Source of the DNA: a virus
Taxonomy: Duplodnaviria; Caudoviricetes
DNA length: 64,000 nt
IMG/VR virus record: IMGVR_UViG_3300032274_000001
Location: 8,939 to 72,938 of that record
Direction: 5' to 3' (one strand)
Below, piece after piece: positions 1 through 64,000 of the stretch. The position numbers were made by a program, and so were the translations under genes. The notes under the pieces were generated by a model. It had not been told where the DNA came from. It was given only the letters and a program-made list of their open reading frames with translations, and ran no database searches. The stretch's first letter is position 1; every line of letters starts with the position of its first letter.

Positions 1-17
1 AGCCCAACTCGCAGGAG

Positions 18-1604
18 GTGGAGGTTGCGGCCGAGTACGAGGTCGACCTTCTGGGCGACCGGCAGGAGGTGAACCCTACCAACTTCCCCTTCGGTGGGAT
101 CGGCGTGGCACTCACCGATGCGGCTATCGCGGGCTGGGCGGTGGTCACCGACATGGGCGGCAAGTACGCCCTGGGGGCGCAGACGGCTGACCTGGAAAGC
201 GAGCTGGGCAGCCCGGTGCACACCCACCAGCACAGCCACAACCACACCCTGGCGGCGCACACGCACACCGTGCCGGCGCCCACGATAGGCATCCCGACCG
301 CGACGCAGAAGAGTGCCGACGTCAGTGGCGCTGCGCGAATCACCCGGGCGGCCAACTCGCATACGCATGCAACGCCCGCCGGGACGACGTCAGGGGCGGT
401 GGAGAGCGCGACGGTGGAGTCGCAGGTGCTGGTTACCAGCCCGGGCCCGAACGACCCGCCGACCAAGTACGTGAGCTTCCGCAAGCGGGTTCAGGCGTCG
501 GCGACCATCCCGACGAATATCTGTATCGGGTACCCGAGTGCTACGGTGCCCAGCGGTTGGACTCGAGAGACGAGTTTGGACGGGTGGTGGATCCGCGGGT
601 CTGTGCCGGGCCGGGATGGGACAGCGACGGCGCCCACCTCCAGCTATGTGCCGAACGACTCCGGATCGACGCTCAACTTGGTGGACGGGTCGAAGGTGGG
701 TCTGGGTACGCGGCTCGTCATCACAGAGGGCTCGAACACGATCACGGTGGTGGTCACGGCGGTGATCGATGCGGATTCGTTCACGGTGAAGCCGGTGTGG
801 GTGGTCGGGGACGACGACGCCACTTACACCACCGGGGCTACGGTCACGCCGGCCGCAGAGGAGGCGGGCGATACGCTGGCGCAGCTCTCCCACGACCACA
901 AGGCAGCGCTTCCCGGGCACACGCACGACCTGGCGCACGCGCATGCCATCTCGGCTGGGGTTGCCGTAGGGGCCTCGAGCGGGACCGTAGACGTGACGGG
1001 CAACTCCGGGTCTCTCAAGGGTGCTGCGGCGGATGCGCATGTGCACGAGTATTACTCGACGCTGGCCTCGGCGACCCCGACCAGTCCGTCGGCGGCAGGG
1101 ACGATTGCCGCGTCGGCGACGAACCCTGCGCCGTACTCGGAGATGGTTTTCATCAAGCCGTCAGGGTCGGAGACGGACGTGCCCAGCGACGGGATGATCT
1201 TTTGGCAGGGTGCGGCCGAGGATGTCCCAAGCGAGTGGACTGTGCTCGGGACCGTAGACGGCTTGCTGGTCAAGGGTGCGGAGACGGGATTGGGGCCTGT
1301 GTCGTCCGGGGGTGGGCACTCGCATGTCGCGACGCCGGCCGCGCATGGGGCGGCTGCGCATACGCACACTGCGGTGTTCTCCAACGATGCCGTCGCTGGG
1401 TTGGACGTCTTGCCCGCAGCGGCAATCGACTACGCGACGGCGGTACCCGAGTCGGGTGTCGGCGGTGGGAGCCACCAGCACAATATGGCCAACGGTCCGA
1501 GCGACTCTGCGAATGCGACGTTGGACGCGGCATCCGGGACGGCGACGGATGTGTCGGCGGGGCTACCCCTGCACGGCAAGCTACTCGTCATCCAGCGGAG
1601 CTAG
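18..1604 (+). CDS. Tail fibre/collar-like protein, 5' partial
   Basis: Frame is open to the window edge. A/T/S/G/P-rich with repeated H-x-H motifs (HTHQHSHNHT, HSHVA, HTHTA) and repeated IFW/ICIG..VPSGW modules typical of fibre collars. Confidence 0.65.
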   Translation: MEVAAEYEVDLLGDRQEVNPTNFPFGGIGVALTDAAIAGWAVVTDMGGKYALGAQTADLESELGSPVHTHQHSHNHTLAAHTHTVPAPTIGIPTATQKSADVSGAARITRAANSHTHATPAGTTSGAVESATVESQVLVTSPGPNDPPTKYVSFRKRVQASATIPTNICIGYPSATVPSGWTRETSLDGWWIRGSVPGRDGTATAPTSSYVPNDSGSTLNLVDGSKVGLGTRLVITEGSNTITVVVTAVIDADSFTVKPVWVVGDDDATYTTGATVTPAAEEAGDTLAQLSHDHKAALPGHTHDLAHAHAISAGVAVGASSGTVDVTGNSGSLKGAAADAHVHEYYSTLASATPTSPSAAGTIAASATNPAPYSEMVFIKPSGSETDVPSDGMIFWQGAAEDVPSEWTVLGTVDGLLVKGAETGLGPVSSGGGHSHVATPAAHGAAAHTHTAVFSNDAVAGLDVLPAAAIDYATAVPESGVGGGSHQHNMANGPSDSANATLDAASGTATDVSAGLPLHGKLLVIQRS

Positions 1605-1842
1605 GCGTCACTCTCCCGTGAGGCATCTCTTTGAGGCGGATGTTATCGCGCCATGGCCAGACCAGATCGGCGACTCGGTCGGCGGACGTTGTGAGTGTTA
1701 GTCCTGGCCCGTTCCGGAACAGGACCTGGCACCCGGAAGACCAGCTGTGCGAGGGGCCGACGCGCACGGGACGAATGCCGACGATGAAATCCCGCTCTAC
1801 CGTGGTTCCGTCTGGCAGTTCGATCAGGTCGGGTTCGCTCAT
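1588..1842 (-). CDS. Hypothetical phage protein
   Basis: Compact ORF in a coupled minus-strand run. Confidence 0.5.
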   Translation of the reverse strand: MSEPDLIELPDGTTVERDFIVGIRPVRVGPSHSWSSGCQVLFRNGPGLTLTTSADRVADLVWPWRDNIRLKEMPHGRVTPSSAG

Positions 1843-2198
1843 TCCGTCACCTCGTCAAGAATGTGCATGATCATTGGTGGCTTGTCGGTGGCCAACTGGA
1901 CGTGGGGCTTCGATGAGCGAACACTAAACCATCGCCGCTTCGTGTCCGGGTAGCTGTAGGTCGGCCCTTCTGGGTGCGTGATGTAGAACAGCAGCGCCCG
2001 CTCTGGCCTGTCGGCGCAGAGGAGCTTCCACCGTCGATTCATCTCCAGATCCCAAATACGACGCGCGAGCTTCTTCCGCAGTCGCTTCCTGCCCTTTAGG
2101 GCACTAGGTCCCCACCGTCGAATCTCGTGCTCGATCGCAGGGACACCCCTCCGGGCGCGTTCGCTGAAGTCGTCTAGCCTGCCCATTCGCCAGTTCAT
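1839..2198 (-). CDS. Hypothetical phage protein
   Basis: 4-nt stop/start overlaps with both neighbours. Confidence 0.55.
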   Translation of the reverse strand: MNWRMGRLDDFSERARRGVPAIEHEIRRWGPSALKGRKRLRKKLARRIWDLEMNRRWKLLCADRPERALLFYITHPEGPTYSYPDTKRRWFSVRSSKPHVQLATDKPPMIMHILDEVTE

Positions 2199-2431
2199 CG
2201 CCGTAGCCTTTCCAACAAGGGCCGGAGCTCCGAGGCCATCAAGGCGAGGGCGTGGTCATCGGCCATACCCGCCTCGTCTTCGCCTAGAATCGCCCCCAGG
2301 AGCTTTTCCAGAGTGGGGCCCCACCGTCGCAGTAGGGCCAGGTCTGCGACGCTTAGAGCGCCATCCGGGAGCACTAGCGCGGACTTGATGTCTCCGAGGT
2401 GCTGGGCGATCTCGTCAAGGGCGTCTTTCAT
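2195..2431 (-). CDS. Hypothetical phage protein (MKDALDEIAQ...)
   Basis: Start re-assigned to ATG 2431, which overlaps the upstream stop; helical composition. Confidence 0.55.
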   Translation of the reverse strand: MKDALDEIAQHLGDIKSALVLPDGALSVADLALLRRWGPTLEKLLGAILGEDEAGMADDHALALMASELRPLLERLRR

Positions 2432-2685
2432 GGGATGTCTCCCTTGACCGTGGAGGTCAGTCGCGATGCCAGGTCCTCGAAGTCGACCGCTGGTGACGCG
2501 GGGGCAAGGACGGTGGTGTCTTGGGCCAGCAGGGCACGGATGGTGCGAAGGCGGCGTGCGTCTTCGAGTGCCCTCTCGAAGTCGATACGGATCTGGTGGT
2601 CTCCGTCGCTGTGTAGTGTGCCGGTCTTGGAGTTCCGGTGGATGGTGCAATGGGTCCACTCCGGGCCGTAGGTCTCATCGTTCAT
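2428..2685 (-). CDS. Hypothetical phage protein
   Basis: Coupled ORF in the run. Confidence 0.5.
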   Translation of the reverse strand: MNDETYGPEWTHCTIHRNSKTGTLHSDGDHQIRIDFERALEDARRLRTIRALLAQDTTVLAPASPAVDFEDLASRLTSTVKGDIP

Positions 2686-2841
2686 GTGTCGTCCTCAAGG
2701 GTGTCGAGACTTCGACGCAGAAACAGACGCCTTCATCGAGAGCGCATCGTTCCCCCTCTGCGTTGCGTGCCCATTCGCCCTGCGTCCACGTCTCCGGCGT
2801 CGCGGTCTTCTCCCTGATCGCGTCGATCAACTCGACGTAGG

Positions 2842-3165
2842 TCACTGCTCTTCCTCCATTGCATCGAGAGCGGACAACAGGTCTCGCGCCTGCCCCTGGA
2901 TGATCTGCGTTCCGTGGGGGGTTCGCCCCTGAATGCTCTTGAGGTTGTTCCCGACTCGCCGCGCTACCTCCACCACCGCTCTCAGCTTCTGCGCGTTGTT
3001 CGCGAGGAAGACGATGAACTCGGCGTTCGGAGTTGCGCCAATTCTTCCAATTTCCTCGAACGCGAGTAGGGACACGGCGTTGATCTGCGCGCTACCTCCG
3101 TCGATCTTCCACTTCCCCTGCGTCCTCTTGCCATCCAGCTCGGCGAGCTTCTCCAACCAGCTCAT
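2842..3165 (-). CDS. Ead/Ea22-like small phage protein
   Basis: LEKLAELDGKRTQGKW...NAEFIVFLAN pattern resembles Ea22-type proteins. Confidence 0.5.
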   Translation of the reverse strand: MSWLEKLAELDGKRTQGKWKIDGGSAQINAVSLLAFEEIGRIGATPNAEFIVFLANNAQKLRAVVEVARRVGNNLKSIQGRTPHGTQIIQGQARDLLSALDAMEEEQ

Positions 3166-3271
3166 CCGTCACATCCTTTCCAGTGTACCCAGCCGAACAG
3201 GAACAGCTTCAGCGGGTTCCCCATCTCCGCGCCGCGTCCGCAGTGAACGCAGCACGGCATCACGTCGTCCA

Positions 3272-3571
3272 TCACTCGTCGTTCCTGTCTTCCTCGTAGA
3301 CCACGGCCATTTCGTACGTCCACGTGTCTTCCTCAGACTTGTAGCGCGGGCTGTCGGAGTCGATCTCGTTGCGCCGGGTCGTGCGGTAAAGCGGGACATC
3401 GGCTCCGTCCAGGCACCACTCGGTCCGGACGTGGAGGCCGACTCCGTGGCCGGTCTCTCCACCATACATGCGAGTGTTTGAGGAGTACGGCTTGAGCTTG
3501 TCGTCGAACTCCGACACCAAGACGGCGACCATCGTGCGGGAAACAGGAATCCAAGACCAGTCGCGCATCAA
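3272..3571 (-). CDS. Hypothetical phage protein
   Basis: Coupled to the upstream nuclease gene. Confidence 0.5.
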   Translation of the reverse strand: MMRDWSWIPVSRTMVAVLVSEFDDKLKPYSSNTRMYGGETGHGVGLHVRTEWCLDGADVPLYRTTRRNEIDSDSPRYKSEEDTWTYEMAVVYEEDRNDE

Positions 3572-3897
3572 TTGCCCCCCTTGACAAAACCGGCCTCCGT
3601 CATGATCTCCGCGACGTCTCGGCCATCGACAAAGACGCGGGACACGATGCGCGAGAACGACATCAGGGCGCCTTCCTTTGCGGGGGCGAGGAGGATTTCT
3701 GGGCCATCGAAGGTCAGTAATTGCTCCAGCCCTTTGCTCGCCGCGGGCCCCTTGGGCGAGCGCCGTTCCGGCGCGTCAAATCCGTCGATCCGCACCTTGC
3801 GCCGAATCCAGATCTTGAACCCCAGGTCGATGTCGAACTCTGCGGTGTCGCCGTCGATCACGCGCACAAGCTCGGCGCGGTAGATGTAGGGCGTCAT
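3568..3897 (-). CDS. Thermonuclease (SNase-like) family protein
   Basis: YRAELVRVIDGDT...DLGF...VRIDGFDAPE...SRI motifs; start ATG 3897. Confidence 0.85.
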   Translation of the reverse strand: MTPYIYRAELVRVIDGDTAEFDIDLGFKIWIRRKVRIDGFDAPERRSPKGPAASKGLEQLLTFDGPEILLAPAKEGALMSFSRIVSRVFVDGRDVAEIMTEAGFVKGGN

Positions 3898-4088
3898 CTC
3901 GTTGCTCCACACGCAGTCACACACGCGGCGTAGGCTCGTGAGCACTCGATGTCCGCTTCCTTGTCCATCCATCGACTCTCGCACTTCAGGTACACCCGTT
4001 CGCAGGACTCCATGCATGCGAGTTTCTCCCCAGCGCCCGCATGGACCGGGAGCGCCAGAAGGGCAAAGAGTAGCCATGCCTGTGTCAT
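3894..4088 (-). CDS. Small secreted Cys-rich protein
   Basis: Signal peptide WLLFALLALPVHA; six Cys spaced Cx3Cx6C-x12-Cx6Cx3C. Confidence 0.65.
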   Translation of the reverse strand: MTQAWLLFALLALPVHAGAGEKLACMESCERVYLKCESRWMDKEADIECSRAYAACVTACGATR

Positions 4089-4498
4089 GCGGTCACCGTC
4101 CCGCTCGGGTTTGGTTCTCCGCGTGGCTTCTGCGCTGCGCCTTGGTCGGCGGTGTCCACCCCCGGGCCCTGCAAGTTGATGTCCTGAGTTTTCCGGTCGA
4201 AAAAGGGGTGGGAGTCGATGGCTTGGCGCAACGCACGCTCCGCGTCCATCTGCGCCCCCGAGCGGGACATCTCCTCGCCCGAGAGGACGGACTCTAGCTG
4301 AAGTAGGTAGTTGAGGGCAGCGGCCAGGAGAGCCCCGTGGGGGCCCAGTGGCTCAGGCGTCCCTTCGTGTCCCCCGGGGTGACCCAGGGGCCTGTCGCAG
4401 ATGCGCCACGGAATAGTCATGGCCTCCTTGCGGTTGAAGTAGGCCCTACAGTCTGGCCGATGATCCGCGTCGTTCATCACGTAAATCTGTTCGCTCAT
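4085..4498 (-). CDS. Hypothetical phage protein
   Basis: Start ATG 4498, coupled on both sides. Confidence 0.5.
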   Translation of the reverse strand: MSEQIYVMNDADHRPDCRAYFNRKEAMTIPWRICDRPLGHPGGHEGTPEPLGPHGALLAAALNYLLQLESVLSGEEMSRSGAQMDAERALRQAIDSHPFFDRKTQDINLQGPGVDTADQGAAQKPRGEPNPSGTVTA

Positions 4499-4680
4499 CG
4501 TTTCTCCTCGAACTTCCCGCACCACTCGGAGTTGGATACCCACGGGAACTGGCAGGTCTCGCCGCTCTCCTTAGATTGAGTGATCACGGGGGGATTGAAC
4601 CGACACTCGCCACCCTTGCTGGCTTTCCCTGCCGATGGCTCCCACGGCCTGAAAAATCGACACTTGACACAGGATTGCAT
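4495..4680 (-). CDS. Small Cys-containing phage protein
   Basis: CxxC...GECRFNPP...FP...WCG pattern common in phage mini-proteins. Confidence 0.55.
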   Translation of the reverse strand: MQSCVKCRFFRPWEPSAGKASKGGECRFNPPVITQSKESGETCQFPWVSNSEWCGKFEEKR

Positions 4681-5411
4681 CACCCCACCCCCAAGAAGTA
4701 GCGCCGCGTGCAGTTCCCTGCCGGCTGTCTGTCTGTCACTCGAAGGGTGTAGGTTCCCTTCAGCGCGTCGAACCAACGAAACGTGTAATTGGCCTCCCCG
4801 TCCTGGGCGATCTTCTCGATACGGTCGGGGCCGACGGCTGCGAATGTCACGGCGAGACACTGCGAAGGCCCGGTGCGGTCGGCGAAGTGGACCGTGAGCG
4901 TTCGTACTGGTGCGGCGAGCGTGTACGTCCATACGTGCGTTTGGTTTGGCTGCAGCACTCGCTCTGTGCCGGCCACGTGAGATGGGGCGCACGCACGGCC
5001 CAGGCACGGCCTGGGGACCTCGCCGAGGTACTCAATGGACACCGGAGGTGTCGTAGGTGTCGGACCCGCAGGCGGCTCTGTGGGCCTCGCTGACGGCCTC
5101 GGGGTGACGCACACGAATCCGTCTGGGCCGGGGATGAGATCCCCGAGGCACGGGGTATGGGTCGGCGTCGGGTGCGCGCTTGGCCTTGGCGTCGGAATGT
5201 CCTGTGAGGAGAACTTGTAGGACCCCGATCCGTGGCCCCATCGCCAAGCGCCGGCTTGCTCGCAGCCTAGCCGCTCCTGGTCTTGCGGCGGACACGTAGC
5301 CGGATCCGGTGGTGGGTTCCCGACTGCGCCGACGACGATAGCCTCGCAGAGGATCAGAAGGACTAGTGGTACCAGCGCCCCCAGTAGTCCCGAGCGGTAC
5401 AGAGTCTTCAT
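4680..5411 (-). CDS. Exported/membrane-anchored protein with Pro/Thr linker and beta-rich C-terminal domain
   Basis: N-terminal hydrophobic helix, PTPTHTP/PTPTTPP linkers, paired Cys. Confidence 0.65.
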   Translation of the reverse strand: MKTLYRSGLLGALVPLVLLILCEAIVVGAVGNPPPDPATCPPQDQERLGCEQAGAWRWGHGSGSYKFSSQDIPTPRPSAHPTPTHTPCLGDLIPGPDGFVCVTPRPSARPTEPPAGPTPTTPPVSIEYLGEVPRPCLGRACAPSHVAGTERVLQPNQTHVWTYTLAAPVRTLTVHFADRTGPSQCLAVTFAAVGPDRIEKIAQDGEANYTFRWFDALKGTYTLRVTDRQPAGNCTRRYFLGVG

Positions 5412-5432
5412 GGGTTCTTCCTTTCCGTTCCC

Positions 5433-5723
5433 TCACCACCCGCATGGTGGGAGTGCACAGTTGCCGCACATGGCGGCATTGAAGCCGGTGTCCGAGTAGA
5501 ACCACCACGAGGTGCAGGTGCACTTCCGACCGTCGACCCCGCAGGAGCAGATCTTGCAAAGTTCCCAATCGCTGAGTGCAGTCGCGGAGAAGAACCACTC
5601 GTATATGGCTCCTGTCTCGGCGTGGACCCAGCCGCCAACGGTGACGGTCGTCGGGGGTGTCGTCACCGTGTGTACGACCACGATAACGAGGATCGCGAGC
5701 AGCCCTATCCGGACCCACTGCAT
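5433..5723 (-). CDS. Membrane-anchored Cys-rich protein, paralogue of the C-terminus of the 55967-56878 LamG protein
   Basis: TM segment then LCKICSCGVDGRKCTC...CGNC, matching ICKICSCGIDGSKCFC...CGNC. Confidence 0.7.
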   Translation of the reverse strand: MQWVRIGLLAILVIVVVHTVTTPPTTVTVGGWVHAETGAIYEWFFSATALSDWELCKICSCGVDGRKCTCTSWWFYSDTGFNAAMCGNCALPPCGW

Positions 5724-5868
5724 CAGTCTGGCTCCTGGACCCGGTAGGTCTCGCACCAGTCGGGGTACCGCAGGCAATCCGAGCGCCCCTCACCGTAGGC
5801 GATCCAGAGAAAGAAGAGGAGCACGACGCCAAGGATCGCGCCCAAGACAACGGACGATTCGTCCATGG

Positions 5869-6063
5869 CTAGTTCTCCTCCTGGTCAGGAAGCACCACCT
5901 GGGCAGCCCTGAAGGCTCTCCAGCGGGCCGTAGCGCCCCGTACTAGGTCAGGGCACCCGTACCCCCCAATGAGCCTCAGTACGCGCCTGGGGCGGCCCTG
6001 GGCATCCTCCGTGGGTACCACCTCCACTTCGATGTGGTCCTCGAGGCAACGGTGGCAGTTCAT
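5869..6063 (-). CDS. Hypothetical phage protein
   Basis: CxxC start, coupled. Confidence 0.45.
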   Translation of the reverse strand: MNCHRCLEDHIEVEVVPTEDAQGRPRRVLRLIGGYGCPDLVRGATARWRAFRAAQVVLPDQEEN

Positions 6064-6389
6064 TGACCGGTCCTCGGGGCGTCGAAGGGGTCGAGGTCGG
6101 CGCTGAACAGCAGCGGCTTCAGGATGCCCCGCATGGCTGCGATGAACTCGGCAGAGTGCCAGTCGGCCAGGGCCGACTGGCGTTTGAGCCGCACGGCGGC
6201 AGTACCTCCGTCGCGGCCCTCCGAGTGCCCTGCGTCGTCACAGATCCGCAAGACTTGCAGCAGCCGAGGGGCCCACCGCTGGAGCTCGCTGCGCAACAGA
6301 TCAGTGTCGGATTCTACGGTGAGGTCGACGTCGTACTTGGGCTGAGTAGACGTGGGTGGGTCGATGGTTCCTCGGATACGGTAGCTCAT
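6060..6389 (-). CDS. Hypothetical phage protein
   Basis: Coupled ORF. Confidence 0.5.
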   Translation of the reverse strand: MSYRIRGTIDPPTSTQPKYDVDLTVESDTDLLRSELQRWAPRLLQVLRICDDAGHSEGRDGGTAAVRLKRQSALADWHSAEFIAAMRGILKPLLFSADLDPFDAPRTGQ

Positions 6390-6950
6390 CTAGTCCTCCT
6401 CTGGCTCGGGGAGTCTCTCCGGCCGGTCCGTTGGTATTGCGTTTTGGTCAGTCTGCCATTCGCCCATGGCGGCGCGCATGCAGATGGCGCGGTGCCCGAG
6501 CTCGGCCTCTAGCGACTCGTGGTAGCGCTCGGCGTAGATCTCCTGAGGGTCGAAGTCGGGGTCGCCACCTTCGGTCTCGCCCGTGCAGCGAAACACCATC
6601 GTCTCGAACTCGTGCGAAAAGGAGATGGTCTCGCGCTTCTCCTGCCCCCGGGGGTGGTAGTCGCCCACCGTCGAGACCAGCACGCGCCCGATGCGGGTAC
6701 CCATGTGATAGCTGCAACTGTGCCCGACACAGAGGTGCGTGGCGTAGCCGTAGTGGACCCACCGATAGTGGGGGACCTTAAGGACTACCCCTATCGGGGG
6801 CGCGCACGAAAAGCAGATGAGAGATACGGCGCCCCTCCACCCACGGATAGCGAAGGTGGTGCCCTCGTGGTCGGCATTGAGCCGCTGACCGCACTCGTCG
6901 CAGTTGACGGTGATCACGAGAACCGCTCCCGTATCTCCGCAGGCAGCCAA
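6390..6950 (-). CDS. Hypothetical phage protein (start uncertain)
   Basis: HLCVGHSCSYHMGTRIG..LVSTVGDY...FETMVF pattern typical of small phage proteins. Confidence 0.55.
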   Translation of the reverse strand: MAACGDTGAVLVITVNCDECGQRLNADHEGTTFAIRGWRGAVSLICFSCAPPIGVVLKVPHYRWVHYGYATHLCVGHSCSYHMGTRIGRVLVSTVGDYHPRGQEKRETISFSHEFETMVFRCTGETEGGDPDFDPQEIYAERYHESLEAELGHRAICMRAAMGEWQTDQNAIPTDRPERLPEPEED

Positions 6951-7101
6951 GGGAACGGACTACCCCACGGGTCTAGTGGCGCCCGGCAGCCGAAGCAGTA
7001 GGGCACTGGCGGATCGTCGATGGCCTGCGCATAGGTATCGTAGGTGATGCCGACTTGTTCTGGGTCCAAGGCGGTGCCGCACTCCTCACAGCGGACGGTA
7101 G

Positions 7102-7413
7102 TCACGAGAGCGTCACCTGATGCAGTTCGAGATGCCCCGCTGAGATCAGGCGCGCGAGTTTCGCGGCGTTGGTGTGATCGAGAGCGAGCCTTAACCTCCA
7201 CTCGGGACGTCTGGCGCTTGTGCAAACGACGATGTCGAACCGGGAGAGCTGGTTACTACTCGGGGCGGTGAAGTAGACCTCCACAGAACTGACATCGTCG
7301 TAGGCTGCGATCAGGGCGGTATGCCCCGCCCGGATGTACTTCGGGCCAAGCCAGTGTTCGCCGAACGCCTCTCGCTCGAAGGGAGAGAACTCCCAATCGA
7401 AGGTAGGGCTCAT
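7102..7413 (-). CDS. Hypothetical phage protein
   Basis: Start ATG 7413 overlaps the upstream stop. Confidence 0.45.
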   Translation of the reverse strand: MSPTFDWEFSPFEREAFGEHWLGPKYIRAGHTALIAAYDDVSSVEVYFTAPSSNQLSRFDIVVCTSARRPEWRLRLALDHTNAAKLARLISAGHLELHQVTLS

Positions 7414-7742
7414 GCCGCACCCCTCTCTCGCAGGAACCCAGCGAAGGCCCGGCGGGCTGCTCCGGAGTCGTGAGGTAGGCACCCGTCGATGACCCACTGC
7501 CGAAGCACGGACATCGCTGTCTCGGCCCCCTGCGCGGCCAGCTCGGCGCTACGGAAGGCAAGCACGAAGTAGCTGCGCCCTGGGGTGCTCTTGGAAGGCT
7601 GCGGCCCGACCTTTGTCTCGCTGACCCCGGCGACCTCGCACCGTACGAGCGCATGCGCGTCTCGGGTCTGCTCTCGGGTCAGGTTGCCAAACGAACAGGT
7701 CAGGGCCAGGCCGTTGGCCGATACTCCCACCGATGGAGTCAT
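7410..7742 (-). CDS. Hypothetical phage protein
   Basis: Start ATG 7742 overlaps the upstream stop. Confidence 0.45.
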   Translation of the reverse strand: MTPSVGVSANGLALTCSFGNLTREQTRDAHALVRCEVAGVSETKVGPQPSKSTPGRSYFVLAFRSAELAAQGAETAMSVLRQWVIDGCLPHDSGAARRAFAGFLRERGAA

Positions 7743-8413
7743 GGGGTGGGTTCCTCCTTGAGCCATCCGCGACTCTTCGCCACGGCTTCGATCAGAGCGA
7801 TCTTGGCGAGGCATTCCTGCGGATCGCGCCCCTCTTCGGGCTTGGAGTTTTGCCAATGGGTGATCGCGGAGGGGACGTCAGTGAACGCTCGGCACCCCGC
7901 GAAGATCCATGGCTTGTCCGAGATAGGCCGGACAGCGACGAAGCGGTAACCGCGGACGTCGACTCCGGCATCGATCAGGTTGGCGTCTCCGAGGTTGGCG
8001 TCTCCGAGGTTGGCGCCTCCGAGGTTGGCGCCTCCGAGGTAGGCGCCTCCGAGGTTGGCGCCTCTGAGGTAGGCGCCTCCGAGGTTGGCGCCTCTGAGGT
8101 TGGCGTCTCCGAGGTTGGCGCCTCCGAGGTAGGCGCCTCCGAGGTTGGCGCCTCTGAGGTAGGCGCCTCCGAGGTTGGCGCCTCTGAGGTTGGCGTCTCC
8201 GAGGTTGGCGCCTCCGAGGTTGGCGCCTCCGAGGTTGGCGCCTCCGAGGTCGGCGTCTCCGAGGTTGGCGCCTCTGAGGTTGGCGTCTCCGAGGTCGGCG
8301 CCTCTGAGGTTGGCGCGCTCGGCTACCGCAGCCGTGAGCGCTTCGCTTAGCGAGGGGTGCTCGCTGCTCCAGACGACAGCGCCAGTGTCGCGGTGCTTGA
8401 TTTCGATGGCCAC
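7739..8413 (-). CDS. Pentapeptide repeat protein
   Basis: More than 20 tandem A(N/D/Y)L(G/R)(G/D) units. Confidence 0.92.
   Translation of the reverse strand: MAIEIKHRDTGAVVWSSEHPSLSEALTAAVAERANLRGADLGDANLRGANLGDADLGGANLGGANLGGANLGDANLRGANLGGAYLRGANLGGAYLGGANLGDANLRGANLGGAYLRGANLGGAYLGGANLGGANLGDANLGDANLIDAGVDVRGYRFVAVRPISDKPWIFAGCRAFTDVPSAITHWQNSKPEEGRDPQECLAKIALIEAVAKSRGWLKEEPTP
7975..8316. repeat. 15-bp tandem repeat array encoding the pentapeptides
   Basis: Near-identical units such as CCGAGGTTGGCGCCT on the + strand. Confidence 0.9.
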
Positions 8414-8414
8414 C

Positions 8415-8726
8415 CTATACCTCCCCTGCGTACATCAGCTCATCGTAGTCGAGAGCCGCGTCGCACCACTGGCTGAAGTCGTCGTGGAGCCGCTCCATGG
8501 CATCCGCGCACAGCACGCCCAGCTCTCCATCGGAGAGCGGCACGATGTGGTCGGTGCCGGGCTCGTAGGCTTCGAGTTCGTCCAGCTCGACCTCGCCCGT
8601 GTAGTGCCGGCGGATGTCGTACCCGACTAGCGTGTAGTGGATCACGGCATCGACAAAGCGACTGCCTGACACACAGATTCCATTGGCGACGACCTCCCAG
8701 GGGGTCGTGTTCTCGATTCGTTCCAT
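8415..8726 (-). CDS. Hypothetical acidic phage protein, first gene of the leftward block
   Basis: ATG 8726 preceded by GGAGAGGAG RBS. Confidence 0.6.
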   Translation of the reverse strand: MERIENTTPWEVVANGICVSGSRFVDAVIHYTLVGYDIRRHYTGEVELDELEAYEPGTDHIVPLSDGELGVLCADAMERLHDDFSQWCDAALDYDELMYAGEV

Positions 8727-8753
8727 TGTCCGTCTCCTCTCCGGTCCGAGGCC

Positions 8754-8782
8754 AATATGCACAAGCCTGAACCCCGTGTAAA
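8754..8782 (-). promoter_or_regulatory. Candidate sigma70-type leftward promoter
   Basis: Minus strand TTTACA-17 nt-CATATT, about 28 nt upstream of the 8726 start. Confidence 0.55.
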
Positions 8783-8878
8783 CCCCCGATCGCAGTTTAC
8801 CGAGAATCGACAGAAAGCCCCCTGTAAACAACGGCTCTCTCTCGGGCGGGTACGGTTCTGTGATAGGGGCTACCCCTC

Positions 8879-9295
8879 ATGGGTAGGTACAGAAGGTATC
8901 GGCGGGTGGACCACGAAGATGAAGACGCGCCGGAGATCGACAAGGCGTTAAAGCGGCTGGGCTGCTCAGTCTTTCCGCTGGGGCGCCCCCTGGACAGGCT
9001 GGTGGGTTTCAGGGGGGTGACGATGCTGGTGGAGTACAAGCAGCCCCCGGGCCCCCAGGGGGGCACCTCGGCCAAAGGCCAGCATCTGAACGAAACACAG
9101 GTGGAATTCATCCAGGAGTGGAAGGGTGCTAAACCCCTCGTGGTCACGATCGAGAACTGTGAGGCCCGGGTGCTGGCCGAGGTGGAGCGCCAGCTCAAAG
9201 GAGAGAGCAAAGATGGACCGACTGAAGAAAGTGCTGAGCGGGCTATGCCTGGTGTCGGCAATGGCGTGGCCCTCTACGGCCCAGACGCAGGATGA
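8879..9295 (+). CDS. VRR-NUC-like PD-(D/E)XK nuclease
   Basis: EIDKALKRLGCSV..L..PLDRLVGFRGVTMLVEYK...LNETQVEFIQEWKG. Confidence 0.7.
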   Translation: MGRYRRYRRVDHEDEDAPEIDKALKRLGCSVFPLGRPLDRLVGFRGVTMLVEYKQPPGPQGGTSAKGQHLNETQVEFIQEWKGAKPLVVTIENCEARVLAEVERQLKGESKDGPTEESAERAMPGVGNGVALYGPDAG

Positions 9296-10616
9296 CCCCT
9301 GGACGACGATCCTGAACCCATCGACGGCGCAGCATGGGTTCTACAACCTGACCGACGCAGACGGCGCGCCTCGCACTCAGTTCCTCAAGATCCACAACCC
9401 ATACGGGTTGAGCTGGGACGCGGACGGCGGGGCTATCCCGAAGGTCACCGTGCACCTGTCGTTCTGGAATTCAGACTGCTCGCACCGGGTCAACGTCTCC
9501 AGGTGCATCACCCTCAACGACGTCGACATCATCGACCTGACGGCCATCGACAACGGACTGAGCACCGTCGATCTGTCAGGGTCGTTCGGCATGTGGACGG
9601 CGACCGCGTACGAGACCGACGACGCATGCACCGACGTCGTCTCTGCCCGCACCGCTGGCCGGGACCTCCGGCTCGCGAACCCCGGGCTCTTCGTCACCTA
9701 CGCCAACTCGAACCTCCGGACGACATCCACGGGCGGCACCAACGCCATCGGGAATTTCGTCGATCCGACCGGGGAGTTCATCGACCTGCCTGACTTCGAG
9801 CTGGAGGAGATCAACCTCGGAGTCTACCGCCCGGACACGTTGCTCAGCGAAGACCCGGTGACGGGAGAGCTACGGGGCGAGGCGTTCTTCATCGGCTGGG
9901 TGCTTCAGGAGAATGCCGGCCGGGAGATTGGCGAGCTCGGGCCGCCCCGCAACGGCGTTGCTCGAGCGGCGGTCGAGGCGTTCGACACGCTGGAGATCCC
10001 GACGTCCCTGGCCGACGTGACCACCGAGTGCGTGTTCCTGGGGTCGCTGGACCCGTCGATCGCGTCTAGCCCCGATCGGGCCAACTCCCTGCGGAACATC
10101 GAGTCGGCGTTGACGCTCAAGCTCCGAGACCTGCGCATCACACGAGAGAACGCCGACGGCACGGTGACCACGTCTGCGATCGGCTACGACACGTTCACCT
10201 ACGGGATTGCTATCATGGGCCTCGGCGCGTTCGGCGTGAGCGACTATGCCGTGTATCCCGTGCCGGGCACTACAGGGAAGGTGACACCAGCCCCGGACCC
10301 GTCCCCTACGCCCACAATCGACCTCTCTGACCCGACCCCGGTCGCCCCTGAGCCTACCCCTACCCCGGGGCCTAGCGCCTCTCCTGAGCCATCTGAGGCC
10401 CCCACGCCGACGCCTACGCCCAACTGTAGCTTCAGCCCTCTCCCGGAGGGGTGCCCGACGCCGACTCCGGCCATGTGTCGGGTGCTGGATCAGCAGGTCA
10501 ACGTGCTGTGCTCGGCGTGCGTGTTCGGCTTCGACTGCTCGACCGGGGCTTGCGTATGCAACCCGGCGCCGAACCCGACCCCGACAGCGACCCTGACGCC
10601 GACCCCGAGCCCATGA
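9213..10616 (+). CDS. Secreted protein with Pro/Thr-rich linker and Cys-rich C-terminus
   Basis: Signal peptide KKVLSGLCLVSAMAWPSTA, PTPTP runs; start ATG 9213 after AAGGAGAG. Confidence 0.75.
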   Translation: MDRLKKVLSGLCLVSAMAWPSTAQTQDDPWTTILNPSTAQHGFYNLTDADGAPRTQFLKIHNPYGLSWDADGGAIPKVTVHLSFWNSDCSHRVNVSRCITLNDVDIIDLTAIDNGLSTVDLSGSFGMWTATAYETDDACTDVVSARTAGRDLRLANPGLFVTYANSNLRTTSTGGTNAIGNFVDPTGEFIDLPDFELEEINLGVYRPDTLLSEDPVTGELRGEAFFIGWVLQENAGREIGELGPPRNGVARAAVEAFDTLEIPTSLADVTTECVFLGSLDPSIASSPDRANSLRNIESALTLKLRDLRITRENADGTVTTSAIGYDTFTYGIAIMGLGAFGVSDYAVYPVPGTTGKVTPAPDPSPTPTIDLSDPTPVAPEPTPTPGPSASPEPSEAPTPTPTPNCSFSPLPEGCPTPTPAMCRVLDQQVNVLCSACVFGFDCSTGACVCNPAPNPTPTATLTPTPSP

Positions 10617-11101
10617 GTCACCCGCTGGACCGGTGGCACGACCTGATTGTGGAGTCTGCTGAGGAGTACGGCCTAGACCCGATGCTCCTGGGCGGGCTGG
10701 TCATGCAGGAGAGCTCTGGCGACGAGTGGGCCGTCCGGCCCGAGTTGGGGTTTTTCCGCAGGTACCAGGCGGGGATTATGAGGTTCGTGCGTCGGACGAA
10801 AACCAAGACCGACGACCGGTGGACCCGGTACCCGGAGTTTTACTCGGCCAGCTACGGGCTCTGCCAGGTGCTTCTGCAGGTGGCCATGGAGAACGGCTGG
10901 CACATGCGGCGGTTCCCAACCGAACTCCTAGAGCCTCGGGTGAATCTCCGACTCGGGGCCAAGATCCTGGCCAACCACATCGCCCGCTACCAGGGCGACG
11001 AGCGGCGAGGGCTGCTGCGCTTCAACGGAGGGGGCGACCCCCACTATCCAGACAAGATCTACAGGCACCGCGATGCCTGGACCAAGGTGATTGGGGTCTA
11101 A
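10613..11101 (+). CDS. Lytic transglycosylase (SLT) endolysin
   Basis: YGLDPMLLGGLVMQESS (catalytic Glu), SYGLCQV, LLEPRVNLRLGAKIL, FNGG motifs. Confidence 0.9.
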   Translation: MSHPLDRWHDLIVESAEEYGLDPMLLGGLVMQESSGDEWAVRPELGFFRRYQAGIMRFVRRTKTKTDDRWTRYPEFYSASYGLCQVLLQVAMENGWHMRRFPTELLEPRVNLRLGAKILANHIARYQGDERRGLLRFNGGGDPHYPDKIYRHRDAWTKVIGV

Positions 11102-11190
11102 GCGCATGTTCCAAAAAGGCACACCCGGAATCATTTGCCTGACCCCTAGGCGGCCGTGTACGCCACTATGGCGGGTGTAGGGGTCGCCCG

Positions 11191-11514
11191 ATGACGGTAC
11201 GTCAAAAGATTGAGGGTCTGATGCCTAGGAACGAACCTACACTTGAAAGCCTGACGTTTGCCGTCACGTCCAACCGATGGGTAATCGGGGGTCTCGCTGC
11301 AGCCGGCGCGTGGTTCATCTCTAGCATCACGGGGCAGCTCAATGAGGTCGCTCGCACCGTCGAGCAAATCAACCTGAACGTGGTCGAGGTGCAGAAGGAC
11401 ACGGGAGCGATTCGCTCTGATGTCAGGCGAATCGACCGAGTAGGCACGGAAGCGCTTTCCGGTCACCTCAGAACCCCCGTGGATGACGCACACCGTCCGC
11501 CGCGAGGGTCCTAG
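11191..11514 (+). CDS. Single-TM coiled-coil protein, holin/antiholin candidate
   Basis: WVIGGLAAAGAWFISSI TM then heptads; follows the endolysin. Confidence 0.55.
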   Translation: MTVRQKIEGLMPRNEPTLESLTFAVTSNRWVIGGLAAAGAWFISSITGQLNEVARTVEQINLNVVEVQKDTGAIRSDVRRIDRVGTEALSGHLRTPVDDAHRPPRGS

Positions 11515-11520
11515 AGGCCG

Positions 11521-11823
11521 ATGAAGGTTAGCGAGATCCTCGCCGCTGGGGGCGGGCTGGTGGTTCTCCTGGGCCTGGTGGAGTGGCAGGTGTCTCGGGC
11601 CATGGACGAGCCTGCTGCGGTGGAGGAGCGGGTCACCGCCCACCATGAGGCCGACATGGCCCGGTCTCGGGAGATGGCCACGGAGCGGGAGCAGCGATCT
11701 CGGGAGCGGGCTACGTGGTTCCGGCGAGAGCACGAGCGCAAGGCCGACCAGCTGGACAGGATCGAAGAGACACTTCAGCGTATGCTCATGGGCAACGGGG
11801 GCCCGAGGAGTCGAGAGCAATGA
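11521..11823 (+). CDS. N-terminal TM coiled-coil protein, lysis cassette (i-spanin or holin-like)
   Basis: ILAAGGGLVVLLGLV TM then charged helix. Confidence 0.55.
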   Translation: MKVSEILAAGGGLVVLLGLVEWQVSRAMDEPAAVEERVTAHHEADMARSREMATEREQRSRERATWFRREHERKADQLDRIEETLQRMLMGNGGPRSREQ

Positions 11824-12140
11824 AGCGATCGCACGGAGTCTTGGCTATGGCGTCTGTGGCGTACGCTGTGCTGGGCTTACAGGGATGCTCCCGTCACACC
11901 GCCTACCGGGCTGCGGTCCTGCAGGAGGCCGCCTCCACGGTGTGCCAGGAGCGCTACTGCGCCGGCTACGGCGGAGAGGGACAGCCGTTGCTCGTCGAGT
12001 GCGAGCACCACGCAGACCTGGTGCCGTTGTGTCAGGAGGAAGAGGTGCGGAGGTTGGAAGCGGCGGCAGCGGCCAAGGACGGCACCGCCAAGGGTACCCT
12101 CGGGTGGTTGCTCGAGACGGCTATCGGGGCGCTGTTCTAG
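11820..12140 (+). CDS. Lipoprotein, spanin candidate
   Basis: Signal ending LQGC (lipobox-like), extra Cys, hydrophobic C-terminus GWLLETAIGALF. Confidence 0.6.
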   Translation: MKRSHGVLAMASVAYAVLGLQGCSRHTAYRAAVLQEAASTVCQERYCAGYGGEGQPLLVECEHHADLVPLCQEEEVRRLEAAAAAKDGTAKGTLGWLLETAIGALF

Positions 12141-12145
12141 GACCC

Positions 12146-12670
12146 ATGCCTCAGCTGCGCTGGCGGCCCCTCATCGAGCACCTCGGCCCCCGGGCGGTAG
12201 TGGTGACGGGGTCCATGCGGGTGTCGATCCACTCCGCCTCTGGGGAGATCCTGGGCGTCGAGGAGAAGCACCCCGGCGTGCCCTACCGGGTGGATTGGCA
12301 GGAGTTCCACGACCGGTGCGAGGAGGCGGGCTACGAGCCGCCCCCGTACATCCGAGAGTTGATCCGGGATTACGAGGTGCCGGTCGGGATGGTCTCGGAC
12401 GGGTCGTCGGTGCCGAGACCGTTCTGGCCTGTCGCGCGGCCGTTCGGCGAGACGCTGATCGCGGCAATTCTGCACGACCCGTGGTTCAAGCTGGGCGTTG
12501 ATGGGAGGGGCCGGGTGATTGACCGGTGCACCGCCGACGATGGATACCTCTACACGACCATCGCGGATGGCGTGTGGGAGCCGAAGTGCCTAGCCATGCG
12601 AGGGGGCTTGCGTGTGGGTAGTTGGGTAGCATGGAACAGGTACCGTAGACTCGAAGGGGATCAGGCATGA
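12146..12670 (+). CDS. DUF1353-family protein
   Basis: SDGSSVPRPFW...FG...AAILHD motif. Confidence 0.75.
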   Translation: MPQLRWRPLIEHLGPRAVVVTGSMRVSIHSASGEILGVEEKHPGVPYRVDWQEFHDRCEEAGYEPPPYIRELIRDYEVPVGMVSDGSSVPRPFWPVARPFGETLIAAILHDPWFKLGVDGRGRVIDRCTADDGYLYTTIADGVWEPKCLAMRGGLRVGSWVAWNRYRRLEGDQA

Positions 12671-12867
12671 CTCAGGCGGCAGGCAATCTCACGAAGCGCA
12701 TCACCGGGGACAAGATCACGTCCATCATCGGCATACTGACGGCGGCGTTGACGCAGATCGTTCCAGAGGTGCTGCCCGCGGATTGGCAGACGGTAGGGCT
12801 GCAACTGGTCGGGGCCGCGTCGGGTGTCGCCCTGATCTTCTCCGGCGACAAGTCGAAGACCGACTAG
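12667..12867 (+). CDS. Holin candidate (2 TM)
   Basis: 66 aa, two hydrophobic helices, charged C-tail DKSKTD, end of the lysis cassette. Confidence 0.65.
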   Translation: MTQAAGNLTKRITGDKITSIIGILTAALTQIVPEVLPADWQTVGLQLVGAASGVALIFSGDKSKTD

Positions 12868-13133
12868 GGGTGGCGTAGGGCCCTCTCTACGAGGGCTTCT
12901 ACCGGGCACAGCTGGTCGTGGCGGTGCCCCTCCCCGGCCCGATGGTCCAAGCCGCGACACTCCCGGTAGACGACTCGGGAGAGTGCCTCGCGGAGGCGGC
13001 GTGCGGCCCGTGCTTCCGCCACGAGCGCGTCTCGTTCCTCGGGGTTGAGCAGCACGACCTCGGAGGCTTCTGGGTGACAGGAAGCGGGGTCCGTGGGGTA
13101 CGACGCGATGCGGTCGAGGTCCGTGTCGGTCAT
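12864..13133 (-). CDS. Hypothetical phage protein
   Basis: Converges on the holin; C/H-rich C-terminus. Confidence 0.5.
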   Translation of the reverse strand: MTDTDLDRIASYPTDPASCHPEASEVVLLNPEERDALVAEARAARRLREALSRVVYRECRGLDHRAGEGHRHDQLCPVEALVERALRHP

Positions 13134-13137
13134 TGGC

Positions 13138-13365
13138 CTAGTGCCCCTTCTCTGCCGCTGACGTGTGGGTCATCCCTTTTCCGATTGTCGGATTGTGGAC
13201 GGGGCAATCGTTCGGGCCATCGACCCGACCCCCCTTGTACCAGTAGCAGGTGCAGCCCTTCTCTCGTGCGGCGTCCTTGGCCTTCGCCAGCAGGCCAACC
13301 CAGAGCACCTTCAGGAACCACTTGAGTACGAAGTACAGGCACACCGCCCAGAGTGGGATTGTCAT
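13138..13365 (-). CDS. Small membrane protein with Cys motif
   Basis: TM then CTC...CPVH. Confidence 0.5.
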   Translation of the reverse strand: MTIPLWAVCLYFVLKWFLKVLWVGLLAKAKDAAREKGCTCYWYKGGRVDGPNDCPVHNPTIGKGMTHTSAAEKGH

Positions 13366-13380
13366 CTCTTGGGTTTCTCC

Positions 13381-14076
13381 TCAGAGCAGCGGAAGCTGCG
13401 GGTCTTGGGGGAGTGCTCCACGCTCGCGGAGTTCCATGCGCTTGAGCACTCCGTACCATCGGGAAGGCGGGGGCGGTGATCCACCGAGGCTGATCAAGCC
13501 GTGATCGTTTCGCAGGATAGCGATAGCCAGGGCCCGCCAAGAGGGCGCCAGGTTGCGCCTCTCAAGCTCCGGCGGCACCTCTTGGGGCATCCCCTCGGGG
13601 TACCCCCGAGACTCCCAAAGGCGAGCGTAGGCCCTCACGCGGGCATGTAGGCCCACGCCACCGAAGGTCTGGCCGTTCGGGGATGAGGCCTCTCCCGAGC
13701 TCAGTGAGAATCCCCGACTGGTGCTCCACTTGTGTAGGGCTCGGGCTGCTTCGGCGTTGGCTGCCCGCTGTTGATCGGGGCTCAGCAGGTGGAACCCGCC
13801 TCGGTACTTGGCGGGCACTCCGGTAGCGATGCACATGGAAGCTTGTCCGAGCCAGGCGATACGGTTGGAGCTGGAGTTGGAGAGGAAGTGCTCGCACGAG
13901 ACGGGCCACTTGGCGAGGACTTGCTGTAGAGCGGACTGAAACCGTGGCAGGTCTTGGAGGAAGTCGCAGTAGGCTTGCTTGGCCTCGTCGCTCGACATCC
14001 CCGCAGGGGGCGCCTCGGCGTACATGCCAGCGGGGACGCACTCCCACGCTGTCCAAGGGTGGTAGATTCGGGCCAT
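13381..14076 (-). CDS. IbrAB-associated protein with DUF3440-like C-terminal module
   Basis: YARLWESRGYPEGMPQEVP..LE....PSWRALAIAILRND, similar to the tail of the 15027 protein. Confidence 0.7.
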   Translation of the reverse strand: MARIYHPWTAWECVPAGMYAEAPPAGMSSDEAKQAYCDFLQDLPRFQSALQQVLAKWPVSCEHFLSNSSSNRIAWLGQASMCIATGVPAKYRGGFHLLSPDQQRAANAEAARALHKWSTSRGFSLSSGEASSPNGQTFGGVGLHARVRAYARLWESRGYPEGMPQEVPPELERRNLAPSWRALAIAILRNDHGLISLGGSPPPPSRWYGVLKRMELRERGALPQDPQLPLL

Positions 14077-14088
14077 GGTCAGGGCTGC

Positions 14089-15030
14089 CTAGCCGACTTC
14101 CTCGAACTGCTCGTCTTCCTCTGCGGCAGAAAGCTCTGCCTCCCAGGAGTCGGAAAAGTCGCTGTTCTCGAACAGGGCGGCGATGCCGGTGATCTGCTTC
14201 ATGCGCAGGAGTTCATCTGCGCTCATGCCGATGTGACTGCAGATCCACCGGTCGCCCTTGCCCATCTCGACGAGCTCGGCAACGATCGCCGACATCAGCT
14301 CGATGTTATGAGAGCCCCGGGCCCGGTTGTGACGAATCGTGGACGCCATCCGGTCGCTCAGGTTCTTGTCGATGACCACGCAGGGCAAGCACCCGTTCTC
14401 CCGCTCCCGGATCTCAGCATTCTGCTTGAGGATGAGGAACCGGTGGAAGCCATCGACGACGATGTACCGGTCGGACTCCTGGTCGTAGAATGTGACGACT
14501 GGTTGCGTGTAGCCGTCTGCTTCGATCGACACGCGCAGTAGCTCCATCTCGGGCGGCGCAACGGCATTGGGGTTGTAGTCGTTGGCCTGGATCTTATCGA
14601 TGGGAACGGGCCGCACGTCGTAGACGGGAGATCGGGTGGGCCGCTCCGGGGCCGGGTAGGAGCCGTTGTCGTCGTGGACTTCCCTGCCCGTGACGGGAGG
14701 GTTGAACACGGAGATAAGCGTCACGTCCGTCAGGGCTTGGAACGTGTGCGGGTCGTTCTCGTCCAGGACGTAAGTGTCGCCGGGGACGATGGTCCACTCG
14801 TCGCCTGTGGCCTCGCTACGCAGGATGCCCTTGCCGGCGATGCAATGGCAGGCCTCCTGGTGGTGCTTGTAGTGCCACCGCTGTGGAGCCCCCTGGGGAA
14901 TCTCTGTGCGGTGCATGGAGAAGCCCAGGCCATCGGCGGCAAGCACGGGGCGGAAGCTGGTGAAGCCGCCCTGTGGGCACTGGACTTCGCGGTCGCTGCC
15001 CTCAAGCGAGGAGTGGCGTATCACTTTCAT
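14089..15030 (-). CDS. Ectoine synthase (EctC)-like cupin fused to ParB-like IbrB/YbdM domain
   Basis: N-terminal HYKHHQEACHC..G.G..., PG..Y.LD..D.H, VFNPPVTGREVHD; C-terminal ANDYNPNAVAPPEMELL..SI..DGYTQP, VDGFHR, TIRHNRARGSH. Confidence 0.88.
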   Translation of the reverse strand: MKVIRHSSLEGSDREVQCPQGGFTSFRPVLAADGLGFSMHRTEIPQGAPQRWHYKHHQEACHCIAGKGILRSEATGDEWTIVPGDTYVLDENDPHTFQALTDVTLISVFNPPVTGREVHDDNGSYPAPERPTRSPVYDVRPVPIDKIQANDYNPNAVAPPEMELLRVSIEADGYTQPVVTFYDQESDRYIVVDGFHRFLILKQNAEIRERENGCLPCVVIDKNLSDRMASTIRHNRARGSHNIELMSAIVAELVEMGKGDRWICSHIGMSADELLRMKQITGIAALFENSDFSDSWEAELSAAEEDEQFEEVG

Positions 15031-16354
15031 CGGCGGGCTTCTCCTTCTGCTGAATGGGTAGGTCTTTGTACTTGGCCATGATGGCCTTCTGTCGTGCCAT
15101 CTGCTCCTGAGATGGGGCGAGTCCGAGGTACTTGCAGGTGTGGTCGTTCTTCAGAATCGTGATGGCAAATCGCTTCCACGACGCCACCATGCCGGGGTTG
15201 GTCTTGAGCATGTCGCAATGGTCGGGGAAGCGTTGGATGCGAACGCGCCGCAGGGTCTTGTTGCCGTGAGAGGTGAGGCCGTTGAGCTTGAACGGGATGC
15301 CATGCTGCTCGAGCTGCTCGATGATCTCGTCGGGGAGTCCGCGGCCCAACCTTCCCCAGACCTTGAACGACTGGATGAACCGCCTACGAAAATTTGCCGC
15401 CACCCCCTCGGGGAGCGTGTCGAGTAGGAACTTGACGAACGACTTCCAGGTGTGGCCCTCGGGGAGTTTGAAGCTGCGGTAGCCGAGCTGCTTGCCGTAG
15501 GTGGCGACGAAGTTGGCGCCCTGGACGCGCGCGCAGAGCTTCGCCCACACGGGCGGGTCGATCACGCGGTACAGGTTAAGGCTCGACTTCGACTCACTCA
15601 TGAACGGCGAGGCAACGCGCATCTTCCCCAGCGGAACATTGGCTCGGTAGAAGATGTCGTAGAGGCGGTTGTACTCCCACTCGAATCGAGCGTTGGCGAT
15701 CCAGACATCCTCGGTGCGCCAGTCGTAGACCGGGTACACGTTGAACACGTTGGGCCCGTTGCGCTTGGTCCACATCCGCCCGCCGAGGGTTTCCTTGCGG
15801 GGGTTCATGATGGCGCGGAAGCGGTTGAGGCTCTCAGCGGTCCTGATGCCAATGACACAGGCTGTGCGTTCGCCCTGTGAGTACCACTCGCCGAACTGGT
15901 CCCAGAAGTCCTCGTAGGACATGTCCTCCCGGAAGAAATCGAACGGGTGGTTGCCCATGTGGACGATGTAGTCCTGCTCAGGAAGAGGACGGATCCAGCG
16001 CTCGCGATCAGACTCGCCCCAGCACTGCCACTCGACATCGTAGGCACTGACCGTGCACGGCAGAGTGATTGGCATGCAGCACCAGTAGACGTCGAGGAGG
16101 TCGAGGTTTTTGCCCAAAATGCTGTGCATGAACTGGAGGCTGATCTCGTAGTTCGCCTCGTTGTCCAGGATCATGACGCCGATCTTCTTGGTGATGCCAT
16201 GCTTGCGCATGTAGTCGAGGAAGAGATTGAGAACGACGCCAGAGTCCTTGCCGCCGGAGAACGAGACGTAAATCCGGGGGAAGTTCTCGAACAGCCAGCC
16301 GATGCGCTCCATGGCGGCGTCGTAGACGTTGAGGTCGGGGTTGTAGGCTCTCAT
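15027..16354 (-). CDS. PAPS-reductase-like (PP-loop) IbrA/YbdN protein with DUF3440
   Basis: SFSGGKDS, GIRTAESLNRF, YPVYDWRTEDVW, MRVASPF motifs. Confidence 0.9.
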
Positions 16355-16399
16355 GCCGGGCCAGTCGTAAACGCTACGAGCGGTTTACGCAAGTCGTGG

Positions 16400-16738
16400 T
16401 CATAGTCGATGGTTCGTCTCGATATCTCGCAGTACGAGCATCCCCTGCGAGATCGCCAGAGCGACCGGGGCCAGCATCTGCGGGTGCACGGTGGAGCCGC
16501 CCGAGAGGACGTAGCCGCTCGCTGCAGAGCCGTCTTTGTCATCCTCGCGGGCCTCGACAACTAGGCGATAGAAGTGCGCCCCGATGGGCTTGCAGTAGAC
16601 GGTGACGGTCTGGCCTCCGTCAGCACCCGGGTAGTGCGCGATCTGGTTCAGCTCGTGGGGTTCGTAGTCGCCATCCCCCCAGCACCAGTTACTACCGAAG
16701 GCGGCGATTTCCTCGTATGTCGGCGCGTTATCGTTCAT
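16400..16738 (-). CDS. Hypothetical phage protein
   Basis: Coupled ORF. Confidence 0.5.
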   Translation of the reverse strand: MNDNAPTYEEIAAFGSNWCWGDGDYEPHELNQIAHYPGADGGQTVTVYCKPIGAHFYRLVVEAREDDKDGSAASGYVLSGGSTVHPQMLAPVALAISQGMLVLRDIETNHRL

Positions 16739-16950
16739 CGCTTGGTCCCTTTCGCCGTGGTGGCTTTCTTTCGTTTGCGGTAGCCGGCCATGTACTCGCG
16801 GAGGTACTTCTTGCGGTCCTCGAGTCGAGACTCCTCGGCTCGGACTGCGTCACGGAACCGGGCTCGGAACTTTCGGGGGACGATCCCCAGGAGGGACTTG
16901 AGCTCGGCGAGGCTGAAGGAAAGGCGTTGCACTAGGGGGTCTCCTGCCAT
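16735..16950 (-). CDS. Small basic protein
   Basis: KKYLREYMAGYRKRKK tail. Confidence 0.55.
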   Translation of the reverse strand: MAGDPLVQRLSFSLAELKSLLGIVPRKFRARFRDAVRAEESRLEDRKKYLREYMAGYRKRKKATTAKGTKR

Positions 16951-16984
16951 GCGTGAGACTCGATGAGTTGGATGCCATCAGGCT

Positions 16985-17686
16985 TCATCGTGCTCTCGCG
17001 GATACGGTCTTGGTCGCGACGGCTTCGCAGCCGGGCCAGTTGAAGTCTTTCTTGGCGGCCTTGGCGGCCTGATTGATTGCCGTCTGATTCACCTGCAAGG
17101 CGTTCATTGGAACCTTGCCCTCGGAGACAGCCGTGACCAGGGCTTTCATGTCGGTGACTCGGCCCTTCCAGGTCGTACGGGTAGCCACCCCTTGGGGGCC
17201 CTTGGGGCGCTCCACAGCGGGCGCTACCGCAGGGGTAGACTCTGCCTCGGCGACCACCTCGGCGGCGCTCTCAGTGTCCCCTGAGGCTTCCAGGCGGGCT
17301 GCCTCGGCCTCTGCGGCTCGGAGTTGTTCCTTGCGGGCAGCCTCGGCGGCTTTGCGTTCCTCCTCGGCGATGCGGGCTTGCTCGGCTTCCTGCCAAGCGA
17401 GCATGGCGGACTTGAGGCCGGCTTCGGCTTGCTCGCCCTGTTCGCGCACCTGGGCCTTGAAGGCCCGGAGGTTGGCCGTGTGGGCGTTGGCTTCCTTGAT
17501 GAGGGGGTCGAAGGCGGAGTCTACGCGCTTGAGCCACGGCTTCACGTCCTCGGTGAGGATACGGCCGGCGTGCTCGTAGTCGTCGTGGGATTGGATCCCG
17601 GTGGCGCCCTCGGCGAGAGCCACCAAGTGGGTGGACTCCAGGGCGACGTCGGCGGGGGTGGACTTGGCTTCGTGGGCGACGGTCAT
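16985..17686 (-). CDS. Coiled-coil phage protein of recombination regions
   Basis: Long helix, then RTTWKGRVTD...NQTAINQAAK...WPG; start ATG 17686. Confidence 0.65.
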   Translation of the reverse strand: MTVAHEAKSTPADVALESTHLVALAEGATGIQSHDDYEHAGRILTEDVKPWLKRVDSAFDPLIKEANAHTANLRAFKAQVREQGEQAEAGLKSAMLAWQEAEQARIAEEERKAAEAARKEQLRAAEAEAARLEASGDTESAAEVVAEAESTPAVAPAVERPKGPQGVATRTTWKGRVTDMKALVTAVSEGKVPMNALQVNQTAINQAAKAAKKDFNWPGCEAVATKTVSARAR

Positions 17687-17699
17687 GCGGTTGGTCTCC

Positions 17700-18023
17700 T
17701 CAGTTTTTGCGACGACGCTTCTTCGGCTTGGCTGTCGTCGTAGGCGTTGCACTCGGTATCGGTGACGGCGTCACTTCGATGTACTTGTGCCCGGGGCAGA
17801 TCCGCTCGCCCTTCACCTCTCGGCACTTCACATGGCTACCCAAGGCGATTATGTCTTGGTGATGGGTCACGATGACCCCGTGAGCGTTCAGGATCGCCCG
17901 CTCTGCCACGTAGAGCCGGTAGGCTACTCCGCCCAGGGCGAGAGACAGCATGCCCATGCAGAGCCACACAGGGCCCCTGACGGGCCGACGCTTGGCGCGG
18001 TGCGGGTCTAGGAGGTCGGTCAT
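17700..18023 (-). CDS. Small membrane protein
   Basis: TM VWLCMGMLSLALGGVAY, basic tail. Confidence 0.5.
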   Translation of the reverse strand: MTDLLDPHRAKRRPVRGPVWLCMGMLSLALGGVAYRLYVAERAILNAHGVIVTHHQDIIALGSHVKCREVKGERICPGHKYIEVTPSPIPSATPTTTAKPKKRRRKN

Positions 18024-18181
18024 TGGGGTAGCCCCATCTGCGCTTCGTAAAGGCGGGCCAGGAGGGCGCTGATCGCCTCCTGGTCGTCGTCGCCAAGAAG
18101 CGATTGGAGGCCATCGAGAACCATCATCAGTTCGGGAACACTGAGGTCGATGGTCACCTTGATGTCGTCGAGGTCGGTCAC
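18020..18181 (-). CDS. Small hypothetical protein
   Basis: GTG 18181 overlaps the upstream stop. Confidence 0.45.
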   Translation of the reverse strand: MTDLDDIKVTIDLSVPELMMVLDGLQSLLGDDDQEAISALLARLYEAQMGLPQ

Positions 18182-18840
18182 TTCAGTTCTCCTCTCCGGG
18201 CAGCCTCGTTGAGCAGCCAGAGGCATCCGTTGAAGGCACGCTTGTCTTGGGGGTTGTCGAACGGGTGAGGGCGGAACGTGCCGTCTCGGCCGTGGCCGAT
18301 GGCCGCCCGGGTCTCGACCTTCACCCCGAAGGCGAACTCGATGCCCAACTCGTAGCCGGCGGTCTGGAGCTCGGCGCCGGAGATCCAAGACGACTTCCAG
18401 TCCTGCACTCCGACCTTGCCGTAGGCGATCCCGATGGAGTCGGCCGTCCACCCGAACCCCGATGGGTGCCAACCTCGGATCTCCAAGGCCATCTCCTGTG
18501 TCCCGTCTGGGTTCTCGATCCACAGCGGCTCGTACCCGACCAGCTCGCGCCACCCACGGTTGGCCTCAAGCTGGGGCTCGAACTCCGCAAGTACCTCGGG
18601 GTCGAGGTTGAGCTCGTCGAGTCTGCCCCGGATGTCGGCTTCGATGATCTCGTGGAGGATGGTCCCACGGTTGCGGTGCTCCTCGGTGAAGTCGGGCATC
18701 TCGTGTCGGCAGACCCGGTGCCAGGTGTTCACCACCGTCGTCGTGGGGAATAGCTTCTGTCCATCGACGCGGTACTCGTGGTGGGTCTCGTCGAAAGTGA
18801 ACGCTCGGGCCAAGAACTCTTCGCTGTACTTGAGGATCAT
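18178..18840 (-). CDS. PD-(D/E)XK exonuclease (RecB/Cas4-like fold)
   Basis: FDETHHEYRVDG..., RGTILHE, TADSI...DWKS...Q..GY. Confidence 0.8.
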   Translation of the reverse strand: MILKYSEEFLARAFTFDETHHEYRVDGQKLFPTTTVVNTWHRVCRHEMPDFTEEHRNRGTILHEIIEADIRGRLDELNLDPEVLAEFEPQLEANRGWRELVGYEPLWIENPDGTQEMALEIRGWHPSGFGWTADSIGIAYGKVGVQDWKSSWISGAELQTAGYELGIEFAFGVKVETRAAIGHGRDGTFRPHPFDNPQDKRAFNGCLWLLNEAARRGELK

Positions 18841-19061
18841 GGCTGGCCCAGTGCCTTGCGGTTGTTTTCGAGCCGCCGTTCCTCCATGGCCCCGTGCTGC
18901 TTGCAGTAGAGCCCATCTGGTCCGTGGCCGCGCTTGCGAGAGCACTGGCGAGAGTGCCACTGACCCTCGGGGTAGACTTCCTCAATGCACTTGCGGCGAT
19001 CCTCGGGGTATCCGTTCGGGTTGCCGCTCCACTCCCCGTACCTGCGACGCTCGGAGGTCAT
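18837..19061 (-). CDS. Small Cys/His protein
   Basis: QCSRK.GHG.DGLYCKQH. Confidence 0.6.
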   Translation of the reverse strand: MTSERRRYGEWSGNPNGYPEDRRKCIEEVYPEGQWHSRQCSRKRGHGPDGLYCKQHGAMEERRLENNRKALGQP

Positions 19062-19066
19062 GGGCC

Positions 19067-19984
19067 CTACCCGTCCGACCCTGGCTCGGGGAATTCCTCG
19101 TCCTCGGCACCGCTGACCGGCTCCCCGGCATCGAACACGAGGTCTTGGATCTCGATCAGGTTGAGGTACTTGCCTTTGCGCTGGAGGACCGCGACCACCT
19201 TCGCGTTGTTCTCGTGAGCGGTGCTGATCTGCTCAGGGAAGTTGTCGTCGAACCCCGAGGCCATCATCCCGCCCTCGAACGTCACGACGGTGCGCGTGTA
19301 CCCGGACCCATCGCCGCGCTTGCCCGGCTTGGTTTCGTACTTCTCCACCTTGAGCGTGAGGAGGCGCTTCTCGTTCTCCTTCCAGTCGGCGGGCGGACCT
19401 CCGGTGGAAGAGCTACCCCCACGCTTGCCGGAGCTCTTCGCGGTCTTGCCGCCAGAGGCAGACCCCCCACCCTGGACGTGGCCCATCTCCTCGGCCGGGG
19501 TGGCGTTGAATCCCGCCAAGACCATGATCCAGGAGAAGCCCAGACGGGCAGCCTTGCCGGTCGCTCGAGTCGCAGCCATGGACCGCCGAGCGTTGGATGG
19601 CTGGTCTGCCCAGCACCGCGAGCCCTGCATGTCGTCTGCGCGCCCACATTCGGCCGATGCGCGGCCTACGATCTCTCCCGAGGCCATGTGCACCAACTCG
19701 ACCGTCGCCTCGTAGGAGCCATCCTCGGAGTCCCGGAAGTTGGTCACCTCGCGGGGCATGATGCCGATCATGGCCAGAAGGGAAGTCCACCCCTCGGCCT
19801 TCACGTGCCGGCCGTCGCCGATGGCCACGTACAGCTCGCGCTCTTCGATGATCGGGGCGAGCACGTTGGCGATCTCCGTCGCCTGCCTGACGCGCTCCGC
19901 CGGGGCGATGCCGTCTCCGATCAGGGCAACGTCGGTTCCTACTCCATGGGGTGCCTGGGTGGGCACTACTTCAGTCTCTGCCAT
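19067..19984 (-). CDS. Putative ssDNA-annealing recombinase
   Basis: HVKAEGW..., SMAATRATGKAAR..FSWIM..AGF.ATPAEEM; beside the exonuclease; AGGAGG RBS before ATG 19984. Confidence 0.55.
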   Translation of the reverse strand: MAETEVVPTQAPHGVGTDVALIGDGIAPAERVRQATEIANVLAPIIEERELYVAIGDGRHVKAEGWTSLLAMIGIMPREVTNFRDSEDGSYEATVELVHMASGEIVGRASAECGRADDMQGSRCWADQPSNARRSMAATRATGKAARLGFSWIMVLAGFNATPAEEMGHVQGGGSASGGKTAKSSGKRGGSSSTGGPPADWKENEKRLLTLKVEKYETKPGKRGDGSGYTRTVVTFEGGMMASGFDDNFPEQISTAHENNAKVVAVLQRKGKYLNLIEIQDLVFDAGEPVSGAEDEEFPEPGSDG

Positions 19985-20052
19985 TGTCGAGCCTCCTCCT
20001 ATCGGGGGGTTGGGGCAGACGATACTGCCGTCTCTGTCCGGGCCAGGTTCGG

Positions 20053-20082
20053 GGTATACCATGACAAACGAGCCGATGTAAA
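20053..20082 (-). promoter_or_regulatory. Candidate leftward sigma70-type promoter
   Basis: Minus strand TTTACA-18 nt-TATACC with TG extension; shares TGTAAACCCCCG with the 8777 site. Confidence 0.5.
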
Positions 20083-20108
20083 CCCCCGGGCGAGTTTATC
20101 ACCCGGGC

Positions 20109-20137
20109 TGGACAAGGCTCGGAGGTGGGCGTATTTG
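20109..20137 (+). promoter_or_regulatory. Candidate rightward promoter
   Basis: TGGACA-17 nt-TATTTG upstream of GGAGGAG RBS and ATG 20164. Confidence 0.4.
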
Positions 20138-20163
20138 TCTGGCCTTGACCGGAGGAGAGACGA

Positions 20164-20424
20164 ATGATGGTCGGCGGACGAGGAATGCAATGCGATGCCC
20201 CGGGGTGCAGGGAAGCCTTCACAGAGCCACCACTTAGCGGGTGGGGGCGCCCTTCGCGCTTGGGTAGTACTCGGCTCCACGGGGCCGCCAGTCGCGCCGG
20301 GTGGGATTGGTTCACCGGCATGCTGGAGCGCACCTATCACTTCTGCCCGAACCACGTGGGCAAGACAGAGCACGCCCGCATGTTGCGACTGTGCTCCGAG
20401 AGCATGAAGGAGATTAGCGAATGA
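20164..20424 (+). CDS. Small Zn-finger-like protein
   Basis: CDAPGC...FCPNH...C; strong RBS. Confidence 0.6.
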   Translation: MMVGGRGMQCDAPGCREAFTEPPLSGWGRPSRLGSTRLHGAASRAGWDWFTGMLERTYHFCPNHVGKTEHARMLRLCSESMKEISE

Positions 20425-21143
20425 GCGGAATGGCACTCATGCCGGGGCAGCAGATGTCCTACAAGCGACTCGCGGACTGGGCGAAGACTGCCCCCGCGGA
20501 TCAACTACAAACCGTCTACGGGCAAGCCAGGGACCTCCACAAGCGGGCCTGGATCTACATGGCCATCACGTGCGGCGTCGCCTCGGAACGCACCGAGGGT
20601 GCCCTCACGGGTAGCGAGCTCGCGCAGACGTTCGACGTCTCGGCTATGCAGGTCTCGCGGCACATCCGGATCTACAGCCAGATCCTTCAGCCCCGGATCG
20701 AGCTACAGGGCGAGAACGCCGAGTTCTCCCTGTGGGAGGAGCACTACTTTCACCTGGCCCTGGACGCTGCCCGGCACGTGGCAGACACGGACGCGAAACT
20801 GTCGGCGTTGCAGTTCATCGAGATGGCCGAAGACGGTGGGTTCCCGACTCCCACGTCGTTCAAGGCTCATCTGATCGCACACCAGATGCTGCCCGGTGAC
20901 GACGGCTCGACGGACGTCAACTTCAGAGCCGCCGGCCCTGCGGGCAAGGTGCTCAAGGCGGTCGTCACGCTGTCTTCGGTGGATGACGAGGTGAAGAAGG
21001 AAGTCTTGGAAAAGATGGCCGACATGGACCTCGACGTCGGTACTCGTATCGGGGATGCCATCGAGTTCCTCGGGTACATGCAGAGCGAGCGCGACAGGGC
21101 GGTGGCGTCTCACGGCGAGGGGAAGGCCAGGGCGACGGCATGA
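20421..21143 (+). CDS. HTH-containing phage protein
   Basis: GSELAQTFDVSAMQVSRHIRIY. Confidence 0.6.
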   Translation: MSGMALMPGQQMSYKRLADWAKTAPADQLQTVYGQARDLHKRAWIYMAITCGVASERTEGALTGSELAQTFDVSAMQVSRHIRIYSQILQPRIELQGENAEFSLWEEHYFHLALDAARHVADTDAKLSALQFIEMAEDGGFPTPTSFKAHLIAHQMLPGDDGSTDVNFRAAGPAGKVLKAVVTLSSVDDEVKKEVLEKMADMDLDVGTRIGDAIEFLGYMQSERDRAVASHGEGKARATA

Positions 21144-21490
21144 GTTGGGACATGCACTGGCAAGCCGATCTAGGCGGGCCTGAGCCGGTCCAGGTCGGGG
21201 ACCTAGACGCTAACGTGACGAGCAACCTGAGCCCAATGATGGCCGCGGCCGTCGAAGCGGTGCACGGTGCGGACGAACCCCGGAAGCACTGGAGCGACTT
21301 CAATGGCATGAAGGCGGCCGAACTGGCGGCTCACCTAGAGCCCGTGCTGTCGTACCTGGAGGCCAACGACCTATCCGCGTTGAACCCGCCGAATGGGTGG
21401 GGTTCTCAAGAAGGCCTCACCGAAGTCGTGCGAAAGATCGTAGAGACGGCCCAGGACGTACCGGAGGCGACGCTATGGGCGTGGGGGTGA
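21140..21490 (+). CDS. Hypothetical phage protein
   Basis: N.T.NL.PM...LNPPNGWGS pattern, coupled. Confidence 0.6.
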   Translation: MSWDMHWQADLGGPEPVQVGDLDANVTSNLSPMMAAAVEAVHGADEPRKHWSDFNGMKAAELAAHLEPVLSYLEANDLSALNPPNGWGSQEGLTEVVRKIVETAQDVPEATLWAWG

Positions 21491-21843
21491 GCAAGGAAGA
21501 GGTCCTGTTGGTGCGCCGTCCACGGAGGATCGGAGCGCCATGATCGAAGGGATTATCATGCTCTTAATCGGGATAATCGTGGGCCTCGTTCCGTGGCGCA
21601 GTGTGCGGAAAGGAAACAAACGGGAGCCATGACCCAGCCCCTCTCACTCCAAGAAGCCAGGGGACAAATCACGCGACTCAAGAAAGCCGGTGACCGCTTG
21701 GCAAAGATCGTGCAGATCGGCGCAAACCTTGTCGGAGACGTGAGCCTCTCCGCGCCGTGCCAGCCCGTCATCGACTGGAACAAAGCAAAGAAACGCAAGA
21801 TCCCACCTGTGAGGCACCTCGTCCCGAAGGTGTGGAGAGAGGA

Positions 21844-22842
21844 ATGAAATTCGGCTCGCTCTTCTCTGGAATCGGAGGCATCGACCTGGGCCTCGAACGC
21901 GCTGGAATGCAATGCGCCTGGCAAGTGGAGCAAGATGAGTTCTGCCAACGAATCCTCGCCAAACACTGGCCAGATGTCCCTCGATTCGGAGATGTTCGGG
22001 ATGTCACCAGCGCCGAGCCCGTCGACCTCCTCGCCGGTGGTTTCCCCTGTCAGCCCTTCAGCGTCGCAGGCAACCAGCAAGGGACCGACGACGATCGGCA
22101 CCTGTGGCCCGAGTTCGCACGGCTGGTGCGTACTCTACGACCCCGTTGGGTGCTCGCTGAGAACGTCCCTGGCCTCCGAACTATCGCAGCTGACGAAGTG
22201 CTCAGCGATTTGGAGGCAGCAGACTACACCGCATGGCCGCTCGTGGTGGGTGCTCGCCATGTCGGAGCCCCTCACCGGAGAGACCGAGTTTGGATCGTGG
22301 CCCACGCCCAAGGCGGTGGACGGGAGAAGCAAAGGGAATGGGGGGGCTCGCAAATCACCCAGCCTCGACCAGATCGCAAGAGAGGGATCGTGGCCCACGC
22401 CAACAGCCACGGAGTACGGGAGCAACCAGTCCCCATCCGAGGGGGCTGCGATTCGTCCGAGCTTGGCGGGCTTGGTGTCGGCCAGGCCGACACCAACAGC
22501 GGCAGATGCGAACAGCAGCGGCTCGGCGGGGTACTCAACGGAAAGCGGGAGATCCGCAGGGGTGACGCTCACGGACGCGACGGTGAGGGGGTGGGCGACG
22601 CCCAACCAAACCAACCGGAAGTCCCCAGACCTCGAGACCACCGTTGGCCAGCCGGACCCGGCCAACCCCAACACGAATGGGAAGAGCCGCGCACGGTTGA
22701 ATCACCGGTGGGTGTGTCAGCTCCAGGGCTTCCCCGCAGACTGGCTCGACATCGAAGACAATCCCTGAAGGCTCTCGGCAATGCGTGTGTGCCTCAGGTG
22801 GTAGAACAGATCGGGAGGGCGATCATGGAACTGGGTGTCTGA
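21844..22842 (+). CDS. C5-cytosine DNA methyltransferase (main/alpha chain)
   Basis: Motifs I FSGIGG, IV GFPCQPFS, VI ENV, VIII HRRDRVW, X LGNACVPQ; no in-frame motif IX. Confidence 0.92.
   Translation: MKFGSLFSGIGGIDLGLERAGMQCAWQVEQDEFCQRILAKHWPDVPRFGDVRDVTSAEPVDLLAGGFPCQPFSVAGNQQGTDDDRHLWPEFARLVRTLRPRWVLAENVPGLRTIAADEVLSDLEAADYTAWPLVVGARHVGAPHRRDRVWIVAHAQGGGREKQREWGGSQITQPRPDRKRGIVAHANSHGVREQPVPIRGGCDSSELGGLGVGQADTNSGRCEQQRLGGVLNGKREIRRGDAHGRDGEGVGDAQPNQPEVPRPRDHRWPAGPGQPQHEWEEPRTVESPVGVSAPGLPRRLARHRRQSLKALGNACVPQVVEQIGRAIMELGV
21935..22768 (+). CDS. Nested +1-frame ORF, probable methyltransferase beta subunit
   Basis: Four (W/R)(P/A)TP repeats and terminal RLNHRWVCQLQGFPADW resembling motif IX. 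Confidence 0.7.
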   Translation: MSSANESSPNTGQMSLDSEMFGMSPAPSPSTSSPVVSPVSPSASQATSKGPTTIGTCGPSSHGWCVLYDPVGCSLRTSLASELSQLTKCSAIWRQQTTPHGRSWWVLAMSEPLTGETEFGSWPTPKAVDGRSKGNGGARKSPSLDQIAREGSWPTPTATEYGSNQSPSEGAAIRPSLAGLVSARPTPTAADANSSGSAGYSTESGRSAGVTLTDATVRGWATPNQTNRKSPDLETTVGQPDPANPNTNGKSRARLNHRWVCQLQGFPADWLDIEDNP

Positions 22843-23060
22843 CGTTGGCGGACATCGCCAAGATGACCGACCTTGGCCGCAGGGCCTCTACCCTCAGGAC
22901 GGGGCTAATCTTTCCGTGCGGGGAGAGGGCGGGCTTGCGTACCGACGTTCCGCTACCGCTGCTGAGCGACAGCCACCAGGCGAATCTACGGTCTGTGGAG
23001 GCTGATCACCTGGCGTCTTGTGGAACTTGCCGAGAGATTGTGAGACAGCACAAACAGCAA

Positions 23061-23085
23061 AGCCCCGGGGAATGACCCCCGGGGC
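23061..23085. repeat. Perfect 10-bp inverted repeat
   Basis: AGCCCCGGGG-AATGA-CCCCGGGGCT at the start of the gap before the replication genes. Confidence 0.6.
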
Positions 23086-23186
23086 TCACTGTCAACCTTC
23101 GACCGCCAAGAAGAAGGGGAGCCAGAAGGGAAGACCAGGAGGCGAGATGGCCAGACCAACCACTCAACACAGCCGAGGAACCCTCA

Positions 23187-24908
23187 ATGACTGACCACAG
23201 CGGTACCACGACGCAATTCGTCGCGCCAAGCGTTTCGCTAAACTTTCTCCCCGATGGGGCCCCGGTGTTGGAAGTTCAGGGGGTTCCGTTCCAGGCCAGG
23301 GCGGCCGAGCGGTTCATCCGGTACCTGAGGCGGGCTCTGCGGCGGGCATCGGCCTTGCCCCCGAAGAACCCTTGGCGGATCGGCGTTAAGCCGGCGAGCC
23401 TCGATGACTTCGCCTACCTGACCCTGACCCGGCCCGGAATGGCGCGCCTGGAGTACCGGGGCCGATCCTGGGAGTTCACCGCCCAGGGCAGTGAGGCTCT
23501 GCTCGAGGAGTGCATAGAGCGCTACTACCGGGGCATCCTGCCCTGGCTGACCAAGACCAACCGCCGAGCCAAGCTCAACGATGTCCTCGGCGAGATACAG
23601 AAGTCGGTCGATTCCCTCGCGGGGAACGCTCCGCCACCGCCGGCCAAGCCCCCCAGGCCCCAGAAAGCCCCCGAGAGGCCCCAGGGGACGTTCCCGTGGT
23701 TCGAGAAGGCCAGGGGGTGCGATTCTCCCGGAAGCCCCCTGGGGGCGATTCTGGGCGCCGTAGAGGGGGAGTCTGTGTTGGTCTCGGCGGTCGAATGGCG
23801 AGACGCGAGGTTCCTGCACCTGCAACGGTGGTGGCCCGACCTGGACCTTCGGTACCGGCCAGGGAAGTCGCCGATCACCATCCGGCTCAGGGAGATCAAC
23901 CGATTCGTCGGGGTGCTCCAGAGAGCCGTGCGCAAGGGGTTTGCCAAGATGTCGGTGGGCAGGCTCAGGGGGGACGGACTGTGGCTGACCGCAGAGCTCA
24001 ACCAGAACGGAGGGTTCCTTTCGCTGAAATCCACCCGGGGCGGAGAGCTGGAGCTGCCGTTGTCGCAGTGCGATGAGCTCCTGCGGTTGGCCGGCCTGTG
24101 CGGGCCGACTCTTGCAGGAATGCAATACCAACCGTGGGCCGAGGAGGAGGTTGTCGAGGTCTTGGCTACCGGCACTCACGGGGGTGGAGAAGTGCCCACT
24201 GGGGTTGAGGTTTCCAAGGGTGGCACAGAACCTGCAACGCGGGTGCGCGCACAGCGCCCGTCCGCGTCTTTTCGGTGTTCGGGAGATCGGGAACATGGGG
24301 AACCTAAAAAGCGGTTCCCCAGTAGCGCGCCTGAGGGGCGGCTTGCTGGGCAAGGGGGGCAAATCTCTCTGACTCTCGTGGGTGGAGTGAACCCTCAGGC
24401 AGAGAAGCCCAAGCCTAAACGCAAGAAAAACCGTGGGCAATTAGTAGTAGGGCGGTACTACGGGAAGGTACGGGAAAGGCTGGGACCTGCAGCGCCGAAC
24501 CCGAACTGGGCCAAGGACCTCGGGAGGTGCAAGCGGATGCTCCTGGACCTGGACGCGATGGCGGAAAAGCAGTTCCCCGGGGCGTCGCAGGAGGAGCTTC
24601 GGGCCAGGGTAGACAAGCGCGTCGGGGAGCTCATGGACCAGGCATGGGAGGACAAGTGGTTCCGGGACCTGACGGCTCCGCACTTCGGGTGCTTCTACTC
24701 GATTTGGACGCGGCTCAACTCGGCGATCGTGGTAGGCAGGCAAGCGATGCGTCGGAAGTTCTACGAGCAGTACTCAGGCCCGGAGACATCGGTGGATCCG
24801 GGGACGATCTACGCTTTCTTCGAGCGCCACGTTGGCCACGAGGGAGCGATCAGGGAGGTGACGAGAGTGCACGGAGCGGAGACGGCGAAGGAGTTTGGCA
24901 ATGGCTGA
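23187..24908 (+). CDS. Putative replication protein with internal PC4/YdbC-like ssDNA-binding domain
   Basis: VSAVEWRDARFLHLQRWW...RPGKSPITIRLREI resembles the PC4 fold; lies upstream of the helicase. Confidence 0.55.
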   Translation: MTDHSGTTTQFVAPSVSLNFLPDGAPVLEVQGVPFQARAAERFIRYLRRALRRASALPPKNPWRIGVKPASLDDFAYLTLTRPGMARLEYRGRSWEFTAQGSEALLEECIERYYRGILPWLTKTNRRAKLNDVLGEIQKSVDSLAGNAPPPPAKPPRPQKAPERPQGTFPWFEKARGCDSPGSPLGAILGAVEGESVLVSAVEWRDARFLHLQRWWPDLDLRYRPGKSPITIRLREINRFVGVLQRAVRKGFAKMSVGRLRGDGLWLTAELNQNGGFLSLKSTRGGELELPLSQCDELLRLAGLCGPTLAGMQYQPWAEEEVVEVLATGTHGGGEVPTGVEVSKGGTEPATRVRAQRPSASFRCSGDREHGEPKKRFPSSAPEGRLAGQGGQISLTLVGGVNPQAEKPKPKRKKNRGQLVVGRYYGKVRERLGPAAPNPNWAKDLGRCKRMLLDLDAMAEKQFPGASQEELRARVDKRVGELMDQAWEDKWFRDLTAPHFGCFYSIWTRLNSAIVVGRQAMRRKFYEQYSGPETSVDPGTIYAFFERHVGHEGAIREVTRVHGAETAKEFGNG

Positions 24909-25275
24909 GGACAAGAAGGTTCACGTGTTTGCGTGCACAGAGCACGACATGGCTCTTGGTGGTGGTCCTTTGCCCACGCATCCGAAAGCGATTGAGGTTC
25001 AGGATCGCATGACGAAGCCCATCAAGGGCGAACTGCGCGCCCTACGTAATGCCTACGAGGCCCTACGAAAACAGGGCTGGCGAGAGGTCATGTACGCGCC
25101 GAAGGATGGGTCAATGCTGGCGCTGATTCTTCCCGATTGTGCAGTGGTCGTAGAGGGGAACCGAGACAAGCATGGGTTCATGATGTTCGATGGCGACGGT
25201 TGGCCGTGTGACCCCGTGCTGTGGCGCCCCCTCGAAGAGGTAGACCCAGAGTACAAGGGGACACCCGGTGAGTGA
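24901..25275 (+). CDS. Hypothetical phage protein
   Basis: YAPKDGS...P.LWRPL pattern, coupled. Confidence 0.55.
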   Translation: MAEDKKVHVFACTEHDMALGGGPLPTHPKAIEVQDRMTKPIKGELRALRNAYEALRKQGWREVMYAPKDGSMLALILPDCAVVVEGNRDKHGFMMFDGDGWPCDPVLWRPLEEVDPEYKGTPGE

Positions 25276-26926
25276 CGCACTGACCCAGGCGCTTCATTAC
25301 CTGGACCTCGGCTACCTGCCCGTCCCCTGCCTGCCCAACGGAAGCACGTGGGTGAACTGGCGAGAGATGGACAAGCGCCCCCCCACGGAGTCGCGGCTAC
25401 GGGACTACTTCGAGGACCGCTCGGAGACGATGGTCAAGCTGGCCTTGCTGGGCGGGCTGTGCGCGATCCGGTGCGCCGGGGATAGGGCCGAGGCGTTGCT
25501 GGTCGAGCGAGGGTTGTCGATCCCACCAGGGGCCCCGGCGATCAACCAAGGCAACGTCTCGGTGTTCCTGCTCCGGGGCTTCGACGGAATCAAGAATCTC
25601 ACGGAGGGCTCGGCCCTGTTCACGGGCGGCGATGCGAAGTCGCCCGATCTGGTCGAGGTGCACGTCGGCAAGCTCGTAGCCGCACCCCCCTCGGAGGGCA
25701 CGCAATGGTTCGGCGAGTTGCCGCTGTTCCCCGAGCTCCCAGAGGTACCGGCGCCGCTGGCCGCGCTGATCCAGGATCGCATCAAGGAGGTGGAGGAGAA
25801 GAAGCAAGGCGGCGCCCACTGGGCAGCAGTGTCGCTGAGGGGTGTCGATTCTCATGACTCCGTCGAGGAGGCGCACCGTCTGTGCGGGTACCTGAACGCC
25901 AAGGGCCTACCGCTGGACGTGTCTCGAGAGATCATGATGGCGTTCGCGGACAGGTGCCACCCGTTGCCAATGCTGGTGTCCGACGTGGATGCGATTATGA
26001 GGCGCCGCGAGTGGGACGGCAACGACGACGGAGCGGAGCGGCCCGGGGTGGTGTGGCACGAGGATGAAATCGAGGCCCACGTGGAGATGCGTCTCAAGCC
26101 GGTGGCGACATCGTGGGTGGCCCCCACGCCGCTGCCGAGTGTGAACCAAGCCTTGCGGGGTGGGTTCAAGGGCGGGCGGATCTATCTCGTGGCGGGCGAG
26201 CCCGGGGCGGGCAAGACGGCGCTGGTGATTCAGACGCTAGTCAGGGCGGCCAAGGCGGGCATCAAGAGCTTCATGGTGTCGGCGGAGATGCCTCGCGACT
26301 CGATCTACGACCGGGAGATTGCCGCCGAGGGCCAGCTCGACGTCGGCAAGGTCGAGGACGGACTGGCCGACCCCCATGCGATGGCCTACGTGGCGGAGAA
26401 GCTGTCGGGGCTGCCGATCGCGTTGGCGAACAACTCGGTACGTTGCGTCCAGGACATCGTAGACCAGGTGAAGCTACACGAGCCGAAGCTGGTCGTGGTG
26501 GACTACTTGCAGTTGATCGCTCACGACGAGCGGGGCAGGGATACCCGGGAGCGGGTGGAGGCGGTGTCGAAGGGGCTAAAGGGGTTGGCGAAGCGCGAGG
26601 GGTGCGCGGTGGTGTGCGTGTCGTCGCTGACGAAGAAGGACAGCAAGCGAGCCGGGGAGGAGATGCCCACCAACGATCGCCTCCGGGAGTCTGGTGCGTT
26701 GCACTTCGACGCCGATGGCATTCTGCTCTTGGGCCGAGAGAACGGTCAGACCAAGTGCGCGCTGTCGAAGAACAAGTACGGGCCCATCGGGACGTTCGAC
26801 ATGGAGTTCAAGGGCTCGACGATGAGCTTCACCGAGAAGGGAGGGGCGGACGTCCCGGACGGGAGATTCCCCGACGACGACGCCGGCCCGGATGTGTTGG
26901 GGGAGGTGGTCGATGAGTTCTTCTAG
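25268..26926 (+). CDS. Prim-Pol-like/PriCT plus DnaB-family helicase fusion
   Basis: ALHYLDLGYLPVP...VAAPPS N-terminus; Walker A GEPGAGKT, SAEM, Walker B VVDYLQL, LRESGALHFDAD. Confidence 0.88.
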   Translation: MSDALTQALHYLDLGYLPVPCLPNGSTWVNWREMDKRPPTESRLRDYFEDRSETMVKLALLGGLCAIRCAGDRAEALLVERGLSIPPGAPAINQGNVSVFLLRGFDGIKNLTEGSALFTGGDAKSPDLVEVHVGKLVAAPPSEGTQWFGELPLFPELPEVPAPLAALIQDRIKEVEEKKQGGAHWAAVSLRGVDSHDSVEEAHRLCGYLNAKGLPLDVSREIMMAFADRCHPLPMLVSDVDAIMRRREWDGNDDGAERPGVVWHEDEIEAHVEMRLKPVATSWVAPTPLPSVNQALRGGFKGGRIYLVAGEPGAGKTALVIQTLVRAAKAGIKSFMVSAEMPRDSIYDREIAAEGQLDVGKVEDGLADPHAMAYVAEKLSGLPIALANNSVRCVQDIVDQVKLHEPKLVVVDYLQLIAHDERGRDTRERVEAVSKGLKGLAKREGCAVVCVSSLTKKDSKRAGEEMPTNDRLRESGALHFDADGILLLGRENGQTKCALSKNKYGPIGTFDMEFKGSTMSFTEKGGADVPDGRFPDDDAGPDVLGEVVDEFF

Positions 26927-27176
26927 GCCGCGGTACGGGTTCGTGTTGCTGTCCAATGGCATGCCGGTGAAGGTGCTGTCGGCGTCGCCTGGCGCGTACC
27001 GGCAAGGCCGGGATCCCAACTACGACCACGTGACGGAGGTGACCAACGAGCACGGCCAGCGGGTGCATCAGGTCTGGCACCACGCCGGGCACGACACCCG
27101 GAAGGTCTATTTCGAGGCATGCACGGGCGCCTACGGGTGCACCGCTGGGGAGCCGTTCGATGACGTCGAGCACTGA
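26913..27176 (+). CDS. Hypothetical phage protein
   Basis: Coupled ORF. Confidence 0.5.
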   Translation: MSSSRPRYGFVLLSNGMPVKVLSASPGAYRQGRDPNYDHVTEVTNEHGQRVHQVWHHAGHDTRKVYFEACTGAYGCTAGEPFDDVEH

Positions 27177-27292
27177 CGAAGGGATGAGTCTCCGCGCTTG
27201 GCTCGGTTACGGCCTAGCCGTGGTCGTTGGAGTCGAATTGGTTTGGCTGCCCGTGTGGATTTGGGTTCTACCGTGGCTCAGCGAGGTGCTGA

Positions 27293-27718
27293 ATGCGGGT
27301 TGAGTACAACGGCACCGTGGTTGAGACCCCCGCATGCCGCATCGACGGCCCCCACGGCCCTGTGTACGTCGCAGAGACGGACAGCGAGCGGGTTAGGCTA
27401 TCCTTGCAGAAAGGCCCTGACGGGGCCCTGGGGGCCTCGGGGCGTGCGGTATTCTCTCGGGACGAGCTGGGCCCCGTGTTGGGGAAACTCCGGGGGCTAG
27501 GTCTCGAACCGCTTGGGCAGTGGTGGTCGGACGTGCTACTGGCGAAAAGGGTTCTTGGCGCTGTGCGCGTCGAGTCAGTCAGTGAGGGGCCTGGAGCGTG
27601 GCGGAGAGACGAAGTGGAAACCGACTGCAGAGGCGACTCTTCGTCGGCAATGTCCCGTGGGAACGATGCGAGGACAAGGAAGCAATCCGAGACTTCTTCA
27701 CCGAAGTCGGTGAGGTGA
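27293..27718 (+). CDS. Hypothetical phage protein
   Basis: ORF overlapping the RRM gene at its 3' end. Confidence 0.45.
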   Translation: MRVEYNGTVVETPACRIDGPHGPVYVAETDSERVRLSLQKGPDGALGASGRAVFSRDELGPVLGKLRGLGLEPLGQWWSDVLLAKRVLGAVRVESVSEGPGAWRRDEVETDCRGDSSSAMSRGNDARTRKQSETSSPKSVR

Positions 27719-27972
27719 TTCGGGTAGGGACGCCCGTCCACAAAGACGGCGAGTACGAGGGTAGGCCCAAGGGGTTCATTTTCGTGACTTTGCTGCTCTG
27801 GGAGGGCGAGAACGACACGGCGTGGCAGCAGCTGACGGGCAACTTCATCGACGACCGAGCGATCAAGGTGCAGTTGGCCGAGGAGACGGACGATGACAGG
27901 CGAGGACGAGGGTCAGACGGATCAGGTCCCCCAGGGGGGCGAAGAGGCAACGGAAACTCCTACGGGGGTTGA
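27598..27972 (+). CDS. RNA recognition motif (RRM) protein
   Basis: RNP2 LFVGNV, RNP1 KGFIFVTL, RAIKVQLA, Gly/Arg-rich tail. Confidence 0.88.
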   Translation: MAERRSGNRLQRRLFVGNVPWERCEDKEAIRDFFTEVGEVIRVGTPVHKDGEYEGRPKGFIFVTLLLWEGENDTAWQQLTGNFIDDRAIKVQLAEETDDDRRGRGSDGSGPPGGRRGNGNSYGG

Positions 27973-28180
27973 GGAGGCCCTTGCCGAGCTGGTAGCCGAC
28001 GGGTTCCTCGAGGAGCGCGGAGACCACATCGTGCCTACGGACAAGGCTGGTGTGTTCGTGGCGTTCCTGATGAACAACCTGACGCTTGTCGAAATGGCGC
28101 TTCTGGCCAACGGCCACGGAGTCCAGGGCTCGCCCCGCCCGGTCCTGTGCCCGGACCCGAGGCTCAACCCGGAGCTGTAA
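27893..28180 (+). CDS. Small winged-helix-like protein
   Basis: ALAELVADGFLEERG..IVPTDKAG. Confidence 0.45.
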   Translation: MTGEDEGQTDQVPQGGEEATETPTGVEEALAELVADGFLEERGDHIVPTDKAGVFVAFLMNNLTLVEMALLANGHGVQGSPRPVLCPDPRLNPEL

Positions 28181-28184
28181 TCGG

Positions 28185-28901
28185 GTGGCGAAGAAACGGA
28201 ACCTGTCCAGCCCCGGGCTGGTGAAGAAGCGGCGGGCGATTGCCAAGCGCCGGGCCCGTGTCGAGGAGATGTACCTCGCTGGGGTGCCGAACTACGAGAT
28301 TGCCGAGCGGCTCGATGTGACGACCTCGGTGGTGTCCCGGGACCTGAAGGTCGTTGAGGACGACTACAAAAACCGCCAGATGGTCTCCCGGGCCGGCAAG
28401 GTGCAGGCGCAGTTGGGTCGCATCGGTCGTATCGAGCTCGAAGCGTGGAAGAGCTTTCATCGGTCGGTGGGCATGATCAAGAAGCGTGTCCTCAAGTACG
28501 AGGACGTCAAAGACGCGCACGGCAAGGTGGTCCGGGACGAAGACGGCATCCCGATGCGGGTGCCGCAGCTGGTCGAGGAGCGCGAGGAGTTCAAGGCGGG
28601 CGATGCCGCGTTCCTGAATACGCTGGTCAGGTGTGCGCAGGAGCGTGCGCAGATCGAGGGCACGTACGCGCCGACCCGTGCGGTGGAGGAGCTCTACTTG
28701 GGTGTCGATGAGGTGTTCAGCGACGACACCGTGGCGGAGGAAGAGCGCCGAATGAAGGAGATCTTGGCGAAGATCTCGCCGGTCCGGATGGATGCGTTGT
28801 CTGGGCCGGAGACCCCCGAGGGCGGTGAGGAAGAGATCGAAGTGGTAGAGGCGGAGTCGCGGCCCGTGGAGCGGAAGAGCACCAGCACGGGGATCGCATG
28901 A
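28185..28901 (+). CDS. Terminase small subunit candidate
   Basis: N-terminal HTH (YEIAERLDVTTSVVSRDLK), helical body, GDAAFLN...ERAQIEG; GTG 28185. Confidence 0.65.
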   Translation: MAKKRNLSSPGLVKKRRAIAKRRARVEEMYLAGVPNYEIAERLDVTTSVVSRDLKVVEDDYKNRQMVSRAGKVQAQLGRIGRIELEAWKSFHRSVGMIKKRVLKYEDVKDAHGKVVRDEDGIPMRVPQLVEEREEFKAGDAAFLNTLVRCAQERAQIEGTYAPTRAVEELYLGVDEVFSDDTVAEEERRMKEILAKISPVRMDALSGPETPEGGEEEIEVVEAESRPVERKSTSTGIA

Positions 28902-29116
28902 CCCTGGGGGAGCTGACCTACGCGGACCTAGTTGCGCTGCAGGGGTCGATTCCCGAGTCGGTCGGAGACCAGACCGAATGGGTAATGTCGTGGCCGGCGT
29001 ATTGGGGAATTAGGAACGCCTTGGCGCGTGCCGACTACCGAGAGAACAGAGATGCAGTACGCGCGGAGATAGCGGCCCGGCCAATTCCGGACCGGCCGTT
29101 GCAGTTCATCGCGTGA
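28898..29116 (+). CDS. Hypothetical phage protein
   Basis: Coupled ORF. Confidence 0.45.
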   Translation: MTLGELTYADLVALQGSIPESVGDQTEWVMSWPAYWGIRNALARADYRENRDAVRAEIAARPIPDRPLQFIA

Positions 29117-29143
29117 AACCCCGAAGGAAAGGACTGGACGGAG

Positions 29144-29326
29144 ATGGAAGACCGAGAGATCACGATCGCGTATAGCCGCTACATGGGGATGCTGGCCGCG
29201 GAGTCGCAGTTGCAGGAGCTGTACCACACGCTCGGGCACGCAGACTTCCCGAAGCTGATGTCGCTGGTGAGGCGCTCGGCGGCCCGCAAGGCCAAGGGCG
29301 CGGACGAGGGCAACGGGTCGGCGTGA
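29144..29326 (+). CDS. Hypothetical phage protein
   Basis: GGAG RBS. Confidence 0.45.
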   Translation: MEDREITIAYSRYMGMLAAESQLQELYHTLGHADFPKLMSLVRRSAARKAKGADEGNGSA

Positions 29327-29336
29327 CGGAAGCCGC

Positions 29337-29366
29337 TTGACGCAGTAAGCCCACCTGTCGTATTTA
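29337..29366 (+). promoter_or_regulatory. Candidate promoter
   Basis: TTGACG-18 nt-TATTTA, ATG 6 nt downstream. Confidence 0.45.
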
Positions 29367-29372
29367 CGCCCC

Positions 29373-29510
29373 ATGATGTTCGACCCCGACCCCGAGACGC
29401 TTTGCCGGTGCGGGGATGAGCTACGGGATCACAAGGAAGACGACGAAGGGGTGGTCAGGTGTGTGTGCCCTGGCTGCCACTGTGACGGCTTCGAGCCCGA
29501 AGACGATTGA
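29373..29510 (+). CDS. 45-aa Cys/His metal-binding mini-protein (not in the ORF track)
   Basis: MMFDPDPETLCRCGDELRDH...CVCPGCHCDGFEPEDD. Confidence 0.55.
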   Translation: MMFDPDPETLCRCGDELRDHKEDDEGVVRCVCPGCHCDGFEPEDD

Positions 29511-29596
29511 GTAGACCCCCCGTTAGAGGGGGTGGCCCGGAAGGAGACGGAGATGGAAAACTGCATGGTTAGGCTGGCGGCGTGGTTGGTGGCGAG

Positions 29597-30040
29597 ATGA
29601 CTCGCCGAGGCTACTACGGCATCGGGGTCTACCACCCCAAGCACGAGGTCAACGTAGGCACCCTCTGGAGGTCCGCACAGGGCCTAGGAGCGACGTTCGT
29701 ATTCACCGTGGGGCGGCGGTACGGGAAGCGCCAAGCGTCCGATACGCACAAAACCAGAGACCACGTGCCGCTGTTCCACTTCGCGGACATGGACGACCTT
29801 ATCGCGCACCTGCCGCACGGCTGCCCTTTGGTCGGGGTAGAACACGGGGGTCTAGACCTCGCCCGGTTTAGCCACCCGTGCCGAGCCGCCTATTTGCTGG
29901 GCGCGGAGGACCACGGGTTGCCCCGGGCGGCCTTGGACCGCTGCCACGCGAGGGTGCAGATCGAGTCAGAGTTCTCGTTCAACGTCGCCGTGGCGGGATC
30001 TCTGGTGGCCTATGACCGGGTGGCGAAGGAGGCCGCATGA
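29597..30040 (+). CDS. TrmH/SpoU-family RNA 2'-O-methyltransferase
   Basis: NVGTLWRSA, LLGAEDHGL, SFNVAVAGS SPOUT motifs. Confidence 0.9.
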   Translation: MTRRGYYGIGVYHPKHEVNVGTLWRSAQGLGATFVFTVGRRYGKRQASDTHKTRDHVPLFHFADMDDLIAHLPHGCPLVGVEHGGLDLARFSHPCRAAYLLGAEDHGLPRAALDRCHARVQIESEFSFNVAVAGSLVAYDRVAKEAA

Positions 30041-30327
30041 GTAGCGCAGACAGATACCTCCTACTTGCAGGAGCGACCTACTACGCCTCGGGTGTAGGCG
30101 ATGTGCAGGGTCTGTTCCGTTACAGGACCGAAGCCGAGCGCATCGGAGAGGCGCTTCTGGAGGAGCACGGCGGCCAAGATGACTGGTGGGCGGTGATTCG
30201 GATTGCCCCAGCGACAGGCGCGACGCTGGTGTCGAAGGGTGGCCCGGATCCATTCTCGCCATTCGGCGGTGCATGGTCTGTCGGCAAGCGCTGGAAGCTC
30301 CGCGAGGGGCTGAAGGTGACGACGTGA
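30037..30327 (+). CDS. Hypothetical phage protein
   Basis: YLLLAG.TYYASG pattern, coupled. Confidence 0.55.
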   Translation: MSSADRYLLLAGATYYASGVGDVQGLFRYRTEAERIGEALLEEHGGQDDWWAVIRIAPATGATLVSKGGPDPFSPFGGAWSVGKRWKLREGLKVTT

Positions 30328-30475
30328 CTGGGTCGGCTTTGATGTCGTTCGGGGTGGCTTGTCTAGCCGGCGTCGTCCATCTGCGGATCGCGCCCAAAGC
30401 GGACTGGCTGTCATACGCAGTATGGTTTGCTCTTGGGTTGGGAGGGGGCTTCCAGGTCTCGGCTTGGGTGGCGCG

Positions 30476-30682
30476 GTGACGGACGAGAAGGAGGTCTCCC
30501 GCCAACTGCAGTGGCAGCGCCGTAACGAGGCCATGGGCCTATGCGTGATCTGCGGCAAGGAACCCATCCACCGCGCCAAGCGCTGCGAGGTGCACTGGGA
30601 GAAAAACCGAGAGGCAGCCCGCCTGCGGTACGAGAAGAGGGTCAGTGAAAGGAAGCTGGCCCAAGAGGAGAATCAACAGTGA
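30476..30682 (+). CDS. Small Zn-finger protein
   Basis: GLCVICG......RCEVH. Confidence 0.6.
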   Translation: MTDEKEVSRQLQWQRRNEAMGLCVICGKEPIHRAKRCEVHWEKNREAARLRYEKRVSERKLAQEENQQ

Positions 30683-30972
30683 AGGACTTCAAGCCAACCG
30701 CCGACCGCATCGTCGTCCAGCGCGACGATCCCGAGACCCAGAGCAAGGGAGGCATCTACCTGCCCCCCACGGCCCCAGAGAACACCCAAACGGGCATTGT
30801 GCTCTCGGTGGGCCCAGGGGCTCGAGACTCGACCGGAGCCCGCACCCCGATGGAGGTAGAGCCCGGAGACCACATCCTGTTCGGCAAGTACTCCGGGGTG
30901 CATGTGAAGCTCTCCGGTGAAGAGATTCTCATGATTCGCGCCGACGACGTGCTGGCGGTGCTGGACGGATGA
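30679..30972 (+). CDS. groES: Co-chaperonin GroES (Cpn10)
   Basis: KPTADRIVV...SKGGIYLP...VGPG...VEPGDHILFGKYSG...DDVLAVL. Confidence 0.95.
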   Translation: MKDFKPTADRIVVQRDDPETQSKGGIYLPPTAPENTQTGIVLSVGPGARDSTGARTPMEVEPGDHILFGKYSGVHVKLSGEEILMIRADDVLAVLDG

Positions 30973-31658
30973 CCAGCGCAGAAGAAGAGCGGAACGCATA
31001 CGAAAGTCTTGAAGACCTGGCTAAGGGCTGGGACTTGCTGCTCCGAGACTTCGGGCTTGAGGAGCGTCGCCTACCGTGGCGGGTGCTAGGCACCCCGTAC
31101 CGGAACGGAAACCGGTTGTTCCACAACGAGCACCACGTGTTGGACTGCCTGCGACGCTCGTCCGACCTCGGACCGAAAGACCTGAACGACTGGGCTCGCG
31201 TGAAGGTGGAGGCGGCCCTGTTCCTGCACGACTGGGTCTACGACCCTCGGTCGCTTCAGAACGAAGAGGACAGCGCCGTGGTGGCGCATGTAGTGTTTGA
31301 TGGAGACCCGTGGATCACTCATGCCATCCGAGCCACCACCCATACGGGCAAGCCCGCCAACGTGGTGGAAGCCTACGTGATGGACATCGACTTGGGCACC
31401 CTGGCCGCTGACACGCTCATAGGGGACACGGGCCAGATCCGGATGGAGTACTCCCACGTACCGGAAGACGTGTTCTGGCCCCGCAGAGCCGATCTGGTCC
31501 GAGGCTGGCTAGAAAAGGCAGAGAAGAACGAGCTGTTCCACACCGATTGGGGCCAACGAAAGTACCTGGCCCCTGCGGTGCGAAACCTGGAAGAGCACCT
31601 GGAGCTGATCCAGAACCGTACCGAAACTGGTAGCTTCCCCCCACCGAAGGACAGGTGA
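30969..31658 (+). CDS. HD-superfamily phosphohydrolase
   Basis: HNEHHV, FLHDWVYDP, NEEDSA, DIDL, IRMEY. Confidence 0.85.
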   Translation: MTSAEEERNAYESLEDLAKGWDLLLRDFGLEERRLPWRVLGTPYRNGNRLFHNEHHVLDCLRRSSDLGPKDLNDWARVKVEAALFLHDWVYDPRSLQNEEDSAVVAHVVFDGDPWITHAIRATTHTGKPANVVEAYVMDIDLGTLAADTLIGDTGQIRMEYSHVPEDVFWPRRADLVRGWLEKAEKNELFHTDWGQRKYLAPAVRNLEEHLELIQNRTETGSFPPPKDR

Positions 31659-31661
31659 CCC

Positions 31662-31865
31662 ATGGTTCATTTCAACTCTAGAGGCGAGATGATCATTACG
31701 GACAGCCTCCCCAACGGGCTCGAGGAGAAGGACTTCCTGATCGAGCAAGCGGGCCGGCAAACCGGGAAGCTATACGAGCTGACAGAGGTGGTCCCGAACC
31801 CCAACGTGTACTTCGAGCACGACGCTACAGCGGTCCGGTTCCGTTTCCGAGAGACAGACGCATGA
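31662..31865 (+). CDS. Hypothetical phage protein
   Basis: Compact ORF. Confidence 0.45.
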   Translation: MVHFNSRGEMIITDSLPNGLEEKDFLIEQAGRQTGKLYELTEVVPNPNVYFEHDATAVRFRFRETDA

Positions 31866-32016
31866 CCACCCCCGCAGGAGGCCGACCCTCCCTGGAGCAG
31901 TGGCGCGCAGACCGCATAAAGCCCCAGCCCCGAGCCTGTGCCGGCTGTGGCAAGATCATCCGTTGGAGCCTGGCCCGCTGTGTCGCGTGCGCAGCCAAGC
32001 TGAGGGGAGAGGGGGA

Positions 32017-32478
32017 GTGACCTACTGGCACGAGGGCGTCTGCTTCACCTGCAAGGTGTCGTTCCCCATCTTCATCATCTTCAACGGCAAGGGGTGGTCG
32101 AAGTGCATGCTGGGCAACCCTGAGGAGGAGCGCATCGCGCGCTTCGTCGAGGCGCACGCCTGGTGCCCGGACTTCAGGATCCGCCAGGAGAGCGACGAGG
32201 ACCCGGCCCGTGAGGGCTTCTTCGATGCCTTCGACTACTTCGAGGAGCCGGAGCGGGCAGAGTGCGGGCACCCGCTGGTGCGCGAGCCCTCGGTGCACGG
32301 CAACGACAAGGCGAGGGGTGACTGCGCCGTGTGTGGGGAGACGCTGTGCATGGGCGACGCCCAGGAGGCGGCCATGTGCGGCGAGCTGTTCGCCCCAGCG
32401 GTGCGTGATGACCCCAGCCCTTGCGAGCGCCCGCCAGGCCACGAGGGGAAGCACCGGAAAGGGGGTTTCGAATGGTAG
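32017..32478 (+). CDS. Cys-rich hypothetical protein
   Basis: Several CxxC and CERPPGHEGKH motifs; GTG 32017 after GGGGGA. Confidence 0.55.
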   Translation: MTYWHEGVCFTCKVSFPIFIIFNGKGWSKCMLGNPEEERIARFVEAHAWCPDFRIRQESDEDPAREGFFDAFDYFEEPERAECGHPLVREPSVHGNDKARGDCAVCGETLCMGDAQEAAMCGELFAPAVRDDPSPCERPPGHEGKHRKGGFEW

Positions 32479-32500
32479 CGCAGCCCGAGACCCGCCGACG

Positions 32501-32830
32501 ATGGACAGCCGGGAGCACTTGAAGGAGGTGCTGCCACGTAGCGGCGCCTGGAAGCTCCACCACCGCGACCTCTATCGCATGTTCGACGGCTGGTCGCGGC
32601 CAGGTGCCGAGTCGATTCACCGCATCAACCGGGCGCGCTCCCGCGGGCGCAAGCGGCAGCGGAAGAAGGCAGCGCAGAAGTTCAAGCGCCGCGCGCATCC
32701 GTGGCTCGCCTATTGCGACTTCCAGCACAGCTACTTCGGAGACCGGAGGCTTATGACGATCGAGTTCAGCAAACAACCCGCCCGTGTGGTTTTCGATGAG
32801 CAACGTGTTTGGCGGGCTGAAAGGGGGTGA
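32501..32830 (+). CDS. Basic hypothetical protein
   Basis: Arg/Lys-rich, coupled to the next gene. Confidence 0.45.
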   Translation: MDSREHLKEVLPRSGAWKLHHRDLYRMFDGWSRPGAESIHRINRARSRGRKRQRKKAAQKFKRRAHPWLAYCDFQHSYFGDRRLMTIEFSKQPARVVFDEQRVWRAERG

Positions 32831-33333
32831 CGACGATGGGTAAGGACACCAACCACGCCACTATCGTCCGGGCCTTCGAGTCTCGCGGTGCGACGGTGGT
32901 GGAGCTCCACACGATCGGCGGAGGGGTTCCAGACTTGCTGGTCGGGTACCAGGGCTCCACGCGCCTGGTGGAAGTGAAGCGACCAGCGCGCAAGGCGGGG
33001 CGAGGGTTGCGCTCCACGAAGTGCGCAACGTGTCGGACCCAACGCGCGCGTCACGACTTCGGCGGCGAGCGCCCTGGATGCGCCACGGGCTTCGTCGCCG
33101 ACTACGGCGAGACCAAGGCCCCTGGTGGCGTAGTCTCCAACCGTCAGAAGAAGTGGCACCGCTCGTGGCCCGGCTGCCCGATAGTGACGGTGGAGACCGA
33201 GGCTGAGGTTGATGCTGCGATCGCGGCCATGGTCAAGGATGATGAGACGGCGGCGCATAGGTGGCTCGGGAAAGAGCACGATCGGCTCAGGGCTGAAGGG
33301 GACCGCGACTCGTGCCCCTGGTGCCTCGGTTGA
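32827..33333 (+). CDS. VRR-NUC-like PD-(D/E)XK nuclease (second copy)
   Basis: KDTNHATIVRAFESRGATV...GVPDLLVGYQG..RLVEVK...QKKWH..WPG. Confidence 0.8.
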   Translation: MTTMGKDTNHATIVRAFESRGATVVELHTIGGGVPDLLVGYQGSTRLVEVKRPARKAGRGLRSTKCATCRTQRARHDFGGERPGCATGFVADYGETKAPGGVVSNRQKKWHRSWPGCPIVTVETEAEVDAAIAAMVKDDETAAHRWLGKEHDRLRAEGDRDSCPWCLG

Positions 33334-33450
33334 GAGTTATTGCGACGAGCACATCAAAGACGGTGACAGAATGCTCGTTTATGGCATCGGCTTCGCCGTG
33401 GTGGCCGCTGTGTTTGTGTGGGTGGTGCTGCGTTGAGCAAGCGCGGACCG

Positions 33451-33786
33451 ATGAGTGAGACCTTCCACGGCGGGTACATGGATGGAGAGGTCCTGACCGA
33501 CCCGGCCCCCTACGCCGACAGCAGTAAGCTTTGGATCCCGATTTGGCACAGGCAGATACCCCTACCGCTCGGGGTGAATGTCTTGGAGTTGCCCGATGGG
33601 ATCTATGGCCAGCTCTGCCGAGAGTACAAGGCGCTTCATGGGCATCCGGTGAACAAGATGCTCTACGTGAGGGGCTCGGACGGTGACTGGTACGTAGATG
33701 ACCCCAAGCCCGACCGATGTGAAGAGTGCGAGAAACAGTACCCGTATCTCCTAGCCGAGGATTCCGCTAAGAATTTCCCCCGGTGA
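33451..33786 (+). CDS. Hypothetical phage protein
   Basis: FHGGYMDG motif. Confidence 0.45.
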   Translation: MSETFHGGYMDGEVLTDPAPYADSSKLWIPIWHRQIPLPLGVNVLELPDGIYGQLCREYKALHGHPVNKMLYVRGSDGDWYVDDPKPDRCEECEKQYPYLLAEDSAKNFPR

Positions 33787-34415
33787 CCTGGACCCCACTG
33801 AGAATCCGCTGGATTCGGCCTCACACCGCTGTCCGGAACCCGTCGTGGCCGGACCCCGACCCGGATTGTAGGCGTTGCTTGGGGGCGATGTCTTGGGTGG
33901 TTCCCGGGGCCCGCCGTACTCGGTGCGTGTGGTGTGCGGCTCGGCTGCCGAAGCGTCGTCGGCACTGGTGCTCCGACGGCTGCGTAGCGTCGTACAAGCT
34001 GGCCAAGAACGATGACTACCGGGCGTACGTCTGGGAGCGCGATCAGGGTAAGTGTGCCACCTGTGGCACCGACGCAGCGCGCCTAGAGAAGCGAGTGCGC
34101 AGAATCCTACGCCGCCTGGGGGGTCGGGCATACTGGGCACGGGCCTCGCGTGGGGAGGTGAAGCGGCTGGCCTCGGCTCACCGGCTGATGCGGATATTGC
34201 AGCGACTGCGGGACCAAGGTTGGCCGGTCACGGCGACATTCCGGGTGCAGAAAAGCTTCTGGGAGGCGGATCACATCCAGCCAAGGGCCGACGGTGGGGA
34301 CAACCGGCCCAGCAATTTGCGATGCTTGTGTGTGCCATGCCACAAGCGGGTGACGGCTGAGTACGCCGCAGAGCGGGCCCGGCGCCGTCGAGAGGCTGAG
34401 TGCGGGAAGAGCTAG
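33783..34415 (+). CDS. HNH endonuclease
   Basis: CxxC...WEADHIQPRADGGDNRPSNLRCLCVPCH, directly before TerL. Confidence 0.9.
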   Translation: MTWTPLRIRWIRPHTAVRNPSWPDPDPDCRRCLGAMSWVVPGARRTRCVWCAARLPKRRRHWCSDGCVASYKLAKNDDYRAYVWERDQGKCATCGTDAARLEKRVRRILRRLGGRAYWARASRGEVKRLASAHRLMRILQRLRDQGWPVTATFRVQKSFWEADHIQPRADGGDNRPSNLRCLCVPCHKRVTAEYAAERARRRREAECGKS

Positions 34416-35953
34416 AGGATACGGTCAAGCGTCTGGCCGGCGGGGGCTACTACCGCCTGCCCATCGCCTTCGCGCGGGACATCCTGCACGCGAATCAGGT
34501 AGACGAGTTCCAGAGGGAGATTGCCTGCTCGCTCATGGCCCACAAGCGCGTGGCCGTCGCGGGCGCCAAGGGCATCGGCAAGGGCTACGTCGCCGCCCTG
34601 ATCATCTGGTGGTTCATGGTCACCAGGCCGTTTGCCAAGGTGGGTATCACGTCTGCCTCGGCGACCACCGTCCAGACGAATGTCTGGGGCGAGCTCGCAG
34701 CCTTCTACCGCAAGAGCGCTCTCCTGCGGGAGATGTTCGACATGGGCGACCGGATGATCCGTTCCCGCCGTCACCCGAAGGAGCACTTCGCCATCGCGAG
34801 GCAAGCGAGTGTGAAGTACACCCGCGGCGGTGGTGCTCGAGAGCGGCAGGCGGAGGGCCTCTCGGGGATGTACACCCGGCACGTCCTCTGGGTGCTCGAT
34901 GAGGCGACGGCCATCGATGACGCCATCTACGACACCATCGCGACGAGTGTGAACGAAGAGGGCCACCAGCTCCTGATCCTGTTCAACCCGATCCGGACGA
35001 GTGGGTTCGCCTGGGAGATCTTCAACATCAAGCGCAAGGGGGAGGGGTTCTGCCTGTTCAACGTCCCCTACCACCGCAGCCACATCGCGAACACGCCGGC
35101 CGGGGCAGCCCGCCGGGAGCAGTGGATCCGGCAGTGGGGCGAGAACAGCGCTCTGGTGGCCGCATTCGTCCATGGCAGGCACCCCACGGGAGACGCAGGG
35201 GATAGTGCCTATTCGCTACAGGCCCTGTACGACGCATTCTCGCGCGTCAGGGAGCCCGACATGGACGAGCCCCTAGACATCGGGATCGACCCGGCCCGGC
35301 ACGGATCGGACGAGTGCGCGTTCTTGGCCCAGCGGGATTATGTCGGCCACGAGATGCGGACGTTCGGAAAGATCGATCAGGACGACATTGTCGAGTACGC
35401 CGAGCGGTTAGCGGAAAAGTGGATCGGCGAGGAGCTAAAGGGCGAGCGGAAGGACGAGAGGACGGGCAAGGCAATACCGGCGCTGTCCGACGATCAGAAG
35501 AAGGACGTCAGGTTCCGGATCGATGTCGGTATGGGCGTCGGGCCCATCGACTTCCTGAAGCGTCGTGGGTACCCGGTGATCGGGGTGGACAACGGTAAGA
35601 AGCCCACCAGGCGGGGCCGCAAGGAGAACTACGCCAGCCTGGGTACGGAGCTCTGGATAGAGACGGCATCGGTGCTCAGGCAGGAGGAAAAGCCCCTAGC
35701 GTTGGGCAACATGATCGTGAACGAGCGGCCGGTGAGTCGCCAGGAGGGGGACGGGGCCATGATCCAGCAGCTCTGTCAGCGGCCCATCGTATTCCCCACC
35801 AACGACAACGGCCGGCGTCGGGTCATGCCGAAGGAAGCGATGCGTCAGAACATGTCGGGCAGCCCCGACCGAGGCGATGTCTTCGTGCTTGCCTTCGGTG
35901 ATATAACCCGCATGGGGCGACCGACGGGGAAGCCGGTCAGCACGATCGCCTAG
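34400..35953 (+). CDS. terL: Terminase large subunit
   Basis: Walker A GAKGIGK, Walker B VLDEA, coupling FNP, nuclease GIDPA...SPDRGD. Confidence 0.93.
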   Translation: MREELEDTVKRLAGGGYYRLPIAFARDILHANQVDEFQREIACSLMAHKRVAVAGAKGIGKGYVAALIIWWFMVTRPFAKVGITSASATTVQTNVWGELAAFYRKSALLREMFDMGDRMIRSRRHPKEHFAIARQASVKYTRGGGARERQAEGLSGMYTRHVLWVLDEATAIDDAIYDTIATSVNEEGHQLLILFNPIRTSGFAWEIFNIKRKGEGFCLFNVPYHRSHIANTPAGAARREQWIRQWGENSALVAAFVHGRHPTGDAGDSAYSLQALYDAFSRVREPDMDEPLDIGIDPARHGSDECAFLAQRDYVGHEMRTFGKIDQDDIVEYAERLAEKWIGEELKGERKDERTGKAIPALSDDQKKDVRFRIDVGMGVGPIDFLKRRGYPVIGVDNGKKPTRRGRKENYASLGTELWIETASVLRQEEKPLALGNMIVNERPVSRQEGDGAMIQQLCQRPIVFPTNDNGRRRVMPKEAMRQNMSGSPDRGDVFVLAFGDITRMGRPTGKPVSTIA

Positions 35954-35968
35954 AGAGGATGGGGACGG

Positions 35969-36166
35969 ATGAGGAAGCGAGTCAGGAAGAAGCGAGGCCG
36001 ACCCTCGGCGGTGCTTCTGCGACGCCTACAGCGGAAGGTCATGCCCCCACGGCGGGCTAGACGTAGGGTGCCCTTTGTCTTCGGAGGCAAGATGGAGTTC
36101 GTTCCGGGTGCGTGGGAGATCAAGCGGCTGCCGTCTGGTTCCCTGCTGAAGTACGTGGGGCGGTAA
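35969..36166 (+). CDS. Small basic protein
   Basis: RBS and Arg-rich N-terminus. Confidence 0.4.
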   Translation: MRKRVRKKRGRPSAVLLRRLQRKVMPPRRARRRVPFVFGGKMEFVPGAWEIKRLPSGSLLKYVGR

Positions 36167-36167
36167 G

Positions 36168-36458
36168 ATGGGGTTCAGAGTCGGCCCAGTGCCACTACCG
36201 AGGCAGTGCTCTACGTGCATCTGGTACGGCGAAGAGAACCGCTGGAAATACCCTGGGGGAGTCCCGGTGGGGCAATCGGATTGCGGGACTTCCGAGTGCT
36301 ACGCGGTCCCTCCGACGCCAGTGAGTCAAAGTCGGGGTTCCTCAGGGGGATACAGCTCTGAGGACAGAATCCGTGCCGTTCGGCCGGAAGTACACGGCAC
36401 GGACATCTGCCGATACTACGAACCCCGGCGTCAAGAAGTGAGCGACGGAGATGAGTGA
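36168..36458 (+). CDS. Small Cys protein
   Basis: CSTCIW...C...P...C pattern. Confidence 0.5.
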   Translation: MGFRVGPVPLPRQCSTCIWYGEENRWKYPGGVPVGQSDCGTSECYAVPPTPVSQSRGSSGGYSSEDRIRAVRPEVHGTDICRYYEPRRQEVSDGDE

Positions 36459-36787
36459 AGACAGAACGACGCTATTCCCGGTCACGATTCAAGGCAAGGA
36501 TGGGGGTGTTGTAATGCCCCCCGGGACTCCCGAGAGGTTGATCGAGGCTTTGCGGGAGTTGCTTGCAGTTGAGACATCCCGTCGGAGGAGGGCTGCGGGG
36601 GTCGTCGGGGATGGACGAAGCCCCTCGCCCCGCAGCCCCTGTTACGTAGGGCGACTCTCCCTGAGTCGAAAGGGACCCCCAGGGATGGTTCCGAGGAGAA
36701 CCACGGTCTCAGTATCACAGAGCCGTTTGCCCTGGCTAGCTTGATTCAGGTACACAGGCGTCAGGACTTTGGACGCGCGAGGCATGC

Positions 36788-39559
36788 GTGGCCCGGCGTG
36801 AGGTGACGGCTAGTCGCGGCAAGCAGCCGTCGCGCGCACGGAACAAGTCCGCCCGGGGTAAGACCTCCACCCAAAAGGCAGGCCCCCAGACCGAGCAGCG
36901 CGCCGGAGACGTCCAGGGCTTGTCGGCCTTCGACAAGTTCAACCGGGCTCTAGACCTGCTCGGCCAGGGGCGGATGTCTGACCTTCAGGATCCGTACCTG
37001 CAGCTCAGCTCCTGGTACTCAGGAGTCCAGGTCATCAGCATGAGCATGCAGCGGGCACCGTTCGTGCCTTGGATGACGGGTGAGCGCTCTGGGGAGATCA
37101 CGTCGGGGCCCCTGTACGACCTGACTAAGCAGCCGAACACGGCGCAAACGTGGGATCAATTCCTCGGCCAGGCGATCGTGCACATGCACGGGCCCAAGGG
37201 CGCGGCCTACATGCACAAGAAGGGCAAGCGGAGCATTGGCTTGCCCGAGGAGATCCGGCTCATCGACCCGCAGAGGGTCCATGCTGCAGTGTCCAGCGAG
37301 GACACGATGGAGCTCCGCGGTTGGAACATCGACCGGGGCCCCAACGGGGAGCCGCCACAGGAGATCCGTGGCGACGACAAAGACGACATCATCCCGATCT
37401 ACCTAGCCGCACACCCTACGGACCCGTACCAGTCGGTAAGCCCGCAGATTCCCGGCCAGCTAGACCTAGACACCGAGCGCATGGCGGCCCTGTACACGGC
37501 GTCTACGCTGGCCTCTGGGGGTAGTCCGGGGTTGCTGTTCTCGTTCCTGGGGGACTCGGATTGGGACGAGGAGCAGGGCCGGGCCGTCGAAGAGAAGCTG
37601 AAACAGAAGTACGGCACCCACGACGGCTACCGGATGGCTGCTGTGTCGGGGGATTGGAAGGTCCAGAACCTGGGCATGCGGCCCCGGGACATGGAGTTCA
37701 CGCAGTGGCGGAGTGCGATCATCAACATCATTGCTCGCCTTCTCGGCATCACGCCGTTGCTGCTGGCCCACTACGAGGGCGCCACGGGCCTCAGTGATGC
37801 CGGTTTGCAGGTCCAGGAGCGAGTCAACTACCGGCAGAAGTTCATTCCACTCGGCTCCAAGATTGCGAACGCTTGGCAGAAGGGCATCGTCAATCCGTAC
37901 AACCCAGCCATCGAGGTCTTGTTCGACTTCTCCCAGATCGAAGCCTTGCAGGAGGATTTCGCGGCGAAGCTGGTAGCCGCGCAGGCGTTGGCTCAGCTTC
38001 TGATCCCGCTGGAGCAGATCGACTCGCTACTGGACCTCGGGCTGGACTTGTCGAAGATCCCTTGGGCGAGTGATGTCCTGGTGCCCTTCGGCCAGGTGCC
38101 GGCGAGTCAGATGGGCGTTTCAACGGAGGACGCGGCAGAAGGGGACGCGCTGCCCACCGAGCCGCTTGCCGAGACCAGCGACAGCGGAGCGGGTGCCCTC
38201 AATGGTGCCCAGGCCAAGGAAGCGTTGAACATCATCTCCCAGGTCAGGCTGGGCAGTATCCCGAAGACGACAGCCGTGGCCCTCCTGGTGGCCATGAATG
38301 TTCCCCCGCAATTGGCGAGTCAGATGCTTGCCGATGTAAAGCTCGCGCCACCGGAGCAGATCGCCGACGAGGCTGCAGCGGCTAAGGGCGAGCGGGCCGT
38401 TGAGGGCGACCCGGACGAAGAAGTAGACCCGGCCTCGGTGGTGGAAACGCACTCCGAGGACGACGAGAACGCCCCGGACGTGGTGATTGAGGGACGTACC
38501 CTCAAGCTCTCCATCAAGCGCCGCAGGAAGGCCGCGAAGGACTACCAGAAGGCCCGAGAGAAGGCGGTCACGCGGGTCAAGGGCAAGGTCAAGCGCGCCA
38601 TGATGACGCATCGCTCAGCGGTGCTCCGGGCGTTCAATGAACAGGCAGGCACCAGCCTCCGAGCCATCATGCGGGCCCAGAATCCCGACATGACGGAGCT
38701 GCAGCTACATGAGCTGACCCCGGAAGAGGTGGTGGCGCGTGCACCGACCGAGCTCGAAGAGGCAGAGATCCAGGCCATTCTGGATGCCGTCGACCGGGGA
38801 TTGATCGCGGCGACGATCTCACCAGCGGTCGAGCAGGCCATGCGGCAAGCGGTTGCCGCCGGGGAGCCTACGCTCGAAGCCCTCGGCGTGGCCAAGGCGG
38901 ACCTCACCGAGTACCGCAAGCGGCTCCCTGCGCTGACGAAGAAGTACGCGGCGCAGACCCTGCAGAAGGGCCCCGCCACGGCAGCCGAGGAGATGGTCAA
39001 GCGGGCCGTCCGCAAGACGATCGTTGACGCCATCGACGAGGGCAAGACGGTAGCCCAGACGGCCAAGTCGTTGCGGGCGATGTTCAACGAGACGATGAGC
39101 GACGGCCGAGCCCGGGTGATTGCCCAGACCGAGACGGGCATCGCTATGAACACGGCCCAGTTCGAGCACTACAGCGCCAACGGGGTCGAGGAGATCGAGT
39201 GGCGGGCCCGTATGATTCGCACCCGCGAGTCCCACGAGGCCATGCACGGGACGCGGGCCAAGATCGGCGAGGAGTTCGGCAACGGCCTCAAGTACCCGCA
39301 GGAGCCGGGGGCACCGGCCGCCGAGGTGGTGGAGTGTCACTGCGGAGTGGTCCCGGTGGCGCGGTCGCGGTCGGAGGTGCAGGTCGAGGCGGCAGCGCTC
39401 GAGGAGATAGAAGGCCGCGGGGTTCAGGAGCGGGACGGGTCGTTTTACGTCATGACCGACGACGGTGTGGCGTTGAGTCGAGCCTTCGAGACTAGAGAGC
39501 AGGCACAGCAGCGCTTTGCAGCCATGGAGAGCTTCAGGCGCGAGGGGGTAGGGGCATGA
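36788..39559 (+). CDS. Portal protein fused to MuF (gpF-like) minor head domain
   Basis: HK97-like portal core (DMEFTQWR...ARLLGI, FDFSQIEALQED) and C-terminal RARVIAQTET...RTRESH...CHC. Confidence 0.9.
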   Translation: MARREVTASRGKQPSRARNKSARGKTSTQKAGPQTEQRAGDVQGLSAFDKFNRALDLLGQGRMSDLQDPYLQLSSWYSGVQVISMSMQRAPFVPWMTGERSGEITSGPLYDLTKQPNTAQTWDQFLGQAIVHMHGPKGAAYMHKKGKRSIGLPEEIRLIDPQRVHAAVSSEDTMELRGWNIDRGPNGEPPQEIRGDDKDDIIPIYLAAHPTDPYQSVSPQIPGQLDLDTERMAALYTASTLASGGSPGLLFSFLGDSDWDEEQGRAVEEKLKQKYGTHDGYRMAAVSGDWKVQNLGMRPRDMEFTQWRSAIINIIARLLGITPLLLAHYEGATGLSDAGLQVQERVNYRQKFIPLGSKIANAWQKGIVNPYNPAIEVLFDFSQIEALQEDFAAKLVAAQALAQLLIPLEQIDSLLDLGLDLSKIPWASDVLVPFGQVPASQMGVSTEDAAEGDALPTEPLAETSDSGAGALNGAQAKEALNIISQVRLGSIPKTTAVALLVAMNVPPQLASQMLADVKLAPPEQIADEAAAAKGERAVEGDPDEEVDPASVVETHSEDDENAPDVVIEGRTLKLSIKRRRKAAKDYQKAREKAVTRVKGKVKRAMMTHRSAVLRAFNEQAGTSLRAIMRAQNPDMTELQLHELTPEEVVARAPTELEEAEIQAILDAVDRGLIAATISPAVEQAMRQAVAAGEPTLEALGVAKADLTEYRKRLPALTKKYAAQTLQKGPATAAEEMVKRAVRKTIVDAIDEGKTVAQTAKSLRAMFNETMSDGRARVIAQTETGIAMNTAQFEHYSANGVEEIEWRARMIRTRESHEAMHGTRAKIGEEFGNGLKYPQEPGAPAAEVVECHCGVVPVARSRSEVQVEAAALEEIEGRGVQERDGSFYVMTDDGVALSRAFETREQAQQRFAAMESFRREGVGA

Positions 39560-41619
39560 CCATGAGAACGCTACGAAGCGTTGACGACTGGTACGGCGGA
39601 CAGAACCCGCTCGACGCATTGGAGTTCCAGCGGGCAACCAAAAAGGGCCGCGTCGGTACCAACAACGAGATTCTGAAGCGAGGGTCGGCGATCGAGGCAG
39701 AGGCCGGCCGGTTCCAGATGAACGAGCGTGTGCTGGTTCGCTCTGGGCTCAACGTCGTCCAGGCGCGCCAGGCGCCCCAGGACCTATACGGCTCCGACGC
39801 CAACGTGGTGCGGTTCTGCGTCGTGTCGGGCGAGGATGCCCGAGACAACAAGGGGCTGGACGTCCAGGGCGGCAACACGCAGGCGTTCCGGGCGAACCCG
39901 GTGGTGCCCTGGTGCCACATCTACAACGAGCCGCCCGTGGGCCGGGGCCGGTACATCGCGACCATGAAGCGTGCCGGCGGGCCGTACGAGCTGTGGTCGG
40001 ACGTCGAATTCATCCCCGAGGACATCTACCCGTTCGGGGCAGTCATCGGCCGCATGTACAAGGGCGGTTGGCTGAGGGGCATCTCGCTGGGCTGGATCCC
40101 GACCAAGGTCAGGGAGGTTCGGAGCCGAGGCGGGAAGCTTCAGAAGGTCGTGTCCGAGCAGTGGGAGATGGTCGAGGAGTCGGCCTGCGCGATCCCGATT
40201 GATCGGTGGGGGCTGGCCGAGATGGCCTCGGCGGGCATCTTCGGCGAGGGGACAAAGCGGTCCCACTTGGCTGACAACTTCGTCGAGACCTACCGGCGCA
40301 CCGTTGGCGACAACGGCGACTGGACGGGTTGGAGCGAGGGCGTGGCCTACGAGATCTCGGGCAAGGATGTCCGTATGGTTCCCGACTGCAGCGAGGGAGC
40401 TGCCACCGAGGATGGCCTGAGCGACGAGGCAAGGGCCGTCCTGACCGAGGCCCGCGAGAGCATTACCCGGGCCTACGAGCCCGAGGCCCAGCGCGAGCTC
40501 GTGGAGGAGCACCACATCGACCCCGAGAGCAACCTCGGCGACCTGAAGGCCCTGTCCGTCGAGGCGGCTGCGGTCCGGAGTCTAGGTGCGGGAGAGGATG
40601 ACCCCGTAGAAGAGCCCGAGGCTCGCTCTGAGCCGACCGGGGAGGATCCCGAGGGGGAAGCCCTGGAGGTGGAGCAGGCGAGCGGAGAGCGGCTCCCAGG
40701 GGAGTTGCTACGCGGCGAGGTCTCGGACGAGTTGGACCTGGTCTATGACCGGCTGCGGGGTGCGGTGGTGGCAGCCATGGACGCCACGGAGCGTCTGTAC
40801 TGGCTGGGCAACTCGGCGTACTGGCAGGGCAGGAGCCTGGCCGAGACGCTGGGGTTCCCTCCGGAGCAGCGGGAGCGGGTATTGGCCGAGACCCGGCAGC
40901 TGGGCGCCGATGACCCGGAGAGCCCCGACGCATTGCACAACCTGATCGCTCGGCAGACGAAGCGACTGCGGAGCTCGGCGAATCTGATCCTGGAGGCCAC
41001 GGTAGCGGCCGAGGATGCCATGGACGTTGGCGATTCGGTGGGCGAGACGGCGTCGGCCGAGGTTGGCGCCTCGGTGGTCGAAGAGGCGGGCCTTACCGAG
41101 GCGTTGTCGATCATGGTCCATCGGATGGCCGATGAGGGTGTCGAGATCCGGGCAGGCAAGAAGATCTCCAAGAGTCGGCGGGAGAAGATCGGCGGCCTGC
41201 TCAAGCAGCTTCAGAGCGTCACCAAGGGCCTGAAGCAGGTACTCGGGGAGGGCGAGAGGGAGGCGAAGGTTGAGGACGAGCCGAAGGCTGAGACGGCGTC
41301 GCTGGGGCCGAAGCTTGCCGAGCTCCGTAGCCTGGCCGGCCTGGGAGACCGGGAAGGTGTCGTCGCTGCGGATCCGGTCGAGGCGCCAGCTACCCGGTCG
41401 CGCGTGCTCGAGATCCTGGACAAGGCCAAGGCCAAGGCCAAGCCCCTCGACGGCACGGACCCGAAGCCGGAGAGCCGAACCAATGGCGAACTCCCGGGGG
41501 TGAGGGTGCCGAAGACAGAGGGCAAGAAGGTCACGGCTGAATTCGCCCGAGACCTGGCTGCGGGGATCGACAAGCTCCGCGCCAAGGCGGGCCTTGACCA
41601 GGGCGCGGGAGCCGAGTAG
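39556..41619 (+). CDS. Prohead protease with long acidic scaffold-like extension
   Basis: FRANPVVPWCH...PPVG, GISLGW, EESAC.IP motifs. Confidence 0.82.
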   Translation: MTMRTLRSVDDWYGGQNPLDALEFQRATKKGRVGTNNEILKRGSAIEAEAGRFQMNERVLVRSGLNVVQARQAPQDLYGSDANVVRFCVVSGEDARDNKGLDVQGGNTQAFRANPVVPWCHIYNEPPVGRGRYIATMKRAGGPYELWSDVEFIPEDIYPFGAVIGRMYKGGWLRGISLGWIPTKVREVRSRGGKLQKVVSEQWEMVEESACAIPIDRWGLAEMASAGIFGEGTKRSHLADNFVETYRRTVGDNGDWTGWSEGVAYEISGKDVRMVPDCSEGAATEDGLSDEARAVLTEARESITRAYEPEAQRELVEEHHIDPESNLGDLKALSVEAAAVRSLGAGEDDPVEEPEARSEPTGEDPEGEALEVEQASGERLPGELLRGEVSDELDLVYDRLRGAVVAAMDATERLYWLGNSAYWQGRSLAETLGFPPEQRERVLAETRQLGADDPESPDALHNLIARQTKRLRSSANLILEATVAAEDAMDVGDSVGETASAEVGASVVEEAGLTEALSIMVHRMADEGVEIRAGKKISKSRREKIGGLLKQLQSVTKGLKQVLGEGEREAKVEDEPKAETASLGPKLAELRSLAGLGDREGVVAADPVEAPATRSRVLEILDKAKAKAKPLDGTDPKPESRTNGELPGVRVPKTEGKKVTAEFARDLAAGIDKLRAKAGLDQGAGAE

Positions 41620-41651
41620 GTCCGGATGCACACTCACACGTAATCGAGGGT

Positions 41652-41757
41652 GGGTTGTAAGACCCCAACTGCGGGGAGAGGGCCAGTCCATAGGGGGCTG
41701 GCCTTTTCCTTTGGTGGTTGACCGCTCGCGAGGGGGCGAGTAGTCTTCTCCGCAGTT
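41652..41757 (+). ncRNA. Candidate structured RNA in the capsid leader
   Basis: GNRA hairpin 41652-41665; 12-bp stem 41667-41678/41746-41757 enclosing two hairpins. Confidence 0.45.
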
Positions 41758-41956
41758 CGTACCAGTACCGAACGCTCGGCACTGCCGGCGTGGCCTCTCA
41801 TGGGTAGGCGCACGCAAACGGCCAGCGCACACGGGTGAATCGGCTGAGGCGACGTCCTGGTTGGTCCTTCTTTTGGACTGCCATCGTTGACGGCCCGGCT
41901 TAACCCGTAACGCGCACTCAGGGGGATTCCCCTTGGGGCGAGAAAGCACACCACCC

Positions 41957-43333
41957 ATGGCGAACGAAGCCCACATTCGTGAAGTCTCCGAGAAGGAGCT
42001 CCACTCGCTGATCGAGGTTGCTGAGCACTCCCTCGACGAGAACAAGAACAGCATCGAGAAGCTGCAGCGCGCCCTCGATGGGGACCCCGACAAGAAGGAC
42101 GACGCCGGCAATCCGCTCGAGCCAGGCATGCGTGCCGAGCTTACGGCGATGGCCGAGGAGCTGGCGGACACGCGCCAGTGCATGACCGACGTCCTCGAGG
42201 AGTTCAAAAAGGTAGACGAGCGCACCGACCGGTCCGACAAGGTCTGGCGTGCCTACGAGGATGCGGACCCGCGGGGCTTCCACACCAAGACGTACCGGGC
42301 CCTTGCCGACGTCTACAACGCCTCCTACGACTCGTGGAAGAAGGACAACTACGCGAGCTCGCCTGAGGGGCACACCCGTGCGGCGGACCAGTCGTCCACC
42401 ACGGACACCCAGGGCGGTATCCTGGTCCCGACAGCGACGTGGGAAAACGTCGCGTACATCATCGGCCAGAAGTCGTTTCTGCGCGCGTACGGCACGCAGG
42501 TGCCACTGCCGACCGACGACCTGAAGGTCCCGTACCTGCCCGAGATCCCGACCATGTACGTGCAGGGCACCCAGGGGGTCGAGCCCACGCACGGGTCGCT
42601 GATCTTCGACGACACCCAGATGCTCTCCGCGAAGACCTACCTGGGCATCAACGTCATCCCGAACCAGCTCGTCCAGGATGCCGTCCGGATCTGGGCGACG
42701 TTCTGGGCGCGTGTCTTCACCGACGCCATGGCGCTCAAGGAGAACAAGGGCATGTTCTCCGAGAAGCCCACCGACGCCAACGGCGCATTCTCTGGCGTCA
42801 TCCAGGAGGTCGAGGGCGCGACCACGAACAAGCATGAGTACTACCTCGGCGGGTCCAGCACGTCTGGGAGCACCCACTTCTCGACGCTCAGCTACGACGA
42901 TCTGGTCGAGATCCAGAGCCTTCCCAACGAGAACAGCGCGGACGGCAACCGGTGGTTCATGCACCGCAACGTCGGCAAGTACATCCGGAAGCTGAAGACC
43001 ACCGACGGCTTCCCGCTGATCGGCCCGATGACGCAGGGCATGGCGTCGATGAATCCGAAGCCGGACACGCAGGGCCCGCGCTCGACTCCGCTGCTGAGCG
43101 ACCCGATGCACGAGACGTCGGCGATGCCTGGCACGAATGCGGTGTCGAAGTCGGTGATCGTGTACGGGAATCCCGCCTACACCTTCTGGGGCGAGCGGGC
43201 TCCGATGTCGATCGAGTTCTCGAAGGAGAGCCAGTTCAAGGACTACGCGACCGTCATGCGCGTGGCGGAGCGGATCGCGCAGAAGACCATTGCGGTCGAT
43301 GCGTATTCGATCGGGAGGGTCGCGGCGAGCTAA
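41957..43333 (+). CDS. Major capsid protein (HK97 fold)
   Basis: Coiled-coil delta domain, QGGILVPT, spine helix, GN...GER..MSI. Confidence 0.93.
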   Translation: MANEAHIREVSEKELHSLIEVAEHSLDENKNSIEKLQRALDGDPDKKDDAGNPLEPGMRAELTAMAEELADTRQCMTDVLEEFKKVDERTDRSDKVWRAYEDADPRGFHTKTYRALADVYNASYDSWKKDNYASSPEGHTRAADQSSTTDTQGGILVPTATWENVAYIIGQKSFLRAYGTQVPLPTDDLKVPYLPEIPTMYVQGTQGVEPTHGSLIFDDTQMLSAKTYLGINVIPNQLVQDAVRIWATFWARVFTDAMALKENKGMFSEKPTDANGAFSGVIQEVEGATTNKHEYYLGGSSTSGSTHFSTLSYDDLVEIQSLPNENSADGNRWFMHRNVGKYIRKLKTTDGFPLIGPMTQGMASMNPKPDTQGPRSTPLLSDPMHETSAMPGTNAVSKSVIVYGNPAYTFWGERAPMSIEFSKESQFKDYATVMRVAERIAQKTIAVDAYSIGRVAAS

Positions 43334-43408
43334 CCGAATCCCGCATGAGGAGCGACGATCCGACCACCGAAGTCAGCCGGCGGGGTTGGGGAGCTGGGAT
43401 GGGCTGAC

Positions 43409-43442
43409 CAGCGGGGGTCTTGCTACGGCGGGGCCCCCGTTG
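43409..43442 (+). terminator. 15-bp hairpin with cUACGg loop after the capsid gene
   Basis: CAGCGGGGGTCTTGC-TACG-GCGGGGCCCCCGTTG. Confidence 0.55.
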
Positions 43443-43508
43443 CTATTTGGGACGTGGCCGTGCGGGGGCTGTGCAGCGGCCCGACATGGGCAGCAGCGAC
43501 GTCGGACT

Positions 43509-43545
43509 CGGGGGAGTCTCCTTTACTTGGGGGCTCCCCCGTTTT
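43509..43545 (+). terminator. Intrinsic terminator candidate
   Basis: 13-bp stem 43509-43521/43529-43541 followed by TTTT. Confidence 0.65.
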
Positions 43546-43563
43546 CGTGGTAGAGGGCCGGGT

Positions 43564-43851
43564 ATGAAGCGGAGAGGGTTTCTGGGGGCGCTGGCTGGGT
43601 TGTTCGCCGCGCCTTTGGTGAAGGTGGCCCATGCGCCGATCGCGACGGCGTCGCCCGTGGTGCTGGCTGCTGAGCCAATCGCGAAGGAATTGTCCGCCGA
43701 CGCGGTTCAGTCCCTTGAGGGACTGTTTGCCCAGGTGTTTACGGACGCCATGGAGCTTGCAGAGAACAGGATGATCTTTGGTCATCACGCAGAGGTCCGG
43801 CCGGTTGCGGTCTATGAGCCACCTCCGGGCTACGAGCATCGGTTCGGATAG
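43564..43851 (+). CDS. Tat-signal mini-protein containing a capsid spine-helix copy
   Basis: MKRRGFLGALAG; DAV...AQVFTDAMELAEN matches MCP DAV...ARVFTDAMALKEN. Confidence 0.7.
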   Translation: MKRRGFLGALAGLFAAPLVKVAHAPIATASPVVLAAEPIAKELSADAVQSLEGLFAQVFTDAMELAENRMIFGHHAEVRPVAVYEPPPGYEHRFG

Positions 43852-43862
43852 GAGACAGATCG

Positions 43863-44258
43863 ATGGCAACGACAACGGTTGAGTATCTGAGGGACTACGA
43901 GGGCCATGCCGTAGGGGACCGGGAGGGCTTGGACGTCCACGACGCCGCCGGGCTGGTCATGGCTGGGGTGGTCCGAGATGTGAACGGGAAGTGCGCGAAG
44001 CGGGGTCTGGTGCCGGCGACGCTGACGGTGGTGGACGAAGCGTCCCCGGTCGATGACAGGGTGTTCGACACCCTGGAGCAACGCCCCTTGCCGAGCACGT
44101 CGGACATCGAGCGCGACGCCGATGGCTTCCCCATCGGGCGGAGGTTCAAGCCCAAGGATCCGGACTCGGAGGTGGTCGCCGGGGCGTTCGCTGCCACCGA
44201 TGCGGGGCTGAAGCCCTTGGCCGAGGTTCCGAAGATCGGAGATGACGGCGATGAGTGA
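43863..44258 (+). CDS. Small head-associated protein candidate
   Basis: V.YLRDYEGHAVGD...AAGLVMAG; position after the MCP. Confidence 0.55.
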   Translation: MATTTVEYLRDYEGHAVGDREGLDVHDAAGLVMAGVVRDVNGKCAKRGLVPATLTVVDEASPVDDRVFDTLEQRPLPSTSDIERDADGFPIGRRFKPKDPDSEVVAGAFAATDAGLKPLAEVPKIGDDGDE

Positions 44259-44688
44259 CGCGGCTAGAGAGATGCAGTGGTGGGAGCACGTGAACTGGAA
44301 CGCTCCGCACTGGGTCAAGATCACCGTCCGGGACGTCTCTACCGTGGTGGGGAACGTGGCCAAGGGCTCGGTGGTGCGGATGCCTGGCACGGAGGCAAGG
44401 CGCTTGTGTCAGTGGGCCAACCCTCCGCTTGGGGAGCTCGCAGACGAGCTGGCAGAGCGCTGGCTGATCCTGACCCCTACGGCGGCCTCGTTTAGCCCCG
44501 AGACGGTGCGGGAGATGGAGGCTGGGCCAACCCCTGGCCCGGCCATCGTGCTCCCAGAGGCGAAGCGAGAGCCCTTGGCGGAGGTGATTGCCCGGTGTGC
44601 CGCGTCTGGTGTGGGGCACTCTTTGAAGCAGTCGCGGAGGATCGCGAAGCAGCGAGCCACGCGGGAAGCGAAGCGACTGGCTCCCTGA
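44251..44688 (+). CDS. Small head-associated protein candidate
   Basis: VKITV...VAKGSVVRMPGTEARRL. Confidence 0.5.
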   Translation: MSDAAREMQWWEHVNWNAPHWVKITVRDVSTVVGNVAKGSVVRMPGTEARRLCQWANPPLGELADELAERWLILTPTAASFSPETVREMEAGPTPGPAIVLPEAKREPLAEVIARCAASGVGHSLKQSRRIAKQRATREAKRLAP

Positions 44689-44720
44689 GGGGGACCGGTC
44701 TTGGCCTGGAGGGAGACGAG

Positions 44721-44999
44721 ATGAGAAGGCAACGAGATGGGGAGATGGCGAGGCGTACTCCCGGTCAGCGAGTAGCCCGTTGGGTCCGGGTCGCCGTCGC
44801 TACCCTCAGGGGTAAGGTAGACGGGGGGCCCGAGGGCCTGCGTGTCCCGTGGTGGTGCCGATTCCCTGCTGGTTGGCACCTGAACGTGGAGCGGAGCGGC
44901 TTCGACGGGTGTAGCCACGAGGGCCGTTGTCTGGACTGTGGCCGGCGTGTCTTGCTGGATTCTCAGGGTAACTGGTTCGAGATGGAGGAGAGATCATGA
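44721..44999 (+). CDS. Hypothetical protein
   Basis: Coupled; C/H motif. Confidence 0.5.
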   Translation: MRRQRDGEMARRTPGQRVARWVRVAVATLRGKVDGGPEGLRVPWWCRFPAGWHLNVERSGFDGCSHEGRCLDCGRRVLLDSQGNWFEMEERS

Positions 45000-45358
45000 A
45001 GCGACGCTCACTGGTACAGGCTCTAGCGGCTCTCCCTGGGCTCCTGGCGGCATTTCGGTCGGCGTCCGGGGCAGAGGAGAGGGGAAGCCTGATCGTCTTG
45101 GGTGGCCCGTTGCACGCTTCGGTGATGGTGCATGATGGCTTTGAGGGCTGGTACCAGCAGCTTCCGTGCGGGGATCACTGTTCGCGCATGGTGGAATGGC
45201 GGAACCTCGGTGATGGAATGATCAAGGCCCGCAGTCCAGAGGACGTGCCATGCCTGCGCGCGTGGGTAGGGAAGACCCCGACCATCCTTGGCATCGACCC
45301 CGCGTATCCGGGGGCAGAGGAATCGGCTCACTGGACGGGCCAGTGGTCCCCCATGTGA
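44996..45358 (+). CDS. Small protein with Tat-like signal
   Basis: MKRRSLVQALAALPGLLAAF. Confidence 0.55.
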   Translation: MKRRSLVQALAALPGLLAAFRSASGAEERGSLIVLGGPLHASVMVHDGFEGWYQQLPCGDHCSRMVEWRNLGDGMIKARSPEDVPCLRAWVGKTPTILGIDPAYPGAEESAHWTGQWSPM

Positions 45359-45414
45359 CCCCGCCGCAAAACCTGACCGAAATGCATACCACGTTGGTAG
45401 GGAGGAACCTGGAG

Positions 45415-45606
45415 ATGAGTGACGTAGAGTACCGACTGAAGTTCCGGATTGGCGATGCGGCAGTTTACAAGGGGGAGATCACTGGCCGCGTAGATGCGAT
45501 CCGGATCGAAGCCGAGTCCGTGAGGGTCCGGCTGGTGATAGACGAGATCGGGACGCAGCTGTGGGCTCTAGAGTCGCTGGTCGACTTCGCCCCCGATCCC
45601 GCCTGA
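45415..45606 (+). CDS. SH3-like small protein
   Basis: KFRIGDAAVY...GRVDAI. Confidence 0.45.
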   Translation: MSDVEYRLKFRIGDAAVYKGEITGRVDAIRIEAESVRVRLVIDEIGTQLWALESLVDFAPDPA

Positions 45607-45632
45607 CCCCGGGGGGTGATCGCATCGAAAGC

Positions 45633-46769
45633 GTGAATGGGCATTCTTTCTCCCGGCGACGGAAGCTCACCTGGGCAGTCAACCGCGAGATCCTCCAAGG
45701 CAATGCGTTCGGCTATACAGCGGCCAGCCGAAACCTGATGGATGCGCTCTCGCGACGATCAGACGTGGATCTCGCAGACGAAGGCGGAGAGGACGACTGG
45801 GTCGTCCACTTCTGTCACCCGAAGAACTTCCACCCGGAGAACTACCCGGGCAGGCGCAACGCCATCTTCACCATGTACGAGATGCACCCGCCGCCGCCGT
45901 ACTACAGCCAGAGTTTCAAGAAGGCGGACCTGGTGGTCACGCCCTCGACGTACTGCGCCAAGCTGTTCAAGCCCCTGGTGGGGAAGGTCCCGCTGGCGGT
46001 CTCGCGGCTTGGCTACGACTCGGAGCGGTTCAGCTTCCACGAGGGCAGGCAGCCCCCCGAAGAGGGAGTAGAGCCGTTCCGGTGGCTGTGGCTGGGCGCA
46101 GCGAACGAGCGCAAGGGCTACAAGATTCTGATGGTGGCTTGGGCGTTGGATCCGAAGCCCGACCACGGCAAGACCAACGCCGGTCTAGTGGGCGCGGATG
46201 GCAAGCCGATGTTCTCGACCCTGGAGCCGCACCCGGACCCGGCATTCAAGGACAGGCGAGACGTGTGTCTGCTGATGAAGACGACCCGCTGGCAGGACGG
46301 GGGCGACGAGCGGACGTTCAGCGTGGACAACGTCTGCTACGACGAGCGCCGGCTATCCCGGGACGACCTGGCGGGTCTCTACGACGGGGCCCATGCGTTC
46401 GTGTTTCCCAGCTACGGCGAAGGCTGGGGATTGACGGCACTCGAGGCGCTGGCGACGGGGCTGCCCGTAGTGACGATCGACTATTCGGGCATGCGGGACT
46501 TCCTCGACGAGAAGCACGGGGCTGCGTTCTGCGGGTACTCGGAGGTGGAGTTGGACGTCGACCGGGACGAGGACGGGTTTGGCAAGGCGTTTGCGATGCG
46601 GCCAGACGTCTGGGATCTTCGGGCGAAGATGAACGACGTGATGCGCAATTACCCTGCGTATCTGAAGCGAGCGAAACGTGGAGCTCGGCGAGCGGCCGAG
46701 CAATTCACCTGGGACCATGCGGCCGAGAGTCTGGTCGATGTGCTGGGCCGGGCTGAAGGGGGGCGATGA
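45633..46769 (+). CDS. Glycosyltransferase family 4 (GT-B)
   Basis: FTMYE, VVTPS, GEGWGLTALEALATGLP. Confidence 0.9.
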   Translation: MNGHSFSRRRKLTWAVNREILQGNAFGYTAASRNLMDALSRRSDVDLADEGGEDDWVVHFCHPKNFHPENYPGRRNAIFTMYEMHPPPPYYSQSFKKADLVVTPSTYCAKLFKPLVGKVPLAVSRLGYDSERFSFHEGRQPPEEGVEPFRWLWLGAANERKGYKILMVAWALDPKPDHGKTNAGLVGADGKPMFSTLEPHPDPAFKDRRDVCLLMKTTRWQDGGDERTFSVDNVCYDERRLSRDDLAGLYDGAHAFVFPSYGEGWGLTALEALATGLPVVTIDYSGMRDFLDEKHGAAFCGYSEVELDVDRDEDGFGKAFAMRPDVWDLRAKMNDVMRNYPAYLKRAKRGARRAAEQFTWDHAAESLVDVLGRAEGGR

Positions 46770-47086
46770 AGATGGGCAAGATGGCGGAGTGGGCGACGAA
46801 GCGGTTGCTGTTGGATTTGCAGAACCAGGGCATGGTGGTGGAGCGGGAGGCGGGCTCGGATGCTCTGATCCTGAAGGAGACGGCCGAGAGTGAGGAGACG
46901 TACCGGGTGACGCTGGGCGTTGAGCTGATGCAAGCGGAGACGGAGGAAGCGGACGATGCAGGAAGCGTTGATGCAGGCAGAGCAGATGGGCCGGCTGGAG
47001 GCGATGGTGGAGGAGCAGCGGAAGCTTCACCAGCGGCACCGGCAGGGCAAGGCGGGGACCCAGAAGACGAGACGCCGGCGCCGTAA
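46766..47086 (+). CDS. Hypothetical protein
   Basis: Coupled; low-complexity tail. Confidence 0.4.
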   Translation: MKMGKMAEWATKRLLLDLQNQGMVVEREAGSDALILKETAESEETYRVTLGVELMQAETEEADDAGSVDAGRADGPAGGDGGGAAEASPAAPAGQGGDPEDETPAP

Positions 47087-47198
47087 GGCTGCCCGCGTAG
47101 CTCGGAAAGTGTAGGTGGGTTGAAACGGCTGGGGCACTTGCGGCATAGTCGCGGAGGCGCCCCAGCCGGGCGCCCAATGGCCCGGAAGGAGACGAGAG

Positions 47199-47384
47199 AT
47201 GGACGTTACGAGGGATGCTGTTCGTAGGGCGGTTGCCACGCTTTTCGTGAATCGCAGCGGGGACACGGCGGAGCGGTTGGTGCTGGTCAACGACACGAAG
47301 GGTCAGACTGACCTGGGTGGTTTGAGTATGCCCGCAGTGGTCGGGCGGCTTTGTGAGCAGCTTGGAATCGGGAGCGAAGATTGA
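47199..47384 (+). CDS. Hypothetical phage protein
   Basis: AGGAG RBS, ERLVL...DLGG pattern. Confidence 0.5.
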   Translation: MDVTRDAVRRAVATLFVNRSGDTAERLVLVNDTKGQTDLGGLSMPAVVGRLCEQLGIGSED

Positions 47385-48541
47385 CCCCCGGCGGCCTGTC
47401 GGCTCCTGACCCGTTCGAGGGGAAGACCCCCCCGCCTGGCCCGCTGACGGTCCACGTCCTGGGCGCTGGTGGCCCAGCGGGTGTGAACTTCATCCACTGC
47501 CTCAAGCACGGGGTACTGAAGGACCGGCCCATCCGCGTTGTGGCCTACGACGACCAGCCACACCATCTGGGGCTTGTAGCCGAAGCGGACGAGTATGGGT
47601 CGCCCGGCCAGATGGACTTGGAAGTGCAGTCTCTTGGGGGTGGTCGTCATCTGATCGTGGCGCAGCCTGACGCGCTGGTAGCGAAGCTGGCGAAACGTGG
47701 GCCCTGGTACCCGGAGGACATGGTTGCTCTCCCCGGCCCGAACACCATCGCGCTCGCTCAAGACAAGGCATCCACGGCTTTGGTCTGGCACGAGCGGCAG
47801 GGCAGGAGGTTCTCTGTCGTACCCTGCTCGGAGAGCGCCGTAGAGGCCCGCAGGACTGCGCTGGAGGAGGTCGGGTACCCGATGTGGCTCCGGGCCCGGA
47901 CGGGGGCTGGGGCCCGTCTGGCGAGCCTGGCGGAGCACCGTGGCCAAGCCGACCTGTGGTGCCGGTACGTTGGCATGCGCTTCGGAGAGAGCGACCTGCT
48001 TGCCGAGACGTACCTGCCCGGCCGGGACTACGGCGTGACGCTGGTCTACTGGCACGGTCAGCTGGTGGGTCAGATGGCTCGAGAGCGGTTGGAGTACCTG
48101 TACCCGCAGCATGCGGTGTCGGGCCGGACGGGGACGCCCACGGTGGCGCGTCTGATCTGCGACCGGGGGATTCTGTGGCGTGCCCAGATGGCTGTGGACC
48201 AGCTCTGCTCGGCCGCAGGAGAGGCGCCCCATGGGGTGTTCTGTGTCGACCTCCGGGAGGACAAGGAGGGAATAGCGCAGCCCACGGAGATCAATGCCGG
48301 GCGGTTCTTCACGACGTCGCACGTTGGCTTGCTGCCCTGGGGGCAGGGGGTGGACCTCGTGGGCTTGTACGTGGGGCTCGCGTTTGGGCTGAGGGAGCCG
48401 CCGAACAATCCGCTAGGGCTGCTGCCCCAGGACGACGGGACGCTAGTGCTGCGGCACATCGATGCGGGGACGCATTGGATCCGGCCCCAGGACATGACCG
48501 AGGAGATGAGCGAATGGCTGAAGACACTCCCGACGCCGTAG
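47381..48541 (+). CDS. ATP-grasp ligase
   Basis: GAGG..G N-terminus, GYPMWLRARTGAGAR, ETYLPG, VDLRED...EINAGRF. Confidence 0.85.
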   Translation: MTPGGLSAPDPFEGKTPPPGPLTVHVLGAGGPAGVNFIHCLKHGVLKDRPIRVVAYDDQPHHLGLVAEADEYGSPGQMDLEVQSLGGGRHLIVAQPDALVAKLAKRGPWYPEDMVALPGPNTIALAQDKASTALVWHERQGRRFSVVPCSESAVEARRTALEEVGYPMWLRARTGAGARLASLAEHRGQADLWCRYVGMRFGESDLLAETYLPGRDYGVTLVYWHGQLVGQMARERLEYLYPQHAVSGRTGTPTVARLICDRGILWRAQMAVDQLCSAAGEAPHGVFCVDLREDKEGIAQPTEINAGRFFTTSHVGLLPWGQGVDLVGLYVGLAFGLREPPNNPLGLLPQDDGTLVLRHIDAGTHWIRPQDMTEEMSEWLKTLPTP

Positions 48542-48549
48542 GGTTTCCT

Positions 48550-48786
48550 GTGGACGCCTTGAGCAAGCACTGCATAGTTCTAGGGCTGAGGGCGCGTGAC
48601 ATGATTACCGGCTTCGAGGGGGTCGCGACGGGCCGACTGGAGAACTACCACGGGCCGCCCGAGATTCGGATACAGCCGGAGTTCTGCGGCGACGACGGCA
48701 AGCCCGCCGAGGCAGTGTGGTTCGATGAGGGACGGGTCGAGTTAGTCCCGGGTGAGGCCAGGGTAGGGTTTAGGTGGACGCCGTGA
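48550..48786 (+). CDS. Small phage protein
   Basis: D.ITGFEGVATG...WFDEGRV. Confidence 0.6.
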   Translation: MDALSKHCIVLGLRARDMITGFEGVATGRLENYHGPPEIRIQPEFCGDDGKPAEAVWFDEGRVELVPGEARVGFRWTP

Positions 48787-49457
48787 GCCGCCTGACAGTG
48801 GGCTGCGTAGTCACGTCCTGGAACTACGGGATGTTCATCGACGAGGCCCTGACGTCCCTTGCGGGCCAAACGCGCTCGGCTGACGAGGTGGTCGTTGCGG
48901 ATGATTGCTCGACGGATAGCAGCGTAAGCCGGCTCAAGGGGTGGGCGCACATGCCGTGGCGCATCGCGCAGCGGAGCGAACGGCTGGGATTCGTCGAGAA
49001 TGCCAACCGGGCGATAGCCGCCCTGGGCACGGATCTCGCGTTCGTTCTCTCCGCCGATGACTGGCTAGAGCCTGGGTTCATCGAGAAGCACGCGGCGGCC
49101 TTGGAGAACGCCGAGGCGGACGTTGCGCTCGCCTACTGCACCATGGCCTACCGTTGCACCGAGCCCGGCCCTAGGATGGACCTCGACGGCCACGTGATTG
49201 GGTTCCAGAGGTGGAGCGACGCCATCATGGGAGGGAACTTCGTGAACGGCTCGGCGATGTTCCGGCGCGAGGTATTCTTGGGGATCGGGGGATTCCCGGA
49301 GCGGGACCGCGAGGAGGACCATGCGTTGTGGGTGGAGATGGCTCGGGCCGGGTACCGCGGCGTGCAGGTCGGGGGCAGGGAGGTGATGCTCAACTACCGC
49401 CAGCACGGGAGAGGGCATCGTAACTACGGTGACGACGAACGGAGGAGGGCTACGTGA
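48783..49457 (+). CDS. Glycosyltransferase family 2
   Basis: VVTSWNYG, VADDCSTD, SADD, EED. Confidence 0.9.
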   Translation: MSRLTVGCVVTSWNYGMFIDEALTSLAGQTRSADEVVVADDCSTDSSVSRLKGWAHMPWRIAQRSERLGFVENANRAIAALGTDLAFVLSADDWLEPGFIEKHAAALENAEADVALAYCTMAYRCTEPGPRMDLDGHVIGFQRWSDAIMGGNFVNGSAMFRREVFLGIGGFPERDREEDHALWVEMARAGYRGVQVGGREVMLNYRQHGRGHRNYGDDERRRAT

Positions 49458-49627
49458 CGAATGAAGCGATTCAGATGCTGCAAGGCGCAGCGGAAGAAGT
49501 AGACAAGCACGCAAGTGCATTGCTCAAGTTGGGGCTTCCAGTGGAGCTAGTGCGAGCAATCCGCGGGTACGCAGAGAAGTTGACGGCAGACATTCCCCCC
49601 GATGATTTAGCCGAAGCGGGCTGACCC

Positions 49628-50428
49628 ATGGCGATCGGCATAGTCATCCCCGTCTACAACAACTGGCACCTGACGAAGGCGTGCCTGGAGTCGATCGACG
49701 CAGCCGTCGGCTGCCCTAGCGATCGCCCGCTCGTGGTTACGGTGAACAACGGGTCTACGGATGCAACGGCGACACAGCTGGCCGCGCGATGTTCGCCATT
49801 CGAGATCGGGGTGGAGAACGACACGAACCTGGGGTTCGCGAAGGCGTGCAACGAGGGTGCGAGGCATGCCCTAGTGAACGGCTGTGAAACCGTCGTCCTC
49901 CTGAACAACGACACCGAGGTTTACCCCGGAGCGCTGGAGGCTTTGGCGGGTGCGGCCCAAGAGTACGGCATTGCGGGGGGCTTCCTCCTGTACCCGGACC
50001 GGCGGACGATCCAGCACGCCGGCATGGTGGGGGAGCCGCTGGTGCATCTCTACCGCCACGTCGATGCTCGGAAGTGCCCACCGAGCTGGAGAGCCAAGCC
50101 CTTGCAGTGCGTGACGGGTGCGGCGATGGCCATCAAGGCCGACCTCTGGCGCGATTTGGGCGGCTTGGATGAGGGCTACGTCAACGGATACGAGGACGTC
50201 GATCTGTGTTTCCGGGCCCGTGTCGAGCACGGTGCCGAGGTGTGGTTCGAGCCCGAGGCTGGGTTCATTCACCACGAGGGTCGGACGGAGGGTCGGTTTG
50301 TGAAGGAAGTGCAGAACGCTGGGCGGTTCTACGGACGGTGGGGGCACGTGATCCGAGCGGATGCTCGGGAGGTGATCGAGGCCGACAATCAGAATCATCC
50401 AGTCGAGGCGCCGGGGTGGCTGCGTTGA
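49628..50428 (+). CDS. Glycosyltransferase family 2
   Basis: IVIPVYNN, LLNNDT, VTGAAM, GGLDEGY..GYEDVDLC. Confidence 0.92.
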   Translation: MAIGIVIPVYNNWHLTKACLESIDAAVGCPSDRPLVVTVNNGSTDATATQLAARCSPFEIGVENDTNLGFAKACNEGARHALVNGCETVVLLNNDTEVYPGALEALAGAAQEYGIAGGFLLYPDRRTIQHAGMVGEPLVHLYRHVDARKCPPSWRAKPLQCVTGAAMAIKADLWRDLGGLDEGYVNGYEDVDLCFRARVEHGAEVWFEPEAGFIHHEGRTEGRFVKEVQNAGRFYGRWGHVIRADAREVIEADNQNHPVEAPGWLR

Positions 50429-50898
50429 CTGAGTCGGAGTGGAGAGAGGCGCGCCCGCCGGGGCACATCAATCTCGCGTTGCTGGAGTGGCTGAGCGAGC
50501 ACCTCAAGGTGGGCACGGAGCCGATTGAGCGACGGTGCACGCTGTATGTGCCGCACGTGGCGAAGTGCTGGGAGCCGCATCCGTTGCCGGGGATGGGGGT
50601 GTATCCGGCGATGGGGGTGTATCCGGCGATGTGGCAGAGCCACCACGAGAGGGTCATCCCGGGGCGGTCGATGGCGCAGCTCCACGCGTGGGCAGTGCAT
50701 GCGGACTGTGCTCTCTATAAAAAAGGCTGGGGGTTCATTCGGTCGCCACAGGGCTGCGGTCGTTTTTCCGACCAGCGCCAGTTGGAGCCCTTGGAGCTCA
50801 ACCACCCTGAGCATACGCGAGGTCAGATTCTCCCCGAGCGCACTCGCCGAAGCGGGCTCTTCGACATCATAATGTACACCCCGTGGGGGGCTTTTTAG
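50425..50898 (+). CDS. Hypothetical protein
   Basis: TTG start overlapping the GT2 stop; contains an 18-bp duplication. Confidence 0.45.
   Translation: MTESEWREARPPGHINLALLEWLSEHLKVGTEPIERRCTLYVPHVAKCWEPHPLPGMGVYPAMGVYPAMWQSHHERVIPGRSMAQLHAWAVHADCALYKKGWGFIRSPQGCGRFSDQRQLEPLELNHPEHTRGQILPERTRRSGLFDIIMYTPWGAF
50592..50631 (+). repeat. 18-bp direct tandem repeat (2.2 copies)
   Basis: GATGGGGGTGTATCCGGC twice. Confidence 0.9.
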
Positions 50899-50902
50899 TC
50901 AG

Positions 50903-51439
50903 ATGAGCGATGACACCAACTACCGCCGCAACGTGACCATGGTTCTGAAGGCTCTCATGGGCCGCCTGACAGCCGATCCGCCATCGACGGTAGTCGAGGT
51001 GGGGGTGATCCCGCATCGCTTCAGAGAGACGTACGGAGCGTCCGTGGGGGGCAGCTGTGCGGAGCGTATCTGGGCCGAGATGGGCTTCAGTGTGAACAGG
51101 TGGGACATGGCGGACAAGGATACCATCGATGATGCGGTGATCGGCTGGGACATCTGCGAGGGTCCGCCGCCGGGCCGGTACGACCTATGCGTGGTGAGTG
51201 AGGTGCTCGAGCACGTGGCCGACCCATTTGCGGCGGTGACCCAGCTCAAGGGGGCTGCTCCGGTGGTTCTGGTGACGGTGCCGTTCCTGTACCCGGAGCA
51301 CGAGCCGAAGCCCGACCTGTGGCGGTTCACCCCGGATGGGTTGGCCGAGCTGCTCCGGCAGGGTGGGTTCTCGGAGGTAGAGACGGAGGTGGCTTACGTG
51401 GACGGGCGAATTACCAACGTGGGAGCGGTGGCGCGGTGA
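50903..51439 (+). CDS. Class I SAM-dependent methyltransferase
   Basis: VVEVG, YDLCVVSEVLEHV, TVPFLYPEH..P.DLWRFTPDG. Confidence 0.85.
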   Translation: MSDDTNYRRNVTMVLKALMGRLTADPPSTVVEVGVIPHRFRETYGASVGGSCAERIWAEMGFSVNRWDMADKDTIDDAVIGWDICEGPPPGRYDLCVVSEVLEHVADPFAAVTQLKGAAPVVLVTVPFLYPEHEPKPDLWRFTPDGLAELLRQGGFSEVETEVAYVDGRITNVGAVAR

Positions 51440-51825
51440 GTGAAGCTATGACCCCTGAGGAGCGAGCTCGGAAGATCGACGAGTTCATGGCCGAGGAGCA
51501 TCCGATTATTCCGGCAACACCGATGATCGCGACGCCCCCCACGGCCCTGACCGACGGCCCGCACCCGATTCGTCGGATCTTGGCGGAGATCTACCTAGAG
51601 GCGACGGGGGTGATCCCCCACGTGGAGCGGAAGGCCCCCGAGCGGATCAAGCCCGGATGCTGTGAGGCCGGCGATGCCTACGTCTGGGCATATGCGCTGC
51701 CTGACGTCCCCGAGTGGACTCTGAGCATTCCCCCCGATGGGGAGATGGAGATTGACTACTGCCCGTTCTGCGGGCGGGGCCTGGCCGGATGTGCCGACCC
51801 CCAGGATTTCCCCCGATCCGAGTAG
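51436..51825 (+). CDS. Hypothetical phage protein
   Basis: IDYCPFCGR motif. Confidence 0.5.
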   Translation: MSEAMTPEERARKIDEFMAEEHPIIPATPMIATPPTALTDGPHPIRRILAEIYLEATGVIPHVERKAPERIKPGCCEAGDAYVWAYALPDVPEWTLSIPPDGEMEIDYCPFCGRGLAGCADPQDFPRSE

Positions 51826-51843
51826 CGTGGTACCTATCCCGGC

Positions 51844-52032
51844 ATGAACCGGGATTTCGTAATGGGTACGCTGACCCTCCCGCCGGGCTTGGACGTGAAG
51901 CCGGCGAGCGACCCGGAAGCTGTGCTGGCTCAGGCTGCCCGTGAGGGCCTTGTCTGCTCCGAATGCGGTGAGAGGGCGCAGCTAGCCGACATCGCCGCAG
52001 GCCATGTTTGCTACTCCGAGGACGGAGACTGA
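51844..52032 (+). CDS. Small Zn-ribbon protein
   Basis: CSECG...HVC. Confidence 0.45.
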   Translation: MNRDFVMGTLTLPPGLDVKPASDPEAVLAQAAREGLVCSECGERAQLADIAAGHVCYSEDGD

Positions 52033-52036
52033 GGGT

Positions 52037-52612
52037 GTGGCGGACGGGAGAGCCAGCATCTCGGTCCCCGACGGGGCCCTGGGAGGCCCTGGAGCGGCCC
52101 ACAGCGCCCGTATCGCGGTACCGGGGGGTAACGGTGCAGCTGGGGTCCTTCTCCCTGAGGGGGCTTTGGAAGGCCCTGGGGCGGCCCATGCCGCTCGTAT
52201 CGACGTCACCCGAGCCCTCTACTACATCGTCGAAGCCGTTGCGGCAGGGACAGCAGAGCTGATGGATTTCCACTCGGACGACTACGTCAGCGGCGACGTC
52301 ACGGCCTATCTGGGCGGTGGGCACTGGGACCTCCAGGAGGCCGAAGCCGAGATCGCGGTGGCGGCAGGCACGGCTTCGATTCTGGTGGTGAGTGCCAGCG
52401 TGGCACCCACGCCCGGGACGTTCGTCTATACGCTGCGCCGGGATGGCGCGGACACGGGCTTGACGGTGACGCTGACCGGCTCGGAGACGGAAAAGGCCAT
52501 CACGACCAACGTCAGCTACACTCAGCTGCAGAAGATGAGCCTCAAGTTGGTGCGCTCGGGGAGTGCGCCGAAGGCGAAACACGGGGCGGCTCTGAAGTTC
52601 ACCCCGTCATAG
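52037..52612 (+). CDS. Virion accessory beta-sandwich protein
   Basis: Internal duplication GAL(G/E)GPGAAH(S/A)ARI; YTLRRDGADTGLTVT. Confidence 0.55.
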   Translation: MADGRASISVPDGALGGPGAAHSARIAVPGGNGAAGVLLPEGALEGPGAAHAARIDVTRALYYIVEAVAAGTAELMDFHSDDYVSGDVTAYLGGGHWDLQEAEAEIAVAAGTASILVVSASVAPTPGTFVYTLRRDGADTGLTVTLTGSETEKAITTNVSYTQLQKMSLKLVRSGSAPKAKHGAALKFTPS

Positions 52613-52623
52613 GAGATCGCAGG

Positions 52624-54036
52624 ATGTCGATCATCACCCGGCCCGGCAAGATTATGGCAGTAGCCTTGGCGGCCTTGGTGGGATCTGCGGGCTCCGCCCT
52701 GGCACTCGACCCCGACGACCTGTCGATCGAGAACCCAGACGGCACGGAGAACATCTCGTTCAAGTACAACGCCGCCTCTGGCGATCTGGGCCTGGCCTCG
52801 GACGAGTGTGCTTTCCAGGCCAACGGAATCATCTGCGAGGGGTCGACCGCCGATGCCAATGAGACGCGGCTGGTGTTCCCCGCCGATCCGGCCGCAGAGC
52901 GCACGATCACGTTCCCGGACGCGACCGGCACGGTCCTCCTGAGTGAGCAGCAGGATGCGGGCACGGACGTCACCGCCGACCTCGAGGAGGAGGCCCACGC
53001 CAGTGAGCACGCCTCGGCGTTCATCGTCGCCTCGGGCGAGACGCTGGTGTTCAAGGACACCGACACCCTGGCGGGCAACCCGGCGCTGGGCTCGGAAGAG
53101 TGCGTGTTCTCCAACGACGGCACGGGCGGTATCCTGATTTGCGAGGGTGCGACCGCAGACACCAGCGAAGGCTTGCTGGCCTGGAACCCGACCAGCGACC
53201 AGACCCATACGATCCCCGACGCGAGTTCGGACACGTTCGTGCTGTTGGCAGCGACCCAGACGCTGACGAACAAGACGCTGACGACGCCCACCATTGGCGA
53301 CTTCAGCAACTCCACGCACGACCACTCGAACAACGCCGGTGGCGGGCAGGTAGACATCGACGACCTGAGCAACCAGGCCACGTGGGCCACGGCGGCGACG
53401 AAGATCACGGCCAACCTGACCATTTCGGGCGTAGAGGTGGACTACGAGGGCGGTGCTTCGGAGGGCTTCCCCCGGCTGGCGCAATCGACTACGCCGCCCA
53501 GCGCGGAGTGTGACGAGTCGGGCGAGGCTGGCCGGCTGTACTTCGACACCGATGCGGACACGGACGGCTCGGTGTTCGTCTGTACGGGCACCGGGGGGTG
53601 GAAGGACATCGACGACGACGGGGGCGGCGTGGCAATCAACCCCGACCGGTCTGTCGATTCGGAGATGCGGGTCAAGCTTGCCGCATTGGGCAAGATCTAC
53701 ATGAGCCTGTCGGGCAAGCTCTGCTCGACGGAGGCGGACTGCAACTCGCCCTTCCGGACGGGCACACTGAACAACCTGGACTGCTTGTCCACGGTGGCGC
53801 AGACGGTTGACGAGGTGAAGGTCACGCTAGGCACGGGGACATGCACCACGGCTAGCTTCACCTACGACGGGAGCGAGGCGTCGCTGCCCGCGGCGGCCAA
53901 CACGATGGCCAACGGCTCGGACGCATCCAAGACGGGTGGGGCGAACACATGCGCGCGGATCGAGATCGAGAACACCGGCGCATCCGGCATGGCGAACAAG
54001 GGCTACATCAACTGCTCCATCAAGCAGACGGCGTAA
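52624..54036 (+). CDS. Fibre-like protein with signal peptide
   Basis: AVALAALVGSAGSALA signal; two ICEG.TAD.E...P...T..PDA repeats; TQTLTNKTLT. Confidence 0.7.
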   Translation: MSIITRPGKIMAVALAALVGSAGSALALDPDDLSIENPDGTENISFKYNAASGDLGLASDECAFQANGIICEGSTADANETRLVFPADPAAERTITFPDATGTVLLSEQQDAGTDVTADLEEEAHASEHASAFIVASGETLVFKDTDTLAGNPALGSEECVFSNDGTGGILICEGATADTSEGLLAWNPTSDQTHTIPDASSDTFVLLAATQTLTNKTLTTPTIGDFSNSTHDHSNNAGGGQVDIDDLSNQATWATAATKITANLTISGVEVDYEGGASEGFPRLAQSTTPPSAECDESGEAGRLYFDTDADTDGSVFVCTGTGGWKDIDDDGGGVAINPDRSVDSEMRVKLAALGKIYMSLSGKLCSTEADCNSPFRTGTLNNLDCLSTVAQTVDEVKVTLGTGTCTTASFTYDGSEASLPAAANTMANGSDASKTGGANTCARIEIENTGASGMANKGYINCSIKQTA

Positions 54037-55970
54037 TGCGACAGGGAAGGCGCATCTGGGCCGGGGCGCTGGGGCTGATTGCCTTGGCGGTTGCGGCCCC
54101 GGTCTGGGGGGTAGAGACGGGCCAGGCCGGCTACCCAGACTACTACGACCCCCGGGCCTACGGGGCGGTCTGCGATGGCTCTACGGACGACCGTGCGGCC
54201 TTCCAGGCGGCTATCGACGAGGCGACGACCGCAGGCGGGACGGTCTACTGTCCGGACAACCACACGTGTGTGATCGGCGGAGTCGGGCTGGTGATGAAGG
54301 ACAACGTGCGGCTGGTCGGCACGCACTCGTGCACGCTCCAGGCGGCCACGGGGATCTCTGCGGAGATCCTGAACGGTTCGAGCCTCGCCGACATCACCGT
54401 GCAAGGGGTCAGGTTCGACATCAGCGGCGAGGACCAAGGCGCGATGGACCTGGCCGGGACGAACATGTGGGTCCTCAACAACTACGTGAGTGGCCTCGAC
54501 GCCGCTTCGGGGTCTGGCATTGCCAGCGTAGACATTGATTGCACGAGCCAGGCCAGGAAGGCGTGCATCGTTCGTGGCAACACCATCGTCGGCACGAACA
54601 CCTCGGCACGGACAGACATCGGGCTGCTCTACGAGGGTGGGGGCACGGTCAACGGCTACGCCCAAGAGATCTCCGCGAACGAGATCATTCGGACCGGTGG
54701 CGACGGGATCCAGGTGCAGGGGATTGGAACTGTCACGTCGTCTCTACGCATCCACAACAACACGATCGAAGACGGCCATGGCTACGGAATTGCGCTGACG
54801 GGGTTGACCGTCACGGATTCGGTGGCCTCGCAGTCGATCATCTCCGACAACAACATCCACACGGTGGGGACAGCCTGCATTCTGACCGAGCACTCCAACG
54901 TCACGATCGCGAACAACACGTGCCATCTCGGCCCGACCTGGGGCGTGATTGCACGCAACAGTGACGACAGCTCCAACCTGGCTGGGGTGCTGGTGCAGGA
55001 CAACTACCTCGCGGGCCTGTGGACGTGGTTCGATTCGCAGGGGCATTGCTCACCGACGAACTTGAGCGAGGTCTGCGACGTCACGGCGGATTGCTCCGAC
55101 GTCGGCGATACCTGCATCAACTACACGAAGCTGGACCACAACTCGTACGAGGGAAACGTGGCTTCGGGCGGTGTGATTTGTGAGAACTGCTCGGGGACGA
55201 CGATCAACGACAACACGCTGCTTTGCGCGATCGCCGCGACGGACAGCTCGACCGACCCTCGCGGCTGCATCGAGTTCCACAACCCCGACAGCACCGTGGA
55301 CTGGGGGAACTCGGTCGACGGCAACCAGATCAACTCGCAGCAGGCTACGGCGGCGACCGACGGGACGTGCATTCGCTTCGAGGATCCCGGTGGCGGAGGC
55401 TTCCAGGGGATCACGATTTCGGACACGCACTGCGGACGCGGCAGCAACAGCGCTGGATTCGAGGATACGCAGTATTGCGTCGATGTTCAGGACTCGCCGA
55501 GCACGTGGGATCGAGTCTCGTTCATTGGCCTCGACTGCTCGGAAGCCCAGACCGGCTCGGCTTGGAACAACGACCCGGGCGGCACCCGGATCTGCGGGTC
55601 GGAAGGCTTCGACGTGGATGCGTGCACCGATCGCCATGCGTGCCGCACCATGGAGGTCTCCACGACCGGCACCGAGTATTTCATGATGGTCGCCCCGGAT
55701 CCGATGACGATCACAGGCGTGTCGTGCGTGTGTGTCGAGGGGGGGACGTGCGGAGGGACGCTGGCTACGTTCGCCCTGGAAGACGCGGCAGACAACGCGA
55801 TGACGATCTCGGGGACGCTCACGTGCGGAACTGGGACCACTGCGGCGAATTGGAACGCAGTCACGGCGGGGAACTCGCTGGTCAAGGGTGAGACCTTCCG
55901 GACTCAGGCGACGACGACCCCCACGACTGCTGAAGAATACGCCGTGTGCGTGGAGTACGTGCTGTGGTGA
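54036..55970 (+). CDS. Pectate-lyase-like right-handed beta-helix (tailspike/depolymerase-like) with signal peptide
   Basis: YGAVCDGSTDDRAAFQAAID, repeated I..N.I rungs; N-terminus WAGALGLIALAVAAPVWG. Confidence 0.85.
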   Translation: MRQGRRIWAGALGLIALAVAAPVWGVETGQAGYPDYYDPRAYGAVCDGSTDDRAAFQAAIDEATTAGGTVYCPDNHTCVIGGVGLVMKDNVRLVGTHSCTLQAATGISAEILNGSSLADITVQGVRFDISGEDQGAMDLAGTNMWVLNNYVSGLDAASGSGIASVDIDCTSQARKACIVRGNTIVGTNTSARTDIGLLYEGGGTVNGYAQEISANEIIRTGGDGIQVQGIGTVTSSLRIHNNTIEDGHGYGIALTGLTVTDSVASQSIISDNNIHTVGTACILTEHSNVTIANNTCHLGPTWGVIARNSDDSSNLAGVLVQDNYLAGLWTWFDSQGHCSPTNLSEVCDVTADCSDVGDTCINYTKLDHNSYEGNVASGGVICENCSGTTINDNTLLCAIAATDSSTDPRGCIEFHNPDSTVDWGNSVDGNQINSQQATAATDGTCIRFEDPGGGGFQGITISDTHCGRGSNSAGFEDTQYCVDVQDSPSTWDRVSFIGLDCSEAQTGSAWNNDPGGTRICGSEGFDVDACTDRHACRTMEVSTTGTEYFMMVAPDPMTITGVSCVCVEGGTCGGTLATFALEDAADNAMTISGTLTCGTGTTAANWNAVTAGNSLVKGETFRTQATTTPTTAEEYAVCVEYVLW

Positions 55971-56878
55971 AGCTGCTCGCGTTCCTCCTGGAGAGCCTCG
56001 CGCTGGCGATGCTGCTGATGGGTGCGCTTCTGTGGGCGGACGCCAGCGGCAACTCAATCATCATCACCGCGAGCGGCGGTGCGGACCCGGCGAGCTCCGA
56101 CTGGTCTGCCGAGATCGACTACTGGTGGGACATGGAGGAGGACGGTACCGCGAATCGGGTTTCGTCCGGTGGGGCAGGGTCGCTGGACCTCGACACGGAC
56201 GGCGCATCACTCACGCGCGACGGCACGAACAAGAAGCGTGGTGACTACGCTGTGCCCGTCGCGAGTTCGGGGAGTACGAATCTGGCCGATGGGCAGGTGT
56301 TAGCGACCGACCTTTCAGGTGAAGACGACTTCACGATGGGGTGCTGGACCCGCTTCTCTGCGGACAATGCATCCACGGTGATGGGTCGGTGGGACGGCAA
56401 CGACGGTTATCGGATCAACCGCACCGGCAACCCGAAGCGGGCGCGGTGCTGGGTTGACGCGAAGAGTGACGTCTATACCGGCGCGGTTTACGCATGGAAC
56501 GAATTCGAGCACGTTGCTTGCCGCTACGACGCTTCAGCGAACGAGATCGAAGCGTTCTTGAACGGCCAGGCGACCGGTTCGGCAACTTCTCAGACGAACT
56601 TTACTTCCAGGGCTACCGAATTCGTCATCGGAGCAGACTCGAGTCGCGCGGCCAATGAGATGAACGGGCAAGTAGACGAGTGCTTTCTTCACCTGACGGC
56701 GCTCGACGACGCGGCGATTTGCAAGATCTGCTCGTGCGGTATCGACGGTTCTAAATGCTTCTGCGACGGCTCGGCCCCCACTTCCTACACCAACAAAGGG
56801 GACAGTGCGGAGTGCGGCAATTGCCTCGACGATGCCGGCGCTGCTGACTGCAACCTTTTGACTCCGGGGACGCTATGA
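55967..56878 (+). CDS. LamG/ConA-like domain protein with N-terminal hydrophobic helix and Cys-rich tail
   Basis: YWWDMEE, FTMGCW, FEHVACRYD, FLNG, GQVDE. Confidence 0.85.
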   Translation: MKLLAFLLESLALAMLLMGALLWADASGNSIIITASGGADPASSDWSAEIDYWWDMEEDGTANRVSSGGAGSLDLDTDGASLTRDGTNKKRGDYAVPVASSGSTNLADGQVLATDLSGEDDFTMGCWTRFSADNASTVMGRWDGNDGYRINRTGNPKRARCWVDAKSDVYTGAVYAWNEFEHVACRYDASANEIEAFLNGQATGSATSQTNFTSRATEFVIGADSSRAANEMNGQVDECFLHLTALDDAAICKICSCGIDGSKCFCDGSAPTSYTNKGDSAECGNCLDDAGAADCNLLTPGTL

Positions 56879-57861
56879 GCGAATCGCAAGCAGAGATCGG
56901 CGCCGGGGCTACGGGCCGGTGGTCGGGGTATCTGAAGAAGGACGACGGCACGCGCATCGGTGCGGGGAATGTCACCGCCATGACGGCGACCCACATCAAC
57001 GCCGCGACTGGCACCGCGCTCAACTCCCGTAGCGACCAGAACATCCTCGGGGCAGGCGCCGGGGCCAACGACTTCGACCTCACCGACACCAGTGTGAACA
57101 TCGACGGCACGTCCACCGATGTCACCATCCTGGGCTGGCACATCCAGGCCGCGGACTCAGAGCTGGAGGTCACGAGCCCGGACGTTGACGGCGAGTCGCA
57201 CCCTTGCCTGATGAAGGTCACGTACACAGACGGCCTGGAGACGAAAGTCTTGGAGCACACGCATCGCCTGGAGTGCGTGGATACGCTGGGGCTGTGCACG
57301 TACGCGGACGTGGCTGCGATCATCAAGGGTGCGGACCAGGACGAGCACAAGATGCTCATCGAGTCGTGGATCCGGATGGTGTCGCGGCGGGTTGAGCGCA
57401 AGACGGGCCGGAAGCTCCGCAAGGCGACGACGAACACCACGCAGGTGCTGAGCCCTCAGATGTACGCCACGCACTTGGACCTGGACCGGTACCCGATCGA
57501 TGCGATCGACTCGATCAAAGAGGACATCGAAGGCGATTTCGCTGGCGCGACGTCGGTGGACACGGGGGCCTACTACGCGAACAGCCGTCTGGGGCGCGTA
57601 GAGTTCCGCCGTAGGGCTGTCTTGGCCGGCAGGGGTAGTGTGCAGGTCACCTACACGGGCGGCCTGTACAGGGAGACTGGGGCCGTTCCCGCCGACCTTC
57701 GGTTCGCGGTAGCGCGACAGGTGGCGTTCATGGTCCAGCGCAAGGACATGCTGGGTGCGTCGTCGGTGTCCCTGGGTGGCGAGTCGGTCGGGAATATCGA
57801 GGTCGACATGCTGCCCGAGCTGAAGGAGCAAATCGGTCTCCTGAAGCGGGTACGGATCTGA
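56875..57861 (+). CDS. Head-tail connector (gp6-like) with N-terminal extension
   Basis: LCTYADVAA...VERKTGR, VQVTYTGG, VPADLRFAV. Confidence 0.8.
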   Translation: MSESQAEIGAGATGRWSGYLKKDDGTRIGAGNVTAMTATHINAATGTALNSRSDQNILGAGAGANDFDLTDTSVNIDGTSTDVTILGWHIQAADSELEVTSPDVDGESHPCLMKVTYTDGLETKVLEHTHRLECVDTLGLCTYADVAAIIKGADQDEHKMLIESWIRMVSRRVERKTGRKLRKATTNTTQVLSPQMYATHLDLDRYPIDAIDSIKEDIEGDFAGATSVDTGAYYANSRLGRVEFRRRAVLAGRGSVQVTYTGGLYRETGAVPADLRFAVARQVAFMVQRKDMLGASSVSLGGESVGNIEVDMLPELKEQIGLLKRVRI

Positions 57862-57871
57862 GGCAAGGGCG

Positions 57872-58378
57872 GTGCCCCGTACGGTAGCGGACGGCACGTT
57901 CAAGCTGACCTTCTCGGACAAGCTCAAGCTGTTCCTCGATGGTGGGAAGCTGTGGGATTCCATCCTGAAGGACGCGGCTCAGCAGGTCGGCCAGGTGCTG
58001 AACCAGGACTTGGTGGAGTCGTTTGAGGCCAAGCGTGCGACGGAGCCCACGGGAGCGACCCGCAGGGGGGCCACGTTCAGCGTCCAGAAGTCTCCCACGG
58101 GGTACGTGGTGCGGGTGGGTTGGCTGGCTGGCGCGAGTGGTGTGCCGAACCCGTCGTACATCCGGCAGCTCAACTACGGCGGCCCGATCCCCAAGCACGG
58201 CGGCCCGATGCCGAAGGGCAAGTTCCTGGTGTTCGAGATCAACGGCAAGACGGTCTTTGCGAAGAAGGTGAATCAGAAGGGCCTGCACTTTATCGAGCCA
58301 GTAGAGCAGTCGGCGCCCGCCAGGGCTGCCGAGGAGTTGGACCGCGGTATCCAGCGTGGGATAGAGCGACTCAGGTAG
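57872..58378 (+). CDS. Tail completion/neck protein
   Basis: YIRQLNYGG.I.P...FLVF...FAKKV; position. Confidence 0.7.
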   Translation: MPRTVADGTFKLTFSDKLKLFLDGGKLWDSILKDAAQQVGQVLNQDLVESFEAKRATEPTGATRRGATFSVQKSPTGYVVRVGWLAGASGVPNPSYIRQLNYGGPIPKHGGPMPKGKFLVFEINGKTVFAKKVNQKGLHFIEPVEQSAPARAAEELDRGIQRGIERLR

Positions 58379-58388
58379 GGGACCAGCG

Positions 58389-58892
58389 ATGCCGAATCCG
58401 ATTGAGCAGACGATCCTCGAGGACATCAAGCAACGCCTCGGGTACATCACCGCCGCCAATGGCTACTGGAACAACGTCGGCTCGGGCCGCGTGCACATGA
58501 AGCAAGTAGAGGTGACGTCGTCGGTGGCGCCGTGTGTGATGGTGGTGCCCCAGCTGACCGAGGAGCTGGAGGCGGGGGAGTCGTCGGAGGCGTGCTTCGG
58601 TGAGACGGCGATCCGGACCAGCTTGATGATTGGGTACGTGGTCAAGGGCCAGGACGACGACCCGACGAAGAAGGTATCGCGGATGATCTCGGACATCATT
58701 CGGGCATTGCCCCACGAGCCGACGGTGACGGTGACCAAGGTGGGGGACACGACGACGACGGGGATGTATCGGTTGCTTCGCAAGGGCCGAGCGCGGAATG
58801 TGACGGAGGCGGTGCCGGGCGTGTACCACGGGCAGGTGAACTACGTGATTGAGTACTCGCACACCGTCGAGGACGACCGGTACGTGCTGTGA
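58389..58892 (+). CDS. Tail terminator-like protein
   Basis: I...L..IT.ANGY, MISDIIRAL; position before the tube. Confidence 0.7.
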   Translation: MPNPIEQTILEDIKQRLGYITAANGYWNNVGSGRVHMKQVEVTSSVAPCVMVVPQLTEELEAGESSEACFGETAIRTSLMIGYVVKGQDDDPTKKVSRMISDIIRALPHEPTVTVTKVGDTTTTGMYRLLRKGRARNVTEAVPGVYHGQVNYVIEYSHTVEDDRYVL

Positions 58893-58947
58893 CGTGGCTG
58901 GTGCATCGGATTGCGAAGGAGGTATGCCGGGAAGCCCCTAGCTCGGA

Positions 58948-60003
58948 GTGGTCTTGGCCCTAGAGTTTTCGTGGGAGCGCCGGGCCTCTGGCCGAGAGGT
59001 TGGAAACTTCCTCGGATACGGCTCGGCCACCGAGGCCATGCGCGAGGCCCTGAGGGCCGCTGGGGGCGTCGAGTCCCCCGAGGCTAGGGTAAGGGTCCAC
59101 TTCTGCTTCCCGGAGGCATACAGCCCCGTTGCGGGCCGCAGAAACGTGCTCTTCACCATGTTCGAGAACCCCAGCGATACCCGGGCCCGGGACGAGATAT
59201 TCAAACCCGCCCTGGACGCCTCGGATCTGGTGGTCACGCCGTCTCGGTTCTGCGCCGAGATGTTCCGGGAGTGGACAGATACCCCGGTGGAGGTCTGCCC
59301 GCTGGGCATCGACCCCGACCGGTTCCCGTACCGGCGACGGCGGTGGAAGCCCCGCACGGGGGAGCCATTCCGGTGGTTGTACCTGGGGGCCCCGAACCAC
59401 CGGAAGTTCACCATTCTGTGGCAGCTCTGGACGGTACAGCGCCGGGCTTGGGGGCCCGGTGTGGAGATCTACCTCAAGCACACCGGCTTGGACTTCCAGT
59501 CCGTGGGCACCCGGGAGGCCATCCAGGGGTTCGACGTCGAGTGGACCCCAGATGGCGAGATCCTACGGGCCCCGGGGGTGACGATCGACAACCGGAAGGT
59601 CGATCACGCCGAGCTCCTGCGGATCTACTACTCCGCGCACGCCTTCGCGTTCCTGCACTGTGGCGAGGGTTGGGGACTATCGGGGCAAGAGGCCATGGCC
59701 ACTGGGCTCCCCGTGCTGGTCTCGGACTACTCGGGGACTCAGGAGTACGCCACCAAGAACACGGCTTATCTGGTGGAGTGCGAGCACCGCAGGGTCGAGC
59801 TCAACGGGACGCCCGACGATCCAGACCCGCCCCCGTACGAGGGCCCTTGGCCGGTGGTTGGGTCGGCGGTGGACCAGGCTGCGGAGATCCAGGGCGACTA
59901 CCGCCGGGCTACCAAGATTGCGAAGGCTGGTGCTGAGGTGGCCAAGGCGCTATCTTGGCGCGCAGCAGGAAAGCGGCTGTACCAGCTTCTCAGTCGTTTG
60001 TAG
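58948..60003 (+). CDS. Glycosyltransferase family 4 (second paralogue)
   Basis: FTMFE, VVTPS, PFRWLYLGAPN, GEGWGLSGQEAMATGLP. Confidence 0.88.
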   Translation: MVLALEFSWERRASGREVGNFLGYGSATEAMREALRAAGGVESPEARVRVHFCFPEAYSPVAGRRNVLFTMFENPSDTRARDEIFKPALDASDLVVTPSRFCAEMFREWTDTPVEVCPLGIDPDRFPYRRRRWKPRTGEPFRWLYLGAPNHRKFTILWQLWTVQRRAWGPGVEIYLKHTGLDFQSVGTREAIQGFDVEWTPDGEILRAPGVTIDNRKVDHAELLRIYYSAHAFAFLHCGEGWGLSGQEAMATGLPVLVSDYSGTQEYATKNTAYLVECEHRRVELNGTPDDPDPPPYEGPWPVVGSAVDQAAEIQGDYRRATKIAKAGAEVAKALSWRAAGKRLYQLLSRL

Positions 60004-60090
60004 ACGGATGGTGAGACGGACAGGGCCCGGCGAACGCTAAACCCGCGGGGCTCCACGAAGGGCCTGGCGGAATCCTAGGAGTCCAACGCC

Positions 60091-61110
60091 ATGGCCTACG
60101 AAGCGCCCGTCATGACCCTGCAGACCTTTGTGTCTGCGAAGCGGCAGACCGACCCGATCACCGAAGCCACGCCCGTCCACGCTACCGCCCCCTCCGATGT
60201 CCTGAACATCCACACGGAGGAAAACCCGTTCCAGCTCGAGCCGAACCGGATCGAGGACAATACCCTCACGGGGTCGTTCACGTCTGAGTCGGACATCATC
60301 GGCGGCAAGATCGTCCCCGTCCGGTTCCAGCACCACCTACACGGTGTCGGCGACGCGGGCTCGAACATCGAGCCGAACTGGATTCGCGTCATCGAGTGCT
60401 GCGGGCACTCGACCGCATCGGGCAGCTCTGGCGGGTCGAGCTCGTTCGTCATGTCGCCGAAGTCGCAGCCCTCGGACGTGAACGCCCTGACGATGCGTCA
60501 GTACACGGCCAAGACGCTCGCGAAGGCCATGGGCATCTACGGCACCGCGCAGCTGGAGTACACGGCCAAGGCACTGGCAAACATGACCTTCGACGGCCGG
60601 GGCAAGTACGTCGCTGGAGCCACCGAGGACCCGTACCCGGCGACCATCGTCCGGCAGACCAAGAACAACAAGTTCGTGCAGAGCCTGGGCTTGGTCATCG
60701 GGACGTACACGCCCAAGGCGACCAGCATCCGGTTCGACCTCGGCGCGGCCCCGGCGGAGGAGGAGGACGTCAACTCCACGGAGGGCATCTACTCCTTCTA
60801 CAACAGCGGCCGGCGGCCCACGTGTGACATCCTCCTGGCCGCACCCGAGGACCAGATCGGGCTCGACATCGACGGTGCGGGCAACTCCTTCTGGGATGCC
60901 CTCGTGGATGGCGTGACGCAGAACATCTCCTGGACTCTGGGGGCTGCGTCTACGAACTGGACTCTAGCCACTTCGCTCAATGCTTGGCAGCTGGTCGGTC
61001 AGGGATGGGAGACCGTCAACGGCCGGCGCATGATTCGGACATCGTGGAAGGGCCGCAACGCTACCGCGGACGGCGAATACACGATGACGCACAAAGAGAA
61101 GCACGCCTAG
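60091..61110 (+). CDS. Major tail tube protein
   Basis: Beta-rich 339 aa, position before chaperone and TMP, no sheath. Confidence 0.78.
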   Translation: MAYEAPVMTLQTFVSAKRQTDPITEATPVHATAPSDVLNIHTEENPFQLEPNRIEDNTLTGSFTSESDIIGGKIVPVRFQHHLHGVGDAGSNIEPNWIRVIECCGHSTASGSSGGSSSFVMSPKSQPSDVNALTMRQYTAKTLAKAMGIYGTAQLEYTAKALANMTFDGRGKYVAGATEDPYPATIVRQTKNNKFVQSLGLVIGTYTPKATSIRFDLGAAPAEEEDVNSTEGIYSFYNSGRRPTCDILLAAPEDQIGLDIDGAGNSFWDALVDGVTQNISWTLGAASTNWTLATSLNAWQLVGQGWETVNGRRMIRTSWKGRNATADGEYTMTHKEKHA

Positions 61111-61176
61111 GGCGTGCGGCGAGGCGGGCAACTGGGGAGCAGTCGGGAATAGGCCCGGCGCCCCCCGGGGCCCCAT

Positions 61177-61839
61177 GTGACGGAGAAGGACCGAGAGGCA
61201 ATGAGCGAAGTGACAGATACGGCACCAGTGCTGGCCCCGGTGGTCGCATTCAAGAAGGTGAACCGCGGCGTTCGGTGGACGGAGACGTTGGTGCAGGCGG
61301 ACCCCAAGGGGCCCGCGATGAAGCTGCCAGTGAAGTGGCTCAACCAGAAGGTCGTCCAGGAGATCGTAGCGCCGAGCTTCATGCCATTCGCCAAGGAGGC
61401 GATGGGCGGGGGGGCGCAGACGGGCACCGAGGACCAGGAGGTCGATCGCTCGGTGATGCAGTTCCGGATCACGCGGCGGTGCAACCGGGACCTGACTGAG
61501 GCACTGATCGACAAGGACATGATCGAGGCAGAGCCGGGCAAAGTCGGTGCCACGATCAAGAACCTTGAAGCGCTGCTTGCGGATTCAGAGGTGGAGTTGA
61601 GCCCGCCCGAGTCCAACAACCCTGACGAGGACGAGAGAGCTCGTCAGGAGTACGAGCGGCAGCGGGCAGAGAACGAGATAGTCACACTCACCCCTCAGAT
61701 CCTTTCCGTCCTACTCGAGGAAGCCCCGGACGGGCTGTTCCAAGAGAAGATCGTGGCAACGCGAAACTCTTGGGAGAAGGCGGAAGCGAAGAAGGATGCG
61801 GAGGGAAACGGAGACTCGCCCACGTCAGCCGAAGCCTGA
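61177..61839 (+). CDS. Tail assembly chaperone (G-like)
   Basis: Between tube and TMP; slippery site near its end. Confidence 0.78.
   Translation: MTEKDREAMSEVTDTAPVLAPVVAFKKVNRGVRWTETLVQADPKGPAMKLPVKWLNQKVVQEIVAPSFMPFAKEAMGGGAQTGTEDQEVDRSVMQFRITRRCNRDLTEALIDKDMIEAEPGKVGATIKNLEALLADSEVELSPPESNNPDEDERARQEYERQRAENEIVTLTPQILSVLLEEAPDGLFQEKIVATRNSWEKAEAKKDAEGNGDSPTSAEA
61803..61809 (+). other. Programmed -1 frameshift site G GGA AAC
   Basis: XXXYYYZ heptamer in the chaperone frame; -1 frame open to 62306. Confidence 0.85.
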
Positions 61840-62306
61840 ATCGGCTAGACCGCCCGGAGACCTGCGAGGAGTGCAGGGCTCTCCGGGCGCGTCTGGGTCT
61901 TGGGGGCTGCTGGTTCGACGGCGAATGCCCCTACGACATGCTCGTGGGCGATCGGGTCATGCAGGCCAGGTACGCCTTCTGCGCGAAGGCCATGGAGCTC
62001 CACGAGGAGCGGACGGGCGACAAGGGCCAGTTCAAGACGTCGAAGTGGGTGGCCCGGCGGGACACGTTCGCCGATGCCTGCGACTACTACGACCTCAAGG
62101 AGTTGGTGCCCGTCAGGTGGCGGAGCGAGGTCAGGGACGAGCTCACCCACTGGGTGAACATCGCGGTCCGGGCCTCCAACGAAGGCAGGCAGGGCCCTGC
62201 GATGCGAGAGACGGCCGAGGAGACGGCCGAGATCGACGCGGATGCCCGGGCCAGGGCTGCAGAGAACGCACGCTTAGCGGCCGAGGCAGAGGCCACAGAG
62301 GGGTAA
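61809..62306 (+). CDS. Frameshift extension (GT-like) of the tail chaperone
   Basis: -1 frame KRRLAHVSRSLNR... to TAA 62306. Confidence 0.78.
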   Translation, partial: RRLAHVSRSLNRLDRPETCEECRALRARLGLGGCWFDGECPYDMLVGDRVMQARYAFCAKAMELHEERTGDKGQFKTSKWVARRDTFADACDYYDLKELVPVRWRSEVRDELTHWVNIAVRASNEGRQGPAMRETAEETAEIDADARARAAENARLAAEAEATEG

Positions 62307-62312
62307 TTGGCC

Positions 62313-64000
62313 GTGGCTGACGTGACTCTGACAGTCAAGGTGCGCGGAGATGGCTCTGCCGAGTTGGTTAAGGTCGGCAAGGGCGTCAAGGACATCGGCG
62401 AGGAGTCGGAGAAGTCCGGCAAAAAAATCGCCGCGATGACAGCGGTCATTGGGGGGGCTGCTGTTGCGGCGGGTGGGTTGGTCGCTGCGTTCAAGAGTGT
62501 GCAGGGTGTCCTGCGTCAGTTCGAGCAGATCGATTCCATCACCAAGATGTCGCGCGAGATTGGCGTGGCGGTGGAGACGGTGTCGTCGTTCACGCTGGCT
62601 GCGCAGCTCAGCGGCACGAGTACCGACATCATGGCCCGGGGCATGCGGAACCTGGCCCGCAACGCCACGCAGGTCGTGCAGGGTACGGGCGAAGCGCGGT
62701 CGGCATTCGATGCCCTGAAGATCTCGGTGGAGAACGCCTCCGGGGGCCTCAAGTCTGGCGAAGAGCTGATGCTTGAGATCGCGGATGCGTTCTCTCAGGC
62801 CAAGGACGGCGCTGAGAAGACGGCGATCGCGATGAAGGCGGTGGGCGAGGAGGCCGGCCCGAAGCTGATCAACTTCCTCAATCAGGGCGCAGTCGGCATC
62901 AAGGCCATGATCGAGCTCAACCGGGATCTCGGGCTGTCGTTCACCGAGGCTCAGGGCGCTCTCGTCGAGGGGATCAACGACAATCTGACCATCCTCGGGC
63001 TGGCCTTCGATGGGATCAAGCGGCAGTTCGCTCTCGGGCTGGCCCCGGCGCTGAGCCAGATCACGGGTGCGGTGGTGGAGTTCGCCAAGGCGGCAGCCGG
63101 GCCCGGGCAGGCCGGGGCTCGGGGGTTCGCTCAGGTCATCGGCGGCAGCTTGGTGGCGGCGGTGGATGCTGGCCTCGCGGCACTCGAGCAGTTCCTGCGG
63201 ACGATTGAGCAGTTCGGTCTAGGCGAGGCGCTGGGCAACCTGTTCCGGGGTGCCTTCGAGGGCATCGGGACGTTCGCTCTCCAGGCGGGGGCGTTCATCG
63301 CCAAGCAGATCGGTATCGGGATCTTGCAGGCGTTCCCGATCACCATTGGCCAGGTGCTCAAGGGGGTCCGCGCGGCGATCCTCTCGGTGTTCGGAGAGAC
63401 GGTTGGCGGGTCTATCGTCAGCGGCTTTGGGATCGACGGGGAGATCGAAGCGCTGGTCGGGTACGTCCAGGCGCTGGAGGACCTGCGGGGCGAGTTCCCT
63501 GCGTTCGTCGAGGTGGGGAAGGGCTCGGAGGCTATTGGGAATCTGGCCGATGCTGCGGCGGCAGCCCGGAAGAGTCTGGGCGAGTTCAAAGCCCAGGGCG
63601 AGTCGCTCGCGCTGGTCACCTTGCCGAAGCTGGAGAAGGCGACTTCCGGTGTCGGCAAGAGCACCAAGGCCGCAGGTGCCTCTGCGAAGGCCACAAAGGA
63701 GGCGTACGAGCTTTTCGCGACGAGTACCGGAGATGCCCTATCCCGGCTCGTGAGCGACATAGAGAGCCAGTACGGGTCCTTGGCGGGGACGGTGACTCTA
63801 GCGTTCGGACAGGCATTTGACGGAGTCATCGCGGGCACCAACACATTTGGTGGGGTGTTTAAGTCTGCGCTCACGCGGATCATGCGAGATTCGGTGTCGG
63901 GGGCGGTGGGCGGATTAGTCGGGCAGTTGACTGGGTTGCTCAGCGATGTCGGGGGAAGTGTCCTTGATGCGATCGGAGTATCTACGGGGGGGAGTGGGGC
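62313..64000 (+). CDS. Tape measure protein, 3' partial (absent from the ORF track)
   Basis: GTG 62313 MADVTLTVKVRGDG...; Ala/Gly-rich helices, open to the window end. Confidence 0.9.
   Translation, partial: MADVTLTVKVRGDGSAELVKVGKGVKDIGEESEKSGKKIAAMTAVIGGAAVAAGGLVAAFKSVQGVLRQFEQIDSITKMSREIGVAVETVSSFTLAAQLSGTSTDIMARGMRNLARNATQVVQGTGEARSAFDALKISVENASGGLKSGEELMLEIADAFSQAKDGAEKTAIAMKAVGEEAGPKLINFLNQGAVGIKAMIELNRDLGLSFTEAQGALVEGINDNLTILGLAFDGIKRQFALGLAPALSQITGAVVEFAKAAAGPGQAGARGFAQVIGGSLVAAVDAGLAALEQFLRTIEQFGLGEALGNLFRGAFEGIGTFALQAGAFIAKQIGIGILQAFPITIGQVLKGVRAAILSVFGETVGGSIVSGFGIDGEIEALVGYVQALEDLRGEFPAFVEVGKGSEAIGNLADAAAAARKSLGEFKAQGESLALVTLPKLEKATSGVGKSTKAAGASAKATKEAYELFATSTGDALSRLVSDIESQYGSLAGTVTLAFGQAFDGVIAGTNTFGGVFKSALTRIMRDSVSGAVGGLVGQLTGLLSDVGGSVLDAIGVSTGGSG

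Follow-up and report, generated by a model that had tools for sequence, protein, structure and literature searches.

Few accessory genes of phages and prophages are as strongly conserved as IbrA/IbrB pairs. In the ECOR-9 island of E. coli (IbrA/IbrB), in E. coli K-12 (YbdN/YbdM) and in PHROGs 2302 and 2159, the same PP-loop and DUF3440 protein stands beside a ParB-fold protein. Sandt et al. are said to have found in 2002 that IbrAB activate prophage eib genes, reportedly the sole published phenotype of the pair. In SEED the two proteins are labelled ‘coactivators of prophage gene expression’ (table in PMC5874904). Searches of the literature for IbrA/IbrB, DUF3440, YbdN/YbdM, phage EctC, and ParB with PAPS reductase retrieved no functional study of the cassette described here and no biochemical function reported for IbrA/IbrB pairs.

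DNA phosphorothioation systems hold a similar pair that acts in a DNA context: DndB, a member of the ParB superfamily, and DndC, a PP-loop ATP pyrophosphatase related to PAPS reductase (PMC10853773). Among studied proteins DndB is the nearest analogue of IbrB; it reportedly regulates transcription as an ATP-dependent repressor (PMC10853773), and DndC is described with a functional cysteine dyad (PMC10853773, PMC12839542). Further, a survey of phage fusions of the ParB-CTPase fold found that ParB-fold proteins bind ATP, CTP or GTP according to their fusion partner (bioRxiv 10.1101/2025.10.10.680097). For the ectoine synthase EctC, conserved residues have been assigned to metal and substrate binding, and the Trp-21 ‘piston’ was reported to be present without exception in 437 cluster-encoded EctC and to be conserved, sometimes with a shift of two residues, in 145 orphan EctC (PMC6344544).

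The locus analyzed here brings these elements together. It represents a self-contained phage cassette of five modules, reduced by two fusions to three genes, in which an EctC-type cupin and two further modules, ORF3N and ORF3C, are added to IbrA and IbrB. The five modules most likely act together, and they are probably subunits of one enzyme machine.

Gene organization

The window is a 64,000-nucleotide stretch of a 72.9-kb virus record. The source phage is uncultured and comes from microbial mats; the sequencing runs with matching DNA were microbial-mat metagenomes, two of them possibly the source sample itself, with no RNA run among those listed. The cassette consists of three tightly packed, consecutive minus-strand ORFs, namely ibrA, the ectC-ibrB fusion and ORF3 (Table 1), an arrangement already recognized in the initial annotation. 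The 12-nt gap between ectC-ibrB and ORF3 was also as first described, while the overlap of ibrA and ectC-ibrB, given earlier as 4 nt, is 29 nt (15002-15030); Met-1 of the fusion, at 15030, is invariant in 27 homologues. The locus has three genes since the EctC::IbrB and ORF3N::ORF3C fusions are both present in one cassette. It lies in a leftward early operon, where two exonuclease-like genes adjoin it. A palindrome directly precedes ibrA, and the leftward operon has such a site at either end; two of the three sites are exact and one has a single mismatch, against 0.00-0.03 sites expected from shuffles. The palindrome before ibrA is a candidate operator or RNA hairpin.

Table 1 Features of the cassette and associated palindromes (positions in the window)
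Feature	Position	Strand	Length	Description
ibrA	15002-16354	-	450 aa	PP-loop ATP pyrophosphatase domain, PAPS-reductase-like branch (~residues 1-265); helical DUF3440 domain (240-419)
ectC-ibrB	14089-15030	-	313 aa	EctC::IbrB fusion gene
EctC-type cupin domain	14641-15030	-		Fusion residues 1-130
IbrB domain	14089-14640	-		Fusion residues 131-313; ParB/Srx-type N-domain and HTH-like C-terminal region
ORF3	13381-14076	-	231 aa	
ORF3N	13717-14076	-		ORF3 residues 1-120; conserved helical partner; separate ~117-140-aa gene in most relatives
ORF3C	13384-13650	-		ORF3 residues 143-231; copy of the IbrA/DUF3440 tail motif
Palindrome GTAAAC-N10-GTTTAC	16367-16388	.		12 nt upstream of the ibrA ATG
Sister palindrome	8778-8800			
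Sister palindrome	20078-20099			

Recurrence and modular architecture

The cassette recurs in hundreds of phages. Linkage was counted in the best 80 IMG/VR loci, in which IbrB was present in 80, IbrA in 79, EctC in 71, ORF3N in 67 and ORF3C in 71, approximately five of the ORF3C matches falling inside IbrA’s own tail in EctC-less loci. EctC stood beside IbrB in all 71 EctC-bearing loci and was accompanied by IbrA in all but one, whose contig ends before ibrA. The nine EctC-less loci had no ORF3N, with the exception of L086, and their IbrA proteins were 28-44% identical to that of the reference phage, compared with 62-75% in EctC loci; IbrA of EctC-bearing loci is a distinct subfamily. No further conserved neighbor was found in the 80 loci beyond the cassette modules.

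The modules EctC, IbrB, ORF3N and ORF3C were seen fused, split and reordered. Of the EctC-bearing loci, 37 had EctC and IbrB in one protein and 34 had EctC as a protein of its own; ORF3 was placed between EctC and IbrB in four (L065, L074, L077 and L078), and IbrA came last in five (L011, L012, L053, L054 and L058). The EctC::IbrB fusion, for which the initial annotation had proposed a search and had allowed that it might be a one-off, occurs here, in Gaia gp104 and in more than 120 cluster representatives, and so is no one-off. IbrB::ORF3N fusions of 368-396 aa are known as well, so that EctC::IbrB, IbrB::ORF3N and ORF3N::ORF3C link the parts in a chain, and it is from these fusions that physical contact between the modules is surmised.

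Among deposited phages, an EctC-like domain adjoins IbrA in all four distinct phages having such a domain. Mycobacterium phage Gaia carries the same cassette as gp103-gp107, with DNA 69% identical over ibrA and ectC-ibrB; it differs in the insertion of an unrelated gene (gp105) and in the split of ORF3 into two genes, gp106 being ORF3N and gp107 ORF3C (locus L042). Pseudoalteromonas phage XCL1123 also has the cassette, with cupin and IbrB annotated as two ORFs. In databases, Gaia and XCL1123 entries read ‘PAPS reductase’ and ‘ectoine synthase/ParB multidomain protein’.

What the initial annotation missed is that ORF3 joins two partner proteins, both conserved, and would be part of the same machine. 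ORF3N has invariant W11, E12, W57, N71 and G77. ORF3C carries the tail motif LAPSW+ALAIAILRNDH..SLG and is a separate, overlapping small gene in the 66 IMG/VR relatives with both halves; the fused form was found in 37 other cluster representatives. The third gene had been called DUF3440-like, which holds for the approximately 40-residue C-terminal motif (93.8% hhalign probability against IbrA 377-417, E 1.7e-7) and fails for the DUF3440 domain proper, which is the C-terminal half of IbrA. In line with the former, a homologous fused ORF3 (P0134) exceeds the Pfam DUF3440 cut-off on the tail-motif stretch. ORF3 itself gave nothing in PADLOC, Pfam and NCBIfam and no usable lead in the protein atlas (scores ≤ 0.88). 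The AF2 model of whole ORF3 is an all-helical globule (pLDDT 91.8, pTM 0.83), with no Foldseek match in the PDB below E 0.1 and, in the wide VIA-align search, a best hit of only Z 4.4 (rmsd 2.9 over 60 residues). A complex prediction for EctC::IbrB with ORF3 scored 0.00, a value with no bearing either way on binding.

IbrA and the sulfur-transfer alternative

IbrA scored 193.8 bits against Pfam DUF3440 (cut-off 25) and 36 bits against PAPS_reduct (cut-off 22.5), and matched phrog_2302 at E 8e-105. Its PP-loop SGGKDS is intact at residues 33-38 and invariant across aligned IbrA; the SGGxDS motif and the Rossmann-like fold of the PP-loop ATP pyrophosphatase superfamily are both present. The adjacent IbrB-type ParB gene typical of IbrA is present as well, as the next gene carries an IbrB domain and the pair occurs in 79 of the 80 related loci. 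The DUF3440 domain ends in the tail motif SW+RFAItILKNDH.CKYLG. The AF2 model (pLDDT 82.7) matched PAPS/APS reductases in Foldseek (E 7e-7), and VIA aligned it with the PAPS domain of FAD synthase at Z 15.6 (8ROM; rmsd 2.5, 166 aligned), with CysD and APS/PAPS reductases at Z 13-15, and with E. coli TilS (MesJ) at Z 11.8; these VIA-wide matches of the whole model cover the N-domain (residues 4-265) and not the DUF3440 domain. According to the model, IbrA has a PAPS-reductase/TilS-type fold.

Two more specific identities were considered and rejected. As an assimilatory PAPS/APS reductase (CysH), IbrA scored 21.6 bits against TIGR02057 (cut-off 254) and 20.5 against TIGR00434 (cut-off 165), and the catalytic C-terminal Cys motif ECG[LI]H was absent on inspection of the protein. 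As DndC, it scored 25.7 bits against TIGR03183, far under the cut-off of 290.4; a PADLOC DndC match (E 1.7e-8) spans approximately 100 residues.

EctC-linked IbrA has near-invariant Cys92-Cys93, Cys100 and Cys111, of which generic IbrA retains only Cys93. Together with the cysteine dyad of DndC, with the fold likeness of IbrA to the [4Fe-4S] PP-loop thiolases NcsA and TtuA and to APS reductase, and with further conserved cysteines in the cupin (Cys18, Cys61 and Cys63) and in ORF3 (Cys61 and Cys82), this might speak for a Dnd/Ssp-like thiolation of DNA or of a base, in which the cysteines of the IbrA subfamily would carry a persulfide or an Fe-S cluster. We consider such sulfur transfer improbable. 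The DndC model score is far too low, and the cassette holds no cysteine desulfurase and no DndD/E or SspB/C partner; where the Dnd system has DndA, DndD and DndE, the phage locus has the cupin and ORF3 instead, and an EctC-type cyclase would be without an obvious role in thiolation.

The EctC-type cupin and the ectoine alternative

The initial annotation had described a complete EctC-like cupin fused to an IbrB-type ParB domain, and profiles and alignment bear this out. Fusion residues 1-127 scored 132.8 bits against Pfam Ectoine_synth (PF06339; cut-off 27), the cupin scored 135.1 bits against NCBIfam ‘ectoine synthase’ (NF009806; cut-off 128), and it matched the solved EctC 5BXX at E 2e-28. 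By our own count over the alignment, it is approximately 45% identical to S. alaskensis EctC. With EctC of ectABC(D) clusters (5BXX/5BY5 and 5ONM/5ONN/5ONO) it has in common the fold, the iron site, the pocket and the C-terminal lid, here as the motif VFNPP.TG.EVHD. The iron ligands Glu59, Tyr87 and His95 align with EctC Glu-57, Tyr-84/85 and His-92/93 and are invariant in 27 homologues. The contacts Ser25, Arg27, Thr42, Tyr54, His57 and Phe109, most of them invariant in the family, correspond to EctC Ser-23, Arg-25, Thr-40, Tyr-52, His55 and Phe-106, and at position 38 the cupin has the same His as S. alaskensis EctC. A small, free ligand resembling an amino acid would seem to fit the pocket better than DNA.

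The cupin also departs from chromosomal EctC, from which the phage clade was separate in a quick tree. Phe23, invariant in the fusion family, replaces Trp-21 (split cupin relatives have Phe at or beside this position), and Trp52 and Cys61 are specific to the phage-cassette clade. The cluster context is missing as well: the absence of EctA and EctB, first noted for the window, extends to the entire 72.9-kb record, and ectA/ectB were not among the conserved neighbors in the 80 loci.

These observations bear on the simplest reading, an auxiliary metabolic gene whose cupin makes ectoine from a host-supplied precursor against osmotic stress of the infected cell. The domain exceeds the Pfam and NCBIfam ectoine synthase cut-offs, such proteins are already named ectoine synthase in databases (e.g., in a Thiolinea MAG), and a solitary P. 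syringae EctC was able to complement an ectC mutant (PMC5924519). We nevertheless regard ectoine production as exceedingly unlikely. The cupin was always linked to IbrB, and to IbrA where the contig allowed, and it co-occurred with ORF3 and a distinct IbrA subfamily. It belongs to a clade of its own, its conserved Trp-21 (PMC6344544) is replaced, and the virus record lacks ectA and ectB. Further, saline habitats are not the only setting of the cassette, which phages of soil mycobacteria and a phage from human faeces also carry. The cassette is almost certainly not a salt-stress gene. The earlier proposal, in which the cupin is a working partner of IbrA/IbrB and not an osmolyte gene, gained support from the constant linkage, the nearly equal numbers of fused and split forms, the permuted gene order, the separate clade and the missing ectA/ectB. 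Since the cupin passes the NCBI and Pfam ectoine-synthase thresholds, viral ‘ectoine synthase’ calls in metagenome surveys of auxiliary metabolic genes are probably misassigned.

IbrB and the regulatory alternative

Fusion residues 81-309 matched phrog_2159 at E 1e-79, and residues 139-202 matched ParB_N weakly (Pfam, 20.8 bits, below the cut-off of 26.3). The family profile matched Spo0J 4UMK, Noc 7OL9 and SbnI 5UJE at E 0.003-0.03, and the EctC::IbrB protein gave weak matches to SbnI and SerK. Box I (GYTQP.V), the GxxR P-motif (VDGFHR) and RMASTIRHNRARG.H were invariant in 84 IbrB sequences; GYTQPVV at fusion residues 173-179 and GFHR at 194-197 were also invariant in the fusion-family alignment. 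From its sequence, the C-terminal region looks like a helix-turn-helix. In the ParB N-domain, the C- and P-motifs, the attached enzymatic domain and the location on a mobile element, the protein resembles the surveyed phage ParB-CTPase-fold fusions, although the text and supplement of that survey mention no Ectoine_synth, cupin or PAPS-reductase partners (bioRxiv 10.1101/2025.10.10.680097).

The IbrB part was 56-78% identical even to IbrB of EctC-less phages and of Bacteroides, and, in this high-GC phage, 63-65% identical to chromosomal Bacteroides IbrB; a single-protein scan of genome contigs returned only three loci, all with unfused Bacteroides IbrB. Taken with the ParB-like layout and the probable helix-turn-helix, the latter identity suggests a universal macromolecular partner.

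Regulators that join a cupin to a DNA-binding domain are common. The cassette could accordingly be a regulatory module, in which IbrB is a DNA-binding switch for early or late phage genes or for host genes, the cupin a ligand sensor, and IbrA and ORF3 co-factors. The SEED label of IbrAB (PMC5874904), the repressor activity reported for DndB (PMC10853773), a weak PuuR match of the EctC::IbrB protein and the palindromes upstream of ibrA and at both operon ends are all in favor. We consider this reading unlikely. The cupin is separate in 34 of 71 loci, and in four of these ORF3 divides it from IbrB, an arrangement seldom seen with sensor domains. Catalysis is suggested by the invariant PP-loop, by a complete catalytic iron site and by the 62-75% identity of a 450-aa enzyme across unrelated phages. 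One would also expect a regulator to change along with the operators of each phage, whereas IbrB hardly varies between phyla.

Proposed function

We tentatively favor a multi-subunit, ATP-dependent modification machine directed at DNA or at a nucleotide, because the IbrA/IbrB pair resembles DndC/DndB, because the PP-loop is invariant while the iron and pocket residues of the cupin and the ParB motifs are kept, because the modules are linked and chained by fusions, and because the cassette sits in a leftward early operon beside two exonuclease-like genes. As counterpoints, the activation of eib genes by IbrAB fits regulation as well as modification, the IbrB analogue DndB is reportedly a regulator of transcription (PMC10853773), and the cupin pocket seems better matched to a small free ligand than to DNA. 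For the substrate, product and benefit, we infer the following. IbrB, with an intact nucleotide-binding pocket in its ParB fold and a likely helix-turn-helix, would bind DNA and position the machine, possibly as an NTP-dependent clamp. IbrA would activate a target oxygen by adenylation; this oxygen may belong to the carbonyl of a base or to a phosphate, either of the backbone or of a nucleotide. The iron cupin might make, cyclize or open an amino-acid-like N-acyl-diamine or cyclic amidine, which would be the incoming group or a group processed after transfer. ORF3 could serve as a helical scaffold, the second copy of the IbrA tail motif perhaps docking it to the other subunits. The expected product would be modified phage (or host) DNA or a modified nucleotide, and the likely benefit would lie in shielding against host defence or in controlling early DNA transactions. 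The suggestion of the initial annotation, that the cupin makes or cyclizes an amine or amidine which IbrA transfers to DNA in an anti-restriction role, is conjectural both in its chemistry and in the role.

Alternatively, the cassette might produce or break down a free metabolite, or a derivative of a nucleotide, acting on host physiology or immune signalling, with no covalent DNA modification. The compound could be a cyclic amidine resembling ectoine, a signal mimic or an adenylated amino-acid conjugate, and IbrB would be an enzyme subunit that uses ATP or CTP, like SerK, SbnI and sulfiredoxin. Residues that grip the alpha-amino and carboxylate head of N-gamma-acetyl-diaminobutyrate are retained in the cupin (PMC6344544), the ParB/Srx fold includes small-molecule kinases, to two of which (SbnI and SerK) weak matches were obtained, and the nucleotide bound by this fold varies with the fusion partner (bioRxiv 10.1101/2025.10.10.680097). 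The production of a free small molecule nonetheless appears rather doubtful, as IbrB is ParB-like with a probable helix-turn-helix and 63-65% identical between Bacteroides chromosomes and a high-GC phage, the nearest studied IbrA relatives outside sulfate metabolism (DndC and TilS) act on nucleic acids, and the cassette holds no transporter or precursor-supply genes.

A bolder version of the modification machine, to which we give only a slim chance, is DNA (or nucleotide) hypermodification of a new kind: a ParB-type NTP-dependent clamp would carry the PP-loop adenylating enzyme and the EctC-type iron cyclase along DNA, and an amino-acid-derived group would be attached to a base and cyclized to an amidine ring. 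If true, phages would have a new counter-defence chemistry, and the IbrAB family would gain its first biochemical function. The EctC-bearing variant offers a chemical handle, since the active site of the cupin is well understood for N-acyl-diamino-acids or cyclic amidines. Because this variant also occurs in a cultivable BSL-1 system, phage Gaia on M. smegmatis, IbrAB function becomes directly testable.

Organization and recurrence of the cassette

The window covers bases 8939-72938 of its parent IMG/VR virus record, which is 72.9 kb long with a CheckV-estimated completeness of 84%. The GC content of the window is approximately 64%, and microbial-mat metagenome runs contain the same DNA. The cassette genes encode IbrA (P0001), an EctC-type cupin fused to an IbrB-type ParB domain (P0002), and the ORF3 product (P0003). 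Between the latter two, the gap of 12 nt agrees with the initial annotation. The 4-nt overlap that it had given for the first two was found to be 29 nt, and homologues share the Met at 15030 without exception.

Features of the cassette and its surroundings in the window
Feature	Coordinates	Strand	Basis or remark
P0001, IbrA, 450 aa	15002-16354	minus	ORF call and profiles
P0002, EctC-type cupin and IbrB-type ParB domain, 313 aa	14089-15030	minus	ORF call and profiles
P0003, ORF3, 231 aa	13381-14076	minus	ORF call
Palindrome GTAAAC-N10-GTTTAC, perfect	16367-16388		12 nt upstream of ibrA start
Sister palindrome GTAAAC-N10/11-GTTTAC	8778-8800		One end of leftward early operon
Sister palindrome, one mismatch	20078-20099		Other end of leftward early operon
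Exonuclease-like gene	16985-17752		Leftward operon
Exonuclease-like gene	18178-18960		Leftward operon
C5-type DNA methyltransferase	21757-22842	plus	phrog_363, E 1e-78
DnaB-like helicase	25268-26926	plus	
923-aa ORF	36788-39559	plus	Portal profiles match residues 12-393

The ibrA and ectC-ibrB pair showed 69% DNA identity to Mycobacterium phages Gaia and Nebkiss by blastn and a weaker match to Pseudoalteromonas phage XCL1123; depositors had labelled the second protein in the matching records 'ectoine synthase/ParB multidomain protein'. Among 50,697 deposited phage records, an EctC-like domain occurred in five (four distinct phages), adjoining IbrA in each of these phages. A search of a large protein collection yielded over 120 cluster representatives with identities of 61-70%, all listed with Pfam Ectoine_synth and approximately 100 also with ParB_N, and an IMG/VR scan returned at least 592 matching stretches. 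The fusion therefore recurs widely, and the prospect raised in the initial annotation, that it might be a one-off, can be set aside.

When five modules (IbrA, EctC, IbrB, and the N- and C-terminal halves of ORF3, ORF3N and ORF3C) were mapped onto the best 80 IMG/VR loci, IbrB was found in 80, IbrA in 79 (the contig of the remaining locus ends at that point), EctC in 71, ORF3N in 67 and ORF3C in 71, the last count including approximately five matches within IbrA's own tail in EctC-less loci. The nine EctC-less loci of this set were also without ORF3N, with the exception of L086. Identity of IbrA to the window copy was 62-75% in loci with EctC versus 28-44% in those without, and that of IbrB was 56-78% across all 80 loci, with or without EctC. 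Gene order varied: ORF3 is placed between EctC and IbrB in four loci (L065, L074, L077, and L078), IbrA is the last gene in five (L011, L012, L053, L054, and L058), and ORF3 is the first gene in three (L015, L016, and L087). No conserved gene was detected outside the cassette across the loci compared.

Fusion of EctC to IbrB was seen in 37 loci, against 34 in which EctC has its own gene. ORF3N and ORF3C were separate, overlapping genes in all 66 of the best 80 loci having both halves; in Gaia they correspond to gp106 and gp107, with the unrelated gp105 inserted ahead of both. A search with P0003 recovered the fused form seen in the window in 37 other cluster representatives (41-59% identity). 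Metagenomic proteins of 368-396 aa (P0206, P0219, P0220, P0224, and P0235) join a ParB_N/IbrB domain to ORF3N, an arrangement that complements the EctC::IbrB fusion seen in the window. Taken together, the three kinds of fusion chain the parts in the order EctC-IbrB-ORF3N-ORF3C. We read the cassette as a single mobile module, complete in itself, the parts of which very likely act in concert, probably as subunits.

Two further arrangements were observed. In Gaia, gp105 (L001:4625-4999, 124 aa), between the ectC-ibrB gene gp104 and gp106, did not align to ORF3N of other phages. Locus L086 (3701-7749) carries two tandem IbrAB systems without EctC: IbrA (433 aa) and IbrB come first, then another ParB protein of 212 aa, a 132-aa protein resembling ORF3N, and lastly the other IbrA (402 aa), so ORF3N can occur with IbrA and IbrB without the cupin.

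An EctC-family cupin in a probable clade of its own

Residues 1-127 of P0002 matched EctC-type cupins in Pfam (132.8 bits) and NCBIfam (135.1 bits; cut-off 128), and solved EctC 5BXX with an E-value of 2e-28. Alignment to solved EctC, with residue roles read from a structural analysis (PMC6344544), indicated that the iron ligands Glu59, Tyr87, and His95 are kept, as are the contacts Ser25, Arg27, Thr42, Tyr54, His57, and Phe109 and the C-terminal lid; most of these residues are invariant in the family and the remainder are conserved in every sampled clade member. Trp-21 is reported to be present without exception in 437 cluster-encoded EctC and to be conserved, at times two residues off, in 145 orphan EctC (PMC6344544), but the corresponding position in the cassette cupin is an invariant Phe. 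EctC-type clusters numbered only 505 among 1.84 billion representatives searched. Clade-specific residues are Trp52 and Cys61, often also Cys18, and a quick maximum-likelihood tree placed every one of the 29 sequences bearing the Trp52 and Cys61 signature in one group of 30 (SH-aLRT 91), which includes every fused and split cassette copy, interleaved. This clade appears, with moderate support, to be distinct from the chromosomal EctC proteins of Streptomyces, Paraburkholderia, and Nitromaritima.

No match to EctA or EctB was found anywhere in the 72.9-kb virus record, which extends to the whole record what the initial annotation had noted for the window. By profile and iron site the cupin is thus a member of the EctC family, but judged by its context, clade, and Phe at Trp-21 it is not a canonical ectoine synthase, and we consider it highly improbable that the cassette is a plain ectoine auxiliary metabolic gene (AMG). 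The cupin probably acts on a related compound, an amino-acid-like N-acyl-diamine or cyclic amidine. That the cassette forms a free small-molecule pathway seems unlikely to us. Separately, EctC-type proteins of approximately 246-278 aa (P0244, P0248, P0255, P0266, P0274, P0284, P0288, and others) matched the cupin query in two stretches and are apparently double-cupin members of the family, with two cupins in tandem.

IbrA and IbrB

P0001 matched DUF3440 (193.8 bits), PAPS_reduct (36 bits), and phrog_2302 (E 8e-105), and contains the PP-loop SGGKDS. In an AF2 model from 46 sequences (pLDDT 82.7), the N-domain (approximately residues 4-265) resembles PAPS/APS reductases, the PAPS domain of FAD synthase, and CysD (Foldseek E 7e-7, VIA Z 13-15.6), followed in rank by MesJ (E. 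coli TilS), NcsA, GMP synthase, NAD synthetase, TtuA, and LarE. P0001 falls far short of the equivalog models for CysH and DndC. The ECG[LI]H motif is absent from IbrA. In the EctC-linked subfamily, Cys92-Cys93, Cys100, and Cys111 are near-invariant; generic IbrA retains Cys93 only. These cysteines could be metal or Fe-S ligands or sulfur carriers, and we regard a sulfur-transfer variant of the cassette as improbable.

Beyond the cupin, P0002 consists of a ParB domain of the IbrB type (phrog_2159, E 1e-79), which also gave weak matches to ParB_N, Noc, SbnI, and Spo0J. Across 84 IbrB sequences, among them EctC-less copies from phages and three copies from Bacteroides chromosomes, there is no variation in Box I of ParB (GYTQP.V), in the P-motif GxxR (VDGFHR), or in the motif RMASTIRHNRARG.H. 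Chromosomal IbrB of Bacteroides/Bacteroidaceae (L007-L009) has 63-65% identity to the IbrB domain of the high-GC phage, and such identity across phyla is unusually strong for a phage accessory protein. Which nucleotide a ParB-fold protein binds (CTP, ATP, or GTP) depends on its fusion partner, according to a recent survey that makes no mention of cupin or PAPS-reductase partners (bioRxiv 10.1101/2025.10.10.680097). Judged from its sequence, the C-terminal region of IbrB looks like a helix-turn-helix. We think it rather doubtful, less likely than the free pathway, that the cassette is a regulatory switch with the cupin as its sensor.

ORF3

P0003 matched no Pfam or NCBIfam family. An AF2 model from 38 fused homologues reached a pLDDT of 91.8 and a pTM of 0.83; because the whole-chain pTM is high, the model points to a single all-helical globule formed by the N and C halves. 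Neither Foldseek nor VIA-align found a convincing PDB relative. In profile-profile comparison, ORF3 residues 164-204 are homologous to IbrA residues 377-417, the DUF3440 end (93.8%, E 1.7e-7), and one fused ORF3 homologue exceeds the Pfam DUF3440 cut-off over this stretch. The label 'DUF3440-like', applied initially to the third gene, therefore holds for a tail motif of approximately 40 residues, which occurs twice in the cassette, and not for the rest of ORF3.

Relation to known systems and proposed function

The IbrA/IbrB pair (E. coli ibrAB, ybdNM, PHROGs 2302 and 2159) is the closest known kind, of which the cassette is a distinct variant. We found no functional study of an EctC-bearing cassette in the literature searched, and GenBank records carry labels only. 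Our analysis contributes the three-gene form of this genome, with its two fusions, the chain of fusions of which IbrB::ORF3N is a link, the cupin clade signature with its tree, a confidently predicted ORF3 fold lacking a PDB match, proof at the profile level of the duplicated tail motif, and the subfamily-specific IbrA cysteines.

The best-supported reading, to which we give slightly less than an even chance, is that the cassette encodes an ATP-dependent machine of several subunits that acts on DNA or nucleotides. In such a machine, IbrB would target DNA or bind an NTP, IbrA would adenylate a target oxygen, the cupin would make or process an amidine or diamino-acid moiety, and ORF3 would act as a scaffold. 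Our observations on the cassette comprise only its anatomy, conservation, linkage, and folds; its proposed chemistry and benefit draw on analogies to DndB/DndC, PP-loop enzymes of the TilS type, and EctC.

Genomic surroundings

The leftward operon holds the cassette and two exonuclease-like genes. The palindrome set, two exact copies and one with a single mismatch, compares with 0.00-0.03 expected from shuffles, and may represent candidate operators or RNA hairpins. A divergent rightward block encodes a C5 DNA methyltransferase and a DnaB-like helicase, with a portal and head-morphogenesis gene farther along; the phage therefore has one conventional DNA-modification gene besides the cassette. 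In the 923-aa ORF, the C-terminal part (residues 526-874) matched portal, head-morphogenesis, and minor-head profiles, and the protein may be a fusion of a portal with an SPP1 gp7/Mu F-like domain.

Follow-up and report, generated by a model that had tools for sequence, protein, structure and literature searches.

A phage cytosine-5 methyltransferase gene with motif IX in a nested +1 reading frame, and the conservation of its two-frame layout

A cytosine-5 methyltransferase (C5-MTase) gene in a tailed phage (Duplodnaviria; Caudoviricetes) raises the question of how an enzyme can be complete when its main reading frame carries motifs I, IV, VI, VIII and X, and motif IX is found in a different frame of the same DNA. 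The gene lies in a stretch of 64,000 nucleotides (hereafter the window) that is part of a 72,938-base IMG/VR virus record (IMGVR_UViG_3300032274_000001). To our knowledge, fully nested gene pairs of about 0.8 kb on the same strand that form one enzyme are very rare among characterised systems, and the single worked example of such a pair that we know of dates from 1995. The original prediction was that the gene belongs to this kind, with motif IX supplied from the +1 frame. The coordinates of the two frames, here called A (alpha) and B (beta), and of the segments discussed below are given in Table 1.

Table 1. Coordinates, in the window, of the two frames, the segments under protein-level constraint and the direct repeat.
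Feature	Coordinates	Strand	Remark
Frame A ORF	21757..22842	+	open reading frame
Alpha gene (frame A, 332 aa)	21844..22842	+	likely ATG 21844
Beta ORF (frame B = A+1, at most 277 aa/codons)	21935..22768	+	wholly within frame A
A-constrained segment 1: catalytic large domain, motifs I-VIII	21844..22303	+	wobble at A third position
B-constrained segment 2: WPTP-type repeats and STESGR...TLTDA block, putative target-recognition region	22292..22632	+	wobble at B third position
A-constrained segment 3: conserved block WPAGPGQPQHEWEEPR, alpha residues 268-283	22645..22692	+	wobble at A third position
B-constrained segment 4: motif IX	22691..22748	+	wobble at B third position, both alignments
A-constrained segment 5: motif X helix and C-terminus	22753..22842	+	column/segment wobble
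Exact 17-nt direct repeat	22292-22308 and 22385-22401	+	93 nt (31 codons) apart, first two repeat units

A Shine-Dalgarno sequence (GGAGAGAGGA, 21834-21843) stands immediately 5' of the alpha ATG, and all five motifs are where they had been placed, with motifs I (FSGIGG), IV (GFPCQPFS), VI (ENV) and VIII (RRDRVWIVA) within the first 153 residues and motif X (GNACVP) at the C-terminal end. The parts of alpha follow one another in the order motifs I-VIII, unconstrained linker, conserved WP...WExPR block and motif X, and the P, C, Q, E, N and both R of its motifs are 97-100% conserved among 111 relatives. The Pfam model PF00145 matches residues 1-158 only (E 7.8e-46), meaning that the stretch from motif VIII to motif X scores as non-methyltransferase sequence; TIGR00675 (dcm) likewise matches residues 5-162, with 127 bits against a cutoff of 100.65, and phrog_363 of PHROGs spans the full length of alpha (E 2e-77). 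Between motifs VIII and X the chain is rich in Gly, Arg and Glu and carries no motif IX, which agrees with the earlier view that the target-recognition stretch of frame A lacks this motif. Motifs I, IV (PCQ, with the catalytic Cys), VI and VIII occur in order in one chain, as expected of a C5-MTase. Motifs IX and X do not occur together in one chain after a variable region, X being in frame A and IX in frame B only, so that the full C5-MTase motif set is obtained only with alpha and beta together. For the flanking ORFs at 20421-21490 and 23187-24908 (240, 116 and 573 aa) PHROGs gave nothing informative, the sole match being that of the 116-aa ORF to phrog_4019 (function unknown; E 3e-4), and no restriction endonuclease gene is evident beside the methyltransferase among these ORFs and their PHROG matches.

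The predicted nested ORF of 277 codons, its four WPTP-type repeats and its motif IX just before motif X are all present. Frame B is open from 21848 to a stop codon at 22766-22768 and carries repeat units with an exact WPTP at 22298 and 22391, RPTP at 22484 and WATP at about 22592, followed near its end by a canonical motif IX (RLNHRWVCQLQGFPADW, 22691-22741) just 5' of the alpha motif X. Its 277-residue product has 330 database homologues at E<=1e-3 (best 8e-52), 150-485 residues long, that have in common the repeats, the STESGR...TLTDA block and a C-terminal motif IX and that vary in repeat number by whole units; no Pfam domain is on record among the 120 matches listed of these 330. In PHROGs, phrog_1008, labelled DNA methyltransferase, matches frame B (E 3e-19) and is also where B homologues are filed. 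No NCBIfam model was found for frame B, and a genome search with phrog_1008, too insensitive to be informative, returned no match even for the window's own record. Judged by its homologues, frame B is a real protein family, and the claim that the nested ORF exceeds chance is borne out both by these homologues and by the recurrence of the layout in nearly all relatives.

Two local features of the repeat region should be mentioned. The exact 17-nt direct repeat suggests that repeat units have recently been duplicated in phase or have undergone gene conversion with one another. A G7 homopolymer (22340-22346) lies inside the first repeat unit of beta, and the loss of one G from it would join the alpha N-domain to frame B, which crosses the run in register with its homologues. 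Phase variation through this run was considered and rejected, as the run is not conserved (homopolymers of at least 7 nt occur in 7 of 111 loci, the window included).

Comparison with a single-chain enzyme clarifies what the two frames represent. The gp23 protein of Mycobacterium phage prophiT46-2 (OQ417970.1) is a single chain of 416 aa, and one frame encodes all of its parts: motifs I-VIII, LLPTP repeats, motif IX and motif X. Over motifs I-VIII it is 43% identical to frame A (E 2e-40), and its in-frame target-recognition domain (TRD) is 42% identical to the repeats of frame B (E 5e-12), so that the two frames of the window are collinear with one ordinary enzyme. This single-chain actinophage C5-MTase has the same order of parts and differs in having one frame and one chain.

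The precedent named in the original prediction, M.EcoHK31I, is real. This enzyme of E. coli HK31 recognises YGGCCR (Lee, Kam & Shaw 1995) and, in the parts of PMC2836561 and PMC3404938 that describe it, has an alpha chain that bears motifs I-VIII and X together with the predicted TRD, and a beta chain with motif IX that is encoded wholly within the alpha gene in another frame; both chains are needed, and the first 42 residues of beta are dispensable. By this published description, the window gene has in its sequence every feature of the M.EcoHK31I kind: two predicted polypeptides, an alpha with motifs I-VIII and X but without IX, a nested beta with motif IX, candidate internal beta starts, and an N-terminal part of beta that is dispensable in the one case and unconstrained in the other. 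Two differences should be noted. The constrained variable region (the WPTP repeats) is in beta here, whereas the literature puts the predicted TRD of M.EcoHK31I in alpha; and M.EcoHK31I belongs to a restriction-modification system, whereas no nuclease gene is seen beside the phage copy. A second natural heterodimeric C5-MTase, M.AquI, is split in the variable region, with motifs IX and X in a small subunit that is not nested (PMC3404938). It shares the two chains with our locus and shows that the C5-MTase fold tolerates a split, but in the window motif X is back in alpha and beta is fully nested, so that the locus is not of the M.AquI type.

We consider it likely that the locus encodes an obligate alpha/beta heterodimeric C5-MTase of the M.EcoHK31I type, with beta made from an internal start. 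In this model alpha would be the catalytic chain, with AdoMet-binding and catalytic motifs I-VIII, then a linker of about 115 residues whose sole requirement would be the absence of a stop codon, and then the WP...WExPR block and the motif X helix. Beta would start at an internal start codon within the motif II-IV region of alpha and would consist of an unconstrained leader, a WPTP-repeat target-recognition array and motif IX. Its motif IX would pack on motif X and the motif I region of alpha, rebuilding the single-chain fold, and the heterodimer would methylate phage DNA, presumably guarding it against host restriction. Both chains are probably needed, and beta probably sets specificity through its repeats; protection of phage DNA is the presumed biological role.

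The first line of evidence is the recurrence of the layout. With patterns built from frame B only, 160 loci were retrieved, and in almost all of them a frame offset by one base upstream from the B match encodes a C5-MTase N-domain, in an ORF reaching motif X. In 105 non-redundant loci found through B the B match is complete and the flanking contig is long enough; in 102 of these frame A runs unbroken from the N-domain, through the stretch from motif VIII to X, past the end of B. In two of the three exceptions B ends 4-7 nt after A; in the third (locus L037, 891-2455) alpha is interrupted by an HNH nuclease ORF (1150..1629) that lies between motifs III and IV and continues in frame into motif IV, and the nested beta downstream of it is intact. 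To remove ascertainment through B, the 80 best relatives were retrieved with frame A patterns alone, and 79 of these, with GC contents from 0.32 to 0.66, have a significant B-profile match in the +1 frame. The +1 frame is thus not interrupted in close homologues, even among the 35 A-found loci with 32-45% GC, a range in which long alternative ORFs do not arise by chance. For example, alpha in locus L195 (GC 0.34) is 362 aa long and the beta nested in it 302 aa. By these counts, a large phage family has kept the two-frame layout.

Cultured phages provide further examples, as finished genomes of phages of Paenibacillus, Erwinia and Gordonia carry the arrangement. Paenibacillus phage Leyra (LEYRA_61/LEYRA_62; MG727701.1) and related P. 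larvae phages have the same nested alpha (345 aa) and +1 beta (234 aa) with the same motifs, and differ in being low-GC Firmicutes phages. In Leyra both nested ORFs are annotated as DNA-cytosine methyltransferase in GenBank, and the P. larvae phage genome papers list two methyltransferase genes and leave the overlap undiscussed (PMC6070908, PMC5056774). Gp69 of Erwinia phage vB_EhrS_59, an epsilon15-like cytosine methylase (672-1736 of its locus), is a distant methyltransferase with a different N-terminus, and contains a +1 ORF of 318 codons that has WPTP-type repeats and ends in a motif IX-like sequence; one frame only is annotated. Databases mostly annotate such loci as a single gene. In the literature searched we found no description of the layout as a property of the family; the nested ORFs treated in the Patience proteomics paper belong to other genes.

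The second line of evidence is the distribution of constraint, for which entropies were calculated per column over 111 loci and wobble was calculated per segment in alignments guided by A or by B. Constraint passes from A (motifs I-VIII) to B (repeats), to A (WP...WExPR), to B (motif IX) and back to A (motif X). In segment 1 the wobble falls at the third position of A (H 1.39 vs 0.90), and the consensus residue of a column is common to 0.70 of loci in A and to 0.51 in B; as variation at the third position of A is variation at the second position of B, frame B is not constrained in this segment. The first ~360 nt of beta (~100 codons), which overlap the catalytic motifs, accordingly show no protein-level constraint of their own. 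In segment 2 it is the third position of B that varies in the conserved B columns (W, P, T, P, L, G), and the A residues are unconserved (consensus fraction 0.49 in B vs 0.35 in A), frame A being here a linker that is open yet unconserved. Segment 3 returns to A, with H at its third position of 1.57 (A-guided) and 1.50 (B-guided) vs 1.07 and 1.20, and segment 4 to B, with consensus fractions of 0.65-0.68 in B vs 0.49-0.52 in A.

The direction of constraint in segments 1, 3 and 4 is identical under either alignment. In the repeats it is clear in the conserved columns and in the B-guided alignment, and roughly even when guided by A, owing to the poor alignment of the repeats. Counting pairwise substitutions over all columns gives a clear A signal in the catalytic part and a mixed one in the repeats, where each alignment favoured its own frame, a conflict resolved by the per-column and per-segment analysis. 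Codon-position GC inside the window alone was uninformative. The proposed two-frame conservation analysis thus finds selection on B in the repeats and motif IX and, with the 79 of 80 and 102 of 105 loci above, largely supports an M.EcoHK31I-like reading. The expectation of about 830 nt of dual coding stands in part: the DNA is open in two frames over this length, but it is not doubly constrained. Protein-level constraint acts on one frame only at any place and alternates over the five segments, and each chain is made of functional segments alternating with filler that needs only to stay open. A long overlap is sustainable in this way, the two frames taking turns in carrying constraint.

The third line of evidence concerns the start of beta. 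Candidate starts in the window are the ATGs at 21935, 21974, 21992 and 22001, of which ATG 22001 stands 9 nt after GGAG (21988-21991) and ATG 21935 stands 4 nt after another GGAG. No conserved B start position was found across the high-GC relatives. The low-GC relatives are more informative: the first B ATG lies 142-184 nt past the alpha start in 31 of 35 loci, in many of them 7-9 nt behind an AAGGAG embedded in Lys-Glu codons of alpha, and the homologous place in the window is 21992-22001. For 32 low-GC loci found through alpha alone, permutation of A codons provided a null expectation for the stretch between alpha codon 61 and the repeats. Frame B is uninterrupted there in each of the 32 vs 9.2 expected, and the +2 frame is open in 4 of 32 vs 3.5 expected. 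Read from these start regions, low-GC relatives carry an internal AAGGAG-type ribosome site and an ATG for B inside A, and beta is probably translated in the window's phage.

Granted that both chains are made, beta might be an optional accessory with a specificity-switching, regulatory or other role, and alpha might be active alone. This is the best of the alternatives, and we regard it as unlikely. It is consistent with the fact that between motifs VIII and X alpha has retained its own conserved block, WP...WExPR, and with two unusual loci. In gp88 of Gordonia phage CheeseTouch (1032-2075 of its locus), only the LLPTP repeats are in a +1 ORF (1297..1848); the annotated frame holds motifs IX and X, and the return to frame A thus precedes motif IX. 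Locus L226 (187-1955) holds a complete alpha/beta pair whose two ORFs nearly coincide (187..990 and 203..994) and, after it, a second and longer beta (987..1955); the alpha frame that overlaps this second beta has no motifs I-IV, and its motif X is broken. The second beta may serve the first alpha as a spare specificity subunit, and its presence beside a complete pair suggests that betas are exchangeable. Against an optional role, motif IX is a core structural element of C5-MTases and within the family is in beta only, beta is present in 79 of 80 alpha relatives, and M.EcoHK31I needs both of its chains in the account of it in PMC2836561.

A model of the complex also argues for beta as part of the enzyme. 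Alpha was co-folded with beta (taken from 22262) using a 44-row alignment per chain, and the complex scored 0.87, a mark that 58 of 80 solved complexes attain and that 2 of 110 mismatched pairs attain as well. Of three controls, the best scored 0.01. The runs had at least 35% contact agreement and a partner pLDDT of at least 36. In the confidently predicted interface, beta 142-166 (motif IX) meets several stretches of alpha: 10-15 and 36-41 in the motif I region, 137-144, 268-288 (where the conserved block of segment 3 falls) and 299-318 (motif X), with motif IX contacting motif X and the motif I region at low predicted error. Confidence is low for the repeat region of beta, with a pLDDT of 37-43 in the complex, and for beta folded alone, with a pLDDT of 59.6 and a pTM of 0.21. 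The model of the complex places the motif IX of beta where single-chain enzymes have theirs. Structures of single-chain C5-MTases have already been solved, however, so that the favourable outcome of this co-folding check, with motif IX on motif X, is a measure of likeness to a known fold and not proof of binding, and the score may reflect the model's memory of those structures.

A further alternative is that only frame A is expressed and that B is an untranslated shadow of constraint on A or on the DNA itself. Over motifs IV-VIII this is what the alignments look like, since the conserved B residues there are shadows of A and the second position of B is the most variable, and the gene caller of the source record called frame A and not frame B. 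The reading fails further along: from 22298 on, the wobble is at the third position of B and A residues are unconserved, and frame A by itself would have no motif IX at all. It is equally hard to reconcile with a +1 ORF of 645-960 nt that persists at 32-35% GC, or with the openness of B upstream of the repeats in all 32 low-GC loci when the +2 frame remains at chance level. We consider a shadow of this kind highly improbable.

The collinearity with a single-chain relative, and the finding that every segment is constrained in one frame only, might instead point to recoding, in which one polypeptide would be made by programmed frameshifts, one past motif VIII into B and one ahead of motif X returning to A, reproducing the single-chain enzyme. 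The alternating pattern would require four shifts rather than two, and a frameshifted gene has no need of an open frame A through the repeats. In the 111-locus set, where B codons were permuted within the B-constrained region (median 439 nt) as a null for openness, frame A is stop-free through this region in 111 of 111 loci vs 5.5 expected, and the third frame in 0 of 111 vs 3.0 expected; the 102 of 105 continuous A frames tell the same story. In low-GC loci B is also open for about 260 nt upstream of the repeats, with its own AAGGAG and ATG. A frameshift model leaves no room for selection that keeps A open through the repeats and B open upstream of them. Nor do the 111 loci have a conserved slippery site at the frame junction, as a programmed frameshift would lead one to expect: an in-frame X_XXY_YYZ heptamer occurs near the end of B in 3 of 111, and the long homopolymers are as rare as stated above. 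Double or quadruple frameshifting was rejected on the lack of such a site and on the zero frame being kept open, and its probability appears extremely small. An assembly error or pseudogene, in which two compensating indels would have split a single-chain gene (the G7 run being a typical place for an indel error), was rejected and is of negligible probability, given that the arrangement recurs, over many samples, at more than 180 independent loci, finished genomes of cultured phages among them, and that B keeps the register of its homologues across the G7 run.

An obligate two-chain enzyme of the M.EcoHK31I type remains the reading that we favour for the window, and it is the breadth of the family, together with the interleaved constraint, that exceeds a routine homologue of M.EcoHK31I. 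Since annotation pipelines mostly call one frame, protein databases, specificity predictions and expression constructs all lack the recognition subunit, and codon-optimised cloning of the annotated ORF would destroy beta and probably activity too. On balance, and with less confidence than for the single locus, we lean towards a broader generalisation: that hundreds or thousands of phage and prophage C5-MTase loci, in phages of Actinobacteria, Firmicutes and Proteobacteria, would all encode obligate nested-frame alpha/beta enzymes with interleaved one-frame constraint and with specificity in an expandable WPTP array of beta; that their single-chain database annotation, and perhaps the placing of the M.EcoHK31I TRD in alpha, would be wrong; and that stand-alone betas such as that of L226 would be swappable. 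The repeat array of beta is a candidate modular specificity element for 5mC methyltransferases.

Follow-up and report, generated by a model that had tools for sequence, protein, structure and literature searches.

Directly behind its HK97-type major capsid protein (MCP) gene, the phage genome analysed here carries a mini-gene of 95 codons whose sequence supports a reading as a chimera in which a Tat-type leader is joined to a helix derived from the MCP. We think that it is best explained as a real, lineage-specific accessory chimera that would act as a late, envelope-targeted mimic of a capsid helix, and we give this reading a probability of roughly 45%. Taken separately, it is probable that the mini-gene is a real chimeric gene, and any capsid-mimic function at all lies on the unlikely side. 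A single orphan of this kind is weak evidence on its own, too little to support a claim about function.

Among the phage molecules that bacterial immune sensors recognise, capsid proteins are some of the main ones, and capsid assembly relies on a few conserved contact surfaces. If functional, the mini-gene would represent a new kind of phage accessory protein, an export-tagged mimic of the phage's own shell, and its location signal is left unexplained by any published system. The facts added here are a gain on a terminal branch inside a late head operon, a copy that appears old or imported and not freshly duplicated, and a blind leader-based scan with controls that recovers the design beside two other capsid families.

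The mini-gene and its place in the head module

The source record is a linear IMG/VR sequence of 72.9 kb with a CheckV completeness of 84%, and the window (the whole 64-kb stretch of this record that was analysed, to which all coordinates refer unless a contig is named) has a G+C content of about 65%. Its head module runs from a portal-MuF fusion (36788-39559) and a 687-aa protein (39556-41619) to the MCP gene, which is followed by hairpins, the mini-gene and a 131-aa gene:

41933..43333, + strand: MCP gene, HK97 type (PF05065, E 2.5e-23; five relatives at 48-69% identity)
42650..42763, + strand: MCP residues 240-277, counterpart of the mini-gene segment (MCP alignment, hhalign and low-confidence helix model)
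about 43409..43443, + strand: first terminator-like hairpin after the MCP gene, stem of ~15 bp followed by CUAUUU (RNA fold)
43509..43551, + strand: second intrinsic-terminator-like hairpin (stem 43509-43541; 13 pairs, 10 of them G-C) and T run
43553..43557, + strand: Shine-Dalgarno-like motif GAGGG, 6 nt before the mini-gene ATG (sequence reading)
43564..43851, + strand: mini-gene P0001, 95 codons plus stop (ORF list and translation)
43564..43635, + strand: Tat-type leader, mini-gene residues 1-24 (motif reading and motif scan)
43672..43785, + strand: MCP-derived segment, residues 37-74, predicted to form a single long acidic helix
43786..43848, + strand: C-terminal tail, residues 75-95, HAEVRPVAVYEPPPGYEHRFG, without detectable relative
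43863..44258, + strand: next gene, 131 aa, MATTTVEYLRDY..., whose homologue is the first post-MCP gene in the related contigs L004, L005 and L006

The MCP open reading frame opens at TTG 41933 (466 aa), and the gene callers of other assemblies start it at ATG 41957 (458 aa). As the original prediction stated, the mini-gene is the first open reading frame after the capsid terminators, with two terminator-like hairpins separating it from the MCP gene. The RNA fold of positions 43334-43570 has a z-score of -2.6, and the second hairpin is conserved in the relative L004 (6432-6477); an Rfam search gave nothing significant (one match, E 0.91). Since no promoter-like site was found for the mini-gene, its expression would require transcription to read through the terminators. 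The next gene begins 12 nt behind the stop codon of the mini-gene, and its ribosome-binding site AGGAGA overlaps this codon. In reading order, the mini-protein consists of MKRRGFLGALAGLFAAPLVKVAHA, PIATASPVVLAAE, PIAKELSADAVQSLEGLFAQVFTDAMELAENRMIFGH and HAEVRPVAVYEPPPGYEHRFG.

An open frame by itself means little at 65% G+C, where an antisense ORF of 150 codons covers the same spot. The frame of the mini-gene has the best codon score of all six (0.248 per codon, the other five at -0.21 or lower), and among windows of real genes this score ranks at the 5th percentile, while it exceeds the 95th percentile of windows taken off frame; its GC3 is 0.73, compared with 0.75-0.90 in the long genes of the phage. 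Five other assemblies also contain a gene call here, four times with 95 aa and once with 83 aa from TTG 43600, a version that would be without the leader. Two alternative frames were considered and rejected: the antisense ORF scores as non-coding, and so does the upstream part of a longer, 143-codon version of the mini-gene starting at 43420.

The N terminus of the mini-protein (MKRRGFLGALAGLFAAP in the translation of the 95-aa frame) contains the twin-arginine motif K2-R3-R4-G5-F6-L7-G8 and is built like a Tat-type leader, with a short KRR n-region running into RR-G-F-L, an uncharged, Gly/Ala-rich h-region (GALAGLFAAPLV), the basic residue K20 and the A-x-A motif A22-H23-A24. Pro25 follows at +1 after AHA, and a proline directly after A-x-A disfavours cleavage by signal peptidase I; a second candidate cleavage site, A27-T28-A29 before S30, lies five residues further on. 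Leaders of this kind, defined in a motif scan by RR-x-F-L, an uncharged stretch of 12 residues or more and A-x-A, occurred at just 3 of the window's 2188 candidate starts and at 0.13 per 64 kb of Markov-random sequence, so that the Tat-like start claimed by the original prediction is not only present but also rare by chance. The Tat-signal profiles PF10518 and TIGR01409, which are short and insensitive, did not match (Pfam at E <= 1, NCBIfam at E <= 10), and this weakens the assignment without excluding it. Feature neighbours in the ESM Atlas include Tat-signal families at 0.77-0.79, which we treat as a lead only. Because the h-region has just 12 uncharged residues, a stable membrane anchor is unlikely.

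The middle part of the mini-protein points to the capsid. The identity of 16 of 34 positions to the MCP that was originally reported is correct, and BLASTP extends the match to 17 of 39 (mini-protein 34-72 against MCP 237-275, E 7e-7); the codons have diverged as claimed, with 10 of the 17 identical residues encoded differently. A six-frame search of the whole 72.9-kb genome found the MCP segment as the sole other match (E 2e-4), and hhalign against a six-member MCP profile aligned residues 37-74 to MCP 240-277 with 90.6% probability (E 1.3e-6). This stretch is the most conserved part of the MCPs of this clade in their alignment, and the core retained by the mini-protein, VFTDAM-L-EN, is invariant among them. 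Searches of Pfam, PHROGs and NCBIfam with the mini-protein gave nothing above cut-off. The NCBIfam model TIGR01554 (HK97 major capsid) touches residues 38-72 at E 0.12 and 11.4 bits against a cut-off of 27.5, there is no Pfam match, and the full fold is lacking; the mini-protein is a fragment of a capsid protein and not a member of the PF05065/TIGR01554 family.

AlphaFold2 on the mini-protein alone predicts a helix at residues 45-75 (pLDDT 82-90), and a model of the MCP, of low overall confidence (pLDDT 34), places a helix at 245-270. A sequence search of the PDB returned only a marginal capsid match that ends where the helix starts. It is thus likely but not proven that the copied MCP segment is the spine helix.

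Divergence, distribution and origin

The mini-gene and the MCP segment are identical at 62 of 117 nucleotides, and their 55 differences fall 14/16/25 on codon positions 1/2/3. When 55 changes are scattered at random over the MCP segment, at least 17 amino acid identities remain with a probability of 1e-4, or of 0.0024 when the counts per codon position are kept. More similarity has thus been retained than would be expected if a copy of the resident MCP gene had decayed neutrally, and the changes cluster by codon as expected under protein-level constraint.

This calculation takes the resident gene as the source, and a comparison across the clade complicates it. Against the MCP DNAs of five members of the clade, the window's own included, the mini-gene shows 55-60 nucleotide differences with 25-27 of 39 third positions changed, whereas the five differ among each other at only 8-17 third positions. 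The copy is roughly equidistant from all of them and so did not arise by recent duplication of the resident gene; it would be either old (which requires several losses), fast-evolving or imported from an unsampled phage of the clade. Much of the synonymous divergence and of the excess at third positions may therefore predate the mini-gene and stem from the donor's time as a working capsid gene. At the 22 substituted positions, neither hydropathy (r 0.31, P 0.08) nor BLOSUM similarity (P 0.16) is significantly conserved. Given this and the clade-wide equidistance, the original statement that the segment has been kept at protein level is not established, and the evidence for such retention is mixed.

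The five relatives of the MCP have 48-69% identity to it, and for four of them the surrounding DNA was compared (L004, L005, L006-L008 and L009-L011). None of these four carries the mini-gene, and tblastn of P0001 matches only their MCP genes. All four keep the order of portal-MuF, large protein, MCP, terminator, small genes and GT4 glycosyltransferase. In L004, the closest relative, the distance from the second terminator to the next gene is ~105 nt, compared with 310 nt in the window. Because the homologue of the 131-aa gene directly follows the MCP gene in L004, L005 and L006, the mini-gene is an insertion in front of this gene, and a single gain on the branch of this phage is the simplest history. 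No insertion boundaries could be located by aligning the intergenic regions of the relatives, which are too diverged.

Two features of these head modules deserve mention in their own right. The portal is fused to a MuF domain and accompanied by a protein of ~690 aa without family match, an arrangement conserved in L004-L011; and the GT4 glycosyltransferase gene (window 45561-46769) sits inside the structural operon, as it does in L004-L011.

Outside the relatives, phmmer of the mini-protein against 1.84 billion (1.84e9) representative proteins returned only itself and a spurious repeat protein (P0014, a 2012-aa S-layer/cadherin-like protein rejected as a homologue, with 13 weak repeat matches summed). 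A word-index search returned only the window's own 83-aa gene call, and IMG/VR pattern searches for the mini-protein came back empty. No short proteins sharing words with MCP 225-295 were found, and the databases hold no closer donor. No prophage relatives that would indicate the host were detected in 185,579 species genomes.

The mini-gene was found on five other contigs (L012-L016, each from a different sample accession or assembly: JGI 3300032277, JGI 3300032373, SRR9650782, ERZ27251224 and ERZ27251191), all 100% identical to the window over up to 12 kb (37564-49851). They represent the same genotype and so offer no polymorphism for a test of selection. With the gene absent from the four relatives and otherwise seen in identical copies only, retention in relatives under purifying selection was not found. 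The original prediction had named uniqueness to this genome, coupled with a lack of translation, as the mark of a decaying duplication; the first half of this applies, since the mini-gene is limited to one phage genotype and has no homologue among the 1.84e9 proteins.

Recurrence of the design beside other capsid genes

The original prediction had proposed to look for similar genes next to the MCPs of other phages, and such genes were indeed found. Scanning IMG/VR with two patterns that describe only the leader (MKRRxFLGA and RRxFLGALAA) gave 54 matching stretches, with 3 loci found by both and 51 distinct loci in all, and the part after each leader was compared with the rest of its own locus. 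Clear capsid matches were obtained for two of the scanned loci, L023 and L067:

L023, 3735-3989, + strand: mini-gene, 85 aa; residues 24-76 match residues 81-133 of the contig's own PF13252 capsid protein (E 2e-6)
L023, 7247-8365, + strand: capsid gene, PF13252 (N4-type)
L067, 961-1212, + strand: mini-gene, 84 aa, MNRRGFLGALAAFVTVPAAVVRLA...; tblastn match (E 7.7e-12) to residues 43-88 of the 431-aa protein
L067, 8590-9882, + strand: probable major head protein, 431 aa (phrog_14242, E 3.9e-4)

In the controls, which were clean, all 552 cross-locus pairs stayed below 30 bits, and of 320 small ORFs that had not been selected for a leader, only the L023 mini-gene itself matched a large ORF. The mini-gene of the window is of the same design, a small ORF with an RR leader and a significant local match to a capsid gene of the same genome. 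Like it, the L023 and L067 mini-genes encode proteins of 84-95 aa with a leader of the form M-K/N-R-R-x-F-L-G-A... and a copy of 45-55 residues of their own capsid protein; they show no sequence relation to it beyond the leader, and capsid family, copied segment and genomic position differ. As judged from these matches, the design recurs beside three unrelated capsid families (PF05065, PF13252 and phrog_14242). Each case seems short-lived: the L023 mini-gene has no IMG/VR relatives beyond the leader and is a singleton, as is that of L067. Our literature search brought up no description of Tat leaders joined to pieces of capsid proteins, and the design is unpublished as far as searched.

Most leader-bearing mini-proteins had no partner in the DNA examined, and searches of the whole records of L040, L033 and L022 likewise found none. 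For L034, a match of 17 residues to a probable terminase was discarded, since its 25 bits lie within the cross-locus background.

Several other genes with such leaders were observed along the way. The window itself contains a second Tat-like small gene (44996-45358, + strand, 120 aa, MKRRSLVQALAALPGLLAAFRSASG...), whose leader is identical at 14 of 27 positions to a 44-codon ORF of L004 (7959-8090, E 0.001) and whose C-terminal LGIDPAYPGAEES agrees at 11 of 13 positions with the C terminus of the 282-aa protein encoded upstream in L004 (7858-7896, E 0.03). These matches suggest that a rearrangement put the tail of a neighbour behind the leader; the product matches no other protein of its own genome. 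DNA alignment gave no clear homology that would point to a common origin of the leaders of the mini-gene, the gene at 44996 and the ORF at L004:7959. A tailspike or pectate-lyase-like ORF (54036-55970, + strand) accounts for one of the only three matches that the Tat-like motif scan gave in the window; within it, an ATG precedes the signal-like MRQGRRIWAGALGLIALAVAAPVWG, and an export signal on a tail protein would be unusual.

Elsewhere, the leader MKRRTFLGALGALFLPTVAVAKT marks a conserved family of phage proteins of 177-183 aa in six IMG/VR contigs (L018, L021, L027, L032, L038 and L039), the largest of 184 kb; their flanks yielded no partner. In L031, two neighbouring paralogues (2841, - strand, and 3923-4801, - strand) both start with Tat-like leaders (MKRREFLGATAAAPLA... 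and MDRRDFLKAGAALPLA...) and share an internal repeat (E 1e-7).

Possible functions and comparison with known systems

According to the reading that we prefer, the mini-gene would have been gained on the branch of this phage between the terminators of the capsid gene and the conserved next gene of the head module, as a product of three parts: a Tat-type leader of 24 residues, a diverged copy of ~38 residues of the MCP spine helix, and a tail of 21 residues. The helix copy would come from an MCP of this clade, though not recently from the resident gene. Through terminator read-through it would probably be expressed late, along with the head genes that follow, and less strongly than the MCP. By means of its leader, the product would be targeted to the cytoplasmic membrane or the Tat machinery, so that the helix may end up in the periplasm or close to the membrane. 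The acidic helix with its VFTDAM-L-EN core would mimic the capsid helix towards the normal binder of the latter, and it is the retention of this invariant core that points to mimicry. The partner could be the scaffold, a neighbouring capsid subunit or a host protein that recognises the capsid protein; the first two are candidates because the SPP1 scaffolding protein touches the spine helix at its amino end and also the N-terminal region (PMC6813328).

The strongest rival, unlikely in our judgement, is that the mini-gene is a recombination scar or proto-gene, young or decaying: part of a capsid gene and a leader-like start would have come to lie behind the terminators, with a frame still open and a product, if there is one, that has no selected function. 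Its restriction to one genotype and its absence from every sequenced relative speak for this, and so do the weak codon adaptation, the lack of significant constraint at substituted positions and the ease with which frames stay open at 65% G+C; the mini-genes of L023 and L067 are singletons as well, which suggests short lifetimes. A scar does not readily account for a full Tat-type leader at the first post-terminator ATG with a ribosome-binding site, a combination very unlikely by chance, nor for amino acid identity above the neutral-decay expectation. The copy is also too diverged from the clade MCPs for a fresh duplication, yet has kept its core motif, and the two-part design recurs beside unrelated capsid genes.

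This recurrence allows a broader version of the preferred reading, which we regard as doubtful: unrelated tailed phages may repeatedly build short-lived genes from a leader and a piece of their own MCP, and these would form a functional class of membrane- or Tat-targeted mimics that capture or carry off a partner recognising the capsid piece. The captured partner could be, for example, a host capsid sensor, removed by "hitch-hiking" through Tat, or the scaffold of the phage itself, and the window would hold the HK97-type example, located directly behind the capsid gene.

It is improbable that the mini-gene is an exported "moron" with a job in the envelope, such as superinfection exclusion or lysis timing, for which the capsid fragment merely served as helical raw material. 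A Tat-type leader with a small helical passenger, inserted between a terminator and the next gene, would suit this; other signal-like starts occur in the same phage at 44996 and 54036, and many IMG/VR phages have small leader ORFs without a detectable capsid piece. Against this reading, the retained residues exactly match the clade-invariant capsid core VFTDAM-L-EN, and capsid pieces were found twice more behind such leaders and never in 320 other small ORFs, which is unexpected if their origin is irrelevant.

The original prediction had put forward as hypotheses a membrane-tethered capsid mimic that decoys capsid-sensing defences, an assembly modulator or a membrane anchor for proheads. The decoy and prohead-anchor ideas fit poorly because the Tat-type leader would export the helix, unless it only tethers the product. 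Core phage proteins are common immune triggers, and what speaks for a decoy that soaks up or misdirects sensors of the CapRel, Lit or PifA type is that the mini-gene copies the best-conserved stretch of the capsid protein, an invariant feature of the kind that sensors target; judging from the position of the gene, it would also be made alongside the capsid protein. But known capsid sensors act in the cytoplasm, out of which the leader would take the helix, and they are activated by binding, so that a simple mimic should trigger and not block them. No anti-defence homology was found either, and we consider a decoy very improbable; it survives only in more elaborate forms, for example with a bound sensor carried out through Tat. 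Least credible of all is an assembly modulator or membrane tether whose leader docks while the helix stays in the cytoplasm and binds scaffold or capsid to tune or place proheads: the location in the head module, the SPP1 scaffold contacts (PMC6813328) and the copied pieces in the window and perhaps L023 and L067, being the spine helix or N-terminal regions, speak for it, but all sequenced relatives assemble heads without the mini-gene, and an uncharged h-region of 12 residues is too short for a stable anchor.

Compared with known systems, the leader resembles the Tat signals of small periplasmic proteins (PF10518, TIGR01409) in its R-R-x-F-L motif, its Gly/Ala-rich and moderately hydrophobic h-region, the basic residue, the A-x-A and the small passenger. 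Unlike typical Tat signals, it has no HMM match, a very short n-region (MK) and a proline after AHA, and unlike bacterial Tat substrates, the mini-gene is phage-encoded with a piece of a cytoplasmic structural protein as its passenger. This passenger is like an HK97-type MCP in its alignment to MCP 240-277 (and weakly to TIGR01554 positions 191-225) and in its predicted helicity, but it comprises only ~38 of roughly 280 fold residues. Because the A domain, the E-loop and the P-domain sheet are missing, the mini-protein cannot form a capsid subunit.

Proteins derived from or binding to the capsid are also encoded beside the main capsid gene in the cases of T4 gp24, SaPIbov5 Ccm and SaPI CpmB, the last being a scaffold competitor. 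Ccm is a homologue of the capsid protein that redirects the shape of the helper's capsid (PMC8569155). All three are whole folds or scaffold-like dimers, cytoplasmic and members of conserved families, whereas the mini-gene encodes a single helix with an export leader and is an orphan. Another parallel is the Gol peptide, a short piece of T4 gp23 that acts on its own in Lit/EF-Tu exclusion. It illustrates that even a small conserved stretch of a capsid protein can have a partner outside the capsid, but Gol is part of the capsid protein itself, a different segment and without a leader, and the mini-gene is a separate gene.

Phage morons and ORFans insert between a terminator and the next gene. 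Like a moron, the mini-gene is small and confined to one lineage, has been inserted into a late operon, has a ribosome-binding site of its own and is missing from the relatives; unlike morons, it has no detected promoter of its own, and its content goes back to the adjacent structural gene.
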